Source: a virus. Taken from it: a stretch of 39,805 bases of DNA. The stretch lies in UHGV virus genome UHGV-0211726. One strand, written 5' to 3'. The notes under the pieces are model-generated. The model saw only the letters and a program-made list of their open reading frames with translations. It searched no databases and was not told the DNA's origin. Position numbers and translations under genes: made by a program. This document shows positions 1-39,805 of this stretch, piece after piece (the first letter of the stretch is position 1; the number at the start of each line of letters is the position of its first letter).

Positions 1-63
1 CTGCTGGGTGGTCTGGCAGTGATAAGTTCCTTTAATCTCCATGCTTGTCCTCCTTTCTACCGC

Positions 64-288
64 CTAAGCGGTTTTCTCTTTTCGTATCAATGCTCCCTGA
101 ATAATCCGGCAACATCCATCTATAAGTTTTTTAACTTCCTCTTCTGTGCGATCCACATAACAATCATCATGTACTCGGATTGTTGCATTTTTTACTTTTA
201 CTGTTTCTACGATCAAAATCATCACCTCTCTACTATGTATGCAGGTTGGATTGTCCGAGATATGTTGTCCTACGTTTTTAATTAGCAT
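64..288 (-). CDS. hypothetical small protein (74 aa) downstream of the Bro gene
   Basis: ORF overlapping the Bro stop by 11 nt; no recognisable motifs. Confidence 0.25.
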   Translation of the reverse strand: MLIKNVGQHISDNPTCIHSREVMILIVETVKVKNATIRVHDDCYVDRTEEEVKKLIDGCCRIIQGALIRKEKTA

Positions 289-1087
289 CCGAATCTCTGA
301 CGATCACATGATATTTCTTTATCTGTCCATCGCACTGCGTGTATGGGATTTCTCTCGGATATCCATTATTTGCGTACCACTGCTTTACCATCCCAATCAC
401 TTCCGGCACATACTTTCTTACAGTTCCTTGCCACGTTCCCTTGGATTCCCATGTTTCCGTGTACATATCTTCTGACAAATCCAACCTGCGAATAATCTCA
501 TTCACAGCTTTGTCTGCCGGCTTGCCGGAACTCTGAAAGTAAAGTCTTGCTTGTCTTGCGATATGTACCGTATCCACATACTGCTGATCCGCTTCAATCG
601 TGATTGGAAGATTGACTCCTGCTTTCTCATAAAGAGATTTTGCAGTCAGGAGCTTGATTTTACTGTTGCATCCTGCTGCTTGGAGCATCGGTGTTAAAAT
701 CTTCACAGCATTGTTGACACTGGCGAGACGCTCGTTGCTTTGTTTCTTCTTTGGCATCTCATAGGAGCCGGTCTTGCGGAGGGTGGGAAGAACTTCGGAT
801 GTCACCCAGTGTTTGAATTCTTTTGCGGATTCTAATTTGCTACCGAAGATAAGGGCGTATAGACCGGATTCGTTAATTACTACTTGATTCGGGTTTCCTC
901 TTTTTCCGTCGGAAATCACGACGGTATTCTTATCTTCTTTCATTACATGTGTAGCAAGAGCATCTCTCGTATTTGCATATCCCAATGCTGTTGCCACATC
1001 TTTTCCAACAAACCACGGTTCATTGTCAATTGTCACTGTTCGGATTTTGCCGAACTCTTTGTTGTTAAAAATTTTTAATTCGTTCAT
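278..1087 (-). CDS. phage antirepressor, BRO-N N-terminal domain with KilA-C-like C-terminus
   Basis: N-terminal ...FGKIRTVTIDNEPWFVGKDVATALGY.NTRDAL... matches the Bro-N fold; 269 aa; sits in the leftward early operon. Confidence 0.75.
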   Translation of the reverse strand: MNELKIFNNKEFGKIRTVTIDNEPWFVGKDVATALGYANTRDALATHVMKEDKNTVVISDGKRGNPNQVVINESGLYALIFGSKLESAKEFKHWVTSEVLPTLRKTGSYEMPKKKQSNERLASVNNAVKILTPMLQAAGCNSKIKLLTAKSLYEKAGVNLPITIEADQQYVDTVHIARQARLYFQSSGKPADKAVNEIIRRLDLSEDMYTETWESKGTWQGTVRKYVPEVIGMVKQWYANNGYPREIPYTQCDGQIKKYHVIVRDSDAN

Positions 1088-1112
1088 TGCTTCTCCTTTC
1101 TGTTTTTGATGA

Positions 1113-1141
1113 TTGTAAATAAAATCTCATCATGGTAAAAT
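1113..1141 (+). promoter_or_regulatory. sigma-A promoter for the + strand moron: -35 TTGTAA (1113-1118), 17-bp spacer, extended -10 TGgTAAAAT (1133-1141)
   Basis: read directly from the sequence; RBS GGGGGAA 8 nt before ATG 1175. Confidence 0.5.
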
Positions 1142-1174
1142 ATATTTATTATTTCATGAGAATGGGGGAATTAT

Positions 1175-1576
1175 ATGCCACTTTTTTTGCAATATATCGG
1201 CTTTATCATTAGTATCTTTGGTTTTTTTATTACGATATTGACATTTATAGCAGCCAGTAGAGTTAATAAAAAAATCAAATCTCTTAATGAACTTAAAGAT
1301 TTTCACGTTCATAAAACAGAAATACTCAATCAGCTAGAGGGGTTCGTTCGTTCCATAAATAGTGACCAGTTGCAAGAAAGTGATACTGAATGCACTTTAT
1401 ATAATGGAATAACCCAATCGTTAACTGATATAGAATCTAGGTATACTAACCTTTCTTGGAAAACACGAAAAGCATTAACTTCTTTGCAGAAATATTTAAA
1501 ACGTGACAATTTTAAGTGGAATGAAATTGCCCTCAAACTTATAACTTTAAAAAATAGCATTGATAAGGAGATTTAA
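1175..1576 (+). CDS. hypothetical membrane-anchored protein (one N-terminal TM helix, 133 aa), first moron gene
   Basis: hydrophobic stretch FLQYIGFIISIFGFFITILTFIAA; AT-rich; opposite strand to the surrounding phage genes. Confidence 0.55.
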   Translation: MPLFLQYIGFIISIFGFFITILTFIAASRVNKKIKSLNELKDFHVHKTEILNQLEGFVRSINSDQLQESDTECTLYNGITQSLTDIESRYTNLSWKTRKALTSLQKYLKRDNFKWNEIALKLITLKNSIDKEI

Positions 1577-1578
1577 AT

Positions 1579-2001
1579 ATGGAAATAAATAAAAATGAAT
1601 CTTTCATCGAAAAATTATCATCTCAGACTATCAATTCCGAAATTTGCTGGAAACGCGCTACATCTTTCAATAAATTAGATTTTTCTTCTAACCCCGAGCT
1701 TGGAATCGTATTTTTTAACAATGAATATTGCACAATTGATTTTGAGAATTCCTTTTTTTCTCATATTGATTCCGCTAATATTTATATTGTTTTAAAACAA
1801 ATAGAATCCGGTCGCGATGGTTCCCGTGTAAAGAATTATTCAGTTTATCTACAGCAAGAAAGCAATAATGAAATTTCAAAACTTTCTTGTTCTCAAGCAG
1901 TTATTTACCAACTAGTAAATTCTATAAATTCTTATTTAGCAAAAAATAAATCGACTCTAAATGATTTTATAGATTCTTATCTTAAAAATTCTCAAAGTTA
2001 A
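1579..2001 (+). CDS. hypothetical cytoplasmic protein (140 aa), second moron gene, translationally coupled to the first
   Basis: AAGGAG RBS inside the end of the upstream gene; start 3 nt after the upstream stop. Confidence 0.55.
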   Translation: MEINKNESFIEKLSSQTINSEICWKRATSFNKLDFSSNPELGIVFFNNEYCTIDFENSFFSHIDSANIYIVLKQIESGRDGSRVKNYSVYLQQESNNEISKLSCSQAVIYQLVNSINSYLAKNKSTLNDFIDSYLKNSQS

Positions 2002-2015
2002 ATCCATGAATCCTT

Positions 2016-2049
2016 AAATCCTCTCTAATTCCAGGGAGGATTTTTTGTT
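2016..2049 (+). terminator. intrinsic terminator closing the moron
   Basis: stem aAATCCTCtc / gaGGAGGATTt (about 10 bp) followed by TTTTTTGTT. Confidence 0.6.
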
Positions 2050-2068
2050 ATCTTTCTCTTCATTTTTT

Positions 2069-2108
2069 TTAACTTTTTTTCCGTATTTATATACTGAAAA
2101 AAAGTTAA
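2069..2108. repeat. perfect 13-bp inverted repeat TTAACTTTTTTTC...GAAAAAAAGTTAA with a 14-nt spacer
   Basis: seen in sequence; no U-tract on either strand, so not a canonical terminator. Confidence 0.4.
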
Positions 2109-2232
2109 AAACTGTACTACTAAAGTAATAATATCTATCACTATCGTTATTGTTATGATCATGAAGCTTACCTCCTTTTTGACGATCATGCCTACTCTAA
2201 GAAATACTCAACTGATACGTTGAAGTAATCTG

Positions 2233-2895
2233 CTACGCCACAGATTCCAGATATGCAAGATCTTTCACGGTTTCCAGTCTCTTCTTGCAATCCTGGTAAA
2301 TCTCCTTGTAATGCTTTCCAGTTAATATTCCCGTGTCGATCACATGGAGAATGATGTTTTCCATCAGCGAAAGATTGTTCAGCTGCATAACTGTTGCTTC
2401 ATCACGTTTTCCAATTCCAGCCATCTTATTTGCCAGTTTTGAATAGGTCATGTAAAGCATCTCTGCGTGTGTGCTCCCCTGCCCTTTTGCGTATTCCACT
2501 AATTTCTGAATGGTGTCCGTCTCTGCTCTTCTGGTCAGTTTTCCGGCTTTTCTTGTTTCTACCCATGTCTGAGTTGTCTTTTCTTTGATGAACGCTTCCA
2601 TCTGATTAAATGCTTTGATGTAAGCCCATTTCCATTCCAGTGCTTTTTTACCGGTAAATCCCATTGCTAAGATAGAAAAGCCATCTCTATTCATTCGGTA
2701 CATCTTATTTGATTTTCCAGTACCATCTTTATAAGATGTTTTGCTGAAACACTGAACGCAATTTTGCGTTGAGTCATTTTCTATCAAATTTTCAATAGCT
2801 CTGATTACATCCGAATGTCTCTTTCCAAACTTCTCCGCCACCTGTAAGCTGTCACACACTGCTTCATCATTTTTTAAATATACGAGTTCTGTCAT
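2233..2895 (-). CDS. phage regulatory protein Rha (antirepressor family)
   Basis: N-terminal ...CDSLQVAEKFGKRHSDVIRAIENL... is typical of the Phage_pRha family; 220 aa. Confidence 0.7.
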   Translation of the reverse strand: MTELVYLKNDEAVCDSLQVAEKFGKRHSDVIRAIENLIENDSTQNCVQCFSKTSYKDGTGKSNKMYRMNRDGFSILAMGFTGKKALEWKWAYIKAFNQMEAFIKEKTTQTWVETRKAGKLTRRAETDTIQKLVEYAKGQGSTHAEMLYMTYSKLANKMAGIGKRDEATVMQLNNLSLMENIILHVIDTGILTGKHYKEIYQDCKKRLETVKDLAYLESVA

Positions 2896-2907
2896 TCGAC
2901 CATCCTT

Positions 2908-3138
2908 TCAAAGTTCAATATTTTGAACTTTTTCTTTAAAAAAATATTTAGGTATGTCTTCCTGTGCCAAATCTAGAAGTTCTACTGCTTTACAGATATC
3001 TGTCTGCTTCCACGGTCTCTCACTACTTAATTTCAAGCAAAGCGTTCTTTCTGACCATTCCATAGCTTCTGCAAATCTGTACTGAGTTCCGAACTTCTCA
3101 ATTATTCGACCTTTTAATTTGTCATAATTGAATGCCAT
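2908..3138 (-). CDS. Cro-like small HTH regulator (DUF739-like)
   Basis: 76 aa, divergent from the cI-like gene; first gene of the leftward operon. Confidence 0.55.
   Translation of the reverse strand: MAFNYDKLKGRIIEKFGTQYRFAEAMEWSERTLCLKLSSERPWKQTDICKAVELLDLAQEDIPKYFFKEKVQNIEL
2913..2928. promoter_or_regulatory. dyad operator-like site GTTCAATATTTTGAAC
   Basis: near-palindrome related to the 3155-3170 site; overlaps the 3' end of the cro-like gene, just upstream of rha. Confidence 0.4.
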
Positions 3139-3154
3139 TTTATCCTCCTTTCTT

Positions 3155-3170
3155 GTTCAAATATTTGAAC
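3155..3170. promoter_or_regulatory. perfect palindromic operator GTTCAAATATTTGAAC at the start of the Pcro transcript
   Basis: 16-bp perfect dyad; further TTGAAC half-sites at 3224-3229 and 3246-3251. Confidence 0.55.
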
Positions 3171-3177
3171 TATTTGT

Positions 3178-3206
3178 ATATTAGCACCCTTTTCAACCAT
3201 TGTCAA
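3178..3206 (-). promoter_or_regulatory. Pcro: -35 TTGACA (3201-3206), 17-bp spacer, -10 TAATAT (3178-3183) on the - strand
   Basis: consensus hexamers read from the reverse complement; RBS AAGGAGG before cro ATG at 3138. Confidence 0.6.
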
Positions 3207-3245
3207 TACAAAAGTTAATTTTTTTGAACTTTATTGTTTTTCATA

Positions 3246-3280
3246 TTGAACTTTTGTTTAGTGTATGGTATATTTATAAT
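3246..3280 (+). promoter_or_regulatory. PcI candidate: -35 TTGAAC (3246-3251), 17-bp spacer, -10 TATATT (3269-3274), with TATAAT at 3275-3280
   Basis: sits back-to-back with Pcro about 40 bp away; its -35 overlaps an operator half-site. Confidence 0.45.
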
Positions 3281-3300
3281 CAGAAAGGCGGTACATTTAT

Positions 3301-3870
3301 ATGAAGAAAGAAAGCACTTCTACTAGGCTAAAAAAGATTATGGAGACAAAGGGTCTTAGACAAGTAGACGTTCTGAAATTAACTGCACCATACTGTGAAC
3401 AATATGGGATAAAAATGAACAAATCAGATATAAGTCAATACTGTTCTGGAAAAAATGAACCTAATCAAGAAAAACTGTTCGTTTTAGGAAAAGCATTAAA
3501 CGTAAGCGAGTCATGGTTGATGGGATTTGACGTACCGATGGGACGTAACGACTACGAATTTAAAGATGCGATTGGCCCTGATAACCTTTCGTTTAATAAT
3601 GTTGAGGAATTCAAGAAAGCTTACGATCAAAGTATATTCAGGAAAAACAGATTAGAATATAAGCTTTTAGAGAACATGAGAAAGCTAAATAATAATGGAA
3701 AGAAAAGTCTTTTGAATTATTCTGAAATATTACTTGGAAATCCGAATTTTATAGAATCCAACAATCATTTAGAAGTATTAGCAGCTCATGAACGAACCGA
3801 CATTAAAGTAACAGATGAAATGAGAAAACACGATAAAGACATCATGATGGATGACTCTGAATGGGAGTGA
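3301..3870 (+). CDS. cI-like repressor, XRE-family HTH with C-terminal domain
   Basis: N-terminal HTH (LKKIMETKGLRQVDVLK...); divergent from cro; followed by ImmA. Confidence 0.7.
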   Translation: MKKESTSTRLKKIMETKGLRQVDVLKLTAPYCEQYGIKMNKSDISQYCSGKNEPNQEKLFVLGKALNVSESWLMGFDVPMGRNDYEFKDAIGPDNLSFNNVEEFKKAYDQSIFRKNRLEYKLLENMRKLNNNGKKSLLNYSEILLGNPNFIESNNHLEVLAAHERTDIKVTDEMRKHDKDIMMDDSEWE

Positions 3871-3874
3871 TACA

Positions 3875-4336
3875 ATGACGATTTATGAAGAACTTTTGGA
3901 AGAGGCGAATAATAGCGGACTGATTGTCCGCGAAAAGACTCTTTCCGGCAGTGATGGTTTAATATACAGAAATAGAATTGCGATATCCAACAGGCTGAAA
4001 ACATCCGCAGAAAAGGCTTGCGTCTTAGCTGAAGAAATCGGACATCACCATACTGCTGTCGGTGATATCTTTGATCTACAAGATATTGAAAGTATGAAGC
4101 AAGAACAAAAAGGAAGATTGCACGGGTATAACCGGATGATCGGATTGCGAGGCATCATATCAGCTTTTAATGCTGGATGCCAGAATAGATATGAAGTTGC
4201 AGAACATCTGCATGTCACAGAAGAATATCTGCAAGAAGCTATTGACTGCTACAAGGGAAAATACGGTGAGTATACCACTGTGGATAACTATGTTATTTAT
4301 TTTATTCCCAATTTAGCGGTTATGGAAATGATATGA
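3875..4336 (+). CDS. ImmA/IrrE-family zinc metallopeptidase (anti-repressor protease)
   Basis: HEXXH motif AEEIGHHHTAV; GGAGTGA RBS; typical partner immediately after an XRE repressor. Confidence 0.75.
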   Translation: MTIYEELLEEANNSGLIVREKTLSGSDGLIYRNRIAISNRLKTSAEKACVLAEEIGHHHTAVGDIFDLQDIESMKQEQKGRLHGYNRMIGLRGIISAFNAGCQNRYEVAEHLHVTEEYLQEAIDCYKGKYGEYTTVDNYVIYFIPNLAVMEMI

Positions 4337-4397
4337 GCGCAGATGCGTTTATATATAGTGGTGTGAGGTACGGGTAAGTTAAAGGAGAAAAGTAACT

Positions 4398-5642
4398 ATG
4401 GGATTAAAAGATGTTTTTAATATCGGGAAAATAGCAAAGGAAAATGCTGGATTAAAAGAACTAATGTCTCCAGAATTTCAAAATGCGTCAGTCCTGAATT
4501 CAAAAGTTGCCGAGTTAGAGGCTAAAAAAGAGCGACTTGAAAAGGAAATCGACAAACGCACTTCTAAAATTGACACTTTGAAGAAGGAGGCGATATTTTT
4601 TGAAGATGCAATCACATTTCAGGAATTTGGTCTATATACGCCACGATATAATTTTGTTACGTCAGAAGAGTATAAAGAAGAATTAGATAACATTCGTGAT
4701 GCACAGAAAAAATTGATAAAAAGTGATAAAGCTATTATCGGAGCTACAACTTGGACGGTAAATGGAAGTAAAAGCAAAGGCAATAAAATGATTGCAGATA
4801 TGAAAAAATTGTTTTTGAGAGCGTTCAATAGCGATTGTGAAGATGTAATAAGCAAAGTGAAGTACAATAATTTTGATATGTCCCTTAAAAAGATTCATCA
4901 ATCCGCAAACTCTATTGAAAGACTTGGTAAATCCATGTCCTTAAAGATTACCCCAAAATATATAGACTGGAAAGAAGAAGAACTTACATTAGCCTTTGAG
5001 TATCAGCAAAAGAAGCAGGAAGAGAAAGAAGCTCAAAAAGCTGCAAGAGCAGAGATGCGCGAAGCCGCACGACTCCAAAAAGAAATTGAAGCTCAACGTA
5101 AGAAGATAGAAAAAGAACAAACTCACTACCAGACAGCTTACGAAAAACTTCTCAAGCAATTAGAAGAAAATCCAGATAATGCAGATCTGCTTACCAAAAA
5201 ATCCGAATTGGAAAATCAGCTCAATGACATAGATAAGGCTATTAAAGATATCGACTACAGAGAAGCAAATCAGCGTGCTGGATATGTTTACATAATTTCA
5301 AATATTGGAGCCTTTGGAGAAAACGTTTATAAGATTGGGATGACCAGACGCTTGGATCCTCAGGATCGTGTTGATGAACTAGGTGATGCATCTGTTCCAT
5401 TTAATTTTGATGTACATGCCATGATCTTCTCTGATGATGCACCGGCATTAGAAGCAGCACTTCATAAAGCTTTTGAAGATCGTAAACTAAATATGGTCAA
5501 CACAAGAAGAGAATTCTTCAACGTAACACTCGATGAGATAAAAGAAGTCGTAAAGAAAAACTTCGATAAGACTGTAGAGTTTATTGACGTACCAGATGCT
5601 GAACAATTTAGGGTAAGTCAGAAAATGAAGCGAAAACAATAA
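4398..5642 (+). CDS. DUF4041-type coiled-coil protein with C-terminal T5orf172 (GIY-YIG-like) domain
   Basis: C-terminal GYVYIISNIGAFGENVYKIGMTRRLDPQDRVDELGD...FNFDVHAMIF matches the T5orf172 signature; long KE-rich coiled coil in the middle. Confidence 0.6.
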   Translation: MGLKDVFNIGKIAKENAGLKELMSPEFQNASVLNSKVAELEAKKERLEKEIDKRTSKIDTLKKEAIFFEDAITFQEFGLYTPRYNFVTSEEYKEELDNIRDAQKKLIKSDKAIIGATTWTVNGSKSKGNKMIADMKKLFLRAFNSDCEDVISKVKYNNFDMSLKKIHQSANSIERLGKSMSLKITPKYIDWKEEELTLAFEYQQKKQEEKEAQKAARAEMREAARLQKEIEAQRKKIEKEQTHYQTAYEKLLKQLEENPDNADLLTKKSELENQLNDIDKAIKDIDYREANQRAGYVYIISNIGAFGENVYKIGMTRRLDPQDRVDELGDASVPFNFDVHAMIFSDDAPALEAALHKAFEDRKLNMVNTRREFFNVTLDEIKEVVKKNFDKTVEFIDVPDAEQFRVSQKMKRKQ

Positions 5643-5692
5643 TTTTTCAGAACACAAAAACCGCCCCTGCGCCAACAGAGACGGTCTACATA

Positions 5693-5739
5693 TCCGAAGA
5701 TATGCGATTAAAATCCACGAATATTGTATCATCTTCGGA
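5693..5739. repeat. perfect 9-bp inverted repeat TCCGAAGAT...ATCTTCGGA with a 29-nt spacer, upstream of int
   Basis: seen in sequence. Confidence 0.35.
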
Positions 5740-5827
5740 AACAGCTTGCAATCCAGAACATTCGTTCATGTGCTGGCTGTTATTTTTGTACCCAAATTTA
5801 AATACAATTACATAGGAGTGTGATACA

Positions 5828-7360
5828 ATGTCTTATTTTATCTATGCTAGAAAATCCAGAAAAGACGCCGAACTGGAAGCGCTGGGGATTGATGTTCTGG
5901 AACGCCACATTACTACCCTGTTAGAGTTGGCAAAGACGCTCTCTCTTCCGATCGGTGCGATTTACCGGGAAGTTGTGTCTGGAGACAGTATTGATGCCCG
6001 CCCAGTCATGACGCAAGTCCTCTCTGAGGTAGAAGCCTGTATGTGGGATGGTGCCCTCGTAATGGACGTAGATCGTCTGGCCAGAGGTGATACGATCGAT
6101 CAGGGACGTGTGCAGCGTGCATTTTTTTATTCCAACACCCGGATTGTAACACCGAATAAAACCTACGATCCTGCAAATGAGTATGATAATGAGTACTTTG
6201 AGTTCAGTTTATTTATGAGCCGCCGGGAGTACGCCACAATCAAGCGCCGAATGCAGCGTGGCAGGGAACGTTCCAGTTCTGACGGTTATTACGTTGGCAA
6301 TGTTGCCCCTTATGGATGGGAGCGCGTCATTGCGCCGGATGGAAAACACTACTCTCTCGCCCCACATCAGACAGAAGCACCCGTCCTTGATCTAATGTAT
6401 GATCTGTGCGGAAATAAGCAGTACGGATACCAGAAAGCCTGTACCTATATGTCCAATATGGGAATCCTTGCAAGGAGTGGTAAACCTTTTACGCCCTCTA
6501 CTTTAAAAGGGATTATCTCAAATCCAGCAAACATCGGTAAAGTCCGCTGGGGGCATCGTAAGACTGTCAGGGCTGTAAAAGATGGGCGTGTAGTAAAGTC
6601 CCGTCCAAAAGCCACAGATTACATCCTCTCAGATGCGGCATGGGCGCCACGGATCAGCCCAGACTTATTTAAACGCGCGAACCAACCAAAAGGATGTTTT
6701 TCTGCTCCAGTCAGAAACGACAGACCGATACAAAATCTATTTGCAGGTCTGGTCAGATGCTCACAATGCGATCGGCTTATGGTCCGTAAGAAAGCGCAAA
6801 CGAAAACGCCCTATGATATGCTGATCTGTCAGTATACAGAGTGCTCCACAGTCGGGATCCGGATTGATGAACTGGAAGAAGCTCTTCTGGGGTGGCTGAA
6901 AGACTACATAGCCAAATATGAATTTGCTGACACTCACGAGGAAGATACTGCTGCTATTGCCGCAAAAGAATTGATCGTCACAAATTTTGAGACCGAACAT
7001 CAGACGCTTTTAAAACAGAGGGAATCCTTATTTGATTTTTTAGAGCAGGGAATTTACACAAAAGAAATTTTTATTGAGCGTTCGAATGCACTGGAGCAGC
7101 GGATCAGAGACTGCATGAATAACATCACTGCTGCCCGTGAAGATTTGCATACCACAATCGCAAGACAGGCAAACCGGAAAAATTTTGTGCCGAAGTGCAA
7201 GAATTTATTGAGTGAGTGGGACTCTCTGACTGTCTCGGAAAAGAACAGCGCCTTGAGACAGCTGATTGACAGGATTGTTCTGACTAAGACGAAACGGAAC
7301 AAGAAAAACCAGAAAAACTCTGAATTCACAATCGATGTGTACCCGAAAGTGCCGAAATAA
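5828..7360 (+). CDS. large serine recombinase (integrase)
   Basis: N-terminal YARKSRKD catalytic-serine motif, recombinase domain and zinc ribbon (CSQCDRLMVRKK...LICQYTEC); 510 aa. Confidence 0.85.
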   Translation: MSYFIYARKSRKDAELEALGIDVLERHITTLLELAKTLSLPIGAIYREVVSGDSIDARPVMTQVLSEVEACMWDGALVMDVDRLARGDTIDQGRVQRAFFYSNTRIVTPNKTYDPANEYDNEYFEFSLFMSRREYATIKRRMQRGRERSSSDGYYVGNVAPYGWERVIAPDGKHYSLAPHQTEAPVLDLMYDLCGNKQYGYQKACTYMSNMGILARSGKPFTPSTLKGIISNPANIGKVRWGHRKTVRAVKDGRVVKSRPKATDYILSDAAWAPRISPDLFKRANQPKGCFSAPVRNDRPIQNLFAGLVRCSQCDRLMVRKKAQTKTPYDMLICQYTECSTVGIRIDELEEALLGWLKDYIAKYEFADTHEEDTAAIAAKELIVTNFETEHQTLLKQRESLFDFLEQGIYTKEIFIERSNALEQRIRDCMNNITAAREDLHTTIARQANRKNFVPKCKNLLSEWDSLTVSEKNSALRQLIDRIVLTKTKRNKKNQKNSEFTIDVYPKVPK

Positions 7361-7372
7361 CGGTGCTTTCGG
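7343..7372 (+). terminator. hairpin CCGAAAGTGCCG / CGGTGCTTTCGG with the int stop codon in its loop, followed by a T-rich tract
   Basis: 12-bp stem including two G-U pairs; downstream AGTATATTTATT. Confidence 0.4.
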
Positions 7373-7382
7373 AGTATATTTA

Positions 7383-7434
7383 TTAGCTGCATCTTTTACG
7401 AGCGTATTCTTTCGCACATCTAAGATGCAACTAA
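7383..7434. other. candidate attP: imperfect inverted repeat TTAGCTGCATCTT...AAGATGCAACTAA (12/13), with further partial symmetry in the arms, around a ~26-bp core
   Basis: a ~50-bp imperfect dyad immediately after a serine integrase gene is the usual architecture of serine-integrase attP sites. Confidence 0.4.
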
Positions 7435-7488
7435 TACACATTAAATAAGTAGTAACTTTTTGATAAAAATAAGATTGATACAATATTC

Positions 7489-7668
7489 TCAGGACGACAA
7501 CTCCATCCGTCCAACACTCATATACGCAGCCCGTAAAAAGATGTGCATCATTTCGGTTGTCAGGATCATCCCTTCTGGCAACCGGAACTTAAAAGTATTA
7601 CCTGGTATCTCCAAAAACTCTTGGTAAAGCAAAAATGTATCGTAAGATTCGTAGATCTGATATTCCAT
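7489..7668 (-). CDS. hypothetical 59-aa protein with a strong RBS, between the lysin terminator and attP
   Basis: GAGGGGGAACAAGT-ATG; preferred over the overlapping + strand ORF 7543-7758, which lacks an RBS. Confidence 0.35.
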   Translation of the reverse strand: MEYQIYESYDTFLLYQEFLEIPGNTFKFRLPEGMILTTEMMHIFLRAAYMSVGRMELSS

Positions 7669-7699
7669 ACTTGTTCCCCCTCTTGTATTAACTACATAT

Positions 7700-7728
7700 A
7701 TTATAGCACAGAGGGGTTTGAATTGAAT
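7700..7728 (-). promoter_or_regulatory. extended -10 promoter TGcTATAAT (revcomp of 7700-7708) for the 59-aa ORF
   Basis: read from the reverse complement; weak -35 ATTCAA 17 bp upstream. Confidence 0.4.
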
Positions 7729-7765
7729 TTATTAAAAATACATTTTGATAGAAAATAATATTATT

Positions 7766-7801
7766 CCCCTCAGAGAGCTGATCTCCGAGGGGATTTTTAT
7801 T
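7766..7801. terminator. bidirectional intrinsic terminator CCCCTCaGAG...CTCcGAGGGG flanked by AT/T runs on both strands
   Basis: GC stem followed by ATTTTTATT on + and AATAATATTATTTT on -. Confidence 0.6.
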
Positions 7802-8537
7802 AAATAGATTTTACGGGTTCACGATATAATGGTTCCATCAGCCTAATATGCCATGGCGCTGGCTTGCTCCAACTGTAACATGGCATATCATGTCCATAGT
7901 TATCCTTATAAATTTGCTGAATGATTTTTAACTCGTCAGGGTGTGCTAAAGCTGTAACCACTCCATCATGCATCCAATAAACACATCCTTTTCCTTTCAC
8001 CGTAAACATACACTGCATAGTCTCTTCTCCTTCCTGATCTGTTGTTGTGCTTTGGTTTCCGTTCATAAGCTCCTTGATACGGTTAATAAAATAGGCTTTT
8101 GTCTGCGCTGCGCCGCCGTGAATCTCCACTGATCTGTGCGGACAAGCGGTTGCAAACACCTCCTGATGCAGCATGATCGTGCTTGCACTTGGTGTAATTC
8201 CATACTGCTTGCACTTCTGTGCTGCCAACTGTAATGCTTTTTCCTCATTCGCTTTAAATACATTCAGATCGCCCATACTCTGGCATACTTCTATTCCCAA
8301 GAAATTAAGATTTCCGTTTAAGTCGCCGCAATGCCAAGCGCAGTTTGAATCATCCTCTGCTTGCAGAATTCCATCACTACAAACATAATAATGCGCAAAT
8401 CCATTCTCCAAGTTCGCTCTCTGCAAGTAGTTTTTATAGTATTCCGATGTTGCGTTCTGGCTGTCTGCCCCGTTGTGGATAAAAATACCGACAGGATTCA
8501 TCCCTCTCCTGCCGGCAATTCCTCTACAGATACTCAT
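7800..8537 (-). CDS. endolysin, N-acetylmuramoyl-L-alanine amidase (Amidase_2/PGRP fold) with C-terminal binding domain
   Basis: GIFIHNGADSQNATSEYYKNY...HYYVCSDGILQAEDD...AWHCGD motifs; last gene of the late operon. Confidence 0.75.
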   Translation of the reverse strand: MSICRGIAGRRGMNPVGIFIHNGADSQNATSEYYKNYLQRANLENGFAHYYVCSDGILQAEDDSNCAWHCGDLNGNLNFLGIEVCQSMGDLNVFKANEEKALQLAAQKCKQYGITPSASTIMLHQEVFATACPHRSVEIHGGAAQTKAYFINRIKELMNGNQSTTTDQEGEETMQCMFTVKGKGCVYWMHDGVVTALAHPDELKIIQQIYKDNYGHDMPCYSWSKPAPWHIRLMEPLYREPVKSI

Positions 8538-8623
8538 TCTTTCTCTTCCTCCTGTTCTTCTGCCTCGAATGCCTTTTCCAGTTCCTCTACGGATACTCTG
8601 CCAAATTCGTTCTGTTCGCTCAT
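8534..8623 (-). CDS. small acidic peptide (29 aa) between holin and lysin
   Basis: strong RBS AGGAGGTGA; ATGA overlap with the lysin start. Confidence 0.25.
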   Translation of the reverse strand: MSEQNEFGRVSVEELEKAFEAEEQEEEKE

Positions 8624-8666
8624 GTTCTCACCTCCTAGTGCGATGTCGCGCAATAAAAGAGGACGA

Positions 8667-9119
8667 TTACTCGCCCTCCTGCTCCTGTGATTTATTTGTT
8701 AAAACATCCAGTGCTTTTTTTAACGCTTCCGGATATTTCACGCCCATAATTCCAACATTTTCCAAAATCGAGATCCCCTCATTTGCTATAAATGCCAGTA
8801 CTACCGCTGTACGGATGTAGTCTACGCCGAGAGTGACATCCAATCGGTATGCAATAAGTACGATCAGTAGGGATACCCCTTTTCTGCACAGACCTTTCCA
8901 TGCAGAGTAGCTGCTTAGCGCACCGTTCTCTGATTTGTTGCTCTTTTTCCAAAAGGCAGCGATCAGCAACCCGAGTACAAAATCTACACCCATAAAAATA
9001 AGTAATGTAGTCAAGTCCTCGGACCATCCTCCGATCAGGTTTACGAAACCTCCTGCAATAGCTCCGAATACCATGCATAAAAACGCTTTTACATTTGCTA
9101 ACTGTTCCATTTTCTTCAT
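8667..9119 (-). CDS. holin (toxin-secretion/phage-lysis holin family)
   Basis: 150 aa with 3-4 TM segments, directly upstream of the endolysin. Confidence 0.7.
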   Translation of the reverse strand: MKKMEQLANVKAFLCMVFGAIAGGFVNLIGGWSEDLTTLLIFMGVDFVLGLLIAAFWKKSNKSENGALSSYSAWKGLCRKGVSLLIVLIAYRLDVTLGVDYIRTAVVLAFIANEGISILENVGIMGVKYPEALKKALDVLTNKSQEQEGE

Positions 9120-9144
9120 ATCCTCACTTTCCTTTCTGGTTTTA

Positions 9145-9172
9145 AGTATAAAAATAAGACCCTCACGGTCTT
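9145..9172 (-). terminator. intrinsic terminator AAGACCgtgagGGTCTT + U-run between the tail fiber and holin
   Basis: on the - strand: GGGCAAGACCGTGAGGGTCTTATTTTTATAC. Confidence 0.55.
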
Positions 9173-9194
9173 GCCCTAATCTCCATGTACCCTC

Positions 9195-10601
9195 CTAAGA
9201 CGATGCAATCCAAGATGTACAAATCGTTCGCTCTGCATAATCTTTCTTTTCCACATCCAGAGAAATCTTGTCTCCTATACGATATCTTCCAGTTCCAATG
9301 ATCGTCCCTGCGACTACTTCCGGGCACGCGCAAAATACGTGATATTTCGGCCGGAATTCTTCCGGGATGGCCACCTCGTCAAAATCATTGAAAGACCCGC
9401 TGTTCGGAAACTGCGCCAGCATCTCAATTTTGCAGTGTACGATCTTGCCGATCTTATACAACCACATCTGCATGCGATTACTGCTGTTTACATTGGAGTA
9501 CGGTCCTCTCACCTGTCCGGAATCGTATTCCTTGATTCCCATCAATTCTTGATCACCCAGTAATAACTTGCCATGAAACCTCGCATCTTGATAGAAATCA
9601 TAACCCACTTCGCTATCGCTTGCTGTTCCGCCGAAAGCAATACTTCTCCCTTTATTTGCAACATCCAACGCCCGGAACTGTGCCGGAACAATCACTTCTT
9701 CTTGTTTGCTTCCGTTTAAATCCGTGATTGTAACGATAACAAAGTACACGCTCCCCGTGGATATTTTCCCATTCCCGATTATTTGGGAAATCTTTCCACT
9801 TGTCGTGTTTGGATATGTTTCGCTTGCTTTCACCGGACTTCCAGAAGCAGTCTCCTGATAATCTATCCTGACACTGGTTGCCTTGTTAGAGTTATTTAAG
9901 GTCTGGTCTACTTGCCAGCTCCCAGTGACTTTAATGTACGTGCCATCACTCTTTGGTGATCCCTTAGAGTCGCATCGCAATGCAGTCAACCCGGTAATTG
10001 TCGGCTTAATGTACGCGATCTGCCAAACTGCATAAAGAGTCACATCTGCATCGGCACCGTATGTTGATCCCGGCATGTATGCTACGTCTCCAGCGGACGA
10101 TGTTGCCCAGCCCATAAATACATAGCCATCTCTTGTGGGACGCACAGAAGATAGTGTTAATACGGATCCGTATATCTTTTTCTGGTTGTCTGGAGCACCG
10201 GTCCCACCATTTGCATTATAAGATACCGTATGCTCCCACGTAATAGCCGGCAGCGCGTAACTTCCATTTGCCGAGATTGTCGCTGGATTTATTCCCGTGT
10301 TGATCGTTGCGGAAAAACCGATGTTCTTTGATTGTCCGCTCGTTGGCATTGTGATCCGGAACGTCTTCGTTCCGCCGATATTCGTCCAGATCCATTGTCC
10401 GCCGCCACTGCCGACCGCGAATGTCGCACTGCCAGAGGTGTTCTGTCCATCACAGCTCATGCTGTACGGTGCACCGCCGTAATTGTATCCGCCCCAGTCA
10501 AATGCGATATCAAATCTGATATCTACATCATACTTATGCGTGAGATTAACATCTCCTACACCACGTACTGCCGTGACGTATATTCTTCCTGTTCCTGCCA
10601 T
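9195..10601 (-). CDS. tail fiber / receptor-binding protein with a Listeria-Bacteroides repeat (Flg_new) domain
   Basis: VSYNANGGTGAPDNQKKIYGSVLTLSSVRPTRDGYVFMGWATSS...TLYAVW matches the Flg_new repeat; lies distal to Tal. Confidence 0.55.
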   Translation of the reverse strand: MAGTGRIYVTAVRGVGDVNLTHKYDVDIRFDIAFDWGGYNYGGAPYSMSCDGQNTSGSATFAVGSGGGQWIWTNIGGTKTFRITMPTSGQSKNIGFSATINTGINPATISANGSYALPAITWEHTVSYNANGGTGAPDNQKKIYGSVLTLSSVRPTRDGYVFMGWATSSAGDVAYMPGSTYGADADVTLYAVWQIAYIKPTITGLTALRCDSKGSPKSDGTYIKVTGSWQVDQTLNNSNKATSVRIDYQETASGSPVKASETYPNTTSGKISQIIGNGKISTGSVYFVIVTITDLNGSKQEEVIVPAQFRALDVANKGRSIAFGGTASDSEVGYDFYQDARFHGKLLLGDQELMGIKEYDSGQVRGPYSNVNSSNRMQMWLYKIGKIVHCKIEMLAQFPNSGSFNDFDEVAIPEEFRPKYHVFCACPEVVAGTIIGTGRYRIGDKISLDVEKKDYAERTICTSWIASS

Positions 10602-10611
10602 CTTCCTCTCC

Positions 10612-12603
10612 TTACTCGATATAGATTATAGATAGGTGTCCATCCCCATTGTCCAGCATAGCATAGTTGCCTACACCAACTCTCTTTGCACTTAGATTGT
10701 CAATTTCTGCCACCGGCATATACGCTTTCTCGTTCCCAAAATATGCCAATCCCTTATCGCCCTGGTAAAATCCCAATCTGGAATTTGTTAATCTGGCTTT
10801 TAGGTCGTTTCCTGTTCCGCCAAGCTCCAGAAACGGTGTTACGCCATCCGACCCCTGCCGTACCCATGTATCAACCACCTCGGTCTTACCATTCACATAC
10901 TCTACTGTATTTTTAAATTCTGCACGAACTTCATTTTTGTATTTTTCGAAGCTAGTGTTGATATTCGTTACGCTAGAGATTGCTGTATTTGCGGATTCCT
11001 GAGCATTTCCCGCAGCATCTTTCGCATCCTCGATGTCTTCTGCGTATGCTTCCACCCATTTTTCGCCATCCCAGTACTTAAACACGTTATTGACTGTATC
11101 GTACCAGAGCTTGGTCTTATCGTCCGGCGGGGTATCCGACTTGATTGCTGCATCCTCTCCGTCTGTTCCATCGGATACATCCATAACCGTAACCTCTTCG
11201 AATCCTCGAAGGATTCCCTCCGTATCCCTTGCTTCAAATTTGTAGACCGCCTTGCTCTCCACATCCAAAGCTCGAACTTTTATGGTCCGACCGGCATAAA
11301 TATGATTTCCATCCTTAAACCATCGAATTGTGAAATTGTCTGTCCGATCTACCCCATTATCTATTACATTGGCAGTCAAGTTGGTAAAGCCTTCATTATT
11401 TTTAAATACAATTCCGTTATCCGTAGAGATACTGCTGGTGTAAATCTTTGTTTTGTTAATCAGATCCTCTACTTTCTGAAGCAAATCTTCAGAGATTTCC
11501 GACTGCAGCTCTTTAAAATTGGTAAAGACTGTCTTGTTTGCTTGCGGATTCGTGAAACTGCGAACCTGCTCCGATACTCTTGCACTCAAGTATAAGGTAG
11601 GAACGTACTCCTCATCCTCAATCTCCACGGTATCTCCGATAGCAGTATCAAAGTATCCCGTTACATCATAAGTCACGACCGGTTCAGATGCTGTTCTCAA
11701 GTCCGACAGCGCCATACTGTACAGTTTGTCTTTGTTATCCGTATCGTAGGATTTTGGCATAAAGATGTATCCATCTTCCTTGTTTATCAGGTTTGATGGA
11801 AATCTGTCCCTTGCCTGCGGCGCCCGGATATCTGGACCTTGTGTATAAAACTCTACTACGCCATTCTCATCCAGCTCCTCTTTCTCAATTCCCTGTATAG
11901 TCAGTCCATCCTTTCCTGTTGGACGGATACCGGTGTACAGATTTTCGATACTGGATTCCTTGCGGATACCGGTAACATTTTTTCCATACCGCAGCTTGAT
12001 ATCTCCCCGGAACTCCCCGACTCCCGCGTTATCGTCTGAGTGTTCCCGATACACGTTCATTACAATTTCTTTCAGCGAATAATCATCATTTAACACAGTC
12101 TGGAACTCAATCTCCGCATCGAATACATTCGCCACGGAAAATAAACGGGACAGTACCGTTGCCTCACCTGTCCATTCGTTTGAAATCCGCTTATCTGACA
12201 CTTCATTGATCCCGATCCGCACGGTACGTTCCGGATCAAAGGCAGTTACATATTCCTCAAAGCTCATTGCGCTTTCAGATTTGTATGCCCCAACATTCTC
12301 GTTGATCAATTCGAAGCTTAAAGACCATGCTGTCGCAGTAACTGTAAATTCATCCTTTTCCACATGTACGATATTCAGATAGTAGTCTTTTCCGTTATAT
12401 ACAAAGGCTACTTTATTCCCTTCTACGATATACGCCGCATCCTCGTGTTTGGAACTTACCGTAAATGCGTATGTATTCGCTGTCCCCTGCAGATATTCAT
12501 GGAGCTCATCGTTCCAATAATGCATAGAGTTTCGATGGGTGTTATCCAAAAATGCAAGCACCCTGTCATGTGGATTCAGTACGGCAATTCTGATTTCATT
12601 CAT
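10612..12603 (-). CDS. tail-associated lysin / endopeptidase-tail-like protein (Tal)
   Basis: 663 aa, follows Dit in the siphovirus tail-tip gene order. Confidence 0.55.
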   Translation of the reverse strand: MNEIRIAVLNPHDRVLAFLDNTHRNSMHYWNDELHEYLQGTANTYAFTVSSKHEDAAYIVEGNKVAFVYNGKDYYLNIVHVEKDEFTVTATAWSLSFELINENVGAYKSESAMSFEEYVTAFDPERTVRIGINEVSDKRISNEWTGEATVLSRLFSVANVFDAEIEFQTVLNDDYSLKEIVMNVYREHSDDNAGVGEFRGDIKLRYGKNVTGIRKESSIENLYTGIRPTGKDGLTIQGIEKEELDENGVVEFYTQGPDIRAPQARDRFPSNLINKEDGYIFMPKSYDTDNKDKLYSMALSDLRTASEPVVTYDVTGYFDTAIGDTVEIEDEEYVPTLYLSARVSEQVRSFTNPQANKTVFTNFKELQSEISEDLLQKVEDLINKTKIYTSSISTDNGIVFKNNEGFTNLTANVIDNGVDRTDNFTIRWFKDGNHIYAGRTIKVRALDVESKAVYKFEARDTEGILRGFEEVTVMDVSDGTDGEDAAIKSDTPPDDKTKLWYDTVNNVFKYWDGEKWVEAYAEDIEDAKDAAGNAQESANTAISSVTNINTSFEKYKNEVRAEFKNTVEYVNGKTEVVDTWVRQGSDGVTPFLELGGTGNDLKARLTNSRLGFYQGDKGLAYFGNEKAYMPVAEIDNLSAKRVGVGNYAMLDNGDGHLSIIYIE

Positions 12604-14135
12604 TATAAATACGCCTCCCTTATTTTGGCTTTAATCGTTGGTGGAGGACTGCTAAATGCCGAGTAGGAGAACTGGATCTCCGTCTCTCCCGGCGGTACCA
12701 GAAAATGCTTACTTCCTCGGATTTCATCTTCCATCCGCTTCATCCCGTTTACATAAACCGCTGTATCATTTCCATCAATATAGACCACATCTCCGGACTT
12801 ATACCGGTTCGGCACATCTCTGTATTTTTCCACGTTATCCTTGCGGAACCAGATACTTTTTAAATAATTGTGCGTAACCAGCTGATTTCCAAGATCTCTA
12901 CTTCCCCACTGCCCGATCCAGACCTGTATCTTCTCACACACCATGTCTTTAATCTCCGGGATAGTAAAGTAATAATACTGACCGTACCAAAAGATCCGTA
13001 GCCTGTCACCCTCTTTTAAAAAATCATTATGACCACCACCCATCTTCAAATTAAATGGGTTTCCCTCATAAGCTGTCGGCTGGAAATCCAGTGTCTTGAT
13101 CTTCTTGTTTTGTGGTGCGAACCAGTCCACATGCGCCGTATTACCAACCGTATCACTCTTGTTAATAGACATAGAGCAGATCACTTCATTTTTCCCTGTA
13201 AGAAACGCAATAGTCTGTGCTCCCGTCTGTCCCATCAATCCAGTCTCGAACCAGTGCTGCGTGTAACAGTAAAAGTTCTTTGCCCCACGTCTGCCCTCGC
13301 TGTCAACCGGGATAGTAAGTGTTCTCATTCCGCCGTTCCAGTACCCGGATGTTGCCTGTCCACCTTTTAATGCCATCACGTTATATCCAGCAACATTCCT
13401 TACTTCAAGCGTTCCCTGTGTGGTATTTTCTGGATTCTGATAAGAGGTGCCGTGATCGTCTTGAAACAGGCTATACCCCTCTGACAGTATCTCTGACGCC
13501 TTATAGTCTTCGCCGTCTGCTTCTTCGATCTTGCCGAGTTGTATTGCACCGTATTTACTGGCAATCCCAATAAATCCATTTTCATGGTTGTGAGTGATAT
13601 CGTAGCTTACCGGAACGGATTCTGTACCACCATTTACAATAGTAAGCGTCTGATATCCGCTTTCCTGATGGGCAGTAAACGATTTTTCCGCTGCAGAATA
13701 TTTCCGTGGATCACAACAATAAAAAGTAAATTCGCTTTTTACGTTCAATCTGCCTGGCTCCACATCTCCTACACTTGATTTCGTCCCGATAAAATATTTA
13801 TCCGGTTCATCTGCAAAAATCAGCTTTGCCTGTTCCTTATTTAAGATTCCAGAGAGTTTGTTGAATTTTTCCTGAAACTCTCTAGGAGATGTGCAAAGCA
13901 ACTGGTATCCAACTGTAATACTTCTGGTTGTATCTCGCTTTCCCGTATACTCGGACCCATCCACAAGATCAATTTCTCTCTCCGAAATTTCCGATCCCAA
14001 AAGCTCACGACCGGTCACATACAGAGTTCTATACCCATCAATTAGGTTTTCGATGTATTCTCCATCAATCTGCAGGGCCTCACTTGGCAGGGAGTTTTCA
14101 CTCCCAACCTCGCCCGTGTCTACAAAATCATACAT
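12603..14135 (-). CDS. distal tail protein (Dit-like, extended)
   Basis: 510 aa, immediately after the tape measure gene. Confidence 0.5.
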   Translation of the reverse strand: MYDFVDTGEVGSENSLPSEALQIDGEYIENLIDGYRTLYVTGRELLGSEISEREIDLVDGSEYTGKRDTTRSITVGYQLLCTSPREFQEKFNKLSGILNKEQAKLIFADEPDKYFIGTKSSVGDVEPGRLNVKSEFTFYCCDPRKYSAAEKSFTAHQESGYQTLTIVNGGTESVPVSYDITHNHENGFIGIASKYGAIQLGKIEEADGEDYKASEILSEGYSLFQDDHGTSYQNPENTTQGTLEVRNVAGYNVMALKGGQATSGYWNGGMRTLTIPVDSEGRRGAKNFYCYTQHWFETGLMGQTGAQTIAFLTGKNEVICSMSINKSDTVGNTAHVDWFAPQNKKIKTLDFQPTAYEGNPFNLKMGGGHNDFLKEGDRLRIFWYGQYYYFTIPEIKDMVCEKIQVWIGQWGSRDLGNQLVTHNYLKSIWFRKDNVEKYRDVPNRYKSGDVVYIDGNDTAVYVNGMKRMEDEIRGSKHFLVPPGETEIQFSYSAFSSPPPTIKAKIREAYL

Positions 14136-16893
14136 GACTTCGTTCTCCTTTCAGTCTCATCCTCATACTCTCTCGACTCTCCAGCTCTTTCTGCGTAAAT
14201 TCTGCCGTAACTCGTGCCGCTTCTCTTCCGTTGTACTCAACTGGCACAACGATTGTGTATGTCGCGTTCCGCTGATAGGTGTAACCATCAGATAATTCTT
14301 TTTTTGTATCAGTTCTACTTGTATATGCCGTCATGACTGGATCAACACTGGAAATAACCGGAATATCAATTCTGTCATTTATTTCATCGTCCATCCCATA
14401 AACTGCAACCATCGGAGTATTTTCTATGCCACCTACTACGACACTTCTCGTTTTTGGCAGGCTCGCCCGGGATGCTGCTGCAGAATTTGCCGCGGCCGCC
14501 ATCTGTGCCGCAATCGCCTGTATTCTTCCAAGGCTTGCGGCTAATCCATTTGCAAAGCTAATTCCAATATTCAGACCACTGCTATAGGCGCTGCCCGCCA
14601 CTGACGCAAGAGATGCAAGCACGGCAGAAACCATGCTGATTGCGATTGCCTGTGTTGGCTGGAGTCCGCTTTGTACCCCATCTTTCGCGCTGTCTCCGAG
14701 TTTCTTTCCGGAACTCTTAGCTTTTCCCGCGCCGTTGTCAAATGCACTCACTATAGATTTCACGGCACTTTTAGCCTTGTTTCCAAGAGCATCCAACCCG
14801 TCATTCACAATACTCACAGAATCCTTCATACTTGTAATGGATTTCTGCGCTGTCTTTGCATTCTTAGCAATGGACTTCATGTTGGAATTTACCGCCAATA
14901 GCGCTGCCGCCATTGCAAGTACACCAACACACGCTGCTACCATTGCGACACCGAATGCTACCACTCCGACTGTGACACCAAGTACTGCAACTCCTACTGC
15001 AAGCAATCCAACCGCGAGAACCGTGCATCCAACTCCTGCCACAATCGTACCAGCTCCAAATACCGTCATTGCAGCGCCTAACGCCCCGATAGCTACAGAT
15101 GCCTGTAAGCCATACTCGGCGACAATCGGAAGTACACTTGCCACGATCGCAAGGCCTGCGCTCGCAAGCAATACTGCCGCTCCAACAAGTGCCGCAGCTA
15201 CACCGAATGCAATCAAACCAACAGCTCCTGCTGTAAGGATGGGAGCTACTGCAGCCGCTACGACCATCAATCCACCAATTGCTACGATCAGGCCGAACAT
15301 CACTGCGATTGCAAGCGGGCCTGCATTTGCCAGAGAAATTGCGGACATAGTTAATACGGCGATTCCGGCCGCTGCCAAAACAACAGCTGCGCCGAATGCA
15401 ACAAATCCTGCTGCACCTGCCGATAATGTCGGAGCCACCATTTTTGCCACGATCAGAAGTCCTGCGATTGCAGCTACCATTCCAACTAAAACAGCAACAG
15501 CCAATGGTCCCGATTCCGCCACAGCTTTCGCTCCTTGAGCAAGCAAAAAGAAACCACCGCTAATCAGAGCAACTCCTGCACCAAGCATCATAAATGCTTT
15601 GGCAGATTCCATAGTGCTTTTCATGCTTTCCCTACTCGACACTCCAACTTCTCTCTGTCCCTTGGAAATTCCAAGCAATTTTCTGGCAATCGCACTAATC
15701 CCTGCGCCGGCAAGACCTGCAATCGCACTGGTGAATGCACCTACAAACGGGGCAACACTTTTTGCAATCTTAAAGCCTTTATATGCAACAACAAGTTTGG
15801 GAATCTGAGGAATCACTTTCGCAATAACCTCGGAATGCTCCTCTAAAAATCCAGCAAATGTTTGTAAGGCTCCGCTTGCGGAATCCATTACACCGGCGAA
15901 AGAACTAATGCTTTCCGTGGATCCAAACGCACCGGTGATCTTTCCGAGATCTTCGCCGATTGCGGAAAAAGCATCTCCAAAAGCGGTCTTTACTTCCAAT
16001 GCTTCTGTTTTTAAAACATTCCAGTACCCACTTGCTTTATCGAGAAATCCAGTTAATTTTCCTGCGATTGCATCTCCATCAAGATCTCCAATTTTATTAA
16101 TTATCCCGTCCAAAGATTTAATTGCTCGACCGGATAAAACATCAAATGACGGTGCCAGCTTATTACTTACTGTTTCGGTCAGACCATCCATTGCCTGATC
16201 TACAGTCTTATACTCTGTAGCAAGCTTCGTAAATGCGTCATTTGTGCCGACTTTTGCGATAGCATCAAAGAAATCTTCTGTCGCGATTTTTCCGTCCTGC
16301 ACATTCTGCACCAGCTCCGTGGTAGTCATGCCCATTTCTTTTGCGACTGCCGATATACCAGCCGGAGTCTGTTCGATCATAAGTTTAAAGTCTGCCCATG
16401 CAACCGTTGGTTTCGCTGCCATCTGTGTAGCTTGCTGGCTTAAAGTTTTCATTGCCTGTTTTGGATTCTCAGCTGCCGCCGCAAGCCCTCCGAATCCCTT
16501 TACAAGCTTGTTCGTGCTTTTAATACCTACTGCACTCAGCTGAGCGTAAGTACTCGCCATATCAGATGCGCTGTAAATAGTATCTTCTGCAAACTCTTGC
16601 AATTCCTTTTTTACAGATGCAATCTCGTCAGCGCCTTTGCCAACCATCGACATGTTTCCGTTAAATGTTTTCCATGCAGCACTGGAAGAATTTAATTCCG
16701 ACACCATACCGCCAATACTGGATGTGACAGCACCAAATGCCTTTTGTCCAATTCCGGCCATGATTCCAAATCCGATTCCACTTGTGAGCGTGCTTTTTAA
16801 ATTGCTTACGGTACCCATTGCAGATTTGAAAGCAGACGTAAATCCTCTATCCTGCGCAGATAATATTGCCTTTACGGAAAAACTTTCTGCCAT
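14128..16893 (-). CDS. tail tape measure protein
   Basis: 921 aa, long A/G/V-rich hydrophobic repeat core; follows the G/T chaperones. Confidence 0.85.
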   Translation of the reverse strand: MAESFSVKAILSAQDRGFTSAFKSAMGTVSNLKSTLTSGIGFGIMAGIGQKAFGAVTSSIGGMVSELNSSSAAWKTFNGNMSMVGKGADEIASVKKELQEFAEDTIYSASDMASTYAQLSAVGIKSTNKLVKGFGGLAAAAENPKQAMKTLSQQATQMAAKPTVAWADFKLMIEQTPAGISAVAKEMGMTTTELVQNVQDGKIATEDFFDAIAKVGTNDAFTKLATEYKTVDQAMDGLTETVSNKLAPSFDVLSGRAIKSLDGIINKIGDLDGDAIAGKLTGFLDKASGYWNVLKTEALEVKTAFGDAFSAIGEDLGKITGAFGSTESISSFAGVMDSASGALQTFAGFLEEHSEVIAKVIPQIPKLVVAYKGFKIAKSVAPFVGAFTSAIAGLAGAGISAIARKLLGISKGQREVGVSSRESMKSTMESAKAFMMLGAGVALISGGFFLLAQGAKAVAESGPLAVAVLVGMVAAIAGLLIVAKMVAPTLSAGAAGFVAFGAAVVLAAAGIAVLTMSAISLANAGPLAIAVMFGLIVAIGGLMVVAAAVAPILTAGAVGLIAFGVAAALVGAAVLLASAGLAIVASVLPIVAEYGLQASVAIGALGAAMTVFGAGTIVAGVGCTVLAVGLLAVGVAVLGVTVGVVAFGVAMVAACVGVLAMAAALLAVNSNMKSIAKNAKTAQKSITSMKDSVSIVNDGLDALGNKAKSAVKSIVSAFDNGAGKAKSSGKKLGDSAKDGVQSGLQPTQAIAISMVSAVLASLASVAGSAYSSGLNIGISFANGLAASLGRIQAIAAQMAAAANSAAASRASLPKTRSVVVGGIENTPMVAVYGMDDEINDRIDIPVISSVDPVMTAYTSRTDTKKELSDGYTYQRNATYTIVVPVEYNGREAARVTAEFTQKELESRESMRMRLKGERSHV

Positions 16894-16897
16894 GCCA

Positions 16898-17212
16898 TCA
16901 CTCTCCTTTCATCATTCTGCCGATTATGTCCAATCTTTCATTTTTTTGCTTTCGGTTCCTCACACAATCTACTTCTTTTTCGTAATCAAAAAACTTTCTG
17001 AATCTCTGATAAACTGGTTTAGTCTTATTCTTTCCGACCTTTTTCTCTGCTTTCACAGCAAAATTTAGGAATGCTTGCAGATGATTTCGATAGTCCTTAT
17101 CTACTTCTCTTAGCTGCACAACCTCCATAAGCAAGGTGTATTCTGGAATTGTCAACCTATCCACTTCTTCAAAGCTCTTAAAGCCAAGATATCGGAAACA
17201 ATTCAACGCCAC
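16898..17212 (-). CDS. tail assembly chaperone, T-frame portion (probably expressed as a G-T fusion by -1 frameshift)
   Basis: -1 frame relative to G stays open for at least 35 codons upstream of its GTG start, overlapping the G gene. Confidence 0.5.
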   Translation of the reverse strand: MALNCFRYLGFKSFEEVDRLTIPEYTLLMEVVQLREVDKDYRNHLQAFLNFAVKAEKKVGKNKTKPVYQRFRKFFDYEKEVDCVRNRKQKNERLDIIGRMMKGE

Positions 17213-17235
17213 CTCTCTGTAGGATTCTTCAAAAT

Positions 17236-17646
17236 CTACATCATCAGCTCTCTCTTCTTCGCTTCTTCCTCTTCCATTCTCTGTTTCTCTTTCTCTACAG
17301 CGTCCACGATCTCGTCCGTAGCTTTTTTCGTAGCATTGGCATTCTTTAAGAAACCCATTACTGTTTCTGTAAGATCATCGATATCTGTGTCCTCATCGTC
17401 GATATACTCATCCAAAAGGCCTCTTGTCACTCTCGGATTCTGCCCTTTATTCGCAACATCAAGAATGTTTACCAGCGCATCCGGATCACCATTCACTAAG
17501 TTCATAAGCGCATATCGGAATCCTACGTCTTTTTTTACTCCCGGCAATCCATCCACAGGCATATTCGTCTGCTTGTTGATCTCTCTTAAAAATCCCATTC
17601 CGAATTTAAACTGGTACACCTGTCCGTTAATTGTTAATTCCATCAT
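17236..17646 (-). CDS. tail assembly chaperone G
   Basis: acidic C-terminus; GGAGGT RBS before ATG-ATG at 17646/17643; lies between major tail and TMP genes. Confidence 0.6.
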   Translation of the reverse strand: MMELTINGQVYQFKFGMGFLREINKQTNMPVDGLPGVKKDVGFRYALMNLVNGDPDALVNILDVANKGQNPRVTRGLLDEYIDDEDTDIDDLTETVMGFLKNANATKKATDEIVDAVEKEKQRMEEEEAKKRELMM

Positions 17647-17661
17647 ATTTTTTACCTCCAT

Positions 17662-17688
17662 TAAAAGAGAGCGGTCTCGCCGCCCTCT
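17662..17688 (-). terminator. attenuator-like hairpin AGAGggCGG...CCGCTCT + CUUUUAA upstream of the chaperone gene
   Basis: read from the - strand. Confidence 0.35.
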
Positions 17689-17699
17689 ATGTACATGAT

Positions 17700-17770
17700 C
17701 TATTCTTTTCCTACTTTTGCCTTTCCTACTTTACCTCTGCCGATTAAGGCTACATCGTCAGAGGGCATTA
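17700..17770 (-). other. conserved recoding/structured-RNA element, copy 1, after the major tail gene: GGGGG run at the stop, hairpin CCTCTG...CAGAGG, open -1 frame of 24 codons
   Basis: about 80% identical to 20104-20180; see findings. Confidence 0.55.
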
Positions 17771-18295
17771 TTCCCCCTCTTTCACGCTGTCCTTAAACAC
17801 ATAAGCTGCTACTTCCTGCTGCTGTGCAGTTACAGTAACATCCCCTCGTTTTCCAGAGCCGTTAACACCAAAAGTAAGAGACACCTCTACATTTTCATCT
17901 GCCGAGGATATGATCTCAAATTCCGTGAGATATCCCTGGAAATACATGCCCTTAAACTTATTCGGACCAGGTTCTGCCGGATCCTCAAGGTTTGCTTCCC
18001 AGATTTCAAGCAACTCATCCGAATCCATCGCGTCCTCTAACTCGGAGATTAACTTATCTTTCTTCGCAAGGATAGCAGTGGCCGTGATTTCTGTTTCCGC
18101 AGCCCCAGGTGTGCGAATCGTTCCATCCTTCGTTGCTGTAGAGTCTGCATCCTTGCTTTTTGTTCTTCCATTTTCTGTCGTAAACGCAAGATTTTTCGCA
18201 GCCTCTTCTTTGGCTTTTCCTGCAAGTCGGTACAAATAGACAATTTTCTTGCCAGATACCGCCTCTGCAAATAACTGTAAACCTGTCTTAAACAT
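17768..18295 (-). CDS. major tail protein (TP901-1/phi13-like)
   Basis: 175 aa, placed between the tail terminator and chaperones; N-terminal MFKTGLQLFAEA carries the L27-like motif. Confidence 0.7.
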   Translation of the reverse strand: MFKTGLQLFAEAVSGKKIVYLYRLAGKAKEEAAKNLAFTTENGRTKSKDADSTATKDGTIRTPGAAETEITATAILAKKDKLISELEDAMDSDELLEIWEANLEDPAEPGPNKFKGMYFQGYLTEFEIISSADENVEVSLTFGVNGSGKRGDVTVTAQQQEVAAYVFKDSVKEGE

Positions 18296-18309
18296 GCTTT
18301 TTCTCCTCT

Positions 18310-18693
18310 CTAACTAAAACTAAATTCTATTTCCAGCAACCCGTGTAAAAGAGGCTGCTTTGTTGTTGTATCCGGAAGAATCCTCTGATTTACATTCCGG
18401 ACATTCCATGCAAAATTTTCGGTATGATCCAGTCTTCTGCATGTGGTTTTGATCGCCAACAGCATTTTTGATACCGTTCCTCTCTGTCTTGGATTGTTGT
18501 GCCAAACATGGATTGTCTGATGGACACTGCCAAACACAGCGGTCTTATTCGCATCATCGATCAATTGGCTGTCTGCGAGATAAACAAAAGGATACGGCGT
18601 ACCATCCGGCGGTAAGAAGCCGTCATATACGTCATATCCTAATGCTTTGATCTCTGTAAGTAATTTTGTAAATAATTCTTGCTGTGGATCCAT
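18310..18693 (-). CDS. tail terminator / tail completion protein
   Basis: 127 aa, directly upstream of the major tail gene. Confidence 0.45.
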   Translation of the reverse strand: MDPQQELFTKLLTEIKALGYDVYDGFLPPDGTPYPFVYLADSQLIDDANKTAVFGSVHQTIHVWHNNPRQRGTVSKMLLAIKTTCRRLDHTENFAWNVRNVNQRILPDTTTKQPLLHGLLEIEFSFS

Positions 18694-18696
18694 ATC

Positions 18697-19080
18697 TCAC
18701 CTCACAAGCTTTTGCAAATCTTTTTCAAACTGTTTCTTTTGCTCCTCAAATGCGGGTTTTAAATAGGGTTGGGCTTCCATCTTACGAGTGCCTAATTCTA
18801 CATAAGCAGCATACTCTGCCTTCGGTTCCACAGTAGCCTTCAGTCCATTCGGAGATATTTCTAAACCTATACTCCGTTTCAAATTCCCTGTCGGCTTTTT
18901 GAATACCATGCCTTTCCCTTCTTCCCATGCGTAATGTCCTTTGAATACTGCGTTTCTTTTCGCCCTTGATTCCATAGCAGAGCCGTTCTTTTTTACGGTA
19001 GATTTTAACTTACCCATATCCATCCGCTTCTTCAAACCTTTATTCAGCTTTGCAATTCCCTCAAATTTAATTTCTGCCAC
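18697..19080 (-). CDS. HK97 gp10-family head-tail joining protein
   Basis: 127 aa; position and a KG-rich C-terminal half typical of the family. Confidence 0.5.
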   Translation of the reverse strand: MAEIKFEGIAKLNKGLKKRMDMGKLKSTVKKNGSAMESRAKRNAVFKGHYAWEEGKGMVFKKPTGNLKRSIGLEISPNGLKATVEPKAEYAAYVELGTRKMEAQPYLKPAFEEQKKQFEKDLQKLVR

Positions 19081-19381
19081 TTTGCACCTCCGATACTACA
19101 AACACGTGCTTTGTTCGCAGTTTCCGCTCAAAATCCACTCCGTACACTTTCCTTCCGACTCTGATCCGGTGGAATATTTCTGTATAATGAGTCTGCAATT
19201 GAATTGTAAGACTTCCTTGTTTAATGCTGCCATAAATCAGGTTCATCGTTTCTGTCCCAGTATCTGAAACACTTCCATACTTCTTCACTTCCGTCACGTA
19301 GTCATCTGCGTAATCACCAGTCTCTGGATTGTACGCTCCGTGTTCTGCCGTTTGAAAATATATAGCTTTATCATACCTCAT
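19067..19381 (-). CDS. head closure / head-tail adaptor protein (SPP1 gp16-like)
   Basis: 104 aa; position in the connector module. Confidence 0.5.
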   Translation of the reverse strand: MRYDKAIYFQTAEHGAYNPETGDYADDYVTEVKKYGSVSDTGTETMNLIYGSIKQGSLTIQLQTHYTEIFHRIRVGRKVYGVDFERKLRTKHVFVVSEVQSGRN

Positions 19382-19704
19382 AGGAATCGCACCCTCCCCC
19401 GTTTTGCCCCGTCTACAGAGTCAAGATACGCTTGTATCTCGTCCATATAGGCGGAAAAATCATTTTCATTGTACGAAGTGCTTTCTCCAGCCACACTGTG
19501 GGAAGACATACCCTCAGAGCCAATGCGGTTAAAACGGATCACTGCCACATCCGTAACGATATGCTGCATACTCGATGGCACTTCCATGCCACCGAGAAGC
19601 AGTTTCAAACGATTTCGCACAGATTCCAGAATCAATAAAAGCTTTTCATCAGAATCCCTATCGGAAACATCAATTCCCAGAAGAATTTTTAAATCATCCA
19701 GCAT
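19378..19704 (-). CDS. gp6-like head-tail connector protein
   Basis: 108 aa, N-terminal LDDLKILLGI...; first connector gene. Confidence 0.5.
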   Translation of the reverse strand: MLDDLKILLGIDVSDRDSDEKLLLILESVRNRLKLLLGGMEVPSSMQHIVTDVAVIRFNRIGSEGMSSHSVAGESTSYNENDFSAYMDEIQAYLDSVDGAKRGRVRFL

Positions 19705-19718
19705 TCAATTTCAACTCC

Positions 19719-20093
19719 TTACGAATTCGCCATAATCCCCTGTTTTTTCATCTCTGCAAGAATTGCATTGATTTTATTTTTCAGGTCAGTTGCTGTTTCT
19801 GTGGACAAATCTGCAATCAAAGCCATCTGTTTCACACCGCCAAGCGTTGTTTTATTCGCCGCTGGAAGAGTGTAACTTGGTCCCGCAGGTCCCTGTGCGC
19901 CTGGATCTCCCTTGTCTCCTTTCGGTCCTGCTACTCCTGGATCGCCTTTTTCGCCTTTTGCTCCTGCTGGTCCTGCTGGTCCTGCTGGTCCTGCTGGTCC
20001 AATCTGCTCATTCTTCACGCCCTGCTCTAACTTATTCAGTTTCTCTGCTGTAATAACGTCATCATTATTCCATTTAGTTGGTTCATATGCCAT
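19719..20093 (-). CDS. collagen-like (Gly-X-Y repeat) protein, probable head decoration/fibre
   Basis: [41 protein letters not shown], about 14 GXY triplets; lies right after the MCP gene as SPP1 gp12 lies beside gp13. Confidence 0.6.
19961..20005. repeat. tandem 9-bp repeat (cctgctggt)x4-5 encoding GPA triplets
   Basis: seen in sequence; coding, not CRISPR. Confidence 0.8.
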
Positions 20094-20103
20094 AACTCAT
20101 ACC

Positions 20104-20180
20104 TCCTATTTTGCTTTACCTACTTTTGCCTTTCCGACTTTCCCCCTGCCTACCAAGGCGAGGTCTTCAGGGGGTGCTAT
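20104..20180 (-). other. conserved recoding/structured-RNA element, copy 2, after the MCP gene: GGGGG run, hairpin CCCCTG...CAGGGG, open -1 frame of 25 codons
   Basis: stem has compensatory changes relative to copy 1; -1 frame differences cluster at third codon positions. Confidence 0.55.
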
Positions 20181-21103
20181 TCCCCCACCGACACTTTAAC
20201 TACAGCTTTCTTGTTGTCATTCGGAATAAATTCTCCAGCCTTACCAGCTCCCTGCAGAGCTACTCCGTCAAAGTCTTCCGATTCAATCGTTCTCGCTGTG
20301 TTAATTCCAGTAAATGCTTTTGCAACTCCGGCAATATATGCATAGGCGCATTCTTTAGATTGGAATAATTCATCCGGAATCTCCTCTACAAGGAATCCCT
20401 TGAACTTCACAACCTCATTGCCATCAATGTTTACAGTGGAGTTTTTAGCAGCCGTATTCAAAGGATGATCCACGACGGCATTGTACAGATCGGAACAAAC
20501 CTTAATTTTTTTCGTTCCAACTGCTTCGATGTTATTAAAATACTTAGACAGCTCATTAAACAGCTTTAATACATTGTCTGCCGTATAATCTGTGGCTTTC
20601 AAAGACTTTCCGGCAGAATGGGAAATAAAATTTCCGTGCTGTTTGTTAAACTGCTTTGTCTTAGCCCTCGCCTGCAGTTCCAAGCGATCTGCTACCGCAA
20701 CGTCAAAATCATTATTCACGGTGTGTCGGTCAATCCCCTCGTGGTAATTCCATCCCCAAGAGTAATTAACCGGCGTGTTCGCGTAGATAATCTCTTTTCT
20801 CTCCCCGAAACGGCTAGAGTTCCCTGTTCCCGTTCCAAACGCTTTCGTAGCTGTTTTATCGTACCCAGTTCCAACCACAACCGGAATGTCTGATGTTTTT
20901 ACATAAAAGGCTGTTTCGTTTTCTCTGACTCCATCCAGTACCTCAAGTTCGCCGCCGAAAAAATCCGCGAAATAGGACATCTTTTTAAATACTACCTTCA
21001 AAAGACTTTTAAACTCAAGCTGGTAGCTTCTTACCGGCATATCGTTGTTGTCTCCTGCCGCAAATAACTGTAACATCATAAATTCTTTATTCTTCATCTT
21101 CAC
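20177..21103 (-). CDS. major capsid protein
   Basis: 308 aa after the scaffold gene; N-terminal [12 protein letters not shown] motif; start may be the second Met (21097). Confidence 0.75.
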
Positions 21104-21111
21104 ATTCTCCT

Positions 21112-21726
21112 TTATTTATACTTTGCAAGTCTCTTTTCGAATTCAGACATTGGACTTCCTGAGTTCGTCATGGTTTTTGGTGTAGATCCGGTTGCTCTGG
21201 TGATCTCGGCTTTCTTAAGCTGGGATTCCACGATTTTCATCAGAGTGTCAATTCTTGCATTGGTATCTGCTTCATCAACTCCAACAACAAAATCAAGAAC
21301 ATCCTGCGTTGCTTCGATACCTTTCTCCACAAGCACTCCTGCCGCATTTCTGGAAAGCTGATTCCTTACAGATTCTGCCTGCAATCTCTCATTTTCTTTT
21401 TTCAGCTTATCCATCTCATACTGCTGTTTCTGCTCTGCATTCATCTTCGCAACTTTGGCTGCTTCTTCTGCTTTCTGATCAGCATCTTCCTGCCATTTCA
21501 CTTTTGCATTTCCAAGCGCCGTTTCGATTGCTTTATTGACTCGTCTGTCAAATTCTGCTTGGTTCTTCCCATCCTTTAAAAAGTCCTCAAACGTGTTGCC
21601 GGAAGCTCCATTACTTTCCTCATTGCCTTGCGTTCCTTCACCGTTTGCGCCGGATCCATTGCTTTCTGCCCCAGTTCCTTCGTCTTCGGCAAATAACTGT
21701 AATGCCATAAATTCTCTAAATTTCAT
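21112..21726 (-). CDS. scaffolding protein
   Basis: acidic, coiled-coil, 204 aa from ATG 21726 (RBS AAAGGAAAAG); N-terminal MKFREFMALQLFAEDEG. Confidence 0.6.
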   Translation of the reverse strand: MKFREFMALQLFAEDEGTGAESNGSGANGEGTQGNEESNGASGNTFEDFLKDGKNQAEFDRRVNKAIETALGNAKVKWQEDADQKAEEAAKVAKMNAEQKQQYEMDKLKKENERLQAESVRNQLSRNAAGVLVEKGIEATQDVLDFVVGVDEADTNARIDTLMKIVESQLKKAEITRATGSTPKTMTNSGSPMSEFEKRLAKYK

Positions 21727-21853
21727 ATCTTTTCCTTTCTGCCCCAGTCCATCCACTGTCCAGACCGTTGCTTTAAAATATTTTTCCGGTTCTTTACCGC
21801 CTACCGGAAAAAGGCATAAAAATAACACATATCTCTATGTGCCAATGTCTTAC

Positions 21854-21964
21854 CTATTCAATTTTTCCGCACTTTGTACAACGTCTAACATATCCCTTTG
21901 TAGCCTTGTTGTAGTGCTTGCAATACTTGTGTTCGCAGAATCTCTGCTTCAACCATTTGAACAT
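21854..21964 (-). CDS. 36-aa zinc-ribbon-like peptide (CxxH...CxH...CxxC)
   Basis: perfect RBS AGGAGGAGAT-ATG; sequence MFKWLKQRFCEHKYCKHYNKATKGYVRRCTKCGKIE. Confidence 0.35.
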   Translation of the reverse strand: MFKWLKQRFCEHKYCKHYNKATKGYVRRCTKCGKIE

Positions 21965-22071
21965 ATCTCCTCCTAAAGTAACGCCTGTACCTGTTCTTTT
22001 AAGCTCTCCGGTACATCATCAATTGTCAAGTGTCCACCTTTGATTCTGTTTGCCAAAAACTGTGCCATAAC

Positions 22072-22359
22072 TTACACCCCCATTTTCATTGTTGCAAGAA
22101 TTAACTCCTGCACCGCTTGGTCTGTGACTTCCTGTGCTGCCTGTGTTGCTTTCAGGTCATTCTGCAATTTCCCATAGGCGCTCATTCCGTCATCCACTGC
22201 TTCATATTCTTTGATTACGTTTTCTTCTGTCTCTGTGTATCCAACAAAGACAAGATTGCTGAATCCCTCTGGTTTCTCTTCCTTGAGTGGTTTGTAGCCC
22301 TCCTTTTTGATGGAGCTGATTCTCACAGTTCCGTTTTCCATTATTTTTGCATAGTTCAT
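22072..22359 (-). CDS. hypothetical protein (95 aa)
   Basis: ORF in the operon. Confidence 0.4.
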   Translation of the reverse strand: MNYAKIMENGTVRISSIKKEGYKPLKEEKPEGFSNLVFVGYTETEENVIKEYEAVDDGMSAYGKLQNDLKATQAAQEVTDQAVQELILATMKMGV

Positions 22360-22361
22360 GT

Positions 22362-23918
22362 TTAAATCTCCTTTCGGTATGTTACTTTAATATCGGGGTC
22401 AAGCTCCCCTCCGTCAACCGTGATGACTGTGGTAGGGTAGTAGGCTTTTAATGCTCGGATAGCGTTTTGTTCGGATTGTGGTAGGGGGACGAATTCTTCG
22501 GAATCGTCCTTATACAGAACGTGCAATGGATTATCTGCCAAATACTGTTTATATGCATCCAGTGTAAGTTCCACCTCTTCTGGGAGAGTTATACATAGGA
22601 TCCCTAAATTATTTATAGAAATACCTGTATCTTTTTTGTATCCTACACTGGAATAGTCATATCCTAACAATTCAGAGCAGAACGGTACGGCTATTGGGAA
22701 AGTAATGTCTGTCCTATAAAATATTTTATTCGCAGGTTGAACTGCCCACTTTCCAGTTTTTCCGTCAATCGTTTCATTTACAGAATTATACAACCACCCA
22801 ATCTGTCCGCCCTGCTCTACCAGTCTGTCCCATTTTGTAATAGGGCGGTCGGATGTGAGGGTGAGTGTTTGTTCTGTGTATGGCTGATATTGTGCAGCGT
22901 CTTTCCCTTCGCACACAATTATGTCAGTTATCTCAAGCGTATTACCTGTTCTAATTGCATCTCCAACTAAATATATTCCAATATCAATGCATATATCTTT
23001 GTTTGGGGTATAGAAGTTACCCATTTTTAGTAACTCTCCATTGTTTTTTTCCTTAAAAAAAGCGAACATAGGCGTCATATTAGATGTCCCGACTTTTCTC
23101 CCATTTAGAAAATAAGTTTTTCCGGATTTTAAGCATATGCCACCACCTGATACTATCGCATATGCACGTTTCGAAGTAACTGTTTCAATTGCTGTAATTT
23201 TTACGATATTATTCTCACGTTTTGCAGTACAAAGGTTCCCACCACTTACTTCCGCTTTTTCGATATCAAACAGATTCTTCCCAGTAACTTTCACACTAAC
23301 TTCATACTTCCTTGTTTCCTCATTCCACTTCCCAGAGTTTTTGATTTCCTGCGGATATTCTGGGCTTGGAGATGGCTTGCCTCCTGTGTAGGGTTCGTAA
23401 GGAGTTGCAGAATTACCGTTTTGTAACTGCGGATAAATTACTGTATTTACTGTCAGCCCCTTTTCTACGGACAAATAAGTGTTTTTATTTAATCCGTGAT
23501 ACTCTATTTTTACATTATCTTTTCCACCGGAAAGAACCTTTCCGTTCCCTGTGCTATTATTAAAAATACTTTCCGCTCCGAAGTCTATTTTTGCTATATT
23601 AAAGATTACATATTCGGTAGCCGTTCCAGTAACTTTTATCCCTCCATCCTCTTGCACTGCAAAAGTTACACCATTTTTTGTCATGTCTCCGGTGACATAC
23701 GGAAATGGTAATAACTGCGCTCCTGTAGTCTGCACCTGCTCCGTCTTCCCACCAAGCTCCAACCTTTCAAGCGGAGCATCCAAGCTGTTCGGAAGTACCA
23801 ACATCCCTGCCCCCTCTAGCTCTACCCTGTCATAATTCGGTGGCTGCGGAGCGGAGACTCCTAGAGGGCAGATCATATCCACTCCTATGATTCCTGTTCC
23901 GTCTACCATTTTAAGCAT
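22362..23918 (-). CDS. large hypothetical structural-type protein (518 aa) inserted in the head module
   Basis: beta-rich, G/T/N-rich, no catalytic motifs recognised; its position between MuF/Prp and scaffold is unusual. Confidence 0.45.
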   Translation of the reverse strand: MLKMVDGTGIIGVDMICPLGVSAPQPPNYDRVELEGAGMLVLPNSLDAPLERLELGGKTEQVQTTGAQLLPFPYVTGDMTKNGVTFAVQEDGGIKVTGTATEYVIFNIAKIDFGAESIFNNSTGNGKVLSGGKDNVKIEYHGLNKNTYLSVEKGLTVNTVIYPQLQNGNSATPYEPYTGGKPSPSPEYPQEIKNSGKWNEETRKYEVSVKVTGKNLFDIEKAEVSGGNLCTAKRENNIVKITAIETVTSKRAYAIVSGGGICLKSGKTYFLNGRKVGTSNMTPMFAFFKEKNNGELLKMGNFYTPNKDICIDIGIYLVGDAIRTGNTLEITDIIVCEGKDAAQYQPYTEQTLTLTSDRPITKWDRLVEQGGQIGWLYNSVNETIDGKTGKWAVQPANKIFYRTDITFPIAVPFCSELLGYDYSSVGYKKDTGISINNLGILCITLPEEVELTLDAYKQYLADNPLHVLYKDDSEEFVPLPQSEQNAIRALKAYYPTTVITVDGGELDPDIKVTYRKEI

Positions 23919-24190
23919 TGTACTTCTACTCCTTTTTCGCTTGTTGCTGCGGGGATGATCTGGACTAGGTTACTTCCCGCGTAGTAATTTTTGTTCCGTA
24001 TCACAGTTTGCGCAGTCTGCGCCGGAATCAATGCACTTTCTTCCTTTGTCGCGCTTTCTTTCAGTGCAACATACACATCCCCATCTGTAAAATTCTTCAC
24101 AAGATATTCTTTCCCCTCATGCGCAAATTCCAGAATCAGTGCCTGCTCACTGGTTGTTGCTGCTCTGATGAAAGTCTCTGTTTTACTCAT
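23903..24190 (-). CDS. hypothetical protein (95 aa)
   Basis: ORF in the operon. Confidence 0.4.
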   Translation of the reverse strand: MSKTETFIRAATTSEQALILEFAHEGKEYLVKNFTDGDVYVALKESATKEESALIPAQTAQTVIRNKNYYAGSNLVQIIPAATSEKGVEVQCLKW

Positions 24191-24194
24191 ATTT

Positions 24195-24482
24195 TCACCT
24201 CACTTTCACATGTTCCGGAAATTCTTCCGCAATCAAACAGATGCCAATGAAAAAGGAATCCACCAGAGTTTTTGATTTCTCTGACAGATTCCTGTATTCT
24301 ATCTCAGCCTTTCCGGGAGAGATTCTGCATTCTATTTTATCATCTGTTAAATTTTCAATTGACTGGATCAGCGTCTGTGTAAGCGCTGTCACAGCTGCAC
24401 ACACAATATCTTTTCCCGGCTCCGCATACCCGGCGTGTCCAGAGATTTCAATTCGCTCTGGACGGATTCTCACCTCAATCAA
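24195..24482 (-). CDS. prp: Prp-like cysteine protease (DUF464 / ribosomal-protein-L27-processing protease family)
   Basis: ISGHAGYAEPGKDIVCAAVTAL aligns with the Prp catalytic His/Cys region (S. aureus DGHADHGEYGHDIVCAGASAV); about 95 aa, as in Prp. Confidence 0.65.
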   Translation of the reverse strand: MIEVRIRPERIEISGHAGYAEPGKDIVCAAVTALTQTLIQSIENLTDDKIECRISPGKAEIEYRNLSEKSKTLVDSFFIGICLIAEEFPEHVKVR

Positions 24483-24539
24483 ATCGCATCACCTCCAAAA
24501 TGAGTACAAAAATACCACCAGCCCGCTCAACCGATGGTA

Positions 24540-24779
24540 TTACATTGCATCAATTTCTACTTCTTTTACTAGATCGTTTAATGATTTTCCGCTATAAAAT
24601 TTATCATTCATAACCTCATCTACATTATCATACTCTTTCGTATCATCACCATGCCACGCTTGATACGTTGGGATGTAATCCCTGACTTCAACTGTCACTC
24701 CCGATGCCAATCCTTTGTAAAAGAAAGAAATATCATTGCAACACTCAGATAAAATTTGTCTTAATTCATCTTTATTCAT
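24540..24779 (-). CDS. hypothetical protein (79 aa)
   Basis: ORF in the operon. Confidence 0.4.
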   Translation of the reverse strand: MNKDELRQILSECCNDISFFYKGLASGVTVEVRDYIPTYQAWHGDDTKEYDNVDEVMNDKFYSGKSLNDLVKEVEIDAM

Positions 24780-26056
24780 AATATATCGCCATTCTCCTTT
24801 CTTTCCTCTTCGCTTAATTCGCGAGTTGTCTTATCCTTCAGTCTGCCGTCTTCTCCCCATGTATAGTCCTGCGCGTGTTCCCCATGATTTCCATAAGGAT
24901 GCTGCTTAGGATTCCCGTGTGCGGTTGTATGGATATCTTTAAATTTTAATTTCGACTCTCCGTAAAAAGCTCTTACATCTACTTTCCCGTCTTTTCCGAT
25001 ATGGTCTATTACCGCTCCTGCCTCTGCCATTTTAGGCGTTCCAGAATGTCCGCTGACTGTTTTATCTGCTTTTATTATATCAAACACAGATTTCTTTTCA
25101 ACCCTGTTCTTCCAAGTTTCAAAATCCATCCCGTGCTCAGAATACCCGTCCAGCCATTCATCATATTCTTTATCATCCATATATGCTGCTGTACTGCACC
25201 GGCAACGTGGATGCATTGGATGCGCATTTTCTCCTGGCATCATTTTTGATACCTTAAAATGCTTTCCATCTAAAGCCCGGCAGATCGGGCAGGCTGTCGG
25301 CTCCGCGATAAACTCATACTCATCAAATCCGTTGCGGATATAGGACTGCTTCTGCGCTTCTGCTTGCACCCTAGACAATTCTGTTGCCATCAGTCGCTCT
25401 GCATTTTCCCGGCTTACTCCAAACAGTTTGGTAAGGTGTCTTGCCAGTGTTCTCGGATTCTTACCCTGTATCAAACCAGTCTGTAATAGCTTCGACAATT
25501 CAGTTTTCAGCATATCCTGGTACATCCAAATACGATCCGAATATTTTGCATTATGGAATGAAGCATTTACGATCGAATGTGCCATCTTCGCATTGTTCTG
25601 GATGGATTTTCCAAGGATTCCCGCCTGCCGTTCAAATTCTTCCAGCGTTTTCTCCGTCAGGATCTGGTCAAAATACTTCTGAAGCTCATCAAATCCACCG
25701 ACAAGATGCATTCCGATATTAGCTTTCAGCATTTCAAGCCTGTTGATCTTCATAGCTGCATTGTATAGCCGCATCTCTTCGTTGGCTTCTTTCGAAAAAT
25801 TCTTATCCTTTACATACCGTTTCGCCTTCCGGCTGTATGCATTAATATCCATTTTAGATACCCGCTTTTTTGCCTCTGCGATTGTGATCCCTTCTGCTTT
25901 TGCATAACGTGTGTAAAATCCATGAATCTCTTTCTGGATTTCATCCATCACGTTCGCATAGATCTTCTCGATCTCTTTCGCGTATTCAGCTTCATCCTTG
26001 ATATTCTTCTTTCGCTGCTCTTCTTCCCTATTCTTCCAATACTCCTGACTGCTCAT
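24776..26056 (-). CDS. minor head morphogenesis protein (Mu F / SPP1 gp7-like)
   Basis: 426 aa immediately after the portal; conserved central region typical of Phage_Mu_F. Confidence 0.6.
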   Translation of the reverse strand: MSSQEYWKNREEEQRKKNIKDEAEYAKEIEKIYANVMDEIQKEIHGFYTRYAKAEGITIAEAKKRVSKMDINAYSRKAKRYVKDKNFSKEANEEMRLYNAAMKINRLEMLKANIGMHLVGGFDELQKYFDQILTEKTLEEFERQAGILGKSIQNNAKMAHSIVNASFHNAKYSDRIWMYQDMLKTELSKLLQTGLIQGKNPRTLARHLTKLFGVSRENAERLMATELSRVQAEAQKQSYIRNGFDEYEFIAEPTACPICRALDGKHFKVSKMMPGENAHPMHPRCRCSTAAYMDDKEYDEWLDGYSEHGMDFETWKNRVEKKSVFDIIKADKTVSGHSGTPKMAEAGAVIDHIGKDGKVDVRAFYGESKLKFKDIHTTAHGNPKQHPYGNHGEHAQDYTWGEDGRLKDKTTRELSEEERKENGDIL

Positions 26057-27386
26057 CTTCCGCGCCTCCGAACATCCGCTTCTCTACGATTGTTTCCTGC
26101 TTCTTTTTGTCCTCTTTCTCCATTCGATCAATCTCCTCCGAAACATCCTTGACGATCGAGAGAACCTGCAGCTGTGTTTCCTTGGACACGATGCTCTCAA
26201 GTGCTTGTGCTGTCTGCGCTTCCTCCAAGAGATTCTTCGGGATATTTCTGCTCGTCGTAAAATCAATATCTTTCCATGCGTCCCGATCTGACACATTTGT
26301 CGCCAAGGAGCAAAACAGCTTATATCGTTTCCTCATGGACTTTTCAACTTTACGGTCAAATGTTAGTGCAAGATTGCTCATGGACTGTAATTTGTATGCG
26401 AGAGAAGTTCCGGAAGCATTTCCGAAAGATTCATCTGAGATATTCGCTACCATGCTCGTCTGGTAAATCAAATTTTCCAACCGGTTCAAAAGATTCTCCT
26501 GCGTTCCATCTGCTGTAGGCTTGCCGAGAAACTGTACGATAATATCTTTTGCATTATCTGTGCCGTACAAGTTTATAATCCGGTTGTCCCTGATCTTGTA
26601 AACACCCTCTTCGTCCAGTTCGGCGCCCAGCACCGCAAGATATGCTTCTGCGAAAGAATCTACATCGTTCGCCTTTTCTCCGATTACTCGATTGTATGTT
26701 TCTACCATGCCGGCGACTTCCTCGTACAGACCGATTCTCTCATCGTTTAACAGGTATTCCACGCAATTGATGCGACCATATGGGTTCGGCATTCCCTCCT
26801 GCATCTTTTCTCCGTCAAATGGGATAATTTCTGTCCTTGTAAGTATCTCGCCATACCTTGTGACATTATCGTCCTTTTTTCCATATCTCACCGCAAATAA
26901 TGCGCGGCTCTTTACGGTATCATCGTAGACAACAAACAGTTCTTTCGGATTGCAGACTACTGTCTTCGTCTTCGCTTCTTCGTCTTGGTAAAAATACTCA
27001 AATGCATGTCCGTAGATGCAGCATTTCTTCGCCAGCTCATATTCCTGGTCAGAAATATCATTATCCCGGTCAAATTCAAGGATCGCATCTTTTATTTTTT
27101 CGTCTGGGTGCGATTTTTTAACCGGAATCCCGTAAGCATATCCCAAAAAGGTCTCTGTGATATACCGTGGGAAATTTACAGCCAGTCGGTTGTCCGGCTT
27201 CCATTTTTCCTTTTCCGGTAAGCGGAAGACATCATGGAATCCTTTGTATAGATTCTCAAGGTATCTGTACCTTGGCATTCGTTCTTCATGCTTTCTAATG
27301 TATTCGTCTATCAATGTCATATTGATTTCTTTATCAGCGGAACATAAAAGCGGTTCCGGCAATCTGTATGGTCTTTTCCCATTCAT
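26028..27386 (-). CDS. portal protein
   Basis: 452 aa between terminase large subunit and MuF-like gene. Confidence 0.7.
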   Translation of the reverse strand: MNGKRPYRLPEPLLCSADKEINMTLIDEYIRKHEERMPRYRYLENLYKGFHDVFRLPEKEKWKPDNRLAVNFPRYITETFLGYAYGIPVKKSHPDEKIKDAILEFDRDNDISDQEYELAKKCCIYGHAFEYFYQDEEAKTKTVVCNPKELFVVYDDTVKSRALFAVRYGKKDDNVTRYGEILTRTEIIPFDGEKMQEGMPNPYGRINCVEYLLNDERIGLYEEVAGMVETYNRVIGEKANDVDSFAEAYLAVLGAELDEEGVYKIRDNRIINLYGTDNAKDIIVQFLGKPTADGTQENLLNRLENLIYQTSMVANISDESFGNASGTSLAYKLQSMSNLALTFDRKVEKSMRKRYKLFCSLATNVSDRDAWKDIDFTTSRNIPKNLLEEAQTAQALESIVSKETQLQVLSIVKDVSEEIDRMEKEDKKKQETIVEKRMFGGAEDEQSGVLEE

Positions 27387-27387
27387 T

Positions 27388-28653
27388 TTATATTCCTCCT
27401 CTAAAGGTCTTTAACTTCACTTTACCTTTTCTCTCCTGCTCAATTGAGTACCTTAGCATCGCCATCGCATCATCAAAGAAATTCACCGGCTCGTCTGTAA
27501 AAGTGTTCGTCTTCTCATCTTTTCGCCATTTCCATTGCTGAATCTCCTTAGTCGTGTTTACGCAAGACGGATGGATATGTATGGTATGCTGCTTCAAATA
27601 ATCAATCTGCGCTTTTACACTGTTCGGCTCTTTCTTGACCGGACATGCTCTGTATCCTGCTTTCTGCCACATCTTAATCCTGTCTGGCTCGGCAGAATCG
27701 CAATACATGGTGATTCGTTTTTGGAATTTTCCCTCAGCCAACTGTATGATCTCTGATGTATCTTTTTCAAATACATACAATTCCCGGCATAAGTAGATAT
27801 CTCCATCTTTGAATCCAACCTCCCCGATACAGTTCGCATGGTTGAATCCAAAATCCTGTGAATTTACCATGTAATCGAATCTTTCTGGGGATGTATCGAA
27901 TTCCTCAACCACATAATTTGTAAGGATAAGACCTCCAGTCTCTCCCCATTCACCAAGTCCGTAAATCCGATACCCATCCGGATCCCGTTCTTTACGCATC
28001 ATCATGCGCCGGTGATACGCTTCATCTATGAACCGGTTCTGCAGGTACGTAGACTGGTGTGTGTATACATCATCACTTTTTATGTCGAAATATTTTGCTT
28101 TTAACCAATGCGTTGCTGACACCGGATTGAAGCTGAACGTTATCTGATAATACAAAAATGGATTGAATGACAAGTCACCTCTGAGTCGGTCATCGAGAAT
28201 ATCGACATCCGCTTCGTAAAGCTCCGTTGCTTCTTCAATCCATATCCATGTTAATTTTCCGACATCAAATGTGATAGACTTTACTTTTTCTCGCTGTCCA
28301 TCGTCTTTCATCCCTCGGAAAATTATTTTATTTCCAGTTACTTTAGATATCAGCTCCATTGGATTGCTTCTGATCTGCCAGAACAATCCTGCTTTATCCC
28401 CGTATATTTTATATATCGCACTCTTCAATTCTGCATAGGTACTATCCTTGTTTGTTGTGTCTACTTTCCGGACGCACAAGAGATTTGCGCCTTTATATTT
28501 TGGGTCACCCAGTTTGATGATAAAATTCTGTGCAATGTTTACCGACTTCCCGGATCCGGCAGAGCCTTTTGCCAGCCTGTACCGTTTCTTGCACTCATTA
28601 AACTCTTTGAAATTTCTGTTAAATCCAACATTAACTTGTTTCATCACCATCAC
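27388..28653 (-). CDS. terL: terminase large subunit
   Basis: Walker A GSAGSGKS near the N-terminus; 421 aa; nuclease-domain acidic residues in the C-terminal half. Confidence 0.85.
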   Translation of the reverse strand: MMVMKQVNVGFNRNFKEFNECKKRYRLAKGSAGSGKSVNIAQNFIIKLGDPKYKGANLLCVRKVDTTNKDSTYAELKSAIYKIYGDKAGLFWQIRSNPMELISKVTGNKIIFRGMKDDGQREKVKSITFDVGKLTWIWIEEATELYEADVDILDDRLRGDLSFNPFLYYQITFSFNPVSATHWLKAKYFDIKSDDVYTHQSTYLQNRFIDEAYHRRMMMRKERDPDGYRIYGLGEWGETGGLILTNYVVEEFDTSPERFDYMVNSQDFGFNHANCIGEVGFKDGDIYLCRELYVFEKDTSEIIQLAEGKFQKRITMYCDSAEPDRIKMWQKAGYRACPVKKEPNSVKAQIDYLKQHTIHIHPSCVNTTKEIQQWKWRKDEKTNTFTDEPVNFFDDAMAMLRYSIEQERKGKVKLKTFRGGI

Positions 28654-29128
28654 CGTAATCTACCACAATCTTCATGTCCATATCTCCTGCCACATCTAGC
28701 TTGTCATTCCACATGCCTAAATGTCTACCGAGAAGTTCGAGCGTTTTTTCTTTACTCCCTAACTTTACTTCTATCCCGTTCTGCGTTTCTTTGATTCCTG
28801 CAATAGCTGCTATTTGTGAATCTGATAGCTGATCCGTATCTTTTACTTGCGCCATTCCACCCATCACAGATACATAGTCTGTCACTCTAGCAAAAGCAAT
28901 AGCAGCCAGTTCTTGGAGTACCATATCTTGTGTTATCTCCGTCCGTCTCTGCCGCTCTTCCATTCGTTCTGTGATATATTTTGCAACCTTAACATTTCTT
29001 AACATTCTCGCTGCCGCGGAAGCTGCTGACTCTTCTTTCTTTACGCTTGGATATGCAACGCGGTAAGCCCGTGTGGCATTTAGGTCAATCAAGTACTCAT
29101 CTGCAAATATTTTCTGTTTTTCTGTCAT
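28631..29128 (-). CDS. terS: terminase small subunit
   Basis: MTEKQKIFADEYLIDLNATRAYRVAYP N-terminus typical of the Terminase_2 family; start at 29128 (RBS GGTGGTG); the ORF-track N-terminal extension runs into tRNA sequence. Confidence 0.7.
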   Translation of the reverse strand: MTEKQKIFADEYLIDLNATRAYRVAYPSVKKEESAASAAARMLRNVKVAKYITERMEERQRRTEITQDMVLQELAAIAFARVTDYVSVMGGMAQVKDTDQLSDSQIAAIAGIKETQNGIEVKLGSKEKTLELLGRHLGMWNDKLDVAGDMDMKIVVDYGDGDETS

Positions 29129-29274
29129 AGGACTCACCACCTTTAAAACATAATAAAAGCACCCATCTCTGGATGCTAAGAATTTAGGACTACTGCTAAT
29201 ACGCTTGAATACGACTACAAAAACACAATCAAAATTTATAAGAAAAAAGGAGGAAACTTTGCAGTAGTCCACAA

Positions 29275-29347
29275 CGGGTATAGCAGGACTCGAACCTGCG
29301 ACACGTCGGTTAAAAGCCGATCACTCTCCCAACTGAGCTATACACCC
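29275..29347 (-). tRNA. tRNA-Lys (anticodon UUU)
   Basis: cloverleaf on the - strand: GGGTGTA acceptor, D-arm GCTCAGTTGGGAGAGT, anticodon loop CTTTTAA, T-arm GCAGGTTCGAGTCCTGC; 73 nt. Confidence 0.7.
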
Positions 29348-29536
29348 GTAGGATGCCAGTTGACATCCTTTACCCTATCCGCACTCGGGTACTGACACTA
29401 AATATAGATTGCTGAATCTATTTTTGTTTGTTTTGCAGATCTGCGGATATCTGCGTTTTGGTACCATTGCAATGTAAGTCCGGTGTGCACTCCCAGAACA
29501 GATCTCAGCTGTGCAGCCTGTATACTCACATCACAA

Positions 29537-29582
29537 AGCCGTGTACAGGAGTCGAACCTGTCTGCCCTACATTTGCCACGGC
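29537..29582 (-). ncRNA. tRNA-like 3' fragment (acceptor stem + T-arm only, 46 nt)
   Basis: GCCGTGG...ACAGGTTCGACTCCTGT-ACACGGC; no D or anticodon arms can be folded. Confidence 0.3.
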
Positions 29583-29617
29583 ATAAGAAAAAGCACCACC
29601 ACATAAGTGATAGTGCC
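29583..29617 (-). terminator. intrinsic terminator: 10-bp stem GCACTATCAC-TTAT-GTGGTGGTGC then UUUUUCUUAU
   Basis: read from the - strand; sits about 20 nt downstream of a consensus promoter. Confidence 0.6.
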
Positions 29618-29640
29618 TTTTTATCTTCTTTCACTCTTTC

Positions 29641-29669
29641 AGTATACCAGTCAAGCCACTATATGTCAA
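29641..29669 (-). promoter_or_regulatory. near-consensus sigma-A promoter TTGACA-17-TATACT on the - strand
   Basis: -35 is revcomp of 29664-29669, -10 is revcomp of 29641-29646. Confidence 0.55.
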
Positions 29670-29683
29670 TAGTTTTAGAACAT

Positions 29684-30079
29684 TTAGAACACATTATTCC
29701 AGTGTACTTTTAACATACTGTAGCACTGATTATACGGCACTCCAACTTCTGCGGAAATTTCATATTCATCCATTCCGTTTATATATTTCAATTCCATTAC
29801 CATGCGTAGAATATTGTCCGGCAACTGGTTTATGTATTTTCTTGCTTCCTTGATGAGTAACTCGTTTTCGAAGTATAGCGCTCGATATTCCGTTTCAATA
29901 TCCACACTATCATCAATATCGCTCATACTGTCATCTATCCCGCCTTTTCCCGATGGCATACCGCTCATATTGATTTCGGATGACATTGCCGCATATTTAT
30001 GTGCTTTATACAATTCAGCTAGCCGTTCCATTCTGATGTTATTTTTATGTATTCGTTTTATGCGTGCTTCCGTCATCAC
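29684..30079 (-). CDS. late-gene transcriptional regulator (ArpU/RinA-like, sigma-70 region-4-like C-terminus)
   Basis: 131 aa immediately upstream of the tRNA/terS/terL block; C-terminal HTH-like LRMVMELKYINGMDEYEISAEVGV. Confidence 0.45.
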   Translation of the reverse strand: MMTEARIKRIHKNNIRMERLAELYKAHKYAAMSSEINMSGMPSGKGGIDDSMSDIDDSVDIETEYRALYFENELLIKEARKYINQLPDNILRMVMELKYINGMDEYEISAEVGVPYNQCYSMLKVHWNNVF

Positions 30080-30320
30080 TCATCACACTCCCTTTCGCAT
30101 CTATTCCGACCTTCTTCAAAAAGTCTTCCACCGTGTGCTTCTTGTACTCTGCAACGTCCTTATTCGTCCTCTCACGGCTTTTAAAATCACAGGCGAAGGC
30201 TTTATGCTCCTGTTGTTTTAAAGCTGTCTCACATGGCTTTCTCGTTGCCATATCATGTGCATCTATCTTTCGGATGACTCCTGCCGTCTCCTTTCTGCGC
30301 TTCATGGTCTCTCTTGTCAT
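30045..30320 (-). CDS. hypothetical basic protein (91 aa)
   Basis: ORF in the operon. Confidence 0.35.
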   Translation of the reverse strand: MTRETMKRRKETAGVIRKIDAHDMATRKPCETALKQQEHKAFACDFKSRERTNKDVAEYKKHTVEDFLKKVGIDAKGSVMSDDGSTHKTNT

Positions 30321-30916
30321 TCCTGCATCACCTTAATTTCCTCTCCTGTCAGCTCTTCAAGCTTCTGTCGCATTTCTTCCACTGTCATTTTCTTTGGTTC
30401 TTTGCGCTCCCAGATGAGTTCGAGGTTGCAATCATGCATGATACTGCTAATTTTTCCCATGCATTTAATCTTATATACTCTAACTATTTCCAAATCGCTT
30501 ACCACACTTTTTAAGTTTTCGTTATAGTCTCCCAAATCCACATATCCATCTTCACCAGTCAAAAAGCCGCCTATAACAAGTCTTTTCCCGAAACAGTTAT
30601 CATTATATTCGACTACCATTCCGTCTTTTAAATCTGACTTTGTAAATTTTTTCTGCATGTAATCACCACATTCCAAGATTTTATAATTGTACTTTTCTGC
30701 AAAATCACGAGACGAATATTCTCCGCTTCCGTAATAACACGTTCCTTCGTGGTGCACATTATAATTTGTATTTTTCAAATAACTTTCTCCGTTACACCAC
30801 TTCATTCCATGTCCGTGCATCTGCCTGCAGAAATCTTTCGCTTCTTCCTCGGTCTTACAGTGCACCGCAATCTTATTGTCTTTATTTTTAAATTCATTCC
30901 AATTAAATTTTTTCAT
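30317..30916 (-). CDS. hypothetical protein (199 aa)
   Basis: ORF in the operon. Confidence 0.4.
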   Translation of the reverse strand: MKKFNWNEFKNKDNKIAVHCKTEEEAKDFCRQMHGHGMKWCNGESYLKNTNYNVHHEGTCYYGSGEYSSRDFAEKYNYKILECGDYMQKKFTKSDLKDGMVVEYNDNCFGKRLVIGGFLTGEDGYVDLGDYNENLKSVVSDLEIVRVYKIKCMGKISSIMHDCNLELIWERKEPKKMTVEEMRQKLEELTGEEIKVMQE

Positions 30917-30922
30917 ATTTTC

Positions 30923-31114
30923 TTACCTCACTATCTTTCGCACAATCCAATCCAAAAACACCACAAATAGCAGTATCGGGAATCCCGCAGCCATCAGGTA
31001 ATCCGCGCCTTCTAGTTTTACATCCTCTTCGATTCCTGTCTTCAAAGCAATCACTGTTCCAAGCCCCAGGATGTAGTACAGGGCTAAGAATGCGATTGTA
31101 ATTAAAATGTCCAT
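30923..31114 (-). CDS. small membrane protein (2 TM, 63 aa)
   Basis: two hydrophobic helices. Confidence 0.4.
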   Translation of the reverse strand: MDILITIAFLALYYILGLGTVIALKTGIEEDVKLEGADYLMAAGFPILLFVVFLDWIVRKIVR

Positions 31115-31115
31115 G

Positions 31116-31583
31116 TTATTCCTCCTTGTATGGTTCTGGAAGTGGCTGCCATGCTACAACCTTTTCATACCCCAATTCATCATTTGTTTTAAACACCGTA
31201 TCAACGAATCCTAAACTTGTCGAATCGTAAATATCATGCCAAAATCCAAATCCATATTCACTATCATACTGACAGAACATCGGCAAATCCTCTTCGTGAT
31301 TTTCGACAATACACATATAGAATCTCATATCATCATCTTCTGGTAGTCTATCTTCTACTGAAATCCAGTCTTTATCTTTCTTCCCATCTTCATATCCAAT
31401 CTGATACCATTTTCTCCGGTTACATTCTCCACAGTTTGGAACTTCGTTCATGTGCGAACGGATAATACCACTAATTTCGGTTGCCATACCTGTAGCACCT
31501 AACGCATACAACACCTTATGTCCAGTTACATACTCTTTTTCAACTTCGCTTATCTCTTCCAAAATCTTCTCTAGTACGTTCAT
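31116..31583 (-). CDS. DUF551-like phage protein
   Basis: WISVEDRLPEDDD motif characteristic of DUF551. Confidence 0.45.
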   Translation of the reverse strand: MNVLEKILEEISEVEKEYVTGHKVLYALGATGMATEISGIIRSHMNEVPNCGECNRRKWYQIGYEDGKKDKDWISVEDRLPEDDDMRFYMCIVENHEEDLPMFCQYDSEYGFGFWHDIYDSTSLGFVDTVFKTNDELGYEKVVAWQPLPEPYKEE

Positions 31584-31768
31584 TCCACATTCTCCTTATC
31601 TGCATACTTCTCTACAATATCTACCGCACAGGTCAAGCCATAAAGATAGCTTTCCAGCTCTTCTGCTGTTTTGCTTGATCCATGTCTTTTCCTTTCTTCT
31701 TTCAGCGTTTCGTAGGCATCATTTTTCATGGATTCGATTTCTTCTACGATTTTATCTAGCGTGTTCAT
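31580..31768 (-). CDS. hypothetical protein (62 aa)
   Basis: ORF in the operon. Confidence 0.3.
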   Translation of the reverse strand: MNTLDKIVEEIESMKNDAYETLKEERKRHGSSKTAEELESYLYGLTCAVDIVEKYADKENVE

Positions 31769-32166
31769 CGCTCCACCTCCAACAGCTCTGGATTATCAAA
31801 CTCATTTCCAGCAATCTCGATTTTCGAAAAATCATTTTCTGCTAAATAGTAAACATGGTGTTTAGTCTTATTCCAGATCATAAATACAGCGTGTTCTTCA
31901 AACCATTGCACTACACCTATATCGCCTTTTCCATTTCTTACAATATCATTCTCCCAAATCTTCTTACCATTCTTGTCGGTAAGTCCTGTGTACTGGCAGA
32001 GGGTGTAGGGATCAATCAAGTCGTTAAATATATTAGTTCCATTACAAATCAGATGTTTTATCAGTTTACCATCTTCTGTTAGCGGATTGGTAATATATAC
32101 GTACTGGCCTTCTACCCATTCACCGTTATCTTTTCTCTTTGCTTTAAAAAGGATTTCTCTATTCAT
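31765..32166 (-). CDS. YopX-family protein
   Basis: N-terminal MNREILFKAKRKDNGEWVEGQYVY typical of YopX. Confidence 0.6.
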   Translation of the reverse strand: MNREILFKAKRKDNGEWVEGQYVYITNPLTEDGKLIKHLICNGTNIFNDLIDPYTLCQYTGLTDKNGKKIWENDIVRNGKGDIGVVQWFEEHAVFMIWNKTKHHVYYLAENDFSKIEIAGNEFDNPELLEVER

Positions 32167-32326
32167 TTTCCTTTCCTCCGTTCTGTCTCATCTGCTCTAT
32201 GTAAATATTTGTGGCGCATCTTACAATCTCCGGTTTTAATCCATCGTAATCAGTGCCTTTGTAAAACTGTTTATTGCACGCATTTTTAATCATGCACAGG
32301 ATATCTTCAAATGTTTGTTCTTTCAT
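32159..32326 (-). CDS. hypothetical 55-aa protein
   Basis: ATGA-overlapped with both neighbours. Confidence 0.3.
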   Translation of the reverse strand: MKEQTFEDILCMIKNACNKQFYKGTDYDGLKPEIVRCATNIYIEQMRQNGGKENE

Positions 32327-32472
32327 TCTTTCTCCTCATATTCCGGACACTCTACGCAATACTCATACATGTCCATTCTTGCGCACTGGTCTTTGCACAC
32401 TTCATTTTCCGGGCACTCTATGCAACAACGATCACATCCGCATATACTTGTTAATTTACATCTTCCCATCAT
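32323..32472 (-). CDS. Cys-rich 49-aa peptide (10 Cys, four CxxC/CxxxC pairs)
   Basis: MMGRCKLTSICGCDRCCIECPENEVCKDQCARMDMYEYCVECPEYEEKE; RBS AAGGAGCGAGG. Confidence 0.35.
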   Translation of the reverse strand: MMGRCKLTSICGCDRCCIECPENEVCKDQCARMDMYEYCVECPEYEEKE

Positions 32473-32494
32473 GATTATTCCTCGCTCCTTCCAA

Positions 32495-32689
32495 TTACCT
32501 TATCTTTCTAAAATCACTTGTTGGTGCGTGGAATAACCGCCCGTCATCGCATTTAATCATTGTCTGCTGTCCGCATGCCGTCGGACGATACTGTTTAACC
32601 ACTGTTCCGCATGGATTACCTGGATATCCAACGCACATCACTATGTCTCCGACTCTAATTTCTTCCATGCTACTCTCTGTTTTCGCCAT
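32495..32689 (-). CDS. hypothetical protein (64 aa)
   Basis: ORF in the operon. Confidence 0.35.
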   Translation of the reverse strand: MAKTESSMEEIRVGDIVMCVGYPGNPCGTVVKQYRPTACGQQTMIKCDDGRLFHAPTSDFRKIR

Positions 32690-32703
32690 TATTCATTCCT
32701 CCG

Positions 32704-33060
32704 TTAAAACAAACTCAATTGTTCTAAGTCATATTCTGTCTTTTTCTTTGCAAACTTCACGCCCTGCCGGCGCATCCTGTTAACTCTATCTTCCCGCTTT
32801 AGGCTCGCCATGTAGTTGTTATCAACTTCCGGCGGAGTCGGCAAGTAATATCCCTCTGGGAGTGGCATATTATTCGCTTCGCATATCTCCCGTATATCAT
32901 GCTTGTAGCTTATAATATGGTTTCTTGTAAGATTCATGTTGCATCCATCTGGCCAGAACGGATCGTTGCATCCATATTTTTGTATGTATTTCCAACTCGC
33001 TATCTCTCTGACTATGTTATTCACACATTTACTAATGATTTGTTCTGGTGTCTCTTTCAT
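32704..33060 (-). CDS. hypothetical protein (118 aa)
   Basis: ORF in the operon. Confidence 0.4.
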   Translation of the reverse strand: MKETPEQIISKCVNNIVREIASWKYIQKYGCNDPFWPDGCNMNLTRNHIISYKHDIREICEANNMPLPEGYYLPTPPEVDNNYMASLKREDRVNRMRRQGVKFAKKKTEYDLEQLSLF

Positions 33061-33138
33061 TTTTTTCTCAGAAGCCCGGTATACCCTTGCCCCGGCCGGA
33101 GGCTGGCTCCTTTCTATTTTTCGCTTATTTTTTATAAC

Positions 33139-33621
33139 CTACTGTAAATACCTCCGCATTAATATCCGGTTTGGATTCGATACCGCCCTGTTGAGCCGGC
33201 AACTGGTCCGCACCCAGCCCTCGTGAAACTCCATGTAATTTGCAATGTTGCCAAAGATATCCTTGACCGAAGCTTCCTGTTTCTTTGACTCAGGCATCAT
33301 ATCGTTATCCTTCAGGAAGTTTTTAAACGTTTCAATGCTCGCATCTATTCCGCTCTCTTCGCTTATTGCTGCATAGATGTTCTGGATCGTAAGTCCGTAT
33401 TCGATCATGTACTTAATTTCTCCCTTGTACGGTTCGTATTGTTTTCTTTTATTTTCCATCTTTCTTAACCACATCCTCTTGTTTGCTATTACCCTCTTTT
33501 TCACTTCTTTTCCGGTAATATCCTCAAGCACTCTGCAGATATGCTCATCCGTGCATCCGAGTTTTACCATCTCTTCGATTTGGAACTGGTACGGATCAAG
33601 AAAGTGTGCTGGTCTACTCAT
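33139..33621 (-). CDS. hypothetical protein (160 aa)
   Basis: ORF in the operon. Confidence 0.4.
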   Translation of the reverse strand: MSRPAHFLDPYQFQIEEMVKLGCTDEHICRVLEDITGKEVKKRVIANKRMWLRKMENKRKQYEPYKGEIKYMIEYGLTIQNIYAAISEESGIDASIETFKNFLKDNDMMPESKKQEASVKDIFGNIANYMEFHEGWVRTSCRLNRAVSNPNRILMRRYLQ

Positions 33622-33727
33622 TTTCCTCTCACCCTTTTCTTTCTCTTGCGCTTGGAGCTAACTTTTGTGTAAAAATCCATGTTTCCGTGTCTTTTCTTGC
33701 AAATCTTAAACCCATATCTTTTCATGT

Positions 33728-34312
33728 TCATGCCTGTTCACCCTTTAAACTCCACCATGCTTTCACATTCTTTCCGTACCCTGTAGTCTGGATTCTTACT
33801 CCAAGTTCTGCTTTAGCTTTCATGATGTCCGACCTTTTAATTCCTGCCGCTTCTGACTCCATGAGCAACTTCGCCCCGTCATAGCGTCCACCTTCCATCT
33901 TGTCTTGCAACCACTCTAATGCTTTGTCGTAGTCGGTCTTTGACATCGTATTGACCTTGTCCTTGATCTTTTCCAGTTGGACGGTGTTGGTGTTCATCTT
34001 ATTCCAGATCTTTTCAAAATTTTCTTGCATGATTCTGCGGTTTTCTAAAATCTCATCTCGGATGACTGTAAGTGCCTGTGCTGCGGTCATACCTTTCTTT
34101 TCCGGCTCTTTTACCAGAATTCCCGGTTCAAGTCCGAGAAGTAAACACATGGTTCTTTCAAAATCTTCTGTCTGTTCCGGGTTCTTCGCCATATTACAGA
34201 CAAAAGACTTGCTTCTCCCGAGTTCCGCCGAGAATTTCTCTTTCGTCTTGCCCTGCTTCTCCAATTCCTTGCAGAGCAGAGCGTAGTTTATTGTTACTTT
34301 CTTCGGTTCCAT
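33728..34312 (-). CDS. hypothetical protein with N-terminal HTH-like region (194 aa)
   Basis: ORF next to the replication gene. Confidence 0.4.
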   Translation of the reverse strand: MEPKKVTINYALLCKELEKQGKTKEKFSAELGRSKSFVCNMAKNPEQTEDFERTMCLLLGLEPGILVKEPEKKGMTAAQALTVIRDEILENRRIMQENFEKIWNKMNTNTVQLEKIKDKVNTMSKTDYDKALEWLQDKMEGGRYDGAKLLMESEAAGIKRSDIMKAKAELGVRIQTTGYGKNVKAWWSLKGEQA

Positions 34313-34320
34313 AGTTCCTC

Positions 34321-35052
34321 CTAACTAAAGCTTGCTTCTGGCTCTTCCTCTGGACATATTTCTCCATCTGCTTCCATTTCGTTTATGATGATTTTCGTTC
34401 CCGCTCTTTGCAATCTCAGCAACAGCATGTCAAATTCCCCAAGGTATCTCAACGACTTAATGTCTACACATCCCAAACTGTCAAGTGTATACTCTTTCTC
34501 AAAATCCCATTTCGATATCGGAATTTCCATATTCAACCCTTCATCGTGTTCGTTTTCGAAAATGATTACCGCCCTATGCATGGAGCTCCAAGTAGATCTT
34601 TCACACTCTTCTATTCGCATCTCGCAACTGACCGATTCGTAGCATGGTCCATCGTCAAACTCCACTTCCAGACCAGTTGTGCTGATCTTCTTTTCGCACA
34701 TTGCAATCCATGCATCAAACAGATCAGTGACTTTCATTTCTTTTTCTTCCTGCTTGATTGATAATTCCTTAAAATTTTCCAGAATCTTTTTATTCTCGAT
34801 ACAAGCATCGGAATTTACGATTTCTGTAAGCACCGTATCCAACTTTGGGAGGTATTCCGAAAAATCATACTTCTCTATGTACGGCACCATAACTTCGTCT
34901 ATTTTTTTCGTTAGTGCACTTTCTGCTTTTCCCCATCTAAACGCTTTTTCTATTGCCGATTCTATTGATTCCTTGAATTTATTTCTGAGTATTTCCTTTA
35001 CTTCTTCCTCGGAAAGACACTCCTGTGCCATTTTTAACAATTCTTCTTTCAT
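34321..35052 (-). CDS. hypothetical acidic protein (243 aa) downstream of the replisome organizer
   Basis: ORF; no NTPase motif seen. Confidence 0.4.
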   Translation of the reverse strand: MKEELLKMAQECLSEEEVKEILRNKFKESIESAIEKAFRWGKAESALTKKIDEVMVPYIEKYDFSEYLPKLDTVLTEIVNSDACIENKKILENFKELSIKQEEKEMKVTDLFDAWIAMCEKKISTTGLEVEFDDGPCYESVSCEMRIEECERSTWSSMHRAVIIFENEHDEGLNMEIPISKWDFEKEYTLDSLGCVDIKSLRYLGEFDMLLLRLQRAGTKIIINEMEADGEICPEEEPEASFS

Positions 35053-35063
35053 TTTCTTCCTCC

Positions 35064-35939
35064 TTAATTCGAGTTCAGTAGTTGCTCTTCCAGAGAGTCC
35101 ATGTCGTATTCTCTGCGATCAAAGTTGTTTAGGTTTCTGCTTACTGGCGGTTTTGATTGTTTTTTCTTCTTTTCCGATCCTTCCGGTTCATTATCAAATT
35201 TACCTTCTAAAATCTTTTTTAAGTTCTGCTCTTTTATGATCCAGTTAAAATTCGCATTGAATTTATAATCCCCTTTACTTTCTTCACCTTTCAGGAATTT
35301 GCTGTTCTCCGCTTTTATAAATGCGGTTCTGATCTGGCTAAAGCTAAATTTCTTACAGGCTGCATCAATGTCTTCCTTCCTACTATCAGAAATACGCTCG
35401 ACTCTATCGAAACTCTTACAAATATCATTAAATGTGTCGGCGATCAGCTGATAGCTTATTTTGCTATCAGTCTTATCTCTTACTCTATCTCTATTCTCTA
35501 TCTCTATCTCTATCTCTGTGTTACACTTCTGCACATTGTTGTTACACTCTGTTACATTCGTGTTACATTGTAACGCCTTATTTTTTCTTGATGCCCTGAC
35601 ACGCTCCGCTGATTCCGATTCCGAGCAGATTAAAGACTGTGTTTCCATCATTAAAAATTCTGTTTCGGAACAGGGCTCAATAAGTCCTTGAGACAGTAGG
35701 TATTGTACAGTTACTTTCACATTGTCTGGATCTTCGTCTATTGTCAGGGCAATTTCTTCTGGAAAATTCTCTTCAATCCCCTCGAAAAACAGCTTTCCAC
35801 CATTGTTTAAACTCAGCAGCTGCATTTTTAAATAGATAATGGTATATGTATCACCACCAGCAATTTTCCGTAACTTTTTAATTTTGGGCTGTGTAAAAAA
35901 ATCTTTCTGTAGCTTAAGCCAGTAGTATCGTTTTGACAT
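35064..35939 (-). CDS. phage replisome organizer (N-terminal Phage_rep_org_N-like domain)
   Basis: N-terminal MSKRYYWLKLQKDFFTQPKIKKL is typical; internal iteron array. Confidence 0.65.
   Translation of the reverse strand: MSKRYYWLKLQKDFFTQPKIKKLRKIAGGDTYTIIYLKMQLLSLNNGGKLFFEGIEENFPEEIALTIDEDPDNVKVTVQYLLSQGLIEPCSETEFLMMETQSLICSESESAERVRASRKNKALQCNTNVTECNNNVQKCNTEIEIEIENRDRVRDKTDSKISYQLIADTFNDICKSFDRVERISDSRKEDIDAACKKFSFSQIRTAFIKAENSKFLKGEESKGDYKFNANFNWIIKEQNLKKILEGKFDNEPEGSEKKKKQSKPPVSRNLNNFDRREYDMDSLEEQLLNSN
35478..35574. repeat. candidate replication origin: (TCTATC/TCTC)n tract plus four GTTACA direct repeats at about 10-11 bp spacing and one inverted TGTAAC
   Basis: seen in sequence inside the organizer gene, as in Sfi21/TP901-1-type origins. 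Confidence 0.5.
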
Positions 35940-35943
35940 TAAA

Positions 35944-36306
35944 TCACAGCCTTTCTGTATCTATCTGCATTCCAGATTGGTATTCGCGGTATATTTGCAT
36001 CCAATCATCCAGCTCCATCGTAACAAGGATTTTATGATTGTTTTTCTTATGGAATACAGCAGGAAGATTTCCCGCTTTATTCGCTGCGGCATCTCTCTTT
36101 GCTTGATCCATCCAGTCATAAAGTCGCATCTGCTCTTGATGTTTCGCTTCCACATGAATTAAAGGAAGACCAACCACGTCTGAAGCATCGCCTGTATTTC
36201 CGCAGTATTGCGCTGTTCTGCGCGCTTCTTGATATCCATAATCGCGGAAGATACCAGCTAATTCCCGTTCAAATCTTGCGCCTTTCTTTTTACTGTTTAC
36301 TGCCAT
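35944..36306 (-). CDS. PD-(D/E)xK nuclease, putative Holliday-junction resolvase
   Basis: KKGARFERELAGIF...DVVGLPLIHVEAK motif pattern; start probably Met at 36306. Confidence 0.5.
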   Translation of the reverse strand: MAVNSKKKGARFERELAGIFRDYGYQEARRTAQYCGNTGDASDVVGLPLIHVEAKHQEQMRLYDWMDQAKRDAAANKAGNLPAVFHKKNNHKILVTMELDDWMQIYREYQSGMQIDTERL

Positions 36307-36415
36307 TTTCTTTCCTTTCTTTGTAGTGCAGGCAAGGTTCATCCTTTTCCTTGCCTTTGCACTCCCAAAATCTCTCGCAATGTATGCATTCTCTTGTTTT
36401 CTTCATGTGATCGCC

Positions 36416-36826
36416 CTACATGAACGGAAGTTCTTCATCAACTCCATCAGGGACGTTTTGGAATCCATCGTGGTCCGGCTGTCCATATTGCGGAGCAGAC
36501 TGTCCGCTGCTTCCCTTGCTTTCGCAGAACTCAAAACTATTCACGATCAACTGCATCCCGTAATGCCTCACGCCATCTCTTTCATAGTTGTTGTTTCTCA
36601 TTTCTCCTTCGATCAGCAACTTTGCTCCTTTCCCCACATTGCATTTTTCAAATGTTTCCGCAATCTTTCCGAATGCTACACACTGGAAAAAGTCAGCTTC
36701 TGGATCTCCGTCTCTCTTAAATCTGCGGTTTACGGCAAAATTAAAACTCGCTACTGCTTTCCCGTCATTTGTGTATCTCATTTCTATATCTGCCGTCAGT
36801 CGTCCGCATAAAATAATTTTATTCAT
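36416..36826 (-). CDS. ssb: single-stranded DNA-binding protein
   Basis: OB-fold N-terminus, Gly/Gln-rich tail and acidic C-terminal DEELPFM. Confidence 0.85.
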   Translation of the reverse strand: MNKIILCGRLTADIEMRYTNDGKAVASFNFAVNRRFKRDGDPEADFFQCVAFGKIAETFEKCNVGKGAKLLIEGEMRNNNYERDGVRHYGMQLIVNSFEFCESKGSSGQSAPQYGQPDHDGFQNVPDGVDEELPFM

Positions 36827-36839
36827 ATCAATTCACCTC

Positions 36840-37685
36840 TTAATTTCCAAACAATGCCGCTGCTGCACTCTGTCCTCTTTCGGAAGATTCGGTTTTTTCT
36901 TCCTGCGACTGTTCCATGTCAATAATCTCCGCATCGCTATCGTTATCGACGTATGTTTTTGTTCCGTCATCGTTTATCACTGCCATATCTGCATCCATTG
37001 CCGACATCATATCGATAGACATGATTCCCCATTTAGAGATCAGCTGACGCAGCATAGTTTTATATGCCATTCCGTCAAAGTCCTTTTCCCAGAACGTGTA
37101 TCCCTTTTTCGCCTGATATCCTTTGGAATACTTTAATGCATGGGCTTCCATTTTCTTTTTGCTCCAATAGATCGCCTTTTTAAACCCATTCGTATACTCA
37201 AACATTGCATAATATCCAATGGTTTCAGCCTGTTCTCTTGCTTCTTCATCCTCAATCAGATGTACCTCAATCTCTTCATTCAAAGGATCAAAACGAACAA
37301 GCTCGCCCTCTTTGATCGCCAGTACGTTCAGTTTTTTGTACTGTCCGGAACGGATAGCAAGCTGGATATACCCTTTGTATCCAAGCTGGAACTGCGCCAC
37401 CTTGCCTTTGTTTCTGTCATTAAACGGTACGAGGTAATACTGTCCCAACTGCGGAGACGGTGAAAGGTTCAGCGACTCCCCAAGCAGCGCACCGGAAAGG
37501 ATCGATTGATTCGTGCATTCCTGTAATGCTGCATTGTTATTTACAGCCGATACAATTGCGGAAATAAATCTCTGTCCGCTCTTTCCACCGATCACATTGT
37601 TGATCTGGTTTTTAACTGCTTCCTGTGTTAAATATGCTGCGATTCCTGTGCTTTTTCTTGCTGTTAAGCTATTTCCTACTGCCAT
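36840..37685 (-). CDS. recT: RecT-family single-strand annealing recombinase
   Basis: 281 aa; conserved RecT core (...QFQLGYKGYIQLAIRSGQYKKLN...). Confidence 0.8.
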   Translation of the reverse strand: MAVGNSLTARKSTGIAAYLTQEAVKNQINNVIGGKSGQRFISAIVSAVNNNAALQECTNQSILSGALLGESLNLSPSPQLGQYYLVPFNDRNKGKVAQFQLGYKGYIQLAIRSGQYKKLNVLAIKEGELVRFDPLNEEIEVHLIEDEEAREQAETIGYYAMFEYTNGFKKAIYWSKKKMEAHALKYSKGYQAKKGYTFWEKDFDGMAYKTMLRQLISKWGIMSIDMMSAMDADMAVINDDGTKTYVDNDSDAEIIDMEQSQEEKTESSERGQSAAAALFGN

Positions 37686-37700
37686 TTTTCTTCTCCTTTT

Positions 37701-37889
37701 CTATTTCACTAAATTTTCTAACGTTGTTTTTATTCCTTTAAATCCACCAGTTTCAAGATACACTCTTGTGTCAAAGAAAATCAGTTCGCTTGTTTCTTTG
37801 TTAAATCCGGCAGAAACACCGTTTTTAATGCAAACATTCTTTAATAACATCAGCACCACTTCAAGCTCTTGTTTTGTCTCTTCATTCAT
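37701..37889 (-). CDS. hypothetical protein (62 aa)
   Basis: ORF in the operon. Confidence 0.35.
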   Translation of the reverse strand: MNEETKQELEVVLMLLKNVCIKNGVSAGFNKETSELIFFDTRVYLETGGFKGIKTTLENLVK

Positions 37890-37899
37890 TCTTCTACTC

Positions 37900-38901
37900 C
37901 TAAATCAATCCTATTTCACCGAAAAGCTCTCTTGCTCCGTCATCTTCTTTTGCAATTTCTGAAATTCCCATATTGTAATAATTCTGAAACACTTTGCTAA
38001 TCAAATACTTCGAATCTTCTGAAATTGTAGCTGGCTTATATTTAATTCCTCTTACTGCAAAATAATTCGCCAAGTTCTGTGCATCCATTACCGTTAAATT
38101 TGCCGCAAATGCTACCCACTGCCGTTCAACGCATTTTCCCATGTCTGTTTCCGGTGGATTCATGCATTCTTCAAAAGATTTTGCATCTGTAAATCCAATC
38201 TGTCCGGGAAGATCATCTTCTTTCTTCTGGAACTCTGCTGCCTTTTTCGCTTCCTTCTCCGCTTTCAATCTTGCCTGCTCTGCTTCATGTTCTGCTTTTT
38301 TCTTCTGGATTTCTGCAAGTCGCTGCCCTTCACTTAACGCCCTGTTGATATCCAGAGTGGATTTATAGACTTCTAATGCTTCAAAGCCAAATTCCGGCAA
38401 TCTCGAAAGCGTATCCACATCTTTCTCCACGCTTGTGATAAATGCATTCATAACATCTTCGATGGACCTCATGGATGTTGTCTTATTTAACCATCTACTG
38501 TCAAAAATACATTCCAAAGAAATTTCGAACGGTGTTGATTTACTGTTCCAGAGTTCCTCGATTTGCTTCCGTTTTTCCTGCTTCTCGTACTCTTCAAATT
38601 CCTTAATTTGCTTATCAATAAGGTTAATAGGATCGTTAATAAGCTTAATTAAGGCGTTAATTTGAGTCTTAAATTCGTTAAATGGCTCTAAATAAGCCTT
38701 TTCCAGTCTTATTCTTTCGTCATTTAAGGCTTTTTTCAGCTTATTTAAGCTTGCTTTATCTGATTTAGCATCCTTAATTTGCTCTCCGGTGTACACTAAA
38801 TTACTGTGGTCTTCTACTATTTTCTGTATTTCTGACCTTAATTCTTCATAATTAAATGTAATTTTCTCCGGCATTTTCACTTCATTGACTCTTAATTCCA
38901 T
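37900..38901 (-). CDS. DUF1351-family protein (commonly paired with RecT/exonuclease in Firmicutes phages)
   Basis: 333 aa, coiled-coil-rich, between the YqaJ and RecT genes. Confidence 0.45.
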   Translation of the reverse strand: MELRVNEVKMPEKITFNYEELRSEIQKIVEDHSNLVYTGEQIKDAKSDKASLNKLKKALNDERIRLEKAYLEPFNEFKTQINALIKLINDPINLIDKQIKEFEEYEKQEKRKQIEELWNSKSTPFEISLECIFDSRWLNKTTSMRSIEDVMNAFITSVEKDVDTLSRLPEFGFEALEVYKSTLDINRALSEGQRLAEIQKKKAEHEAEQARLKAEKEAKKAAEFQKKEDDLPGQIGFTDAKSFEECMNPPETDMGKCVERQWVAFAANLTVMDAQNLANYFAVRGIKYKPATISEDSKYLISKVFQNYYNMGISEIAKEDDGARELFGEIGLI

Positions 38902-38914
38902 GTTTTTCTCTCCT

Positions 38915-39574
38915 TTATCTTCTTATTACATCCGGAAGGATAAGCGGCGGGCATTCATCTCGCTCCACGTATCCCCAGAATCGTTTTCCTTCTTTCATCA
39001 GGTATTCCATATCTTCTTTCACATCTTTCCGTTCAAAATGGTAATGTTTTGTTTGAACGAATACCTCACCAGCATATTCACTTTTTAGCTGCGCTTTTAA
39101 CTCGCAAAAATCAGCCTCAAGAACTGCCATATACAGCAAGCACTGGCAATAATAATGATCCGGGATCTGGTGGTCCCATCTCTTTCTCATATTTCCGTTT
39201 AAAATGTTCGTTGTCTTACATTCCCAGATTCCGAGTCTCCCATCTCCATCGAAAAGCCAACCATCTACTGAAGCCTGCGCCCAGGGATATTTATCATTTC
39301 GAAAACTGTTGTTTTCCTCATATCTCACTTGGTATTCTGGAAAGTCCAGCCGGAAGAGTTCTCTTAATAATGGCTCTGCCTGTGTACCATATTTAATATA
39401 AGGAAGATTTGAAATGTCTTTTGCTTCCTTTCTTCCAGTTTTCAACTCCCACAACTCCACATTTGTCATGTACGGATTCTTCCCGATTACAGCGGCGATT
39501 TCAGAACCGCCGATTCCATTTTTTCTATTTTTAAGCCACTCTTCATGGTTGCTAAGTATTGTTTTTGTAATCAT
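38915..39574 (-). CDS. YqaJ-like viral recombinase-domain exonuclease
   Basis: GIGGSEIAAVIG motif; start probably Met at 39574 (RBS GAGGAAAAG); the ORF stays open to 39655. Confidence 0.75.
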   Translation of the reverse strand: MITKTILSNHEEWLKNRKNGIGGSEIAAVIGKNPYMTNVELWELKTGRKEAKDISNLPYIKYGTQAEPLLRELFRLDFPEYQVRYEENNSFRNDKYPWAQASVDGWLFDGDGRLGIWECKTTNILNGNMRKRWDHQIPDHYYCQCLLYMAVLEADFCELKAQLKSEYAGEVFVQTKHYHFERKDVKEDMEYLMKEGKRFWGYVERDECPPLILPDVIRR

Positions 39575-39623
39575 TTGACTTTTCCTCAAATTTTCTCTAT
39601 ACTTTAACTGGTTTAATTTCTTG

Positions 39624-39665
39624 AGTGCTTGAGGGTTGCCGCCCTGTGACAGCACTCTTTTTTAA
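39624..39665 (+). terminator. hairpin GAGTGCT...AGCACTC with inner AGGG/CCCT stem, followed by TTTTTTAATA on +
   Basis: seen in sequence; no obvious + strand gene upstream. Confidence 0.3.
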
Positions 39666-39805
39666 TACCCAACCACCAGATACCACGCCAGAATCACCAA
39701 GATAAACCCGATCACAGCTACTGCAACCTTATGCCAGTAGGGCTTGTCCTTTTCCGGCAATTCAACCGATACGGAGCGGATATCCCAACTGTTTAAAGCG
39801 TTCGG
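39662..39805 (-). CDS. partial (3' end) membrane protein gene running off the window
   Basis: C-terminal ...KPYWHKVAVAVIGFILVILAWYLVVGY-stop. Confidence 0.4.
   Translation of the reverse strand, partial: PNALNSWDIRSVSVELPEKDKPYWHKVAVAVIGFILVILAWYLVVGY

Follow-up and report, generated by a model that had tools for sequence, protein, structure and literature searches.

A two-gene module antisense to the early operon of a Mediterraneibacter gnavus prophage as a candidate anti-phage exclusion system

What do two small genes contribute to a prophage when they are carried on its repressor/integrase strand, between Bro and Rha genes that are read the other way? The locus comes from UHGV virus genome UHGV-0211726, a stretch of 39,805 nt (hereafter the window) belonging to a temperate siphovirus of the gut bacterium Mediterraneibacter (Ruminococcus) gnavus. 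The original prediction, made from the letters of the DNA, described the genes (A and B; Table 1) as a moron with its own promoter and terminator and proposed that they form an undescribed defence-type system. All of the sequence features that it listed are present at the coordinates of Table 1, and the open reading frames at 1175-1576 and 1579-2001, together with the Pfam matches of the flanking genes, confirm A and B as plus-strand genes between Bro and Rha. A third gene, C, was omitted from that description; it encodes a 45-aa minus-strand membrane peptide, overlaps the terminator and moves together with A and B.

Table 1. Features of the module and its flanking genes (positions in the window)
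Feature	Position	Strand	Remarks
Bro-N gene	278-1087	-	Pfam E 8e-29
Whole mosaic module	1088..2232	.	Bro start codon to Rha stop codon
Extended -10 promoter	1113..1141	+	TTGTAA (1113-1118), 17 nt, TGgTAAAAT (1133-1141); consensus scan
Shine-Dalgarno of gene A, GGGGGA	1164..1169	+	Read from the sequence; 5 nt before the ATG at 1175
Gene A	1175..1576	+	ORF, 133 aa, pI 9.2 (basic), single N-terminal membrane helix (predicted)
Shine-Dalgarno of gene B, AAGGAG	1565..1570	+	Made by A's conserved C-terminal K-E codons
Gene B	1579..2001	+	ORF, 140 aa, pI 5.15 (acidic), soluble; no hydrophobic segment
Intrinsic terminator	2016..2049	+	11-bp stem (2016-2043), 6-nt loop, U-tract
Gene C	2025..2162	-	45-aa membrane peptide, lysine-rich tail; lytic strand, convergent with B
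Shine-Dalgarno of gene C, AAGGAGG	2177-2171	-	Strong
Phage_pRha gene (Rha)	2233-2895	-	Pfam E 3e-31

Architecture and exchange of the module

Morons, as known from lambdoid phages, are autonomous transcription units inserted between conserved genes. The block between Bro and Rha is like them in having its own predicted promoter and terminator, a deviant base composition and a patchy presence as a discrete block among close relatives, and in lying between two genes of one operon. It differs from the usual lambdoid morons in being antisense to its operon and in consisting not of a single gene but of two that are conserved and co-evolve, or possibly of three if gene C is counted. The comparative evidence across prophages supports the two-gene moron architecture, and we regard it as well supported, at the level of sequence, that 1088-2232 is a genuine moron-type module that is autonomous, exchangeable, AT-rich and translationally coupled.

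The GC content of the cassette is 0.285, compared with 0.43 in the left flank and 0.36 in the right flank, which agrees with the AT-richness claimed for it, and in each of the seven lineages tested the pair exceeded its flanks in AT content. Eight prophages (L012-L019) carry the block at 97.7-100% identity, gene C included, with Bro genes that are 83-100% identical and Rha genes that are 92-94% identical or absent, two close relatives being without Rha. More widely, the A-B order recurs in approximately 13 diverged prophage lineages, down to 19-30% identity in B, and, wherever enough upstream sequence was available, B homologs other than the lipoproteins all have an A homolog immediately before them on the same strand. 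In lineages whose neighbouring genes were called, the pair shares the strand of cI, runs antisense inside the early operon and lies within approximately 0.3-2.5 kb of cI/cro, whichever type of integrase (serine or tyrosine) and whatever replication module the backbone carries.

Records of the cassette come from hundreds of gut metagenome contigs. One short contig, L032, was considered as a possible transcript, however, it contains part of Bro and is therefore DNA. At both the DNA and protein level A and B are absent from all 50,697 INPHARED phage records, among them the phiRg phages, which are related isolates infecting R. gnavus, and a scan of GTDB species representatives returned no match to the pair; phiRg519T2 has a different antisense gene in the same slot. 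The original prediction had also set the pair in an antirepressor region. This describes the window, where Bro and Rha are the neighbours, but the association is incidental: diverged copies of the pair adjoin cro/cI with neither gene beside them, and a functional link to the Bro/Rha antirepressors was rejected on these grounds.

The extended -10 promoter TTGTAA-17-TGgTAAAAT is present, with a predicted transcription start near 1148. The match alone is at chance level (26 sites in 6 kb compared with 20 expected), though its position is kept across lineages: TGnTAnAAT occurs 38-60 nt upstream of A in seven of ten diverged lineages, with near-matches in the other three, against a background rate of 0.055 per 130 nt. 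The cI/Cro operator GTTCAA-N4-TTGAAC is not found at the A-B promoter, the only copies being at 2913 and 3155, and no significant inverted repeat was detected at this promoter in any of ten lineages, so that the usual signature of autoregulation is missing. Because no operator palindrome lies near the promoter and the cassette is unchanged beside visibly different repressor and cro-like genes in the eight prophages, its promoter is probably independent of the phage repressor.

Translational coupling, which had been proposed for the pair, is indicated by the 2-nt gap between the A stop and the B start and by a Shine-Dalgarno sequence for B within the last codons of A. A purine-rich Shine-Dalgarno sequence is embedded in the C-terminal “EKE” motif of A at seven of the eight loci examined; the exception is L025, in which A and B overlap by 16 nt. 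The terminator, likewise called strong at the outset, forms a stable hairpin followed by a U-tract (dG -13.7 kcal/mol, z -2.85), and none of 200 shuffles folded as well. Its reverse strand folds worse and has no T-run, which points to action on the plus strand only. Hairpin/U-tract terminators of other sequence follow B in L001, L006, and L010 (dG -12 to -19.4), so that a terminator is present in all four lineages checked. Promoter type, Shine-Dalgarno coupling and terminator are kept while the surrounding sequence is not conserved, and an Rfam scan of 800-3400 gave no match. Between C and Bro the minus strand showed no terminator, therefore lytic transcription should cross the cassette antisense.

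These observations bear on whether A and B are ordinary early or middle phage genes, or spurious open reading frames. They do encode small proteins without assigned function, as many early phage genes do, and the single promoter match is not above chance. However, they lie on the strand opposite to the whole early operon with a conserved promoter and terminator of their own, they form a discrete 100% conserved block amid diverged flanks, they are absent from related isolated phages and they are under purifying selection, with dN/dS values of 0.14-0.39 for A and 0.13-0.27 for B, a range (0.13-0.39) that marks both as real, selected genes. We consider this explanation largely refuted and give it scarcely any credence.

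The three products and their families

Hydropathy and charge predict that the 133-aa product of gene A is membrane-anchored by one N-terminal helix, as had been proposed. Its one hydrophobic segment (residues 8-26; KD19 2.53) is followed by five K/R within the next 15 residues, from which an N-out/C-in topology is predicted; by the positive-inside rule only approximately 2-5 residues would be outside the cell and the conserved domain of A would be cytoplasmic. In the AF2 model (pLDDT 79) the membrane helix runs into a cytoplasmic four-helix bundle, and this model agrees with a separately predicted BFVD model of the identical protein (TM 0.98). Conservation in the membrane helix is concentrated on a single face, comprising Q6, F10, S13, F17, T20, F24, A27 and N31 (helical moment 0.42, p ~0.008). 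Relatives of A at 47-53% identity are all 133 aa in length, and remote A homologs were identified beside distant B genes both by hhalign (90-98%) and in an HMM survey.

The product of gene B contrasts with A in charge (pI 5.15 vs. 9.2) and belongs to a new alpha/beta family, for which clustering at the 50% level gives 80 representatives. Almost all of these are 103-160 aa long, the exceptions being a few gene fragments and three longer paralogs. Their alignment reveals an N-terminal helix FIxKLxxxTxxxxIxW, NEF/Y, an ESG(R/K)DG hairpin and a C-terminal FIDxYL; in the B of the window the last two read ESGRDG and FIDSYL. The structural model of B is poor (pLDDT 56). The B of the window has no signal peptide, and some paralogs in the family are lipoproteins encoded in ordinary chromosomal neighbourhoods outside prophages, so the B domain is not intrinsically a phage-defence domain.

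Gene C was called as 45 aa in L012-L019, and a similar convergent membrane peptide is found in all seven lineages of the subclade with B at at least 33% identity. The C-like peptides of L010, L037, and L039 copy the C-terminal FIDxYL helix of B to a significant degree. The same copying was considered for the C of the window and rejected, the match being not significant; this peptide ends in the terminator hairpin.

Neither A nor B matched any entry in Pfam, PHROGs, NCBIfam or PADLOC, and C likewise gave nothing above chance; 67 members of the B family compared with PHROGs, Pfam and PADLOC gave nothing consistent. Compared with PDB sequence profiles, neither B nor any of the 67 members gave a match, and A found a designed repeat protein only, none of whose matched stretches passed individually. 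In PADLOC-DB 2.0.0 there were zero matches at E<=1 for the A, B, and C of the window, and only isolated chance-level matches for the 67 B members together with five A-like and three C-like proteins. Neither homology nor fold comparison links A or B to any defence protein, and no known toxin or antitoxin domain was found in A, B, or C. The sequence searches are in keeping with the view that these proteins come from no described family, and in structural comparisons A resembles only generic helical bundles.

Candidate function and competing explanations

Defence has been demonstrated for analogous prophage pairs in which a membrane protein is joined by a cytoplasmic one (PMC6426596, PMC7542560), and Gram-positive prophages are known to carry two-component membrane Sie systems (PMC7693887). 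Our best guess, which we hold tentatively and at somewhat less than an even chance, is that A and B act at the membrane as a lysogen-expressed exclusion or abortive-infection pair; such a role in superinfection exclusion or abortive infection is suggested by the architecture. The repressor-independent promoter would drive a bicistronic A-B mRNA of approximately 0.9 kb on the repressor/integrase strand, giving a single-pass membrane protein with a basic four-helix bundle towards the cytoplasm and, through translation coupled to that of A, the small, acidic and cytoplasmic B, and the one-way terminator would end this transcript before it ran antisense into the cro/Rha genes. The pair faces the early lytic operon head-on from a position immediately downstream of the cI/cro switch, and should therefore be active in the lysogen, where we infer that A and B are made while the prophage is repressed; firing of the lytic promoter should override or silence it. 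A and B may form a membrane-associated complex that guards the lysogen against other phages, with B as cytoplasmic sensor or regulator and A as membrane effector, whose conserved helix face could serve self-association or docking on a host membrane protein. Gene C may counteract the pair during the phage's own lytic growth.

Lambda RexA/RexB, gp30/gp31 of mycobacteriophage Sbash and gp43/gp44 of Gordonia phage CarolAnn are, like A-B, two-gene prophage units (PMC6426596, PMC7542560). The likeness extends to one membrane and one cytoplasmic partner, to a position beside the immunity region, to expression in the lysogen, which is predicted for A-B, and to a proposed cytoplasmic sensor acting on a membrane effector. 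However, neither B nor any of the 67 family members has the RexA-like DUF4747 domain or a PADLOC match, A has one membrane helix and a cytoplasmic amphipathic helical bundle instead of the four membrane helices of the Rex-type channel partners, the membrane protein comes first in A-B and, at 133 and 140 aa, A and B are far smaller. The pair appears to resemble RexAB and Sbash gp30/31 in logic while lacking the DUF4747 domain and four transmembrane helices by which they are recognised; RexAB-type systems are also marked by depolarisation of the membrane upon infection, with phage growth aborted. In mycobacteriophage Butters, gp30/gp31 is likewise a syntenic cytoplasmic and membrane pair whose synteny is kept across homologs; its products are expressed in the lysogen and interact functionally, the cytoplasmic protein being the active inhibitor, attenuated by the membrane protein (PMC7542560). 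Butters gp31 differs in having four membrane helices, the gene order is reversed and the sequences are unrelated to A-B.

A narrower alternative is that A stops phage DNA entry at the membrane without cell killing, with B as a cytoplasmic accessory. Sie2009 and P22 SieA are such membrane-level blocks of phage DNA entry, the Sie2009 type leaving adsorption unaffected. With its 133 aa and hydrophobic N-terminus A has the gross shape of the lactococcal Sie proteins, the cassette is on the lysogeny strand and the conserved helix face could dock on a host membrane protein used in DNA entry. Beside Sie2009, the lactococcal prophage systems also include a two-component variant, SieF7/2AB (PMC7693887). 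However, Sie genes lie between repressor and integrase, a slot occupied in the window by PD-Lambda-1, whereas A-B lies beyond cro/Rha inside the early operon; the partner in SieF7/2AB has a metalloprotease-like zinc motif that B lacks; and A and B have no sequence relation to any Sie family. The bulk of A, its conserved domain included, and B are predicted to be cytoplasmic, and a soluble partner with a lytic-strand counter-peptide fits an intracellular sensor/effector more easily. TP-J34 Ltp (IPR011434) combines Ltp repeat domains with a lipoprotein signal peptide, which the B of the window does not have, and the Ltp Pfam models matched no scanned B-family member, the lipoprotein paralogs P0077 and P0098 included (P0085 was outside the scanned set). 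We judge a Sie-type block of DNA entry unlikely.

Many morons have non-defence roles, and the cassette could instead serve lysogenic conversion or regulation, affecting a host membrane process or the lysis-lysogeny or induction decision of the prophage, the latter perhaps in part by interfering with transcription of the early lytic operon. Its constant place beside the cI/cro switch, head-on to the early operon, would suit such a role, as would the host surface lipoproteins among the B-domain paralogs and the lack of any defence signature. Prophages that differ in their immunity regions nonetheless share the cassette unchanged, which speaks against a role bound to a single repressor system, and the purifying selection on both proteins implies a function that is not merely the act of transcription. 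We regard this explanation as rather improbable.

An addiction module that stabilises the prophage, in which A is a membrane toxin restrained by B or C, would be compatible with a small, translationally coupled two-gene operon, with a convergent small gene overlapping its 3' end and with oligomerisation through the conserved face of the A helix. However, neither the domain nor the autoregulatory operator that mark type II toxin-antitoxin systems was found: the promoter has no significant operator-like inverted repeat in the ten lineages, and Pfam detects no DNA-binding motif in B. We think this very unlikely, and it overlaps the abortive-infection model without excluding it.

The abortive-infection or exclusion pair could also be part of a larger, previously undescribed, three-part Lachnospiraceae prophage exclusion system with A as effector, B as new-fold sensor and C as antidote, a reading that we consider quite doubtful. 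Single-pass A would oligomerise via the conserved polar/aromatic face of its helix, and C, a membrane peptide from the lytic strand, would be the phage's own antidote. On firing of the lytic promoter, the C peptides that copy FIDxYL would dislodge B from A, and head-on transcription would at the same time stop A-B synthesis.

Meaning for Mediterraneibacter gnavus and its phages

M. gnavus, a prevalent member of the gut community, has been associated with inflammatory bowel disease, and microbiota editing with its phages is being explored. Host-range data in the literature show resistance of lysogens that is unexplained (PMC10072058, PMC13435783). Should the cassette exclude other phages, its two protein families, for which no relatives are described, would make up a defence system that explains part of this resistance; a cassette with no anti-phage role would be an ordinary moron with no assigned function. 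Its conserved antisense placement by the genetic switch neatly illustrates a way in which a phage may restrict an accessory function to lysogeny. Overall, a swappable two-gene unit that recurs at the same spot in many prophages is a reasonable candidate for a new anti-phage exclusion system.

Genes A and B as a linked unit

Genes A and B, encoding a membrane protein and a soluble protein respectively, are real genes that form a unit. Both reading frames of the original prediction are present, and both have relatives: those of A share 47-53% identity and are, every one, exactly 133 aa long, those of B share 45-54% identity, and a B profile search returned 80 cluster representatives, nearly all of which measure 103-160 aa, the outliers being three longer paralogs and a handful of gene fragments. 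Among the four best-sampled lineages, where synonymous sites approach saturation, dN/dS was 0.14-0.39 for A and 0.13-0.27 for B. When 57 sequence records (the window and related loci, ~13 lineages) were surveyed with HMMs, an A homolog was found directly upstream, on the same strand, of each B gene that does not encode a lipoprotein and has ~420 nt or more of sequence before it, the only exceptions being contig-end truncations. This linkage is kept even at 19-30% identity to the window's B, and three loci with a distant B (L022, L025, and L028) have a remotely homologous A in the upstream position (hhalign probability 90-98%). The genes had been proposed to be translationally coupled, and indeed only 2 nt separate them and the B Shine-Dalgarno sequence consists of A's last codons. 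A's C-terminal EKE motif doubles as the B ribosome-binding site in seven of eight junctions examined; at the other, in L025, A and B overlap by 16 nt. An addiction module would also be a two-gene unit, but we consider this reading improbable.

The membrane anchor anticipated for A corresponds to one hydrophobic segment (residues 8-26), followed within 15 residues by five K/R, giving a predicted N-out/C-in topology. Its conserved residues Q6, F10, S13, F17, T20, F24, A27, and N31 fall on one face with 3-4 spacing (helical moment 0.42, p about 0.008), a pattern suggesting that the helix packs against another helix, in a second copy of A or in a host membrane protein. B has no hydrophobic segment; its acidic pI (5.15) contrasts with the basic pI of A (9.2), and such opposite charges are compatible with a complex. 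Consistent with the earlier view that neither protein belongs to a recognized family, HMM searches of both found no match in Pfam, PHROGs, NCBIfam, PADLOC, or PDB sequences, and B-family members gave nothing consistent against Pfam, PHROGs, PADLOC, or PDB. Four distant members of the B family, P0077 (L024), P0098 (L030, 1069-1623), P0085 (L031, 854-1786), and P0095, have lipoprotein or signal-anchor N-termini and no A partner. Lipoprotein signal peptides occur in P0077, P0098, and P0085, the last with two tandem B domains, and P0098, the sole lipoprotein member with enough flanking sequence, sits amid ordinary chromosomal genes. These features give the B domain the look of a binding module, not of an enzyme; it is not confined to prophages, outside which it also exists as a cell-surface module.

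Expression signals and placement at the genetic switch

The window represents a temperate siphovirus whose host is Mediterraneibacter (Ruminococcus) gnavus. Both proteins have recorded copies, identical or nearly so, in genomes of M. gnavus and in "Siphoviridae sp. ctxBC2," and isolated R. gnavus phages, including phiRgPS_6 and phiRg519T2 (PMC10072058), share 76-80% identity over 13-16% of the window's first 20 kb. Its left end is a standard genetic switch, in which the region's top promoter match is directed leftward into cro; this and the gene layout identify the plus strand as the lysogeny strand and the minus strand as the early lytic operon. Two perfect palindromes on either side of the DUF739 cro-like gene (0.15 chance occurrences expected in the window; sole further match at 21947, with one mismatch) are probably the cI/Cro operators. 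The ImmA-like gene and the serine recombinase flank PD-Lambda-1, a known single-gene defence system. Sister prophages carry other cargo in this slot (DUF5067, DUF4429/SHOCT, PemK-like, or DUF4236 genes), marking it as a variable accessory or defence hot spot.

Features of the cassette and the adjoining switch in the window
Feature	Position	Strand	Description
Bro-N	278-1087	-	antirepressor
Promoter-like site	1112-1139	-	TTTACC, 16 nt, TACAAT
Cassette promoter	1113-1118, 1133-1141	+	TTGTAA, 17 nt, TGgTAAAAT
A	1175-1576	+	133 aa
B Shine-Dalgarno	1565-1570	+	AAGGAG
B	1579-2001	+	140 aa
Terminator hairpin	2016-2043	+	followed by U-tract; dG -13.7 kcal/mol
C	2025-2162	-	45-aa membrane peptide
Inverted repeat	2066-2111		21 nt, 4-nt loop
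Rha	2233-2895	-	antirepressor
DUF739 cro-like gene	2908-3138	-	
Palindrome	2913-2928		GTTCAA-N4-TTGAAC
Palindrome	3155-3170		GTTCAA-N4-TTGAAC
Leftward promoter	3206-3178	-	TTGACA, 17 nt, TGnTAATAT
HTH repressor	3301-3870	+	
ImmA-like M78 peptidase	3851-4336	+	
PD-Lambda-1 defence gene	4398-5642	+	DUF4041/SNIPE plus T5orf172; PADLOC E 2e-155
Serine recombinase	5828-7360	+	

The promoter proposed for the cassette was found. As a single match it is not above chance (26 such sites in 6 kb vs. 20 expected), so the case for it rests on conservation: in 7 of 10 lineages a TGnTAnAAT extended -10 precedes A by 38-60 nt (background rate 0.055 per 130 nt), the remaining three have near-matches, and in most lineages a TTGnnn -35 box lies 17 nt before the -10. 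The terminator was likewise recovered (none of 200 shuffles folds as well), and its reverse strand folds more poorly and has no T-run. Hairpin/U-tract terminators with differing stem sequences also follow B in the related loci L001, L006, and L010 (dG -12 to -19.4). The reported AT-richness (GC 0.285 vs. 0.43 and 0.36 in the flanks) recurs in all seven lineages tested, with L022 the extreme (0.34 vs. 0.59 and 0.50). No cI/Cro operator is present at the cassette promoter, nor any significant operator-like repeat at the promoter in any lineage checked. Face to face over this promoter, just upstream of Bro, is a weak promoter-like site; Bro might have its own promoter there, instead of depending only on read-through.

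Where neighbours are called, the pair is directed against the early operon, ~0.3-2.5 kb from the cI/cro pair, with neighbour genes on the opposite strand. This placement is the same whether the integrase is of the serine or the tyrosine type and the repressor system of the S24 or the ImmA type, and it holds across quite different replication modules. The cassette does lie between Bro and Rha in the window, as described for an antirepressor region, but this context is incidental, since both are inconstant neighbours: they are missing beside diverged A-B copies, and prophages L013 and L018 are without Rha. A non-defence role for the pair, in conversion or regulation, is rather unlikely. The reading as ordinary early genes is essentially excluded.

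Mobility and a possible third element

Block 1088-2232 is 97.7-100% identical among eight prophages, in which Bro is 83-100% identical, Rha is 92-94% identical or absent, and the repressor, integrase, replication, and accessory genes differ. A search of 50,697 phage records found neither A nor B encoded in any of them. In phiRg519T2 (MT980838.1) another small gene, also on the repressor strand (gp27, 7499-7723, 74 aa, hypothetical), occupies the Rha-Bro-like interval, which thus appears to receive antisense cargo repeatedly. The moron interpretation is strongly supported on every point testable in sequence, namely block mobility, patchy presence, AT-richness, and a conserved promoter and terminator of its own. 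Mobility and the operator-free promoter together argue for expression independent of the phage repressor. The interpretation can be extended to a conserved family, possibly with a third gene.

That gene would be C, which has a lysine-rich tail and a strong Shine-Dalgarno sequence and lies on the lytic strand, convergent with B, inside this conserved block. Its stop codon falls within the stem of B's terminator, and each of the seven lineages in the closer subclade has a similar convergent membrane peptide. In three diverged lineages, L010 (6377-6450), L037 (6364-6415), and L039 (~6392-6440), the C-terminus of the convergent small protein repeats the C-terminal FIDxYL motif of B (p < 0.004 vs. 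shuffles). The copies lie on adjacent inverted DNA arms, the DNA inverted repeat being only partial or absent, and may represent either mimicry at the peptide level or the remains of an inverted duplication. The window's C is without this tail, and as a functional third element there it is a lead rather than a finding. The small minus-strand ORF also contains, just past the cassette terminator, a very AT-rich inverted repeat (95% complementary), which no T-run follows on either strand.

Candidate function and relation to known systems

Overall, A and B are an autonomous and mobile pair of genes under selection that lie on the lysogeny strand and face the early lytic operon. In the lysogen they would be expressed from a constitutive extended -10 promoter, with the one-way terminator keeping antisense transcription out of cro and Rha. 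Between C and Bro the minus strand showed no terminator, so lytic transcription is expected to cross the cassette head-on, and firing of the lytic promoter would switch A-B off. A membrane protein and cytoplasmic partner that would have to be expressed in the lysogen but silent while the phage itself grows lytically best fit a membrane-acting exclusion or abortive-infection system; this is our tentative candidate, and a defence role is plausible.

The logic of such a pair is experimentally established for RexAB, Sbash gp30/31, and Butters gp30/31 (PMC6426596; PMC7542560), and partly for two-component lactococcal Sie systems (PMC7693887). A-B is not a member of the RexAB family, as DUF4747 is absent from B and A has a single membrane helix instead of four, nor is it homologous to Sie2009 or Ltp, and no PADLOC entry matched it. 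At most, it may work like RexAB or Sie-type systems without being a family member. The variant in which it blocks injection, as a Sie system, we regard as unlikely. Prophages commonly carry such candidates and the interest of A-B is therefore moderate, but it is raised by the strict co-evolution of A and B, their conserved antisense placement at the switch, and their prevalence in a medically relevant gut species.

Follow-up and report, generated by a model that had tools for sequence, protein, structure and literature searches.

A Prp-family protease gene in the head module of a gut siphovirus, with tagged scaffold, capsid and tail-tube proteins as its probable substrates

Analysis of a 39,805-nt stretch of virus DNA (UHGV-0211726; the whole stretch is referred to here as the window) confirmed that a 95-amino-acid (aa) protein encoded in the head module is a member of the Prp family, and we consider it likely that the open reading frame (ORF) encodes an active Prp-type cysteine protease that acts on the phage's own tagged virion proteins. 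Three structural proteins of the phage begin with a segment containing the motif LQLFA, and among related phages the protease gene and such tagged N-termini are found together.

A prp gene between the MuF-like and scaffold genes

The window is essentially a complete temperate siphovirus genome. Its lysogeny region carries genes for Bro, Rha, an HTH protein with an ImmA-like peptidase, a PD-Lambda-1-type defence protein and a serine recombinase; the packaging region comprises TerL, TerS and tRNA-Lys, and replication genes, lysis genes (amidase and holin), connectors, a collagen-like head fibre and tail genes (receptor-binding proteins, Dit, tape measure, chaperones and the major tail protein) are also present. 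The head module consists of the major capsid protein (MCP), the scaffold, a three-gene cassette, Prp, a 79-aa ORF, MuF and the portal. Of the deposited records, the nearest is a phage contig from human faeces with ~90% nucleotide identity, and other partial matches are to Ruminococcus gnavus phages. Prophage relatives were found in Lachnospiraceae and other Clostridia, the best genome match (72% identical) lies in a Lachnospiraceae MAG, and exact copies occur in human-gut metagenome scaffolds. The host is probably to be sought among the gut Clostridia and is likely one of the Lachnospiraceae.

Several features were seen elsewhere along the genome. The T5orf172/DUF4041 protein encoded at 4398..5642 (plus strand) matches the PD-Lambda-1 anti-phage defence model with E 2e-155, and because its gene adjoins the serine recombinase in the lysogeny region we read it as a prophage-borne defence gene. 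A tRNA-Lys(UUU) gene (29274..29348, minus strand) lies directly upstream of the small terminase gene, and Dorea phage DO134P1 has a tRNA-Met in the equivalent place. The collagen-like head-fibre gene (G-P-A repeat; 19719..20093, minus strand) and the adjoining 3' end of the capsid gene share 87-94% nucleotide identity with R. gnavus phages that otherwise have unrelated head modules, of the HK97 type and with a conventional prohead protease; the head-fibre module appears to have been exchanged horizontally. Finally, the tail assembly chaperone ORFs (phrog_183 and phrog_441; 16898..17661, minus strand) adjoin in the customary G/GT order; this points to a programmed frameshift ahead of the tape measure gene.

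The initial annotation had located the gene for a Prp-like protease with the MuF-like gene on one side (24776..26056) and the scaffold gene on the other (21112..21726), and this position holds. Four further ORFs share the interval, the 79-aa ORF upstream of prp and a cassette of 95, 518 and 95 aa downstream of it. The features of this region are:

26028..27386, minus strand: SPP1-type portal protein (Pfam SPP1_portal, E 8e-105)
24776..26056, minus strand: MuF-like minor head protein, upstream of prp (Pfam Phage_Mu_F, phrog_115)
24540..24779, minus strand: 79-aa ORF between the MuF gene and prp (phrog_15041/3711, function-unknown PHROGs)
24511..24541, minus strand: hairpin of 13 bp, then a U-rich tract (terminator-like scan and RNA fold)
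24490..24496, minus strand: Shine-Dalgarno GGAGGTG of prp, read from the sequence, 7 nt 5' of the TTG
24195..24482, minus strand: prp, 95-aa ORF with TTG start, predicted Prp-family cysteine protease
22072..24190, minus strand: three-gene insert (95/518/95 aa) in the interval between prp and the scaffold gene, ORFs without the Prp tag

The 95-aa ORF is present as previously described, and the Prp signature SGHAGYAEPGKDIVCAAVTAL attributed to it is matched verbatim by residues 14-34. Since more than 100 database relatives share its length and start position, and since dN/dS is 0.08-0.30 (pairwise against 36 relatives of 53-95% identity), ORF 24195..24482 is a real gene, and it is under purifying selection; the identical protein has been deposited as 'YsxB-like protein, Siphoviridae sp. 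ctxBC2'. The hairpin (RNA fold -22.4 kcal/mol, z = -2.84) sits in the 57 nt that separate the 79-aa ORF from prp, just 5' of the prp ribosome-binding site, and may be an attenuator, a terminator or an mRNA-stability element within the late operon. In phage DO134P1 (OP172779.1) a Prp homologue with 64% identity is encoded at 7424..7711 (minus strand) and is unannotated in GenBank; it has an apparent CTG start 9 nt after an AAAGGAG Shine-Dalgarno, an arrangement like that of prp in the window, and this start codon would explain why gene callers overlooked it.

Assignment to the Prp family (PF04327 / MEROPS C108), fold included, is confirmed by several comparisons. The Pfam model PF04327 Peptidase_Prp scores 78.7 bits (E 4e-22; gathering score 27), with residues 1-93 of the protein aligned over the full length of the model (positions 1-90 of 90); the PHROGs profile matched is phrog_4478, 'peptidase' (E 7e-31), and the PDB sequence matches are Prp proteins only, namely S. 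mutans SMU.848, an S. pneumoniae homologue and S. aureus Prp (SaPrp). The AF2 model (pLDDT 85.8) has the order beta-beta-alpha-beta-beta-alpha-beta (E-E-H-E-E-H-E), and in a Foldseek search against the PDB the best 14 matches were all Prp chains with TM 0.73-0.89 (for example 2G0J, TMq 0.89; 7KLD, 0.82; 1S12, 0.80), the next matches having E > 5e-3. The protein is probably dimeric.

The catalytic His/Cys dyad proposed earlier is borne out by alignment, in which His16 and Cys28 correspond without gaps to His22 and Cys34 of SaPrp and likewise to the dyads of SmuPrp and SpPrp. Gly23 and Asp25 are in register with Gly29 and Asp31 of SaPrp, loop residues that bind the substrate Gln at P3 (PMC9405229), and the active-site loop Gly15-Asp25 counts 11 residues, as does Gly21-Asp31 of SaPrp, which is the long Firmicute length; the GHA...D-I-V-C loop is thus equally long in the two proteins. 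His16 and Cys28 are invariant among 14 divergent phage and chromosomal homologues, and so are Gly23 and the GHA motif. Such conservation would be unexpected in a non-catalytic binder, and we therefore give hardly any credence to the idea that the phage protein has the Prp fold but no catalytic activity and acts as an assembly chaperone, binding the tags and leaving them uncut, even though a chaperone-like role toward L27 has been proposed for SaPrp (PMC9261936) and cleavage of the tagged proteins is dispensable in phage 80alpha (PMC5744158).

Within the family, the protein does not qualify as a ribosomal-processing Prp equivalog. All 12 NCBIfam models (PRK14553) score 19-44 bits against cutoffs of 122-225, the best being 44.4 bits against a cutoff of 171, and the neighbouring genes encode MuF, portal and scaffold rather than rplU/rpmA (L21/L27). 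At three loci with true chromosomal prp copies, the L21 gene lies upstream and a tagged L27 gene downstream, the L27 N-termini reading MLKLNLQCF'ASKK, MLKLDLQLF'ASKK or MIKFSLQLF'AHKK (the apostrophe marks the cleavage site here and below).

Tagged structural proteins and their co-inheritance with Prp

The LQLFA motif on which the substrate proposal depends is real and non-random. Six-frame translation of the window contains three exact copies against 0.023 expected from shuffled sequence, in which never more than one copy arose per shuffle, and all three lie on the prp strand right after Shine-Dalgarno-preceded ATG starts. Two of them are at the N-termini of the scaffold and the MCP; the third, on the major tail protein (MTP), had been missed in the initial annotation. 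The tagged proteins and their predicted propeptides are:

21112..21726, minus strand: scaffolding protein, 204 aa, ATG at 21726 (Pfam DUF4355, phrog_172)
21691..21726, minus strand: predicted scaffold propeptide of 12 aa, MKFREFMALQLF, followed by AEDEG (motif 21688..21702)
20177..21097, minus strand: major capsid protein, 306 aa, ATG at 21097 (phrog_840, E 2e-116)
21062..21097, minus strand: predicted MCP propeptide of 12 aa, followed by AAGDN (motif 21059..21073)
17768..18295, minus strand: major tail protein, 175 aa (phrog_238, E 2e-51)
18269..18295, minus strand: predicted MTP propeptide of 9 aa, MFKTGLQLF'AEAVS (motif 18266..18280)

The scaffold length of 204 aa is also given by two public gene calls. 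At the sequence level, the late region of prp itself hence supplies three proteins with a ...LQ(F/L)F'A tag as cognate substrate candidates. The tags agree with the published L27 motif, MLxx(D/N)LQ(F/L)F'A (PMC9405229), and with the roles of Phe at P1, Gln at P3 and Leu at P4 in the SaPrp-peptide complex, where the P1 Phe stacks on the catalytic His, the P3 Gln is held by the loop, the P4 Leu is buried and P1' is small (PMC9405229). At the nucleotide level, an identical 14-nt string, TTACAGTTATTTGC, encodes all three tags (18267..18280, 21060..21073 and 21689..21702, minus strand). TTA makes up only ~20% of the Leu codons in the structural genes, and the tag codons dominate in relatives too; the shared codons may reflect an AT-rich 5'-codon bias or an effect at the RNA or DNA level.

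Among relatives, the enzyme and the tag accompany each other whichever of them is taken as the starting point. In six deposited Prp-carrying phages that were fetched, from five host genera (Dorea, Acutalibacter, Brochothrix, Lactococcus (TP712) and Enterococcus phages), scaffold and MCP are tagged in 6/6 and the MTP in 5/6, the tail protein of TP712 beginning untagged at the mature end. Counted over related and therefore phylogenetically non-independent phages, with Prp identities down to ~40%, at least three tagged same-strand N-termini lie downstream of prp in 58/60 Prp-anchored IMG/VR loci (those with at least 7 kb of downstream flank), and conversely Prp is encoded 0.9-3.9 kb upstream of the capsid gene in 60/60 MCP-anchored loci spanning 67-100% capsid identity, 59 of which keep the capsid tag, the remaining locus not being assessable. 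The upstream regions and the opposite strand of the same Prp-anchored loci gave sporadic loose tag matches only, and tagged tail-tube N-termini recur among the relatives. Genes for a relative of Prp are present in at least 449 IMG/VR stretches, and the window protein has matches to 1,722 protein clusters; a scan for distant relatives, taking the best 80 matches, returned mostly close loci already in the set.

Phages that lack tags were also found. RG-TP1 shares its packaging genes and the three-gene cassette with the window, has a different, untagged set of scaffold, capsid and tail genes, and is without Prp. In another locus (IMGVR_UViG_3300034415_000159, 5654..13135) an intact Prp, 94% identical to that of the window, stands beside untagged genes, the order being MuF, the 79-aa ORF, Prp, the cassette and then RG-TP1-type scaffold, capsid and tail genes without LQxF; we read this locus as a recent recombinant, a mosaic in which Prp has apparently been orphaned. 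The R. gnavus phage phiRgPS_6 was considered as a matched control and set aside, as its head is of the HK97 type and comes with a prohead protease of its own, and the head-fibre region is all that it shares with the window.

A further observation ties the sequence of the enzyme to that of the tag. In the Prp of Acutalibacter phage Fontainebleau (22189..22485) the loop has 3 extra residues and Asn in place of the conserved Asp (GHAPRANGEAPGQNIVC), and both this phage and 10/10 IMG/VR relatives with the same loop (70-100% Prp identity) have NLQLF'D, rather than a tag with Ala after the cut, on all of their tagged proteins. Host L27 has Ala at P1', and the SaPrp structure points to tight size limits on that position (PMC9405229), which makes the phage Prp the natural candidate for processing NLQLF'D tags. 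From this covariation we argue that the enzymes matched to the phage tags are the phage Prps; for the phage in the window it constitutes indirect evidence. The covariation is shown for the Asp clade only, because in a clade with Gly at P1' (three loci), examined as a second case, the Prp loop is unchanged. The tags also vary at P2, where BL3 and TP712 have K or R and the Dorea phage has V, and at P1', which is G, S or T in some phages; no tie between these variants and a loop change was found among the compared Prps.

These data bear on whether the phage needs its own enzyme at all. The host Prp might process the tags, as it does in 80alpha (PMC5744158), leaving the phage copy as a redundant dosage booster or a hitch-hiker. 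Lachnospiraceae do possess Prp and a long L27, whose extension ends NLQFF'AHKK in the presumed hosts (PMC9405229 Table 2). The loop of the window Prp, YAEPGKDIVC, is essentially the chromosomal consensus and the window tags are canonical LQLF'A, so that a host Prp could in principle serve them too, and the mosaic locus that retains Prp without tagged substrates is the best single datum in favour of redundancy. However, prp is kept under purifying selection and is co-inherited almost perfectly with the tagged genes down to ~40% Prp identity, Prp is missing where the tags are missing (RG-TP1), and a host Prp is unlikely to accept Asp at the restricted P1' position (PMC9405229), as the Fontainebleau clade would demand; we therefore regard redundancy of the phage copy as unlikely. 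The earlier suggestion that the phage carries its own enzyme for the job that host Prp performs in 80alpha is, by contrast, strongly supported by the two-way co-occurrence and the covariation of loop and P1'.

Proposed processing of virion proteins

We propose that the protease would be made together with the late head genes and would recognise the xLQLF N-terminal tag on the scaffold, capsid and tail-tube precursors, the tag mimicking the N-terminal extension of Firmicute ribosomal protein L27. A cut at F'A, with Phe at P1 and Ala at P1', would remove 12, 12 and 9 residues from scaffold, MCP and MTP, respectively, and leave AEDEG (scaffold), AAGDN (capsid) and AEAVS (tail tube) as the predicted mature N-termini. 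From its sequence we infer that the phage Prp has F'A endopeptidase activity and that cleavage itself takes place; in this phage the cut would presumably be made by the phage enzyme rather than by host Prp, and the timing of cleavage and the division of labour with the host enzyme in this scheme are likewise conjectural. With a prp gene of its own, the phage would be freed from reliance on the quantity and specificity of the host enzyme, on which staphylococcal phage 80alpha depends.

Other proteins of the head module were considered for a part in this process. The MuF protein was rejected as a protease, its match to phrog_595 ('head maturation protease') being a MuF-family match and Phage_Mu_F its sole Pfam domain. 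The 79-aa ORF was dismissed as a partner of Prp, as it adjoins prp in 86 loci and is missing in 117. Nor does the 95/518/95-aa cassette appear to supply extra substrates or a cofactor, since its ORFs are untagged and it is also present in the Prp-less phage RG-TP1; no credible match to the cassette (22072..24190) was found in Pfam, PHROGs, PDB or PADLOC, and the 518-aa ORF has a marginal partial match to the function-unknown phrog_35108 (E 2.5e-4). The cassette is missing from many relatives, in which the scaffold gene directly follows prp, and two architectures are seen, with the MCP gene 0.9 kb or 2.6-3.9 kb downstream of prp. Where the cassette occurs, its middle gene varies from 403 to 518 aa among relatives.

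The initial annotation had further suggested that Prp replaces a conventional prohead protease, and this stands in part. In its favour are the position of the gene, the predicted N-terminal trimming and the search for an alternative, in which Pfam and PHROG comparisons of the portal-to-MCP ORFs and the other scanned window ORFs revealed no prohead protease of the S14, S49, S78, U9 or U35 type. The suggestion does not extend to mechanism, as only 9-12 residues would be removed. In 80alpha, cleavage of the capsid and scaffolding proteins, besides being unnecessary for viability, may precede assembly, and it is the uncleaved scaffold N-terminus that is needed for assembly (PMC5744158). As cleavage is dispensable there, function may reside in the tag and not in its removal.

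The same requirement for the scaffold N-terminus and not for its cleavage (PMC5744158) could be taken to mean that the tags serve otherwise and that the phage Prp is directed at a host protein, pre-L27 or other substrates, so as to reprogram or protect translation. The L27-type specificity predicted for the phage enzyme would fit such a role, and an S. mutans Prp homologue has been reported to cleave cellular enzymes (cited in PMC12341114). However, prp is part of the late head operon, where in many relatives the scaffold gene comes immediately after it, and it varies with the tags on phage proteins, both in their presence and in their sequence, and with no host feature; we thus think it very unlikely that a host protein is the target.

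Returning to the processing of phage proteins, two reasons why a phage might carry its own Prp seem plausible. One is demand, as a burst may need roughly 10^5 cuts by our own estimate. The other is independence from the host-specific specificity of Prp, each L27 tag being highly specific to its own Prp (PMC9405229). A broader possibility, which we put forward tentatively and would not call probable, is that phage Prp and LQxF make up a portable pair of protease and propeptide, co-evolving with its substrates and providing a host-independent, orthogonal assembly checkpoint. Such a pair would mark every major self-polymerising virion protein, that is, scaffold, capsid and tail tube; its specificity could drift from that of host Prp, as in the Fontainebleau loop with Asn and Asp at P1'; and it may have been an evolutionary source or sink of the Firmicute L27/Prp system.

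Relation to known Prp systems and prohead proteases

Parts of this picture are established. Phage homologues have been catalogued as phrog_4478, 'DUF464', 'peptidase', 'YsxB-like' or 'cysteine protease', and the tag and its processing by host Prp are known from 80alpha (Wall et al. 2015). To our knowledge, previous accounts of how Prp is linked to phages have the phage borrowing the enzyme of its host. Wall et al. (2015) may have pointed to DUF464 genes in phages before, and we therefore claim no conceptual novelty. In the searchable full-text literature we found no functional or comparative account of phage-encoded Prp, and in the searchable literature no biochemical evidence on any such protein; a 2025 preprint from the Dokland group deals with the tag alone, in staphylococcal phages. 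The three-substrate design and the covariation of loop and P1' most merit follow-up.

Our findings suggest that many Firmicute siphoviruses carry their own Prp beside two or three tagged substrates: the scaffold, the capsid and, in most cases, the tail tube. Prp itself is being investigated as a target for narrow-spectrum antibiotics. If the proposal is correct, these phages would offer natural enzyme/tag pairs with differing P2 and P1' preferences for specificity studies and for orthogonal tag removal, the tail tube would join the assemblies processed by Prp, and an annotation rule would follow by which a Prp gene together with xLQxF N-termini predicts the mature ends of virion proteins. The occurrence of the enzyme and tag in phages also touches on the reason for the cleavable extension of L27.

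Conventional prohead proteases (HK97 gp4-type S78/U35, ClpP-like S14/S49 and T4 gp21-type U9) resemble the phage Prp in that their genes lie between the portal and capsid genes and that they trim the N-termini of head proteins, whereas their fold and catalytic type are unrelated to those of Prp. Such proteases are packaged within the procapsid, and the delta or scaffold domains that they remove are large. The capsid-processing cysteine protease of phage Cp-1, the only other member of MEROPS clan CR (PMC9405229, PMC9261936), belongs to a different family and removes ~40 residues.

Chromosomal Prp/YsxB (MEROPS C108; S. aureus 4PEO, 7KLD and 7JVS, S. mutans 2G0I and S. pneumoniae 2IDL) shares with the phage protein the Pfam family, the fold, the His/Cys dyad, a GHA...G-x-D-I-V-C loop of equal length and a predicted recognition sequence ...LQ(L/F)F'A. 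The phage copy differs in being encoded in a head module and not in an rplU-prp-rpmA arrangement and in having ~20-34% identity to the solved Prps, and the predicted phage substrates have acidic residues after the cut (AEDEG, AAGDN, AEAVS) where L27 has A[S/H]KK.

Among deposited phages, homologues matching phrog_4478 are found in Enterococcus phiFL3A (gp45, DUF464), Brochothrix BL3 (gp6), Lactococcus TP712 (orf36) and PLgT-1, Acutalibacter phage Fontainebleau ('peptidase') and DO134P1. They agree with the window in family, in position near the portal, MuF and scaffold genes and in the presence of tagged structural proteins, and they differ in being 31-64% identical to the window Prp and in the P2 and P1' residues of their tags, which vary between phages; in phiFL3A, BL3 and TP712, unlike in the window, Prp precedes MuF.

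The nearest functional counterpart is 80alpha, whose capsid and scaffolding proteins carry the same tag and F'A site, are cut by host Prp and are encoded in an SPP1/Sfi11-like head module without a conventional protease, and in phage phi13 the major tail protein also bears the tag (PMC5744158). In 80alpha the enzyme is encoded by the host, whereas in the phage of the window and in hundreds of relatives it is encoded by the phage, close to its probable substrates, and in the window phage all three tagged proteins occur together.

Follow-up and report, generated by a model that had tools for sequence, protein, structure and literature searches.

Organization of the region

The region between the late-regulator gene and terS was analyzed in the window, the whole 39.8-kb stretch of prophage DNA from a gut bacterium under study, and its features are collected in Table 1. 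Sequences matching this region occur in temperate siphophages of Ruminococcus (Mediterraneibacter) gnavus. Reading along the minus strand, the regulator gene is followed by a sigma-A-type promoter, a hairpin with a U-run, a mini-helix resembling the top half of a tRNA, a structured spacer, a tRNA-Lys gene, a second terminator-like hairpin and the packaging genes. The order tRNA-Lys, terS, terL, already given in a preliminary description of this DNA, was confirmed by ARAGORN, Rfam and Pfam (Terminase_2). The structured spacer, the long stem after the tRNA and the second terminator (29177-29158) were absent from that description.

Table 1. Features between the late-regulator gene and terS (positions in the window)
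Feature	Position	Strand	Evidence or remark
Late-regulator gene, 130 aa, acidic, sigma-70 region-4-like C-terminal helix-turn-helix	29684..30076	-	
Direct repeats TTCTAA(A) x2, candidate regulator boxes	29689-29684 and 29680-29674	-	kept in 12 relatives
Putative sigma-A-type promoter: -35 TTGACA, inner TTGACT, TGg, -10 TATACT	29641..29669	-	consensus scan, alignment A3
-35 TTGACA	29669-29664	-	
Second TTGACT box, internal to promoter	29654-29649	-	
TGg	29649-29647	-	within 17-nt spacer
-10 TATACT	29646-29641	-	
Purine-rich initial transcribed region, GAAAGAGUGAAAGAAGAUAAAAA	29618..29640	-	near-invariant in ~65%-identity clade
Putative intrinsic-terminator hairpin, 11 bp including 3 G-U, loop UUAU, U5	29588..29617	-	folding, covariation
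CUUAU	29587-29583	-	between U-run and mini-helix
tRNA top-half mini-helix, 46 nt	29537..29582	-	alignment A1, covariance model
Mini-helix acceptor stem, 6 bp	29582-29577 / 29543-29538	-	
Mini-helix invariant GG	29567-29566	-	
Mini-helix T arm	29561-29545	-	
Mini-helix discriminator U	29537	-	CCA not encoded
Structured spacer, ~190 nt	29349..29536	-	wobble and compensatory changes fit minus-strand RNA
Spacer hypervariable long hairpin	about 29536-29467	-	at least 5 sequence types
Spacer hairpin, loop AUCCGCA	29454-29435	-	
Spacer hairpin	29420-29405	-	
Spacer hairpin, loop containing UGCGGAU	29390-29372	-	
Spacer hairpin	29368-29351	-	
tRNA-Lys, anticodon UUU	29274..29348	-	ARAGORN; Rfam tRNA 62.6 bits
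Long-range 10-bp stem	29270-29261 with 29196-29187	-	
Second terminator-like hairpin and T-run	29177-29158	-	-11.5 kcal/mol
terS, first late gene	28631..29128	-	Pfam Terminase_2, E = 8e-38; terL next

The regulator and the promoter at the end of its gene

The regulator gave a single Pfam signal, Sigma70_r4_2, at a sub-threshold 22.2 bits, matched phrog_36 ('transcriptional regulator') in PHROG, and showed weak sigma-factor matches alone in NCBIfam. Its AlphaFold2 model (pLDDT 80) found its best local PDB matches in ECF sigma domain 4, with no Q structure among the local matches, and Foldseek of the model against the PDB returned nothing at E < 0.1; a PDB sequence search gave noise alone. The preliminary description had named the protein 'ArpU/RinA-like' and a probable Q-like antiterminator. 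The first name is not borne out, since RinA and ArpU models left the protein unmatched in the Pfam and NCBIfam HMM searches and its pI of 5.2 is unlike that of the published Ltr regulators. The second does not hold in the sense of a homologue of Q-lambda, Q21 or Q82, since neither the antiterminator Q families in Pfam, NCBIfam and PHROG nor Q folds matched it. Pairwise comparison also revealed no similarity to gp52, annotated as 'RinA family' in relatives. The protein is acidic overall (pI 5.21) and in its C-terminal 50 aa (pI 4.64), which makes DNA binding by it uncertain.

The promoter abuts the regulator stop codon, with 14 nt between the stop codon and the -35 hexamer. It scored 11/12 in the consensus scan, the top value within 5 kb, and is the sole site with at most one mismatch from consensus across the 39.8-kb window. 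Such sites are expected 0.26 times by chance and arose at least once in 24 of 100 shuffles, so that the match by itself counts for little; the weight of the call comes from conservation of the hexamers, as 12 distinct relatives, some of them with regulators only 62-69% identical, show no change in the -35, the inner TTGAC or the -10 (alignment A3). Scan and conservation thus agree with the TTGACA-17-TATACT promoter proposed previously at 29669-29641 of the minus strand. Its strength was judged from the consensus, and its activity is predicted. The first of the two TTCTAA(A) repeats contains the stop codon of the regulator gene. For Ltr-type regulators, the binding sites are direct repeats that directly follow the gene of the regulator (PMC3753634).

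The leader and its hairpin

Transcription is predicted to start near 29634. About 24 nt of the initial transcribed sequence are nearly invariant across the 65%-identity regulator clade (alignment A3), and a -10-like hexamer, GATAAA, lies inside this sequence in the window; across relatives, GATAAA, TATCAA or TATAAA is found at about +14 to +19 (alignment A3).

The hairpin, GGCACUAUCAC-UUAU-GUGGUGGUGCU (29617-29592, with the U-run at 29592-29588), begins 23 nt past the promoter -10. Its fold is worth -20.4 kcal/mol on the minus strand versus -9.2 on the plus strand, and in 12 relatives 94.7% of the cells are paired, with 4 of the 11 pairs changed on both sides; slid controls gave 34-64% paired. 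A GC-containing hairpin with U5 on the transcribed strand, together with the strand asymmetry and the covariation, identifies an intrinsic terminator, and the terminator with U-run claimed at 29617-29583 therefore stands in the form of an 11-bp stem and U5. A simple terminator scan did not call the 29617-29588 hairpin; the likely cause is pairing of an A-run upstream with the U-run, which lengthens the stem. This pairing may weaken termination. The sequence features predict termination at 29617-29588, which would yield an RNA of about 47-50 nt.

A half-tRNA mini-helix downstream of the hairpin

Five nucleotides past the U-run, with a U at position -1, begins the mini-helix, in which the acceptor stem and a 5-bp T stem with loop TTCGACT form a 6+5-bp coaxial stack and a 14-nt linker joins the acceptor 5' strand to the T stem. 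The acceptor stem and T arm of a canonical tRNA are present, and the cloverleaf with D arm and anticodon arm is absent; ARAGORN and the Rfam tRNA model RF00005 made no call at 29582-29537. A covariance model of our own gave a single strong match in the window, at 64.9 bits on the minus strand and 8.2 on the plus strand, in accord with the 46-nt acceptor-stem/T-arm element proposed at this position; the same model gave true tRNAs about 17 bits, for the T arm alone. Rfam searches of the region and of four variant loci returned nothing beyond true tRNAs, the weak matches to rli40 and SSRC34_2 being to the generic terminator hairpin alone.

Thirty-one distinct variants were collected, which by length fall into three classes of 45, 44 and 39 nt, not counting the discriminator (alignment A1). 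Their helices are paired in 99.4% of cells and 5 of 11 pairs changed on both sides, for example G4-C69 to A4-U69 and, in the T stem, 49:65, 50:64 and 51:63, whereas slid controls were 28-52% paired. The variants were gathered with a filter that requires pairing, and the resulting bias was checked by a position-based census, in which all six acceptor pairs were kept in 97 of 99 loci. The wobble changes C3 to U and C72 to U are compatible with RNA of the minus strand alone. Position 7:66 is never paired. The T-loop, UUCRANN with the closing pair G53-C61, is canonical and invariant, and the GG of the linker corresponds to G18 G19 of the D-loop, which form the elbow in a tRNA. The mini-helix is better conserved than its flanks and is found with varied hairpins, promoters and spacers. 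It is present in 81 of the 99 loci, 63 of them recognized by the first pattern and most of the 18 others carrying the shorter third variant; in the remaining 18 loci the same upstream slot holds a full odd tRNA (72 nt, Ala anticodon). A tmRNA or permuted tRNA was also considered and rejected, as ARAGORN finds none and the element is contiguous over 46 nt. On its sequence, then, the mini-helix appears to be a conserved, previously undescribed small RNA element without an Rfam family.

An acceptor stem on a T arm is all that RNase P, RNase Z and the CCA-adding enzyme need in a substrate and, for this reason, the most likely role of the element, by analogy, is that of a minimal RNase P/RNase Z processing signal. 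The preliminary description had offered a processing signal or a decayed tRNA; the former is the favoured reading and the latter is ruled out by the covariation. The view that the element is a decaying tRNA pseudogene or a DNA-level recombination scar, without RNA function, can draw on the linker, which looks like a D-loop remnant (TCAGTTGGGA), on the T-loop recombination that happens at these loci (for example the L011 deletion) and on the ability of the same slot to take a full tRNA. It is nevertheless very improbable in face of the near-complete pairing and two-sided changes among the 31 variants, the strand-specific wobbles, the invariant GG and T-loop, the census of acceptor pairs, and a conservation that exceeds that of the flanks beside different hairpins, promoters and spacers. 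An attP or a tRNA-fragment scar was likewise rejected, both acceptor strands being present and covarying.

Small tRNA-like elements, among them processing signals, are known as model substrates of RNase P, RNase Z and the CCA enzyme and from the tRNA-like domain of tmRNA, the MALAT1 mascRNA, the tRNA-miRNA units of MHV68 and the CI RNA precursor of phage P4. The mini-helix resembles these elements in having an acceptor stacked on a T arm, a canonical T-loop with GG and a U at -1, and no anticodon arm; cleavage would leave the upstream RNA with a protective hairpin and release the downstream non-coding RNA. It differs in being a natural, phage-encoded, contiguous element of 39-46 nt with an 8-14-nt linker that falls in no Rfam family, and, unlike tmRNA, it has no mRNA-like domain.

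Spacer, tRNA-Lys and second terminator

The spacer consists of the hypervariable long hairpin and a conserved domain. Changes in its stems GCAGAU/AUCUGC, UAGAU/AUCUA and ACCC/GGGU are wobble or compensatory on the minus strand, and the loops AUCCGCA and UGCGGAU, candidates for a kissing interaction through their 7 nt of complementarity, are both invariant. Rfam gave no match to the spacer. A long-range GGTACC/GTACC helix was rejected, since GGTACC changes to GATATCAC without a compensating change. The whole 511-nt stretch folds better than 100 of 100 shuffles (z = -3.9). The structured cassette, of about 450 nt, has the mini-helix at its head, followed by the variable hairpin, the conserved domain, tRNA-Lys and the second terminator. 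This terminator lies about 20 nt ahead of the terS ribosome-binding site, and the sequence 29150..29270, which includes it and the long-range stem, is conserved among relatives.

From the hairpin to the tRNA, the promoter scan found no internal promoter of 9/12 or better on the minus strand. Overlapping the second terminator is a site with weak promoter likeness, TTAGCA-18-TATTAT (29179-29150), which scored 9/12. Another terminator-like hairpin was seen inside the late operon, at 24541-24511.

Conservation of the promoter-terminator core

About 190 loci were gathered via the regulator protein, the mini-helix pattern and the conserved spacer block, and yielded 99 non-identical segments; a genome-contig scan with the spacer block gave mostly chance matches outside Lachnospiraceae. 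A stable hairpin with a U-run ending 2-4 nt before the mini-helix or tRNA was found in all 99 loci, and at least four unrelated hairpin sequences occur among them. Upstream there are at least eight different regulator clades, all sigma-r4/HTH-like, and each regulator module has its own direct repeats from the stop codon on and its own -10 element. Repeats starting at the regulator stop codon are like the Ltr binding sites that have been described (PMC3753634). The downstream tRNA is Asn(GUU), Ile(UAU), Lys(UUU) or Trp(CCA). Inserted accessory genes (morons) were also seen. In two loci (L077 and L080) a hicAB moron, which brings along a TTGACA-17-TATAAT promoter and a terminator, sits exactly between the hairpin U-run and the mini-helix, and other morons, likewise equipped with a consensus promoter and a terminator, occupy the same place in L046, L059 and L086.

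A second clade of regulator homologues, at 62-69% identity, was missed by a viral-contig scan with the regulator alignment and was reached by exact-protein look-ups, from which eight distinct loci were fetched. All eight keep the ATTCTAA / TTCTAAA repeats, the TTGACA-N9-TTGACA-N2-TATACT arrangement, the near-invariant leader of about 24 nt (GAAAGAGTCAAAGAATATCAAGAG) and a GC-rich hairpin with a U-run. Past the hairpin, three of them (L167, L186 and L188) have an odd tRNA-Ala-like gene; in L170, L171 and L190 the terS start codon lies about 25 nt past the U-run and there is no tRNA, and in L166 and L191 the entire intergenic region is 87-89 nt. Since the gap between U-run and terS is about 25 nt in the cassette-free loci, there is no space in them for another late promoter.

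Across these loci, promoter, short leader, terminator and late operon make up the conserved core, with tRNA-like material as optional cargo, and the site just past the late terminator is a hotspot for inserted tRNAs, tRNA-like RNAs and morons. The mini-helix belongs to a mobile cassette inserted past the terminator and is not part of the switch itself. The PR'-tR'-like architecture suggested in the preliminary description was thus recovered as the conserved core of late control in this regulator family, and relatives that lack the cassette leave no space for a further promoter.

Comparison with lambda and with Ltr systems

The Q/PR'/tR' module of lambda, with its 6S RNA, controls the late genes by antitermination. 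The present locus resembles it in having a regulator gene immediately upstream of a strong sigma-70-type promoter, the late operon behind a terminator, a predicted short terminated leader RNA, a conserved box between -35 and -10, and a conserved initial region with a -10-like hexamer. On the other hand, the regulator of the window is sigma-region-4-like, without sequence or fold similarity to Q, the predicted leader RNA is about 50 nt long versus 194 in lambda, and tRNA-like cargo lies between the terminator and the late genes.

The likeness to the Ltr systems of Gram-positive siphophages (RinA, ArpU, LtrA-C) lies in a regulator of about 130 aa whose gene immediately precedes terS, direct repeats from the gene end (here TTCTAA(A) x2 and TTGAC x2), a sigma-4-like C-terminal domain as in LtrA, and a terminator between the regulator gene and terS, demonstrated experimentally in Ltr systems (PMC3152322, PMC3753634). 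The locus differs from them in that the regulator has no RinA/ArpU HMM match and a pI of 5.2 versus pI > 8 for Ltr proteins (PMC3753634), the promoter is consensus and not visibly activator-dependent, and the terminator lies downstream of the promoter; the published Ltr mechanism is activation. In those systems Ltr is the sole phage factor required (PMC3152322, PMC3753634). RinA depends on sequences lying over 155 bp ahead of the 5' end mapped for terS, a finding that its authors could not account for and took as more complex than direct activation (PMC3152322, PMC3753634). These published observations are compatible with regulated read-through.

Proposed control of the late operon

The anatomy of the locus, its conservation, the covariation at the RNA level and the lack of an alternative promoter in cassette-free relatives were established here. 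We propose that 29530-29670 would be the head of the late transcription unit, built as an attenuated leader. The near-consensus sigma-A promoter, overlapping the end of the regulator gene, would start RNA near 29634 and, after about 17 nt of conserved purine-rich RNA, the terminator would fold at 29617-29588. Unmodified polymerase and early read-through transcripts from the regulator gene would mostly stop there, yielding an RNA of about 47-50 nt and leaving terS, terL and the other late genes silent. Late expression would need read-through of this terminator and of that at 29177-29158, and the regulator, bound at the repeat and TTGAC boxes within and beside the promoter, would most likely render polymerase terminator-resistant as an analogue, not a homologue, of lambda Q. 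The mini-helix would open a mobile non-coding cassette that consists of a mini-helix or an odd tRNA, the structured spacer and a tRNA, and in which cuts by RNase P between U29583 and G29582 and by RNase Z after U29537 would part the leader hairpin, a spacer RNA of about 190 nt and the tRNA. Promoter activity, termination efficiency, regulator-dependent read-through and processing are predicted steps of this scheme. We give the whole explanation (attenuated leader, regulator-driven read-through and mini-helix processing signal) slightly less than an even chance, and regulator-dependent antitermination, judged by itself, a chance at or just under that level.

As in lambda PR'-tR', the late genes would have to be transcribed through the terminator, because the cassette-free relatives keep promoter, terminator and terS without space for another promoter. 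Where morons with their own terminators sit between promoter and terS, late transcription must cross several terminators. Regulated read-through is favoured by the consensus promoter (-35, 17-nt spacer, TG and -10), by the conserved initial transcribed region and the invariant box between -35 and -10, by the terminators in series at morons and the hairpin internal to the late operon, and by the retention of the leader hairpin in 99 of 99 loci below at least eight regulator/promoter modules.

The somewhat unlikely alternative is classical activation, in which the regulator binds the repeats and boosts initiation, the elongating polymerase is unmodified, and the hairpin is a leaky insulator that mainly stops early read-through from the regulator gene but lets through sufficient late RNA. 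Members of the Ltr superfamily have been published as activators on direct repeats past their own gene (PMC3753634, PMC13123087), and in Phi13 the repeats for Ltr lie at -107 to -42, a classical arrangement for an activator (PMC13123087). Antitermination is also disfavoured because the sigma-4-like DNA-recognition fold of the regulator suggests action at initiation, because the promoters of other modules (B, C and D) have weak -35 hexamers and upstream repeats at about -35 to -60 that look activator-dependent, and because a strongly activated promoter followed by a 90%-efficient terminator could suffice for late expression. Moreover, the 14 nt between stop codon and -35 mean that the early operon can be terminated only past the promoter. 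However, a promoter with consensus hexamers, a 17-nt spacer and a TG motif should need no activator, simple activation does not require a conserved initial transcribed region, at least five unrelated modules all have the terminator past the promoter, and inserted morons bring up to three terminators in series.

The remaining alternatives to regulated read-through take the late genes, or their control, away from this leader. The non-coding unit is bracketed by a promoter and a terminator, and it could be a stand-alone sRNA/tRNA operon ending at 29177-29158, with the late genes expressed from a separate promoter next to terS; the site at 29179-29150 would start RNA about 15 nt before the terS start codon, and a similar distance of 23 bp was mapped in phi11 (PMC3152322). 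That site, however, is weak, identical among phages with unrelated regulators and free of regulator-specific boxes, the cassette-free L170 and L190 go from promoter to terminator to terS with no second-promoter space, and the terminator ahead of the tRNA-like element and tRNA is left unexplained, so that we consider such an operon improbable. Quite improbable is an origin of the promoter-terminator pair as the empty shell of a cargo-less moron with no role in late control. The -35 context of the hicAB moron is similar (AAAAGTATTGACA versus AAAACTATTGACA), and the 3' end of its terminator (GGTGCTTTTCTTAT) resembles the hairpin of the window and has the same mini-helix junction; this resemblance may instead mean that the moron was assembled from such a module, and the conservation of the module beside 65%-identical regulators and different terminases, with no cassette, is unlike a recent deletion remnant. 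It is extremely improbable, finally, that translation of a small leaderless ORF of 78 codons, beginning with the GTG at 29634, runs through the hairpin and either makes a peptide or serves as a translation-coupled attenuator. Three modules do have an ORF whose start codon coincides with the predicted transcription start or lies close to it, with GTG 29634 in the window, an ATG in the B module (gp15 in RG-TP1) and an ATG with a ribosome-binding site in the D module, but their frames differ across the homologous hairpin and mini-helix, the peptides are unrelated, the leader of the 65%-identity clade has no start codon, and the constraints on the sequence are those of RNA helices.

Implications

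The mini-helix is a new, well-supported tRNA-derived RNA element. Late control in Gram-positive temperate phages has been credited to Ltr-type "activators", and the promoter-terminator-terS layout described here persists where regulators have diverged and recurs in at least five regulator modules that are unrelated. Taken jointly, the sigma-4-like late regulators of Firmicutes siphophages would confer terminator resistance and the mini-helix would represent a new class of RNase P/Z-matured non-coding RNA; we put this joint reading forward tentatively, as clearly short of an even chance. Within it, these regulators, and possibly RinA/Ltr proteins in general, may load onto polymerase at a largely constitutive promoter rather than act as simple activators, and the mini-helix might have an independent function, such as that of a decoy for enzymes or nucleases of defence that recognize the elbow of tRNAs. 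If true, the regulators would be an independently evolved Gram-positive counterpart of lambda Q, and the long-noted distance that separates the RinA binding site from the 5' end mapped for terS would be explained. Antitermination, if true, would change the view of the timing of packaging, lysis and transduction in many phages of the gut and of pathogens.

RNA elements between the late-leader terminator and terS

The segment separating the mini-helix (a 46-nt tRNA top half lying just after the late-leader terminator) from the downstream tRNA encodes a structured RNA made up of a conserved domain and a long hypervariable hairpin, the latter occurring in at least five sequence types. Compensatory changes were seen in the stems of this spacer, and two loops of its conserved domain, AUCCGCA (29448-29442) and UGCGGAU (29383-29377), are complementary over 7 nt. 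A comparison of the spacer with Rfam gave no match.

Features located in the window and in a related phage locus
Feature	Sequence	Coordinates	Remarks
Structured spacer RNA, ~190 nt	Window	29536-29349	Between mini-helix and tRNA
tRNA-Lys(UUU)	Window	29348-29274	Cargo tRNA
Long-range stem, perfect 10 bp, GGACTACTGC / GCAGTAGTCC	Window	within 29270-29150	After tRNA-Lys
Second terminator-like hairpin	Window	29177-29158	Highly conserved; 3' of long-range stem
Terminator-like hairpin	Window	24541-24511	13 pairs, U5, -15.7 kcal/mol; within late operon
Odd tRNA, Ala anticodon	L001	1192-1264	Mini-helix slot

The cargo tRNA that follows the spacer changes its anticodon from locus to locus while keeping a single scaffold. 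The tRNA-Asn(GUU) of relatives is identical to the tRNA-Lys(UUU) of the window at 70 of 75 positions. Within the tRNA body, only position 34 and a single base in a stem distinguish one of the Lys variants from the most frequent Asn sequence. At still other loci the cargo is tRNA-Ile(UAU) or tRNA-Trp(CCA). Between the tRNA and terS, the two arms of the long-range stem flank a variable segment of 64 nt, and, some 20 nt upstream of the terS ribosome-binding site, the second terminator-like hairpin overlaps TTAGCA-18-TATTAT, a weak promoter-like site.

The hairpin found within the late operon lies directly 3' of a 79-aa ORF and about 20 nt ahead of a gene labelled Prp-like by eye from its N-terminal sequence; no promoter was found between this hairpin and that gene.

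Leader structures and charge of the late regulator

In the intergenic regions of the clade whose regulators share about 65% identity with that of the window (L166-L191), the promoter is spanned by an inverted repeat, with TTGACATTCT over the -35 element and AGAATATCAA at about +10 to +20; this repeat is absent from the window clade. The leader hairpin of the B-type module, one of the other regulator/leader modules, bears a conserved 14-nt pyrimidine loop, CCCUUUCU (for example, L003 1700-1625). A small hairpin located just 5' of this one in that leader has a purine loop, AGAAGAAAG, with the complementary sequence, so the two loops could contact each other.

The window regulator (30076-29684) is acidic, with a pI of 5.2 overall and 4.6 for its C-terminal sigma-4-like 50 residues. 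Acidic pI values are uncommon in DNA-binding domains, and in this respect the protein is unlike the published Ltr late regulators.

Replacement, insertion and recombination at the mini-helix

In 18 of the 99 loci an odd tRNA, 72 nt long, fills the mini-helix slot; it is present also in L167, L186 and L188. Its anticodon is an Ala one, CGC (AGC in L186), G3-C70 takes the place of the alanine identity pair G3:U70, and one additional nucleotide separates the T stem from the acceptor stem.

The junction of the terminator U-run and the mini-helix is the exact insertion point of morons (inserted accessory genes) in L077 and L080, where a hicA/hicB-like pair carries both a consensus promoter and a terminator of its own; L046, L059 and L086 also have morons at this junction. 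At L011 (~1340-1390) a deletion has fused the T-loop of the mini-helix to that of the downstream tRNA-Ile, a junction that demonstrates recombination between T-loop sequences.
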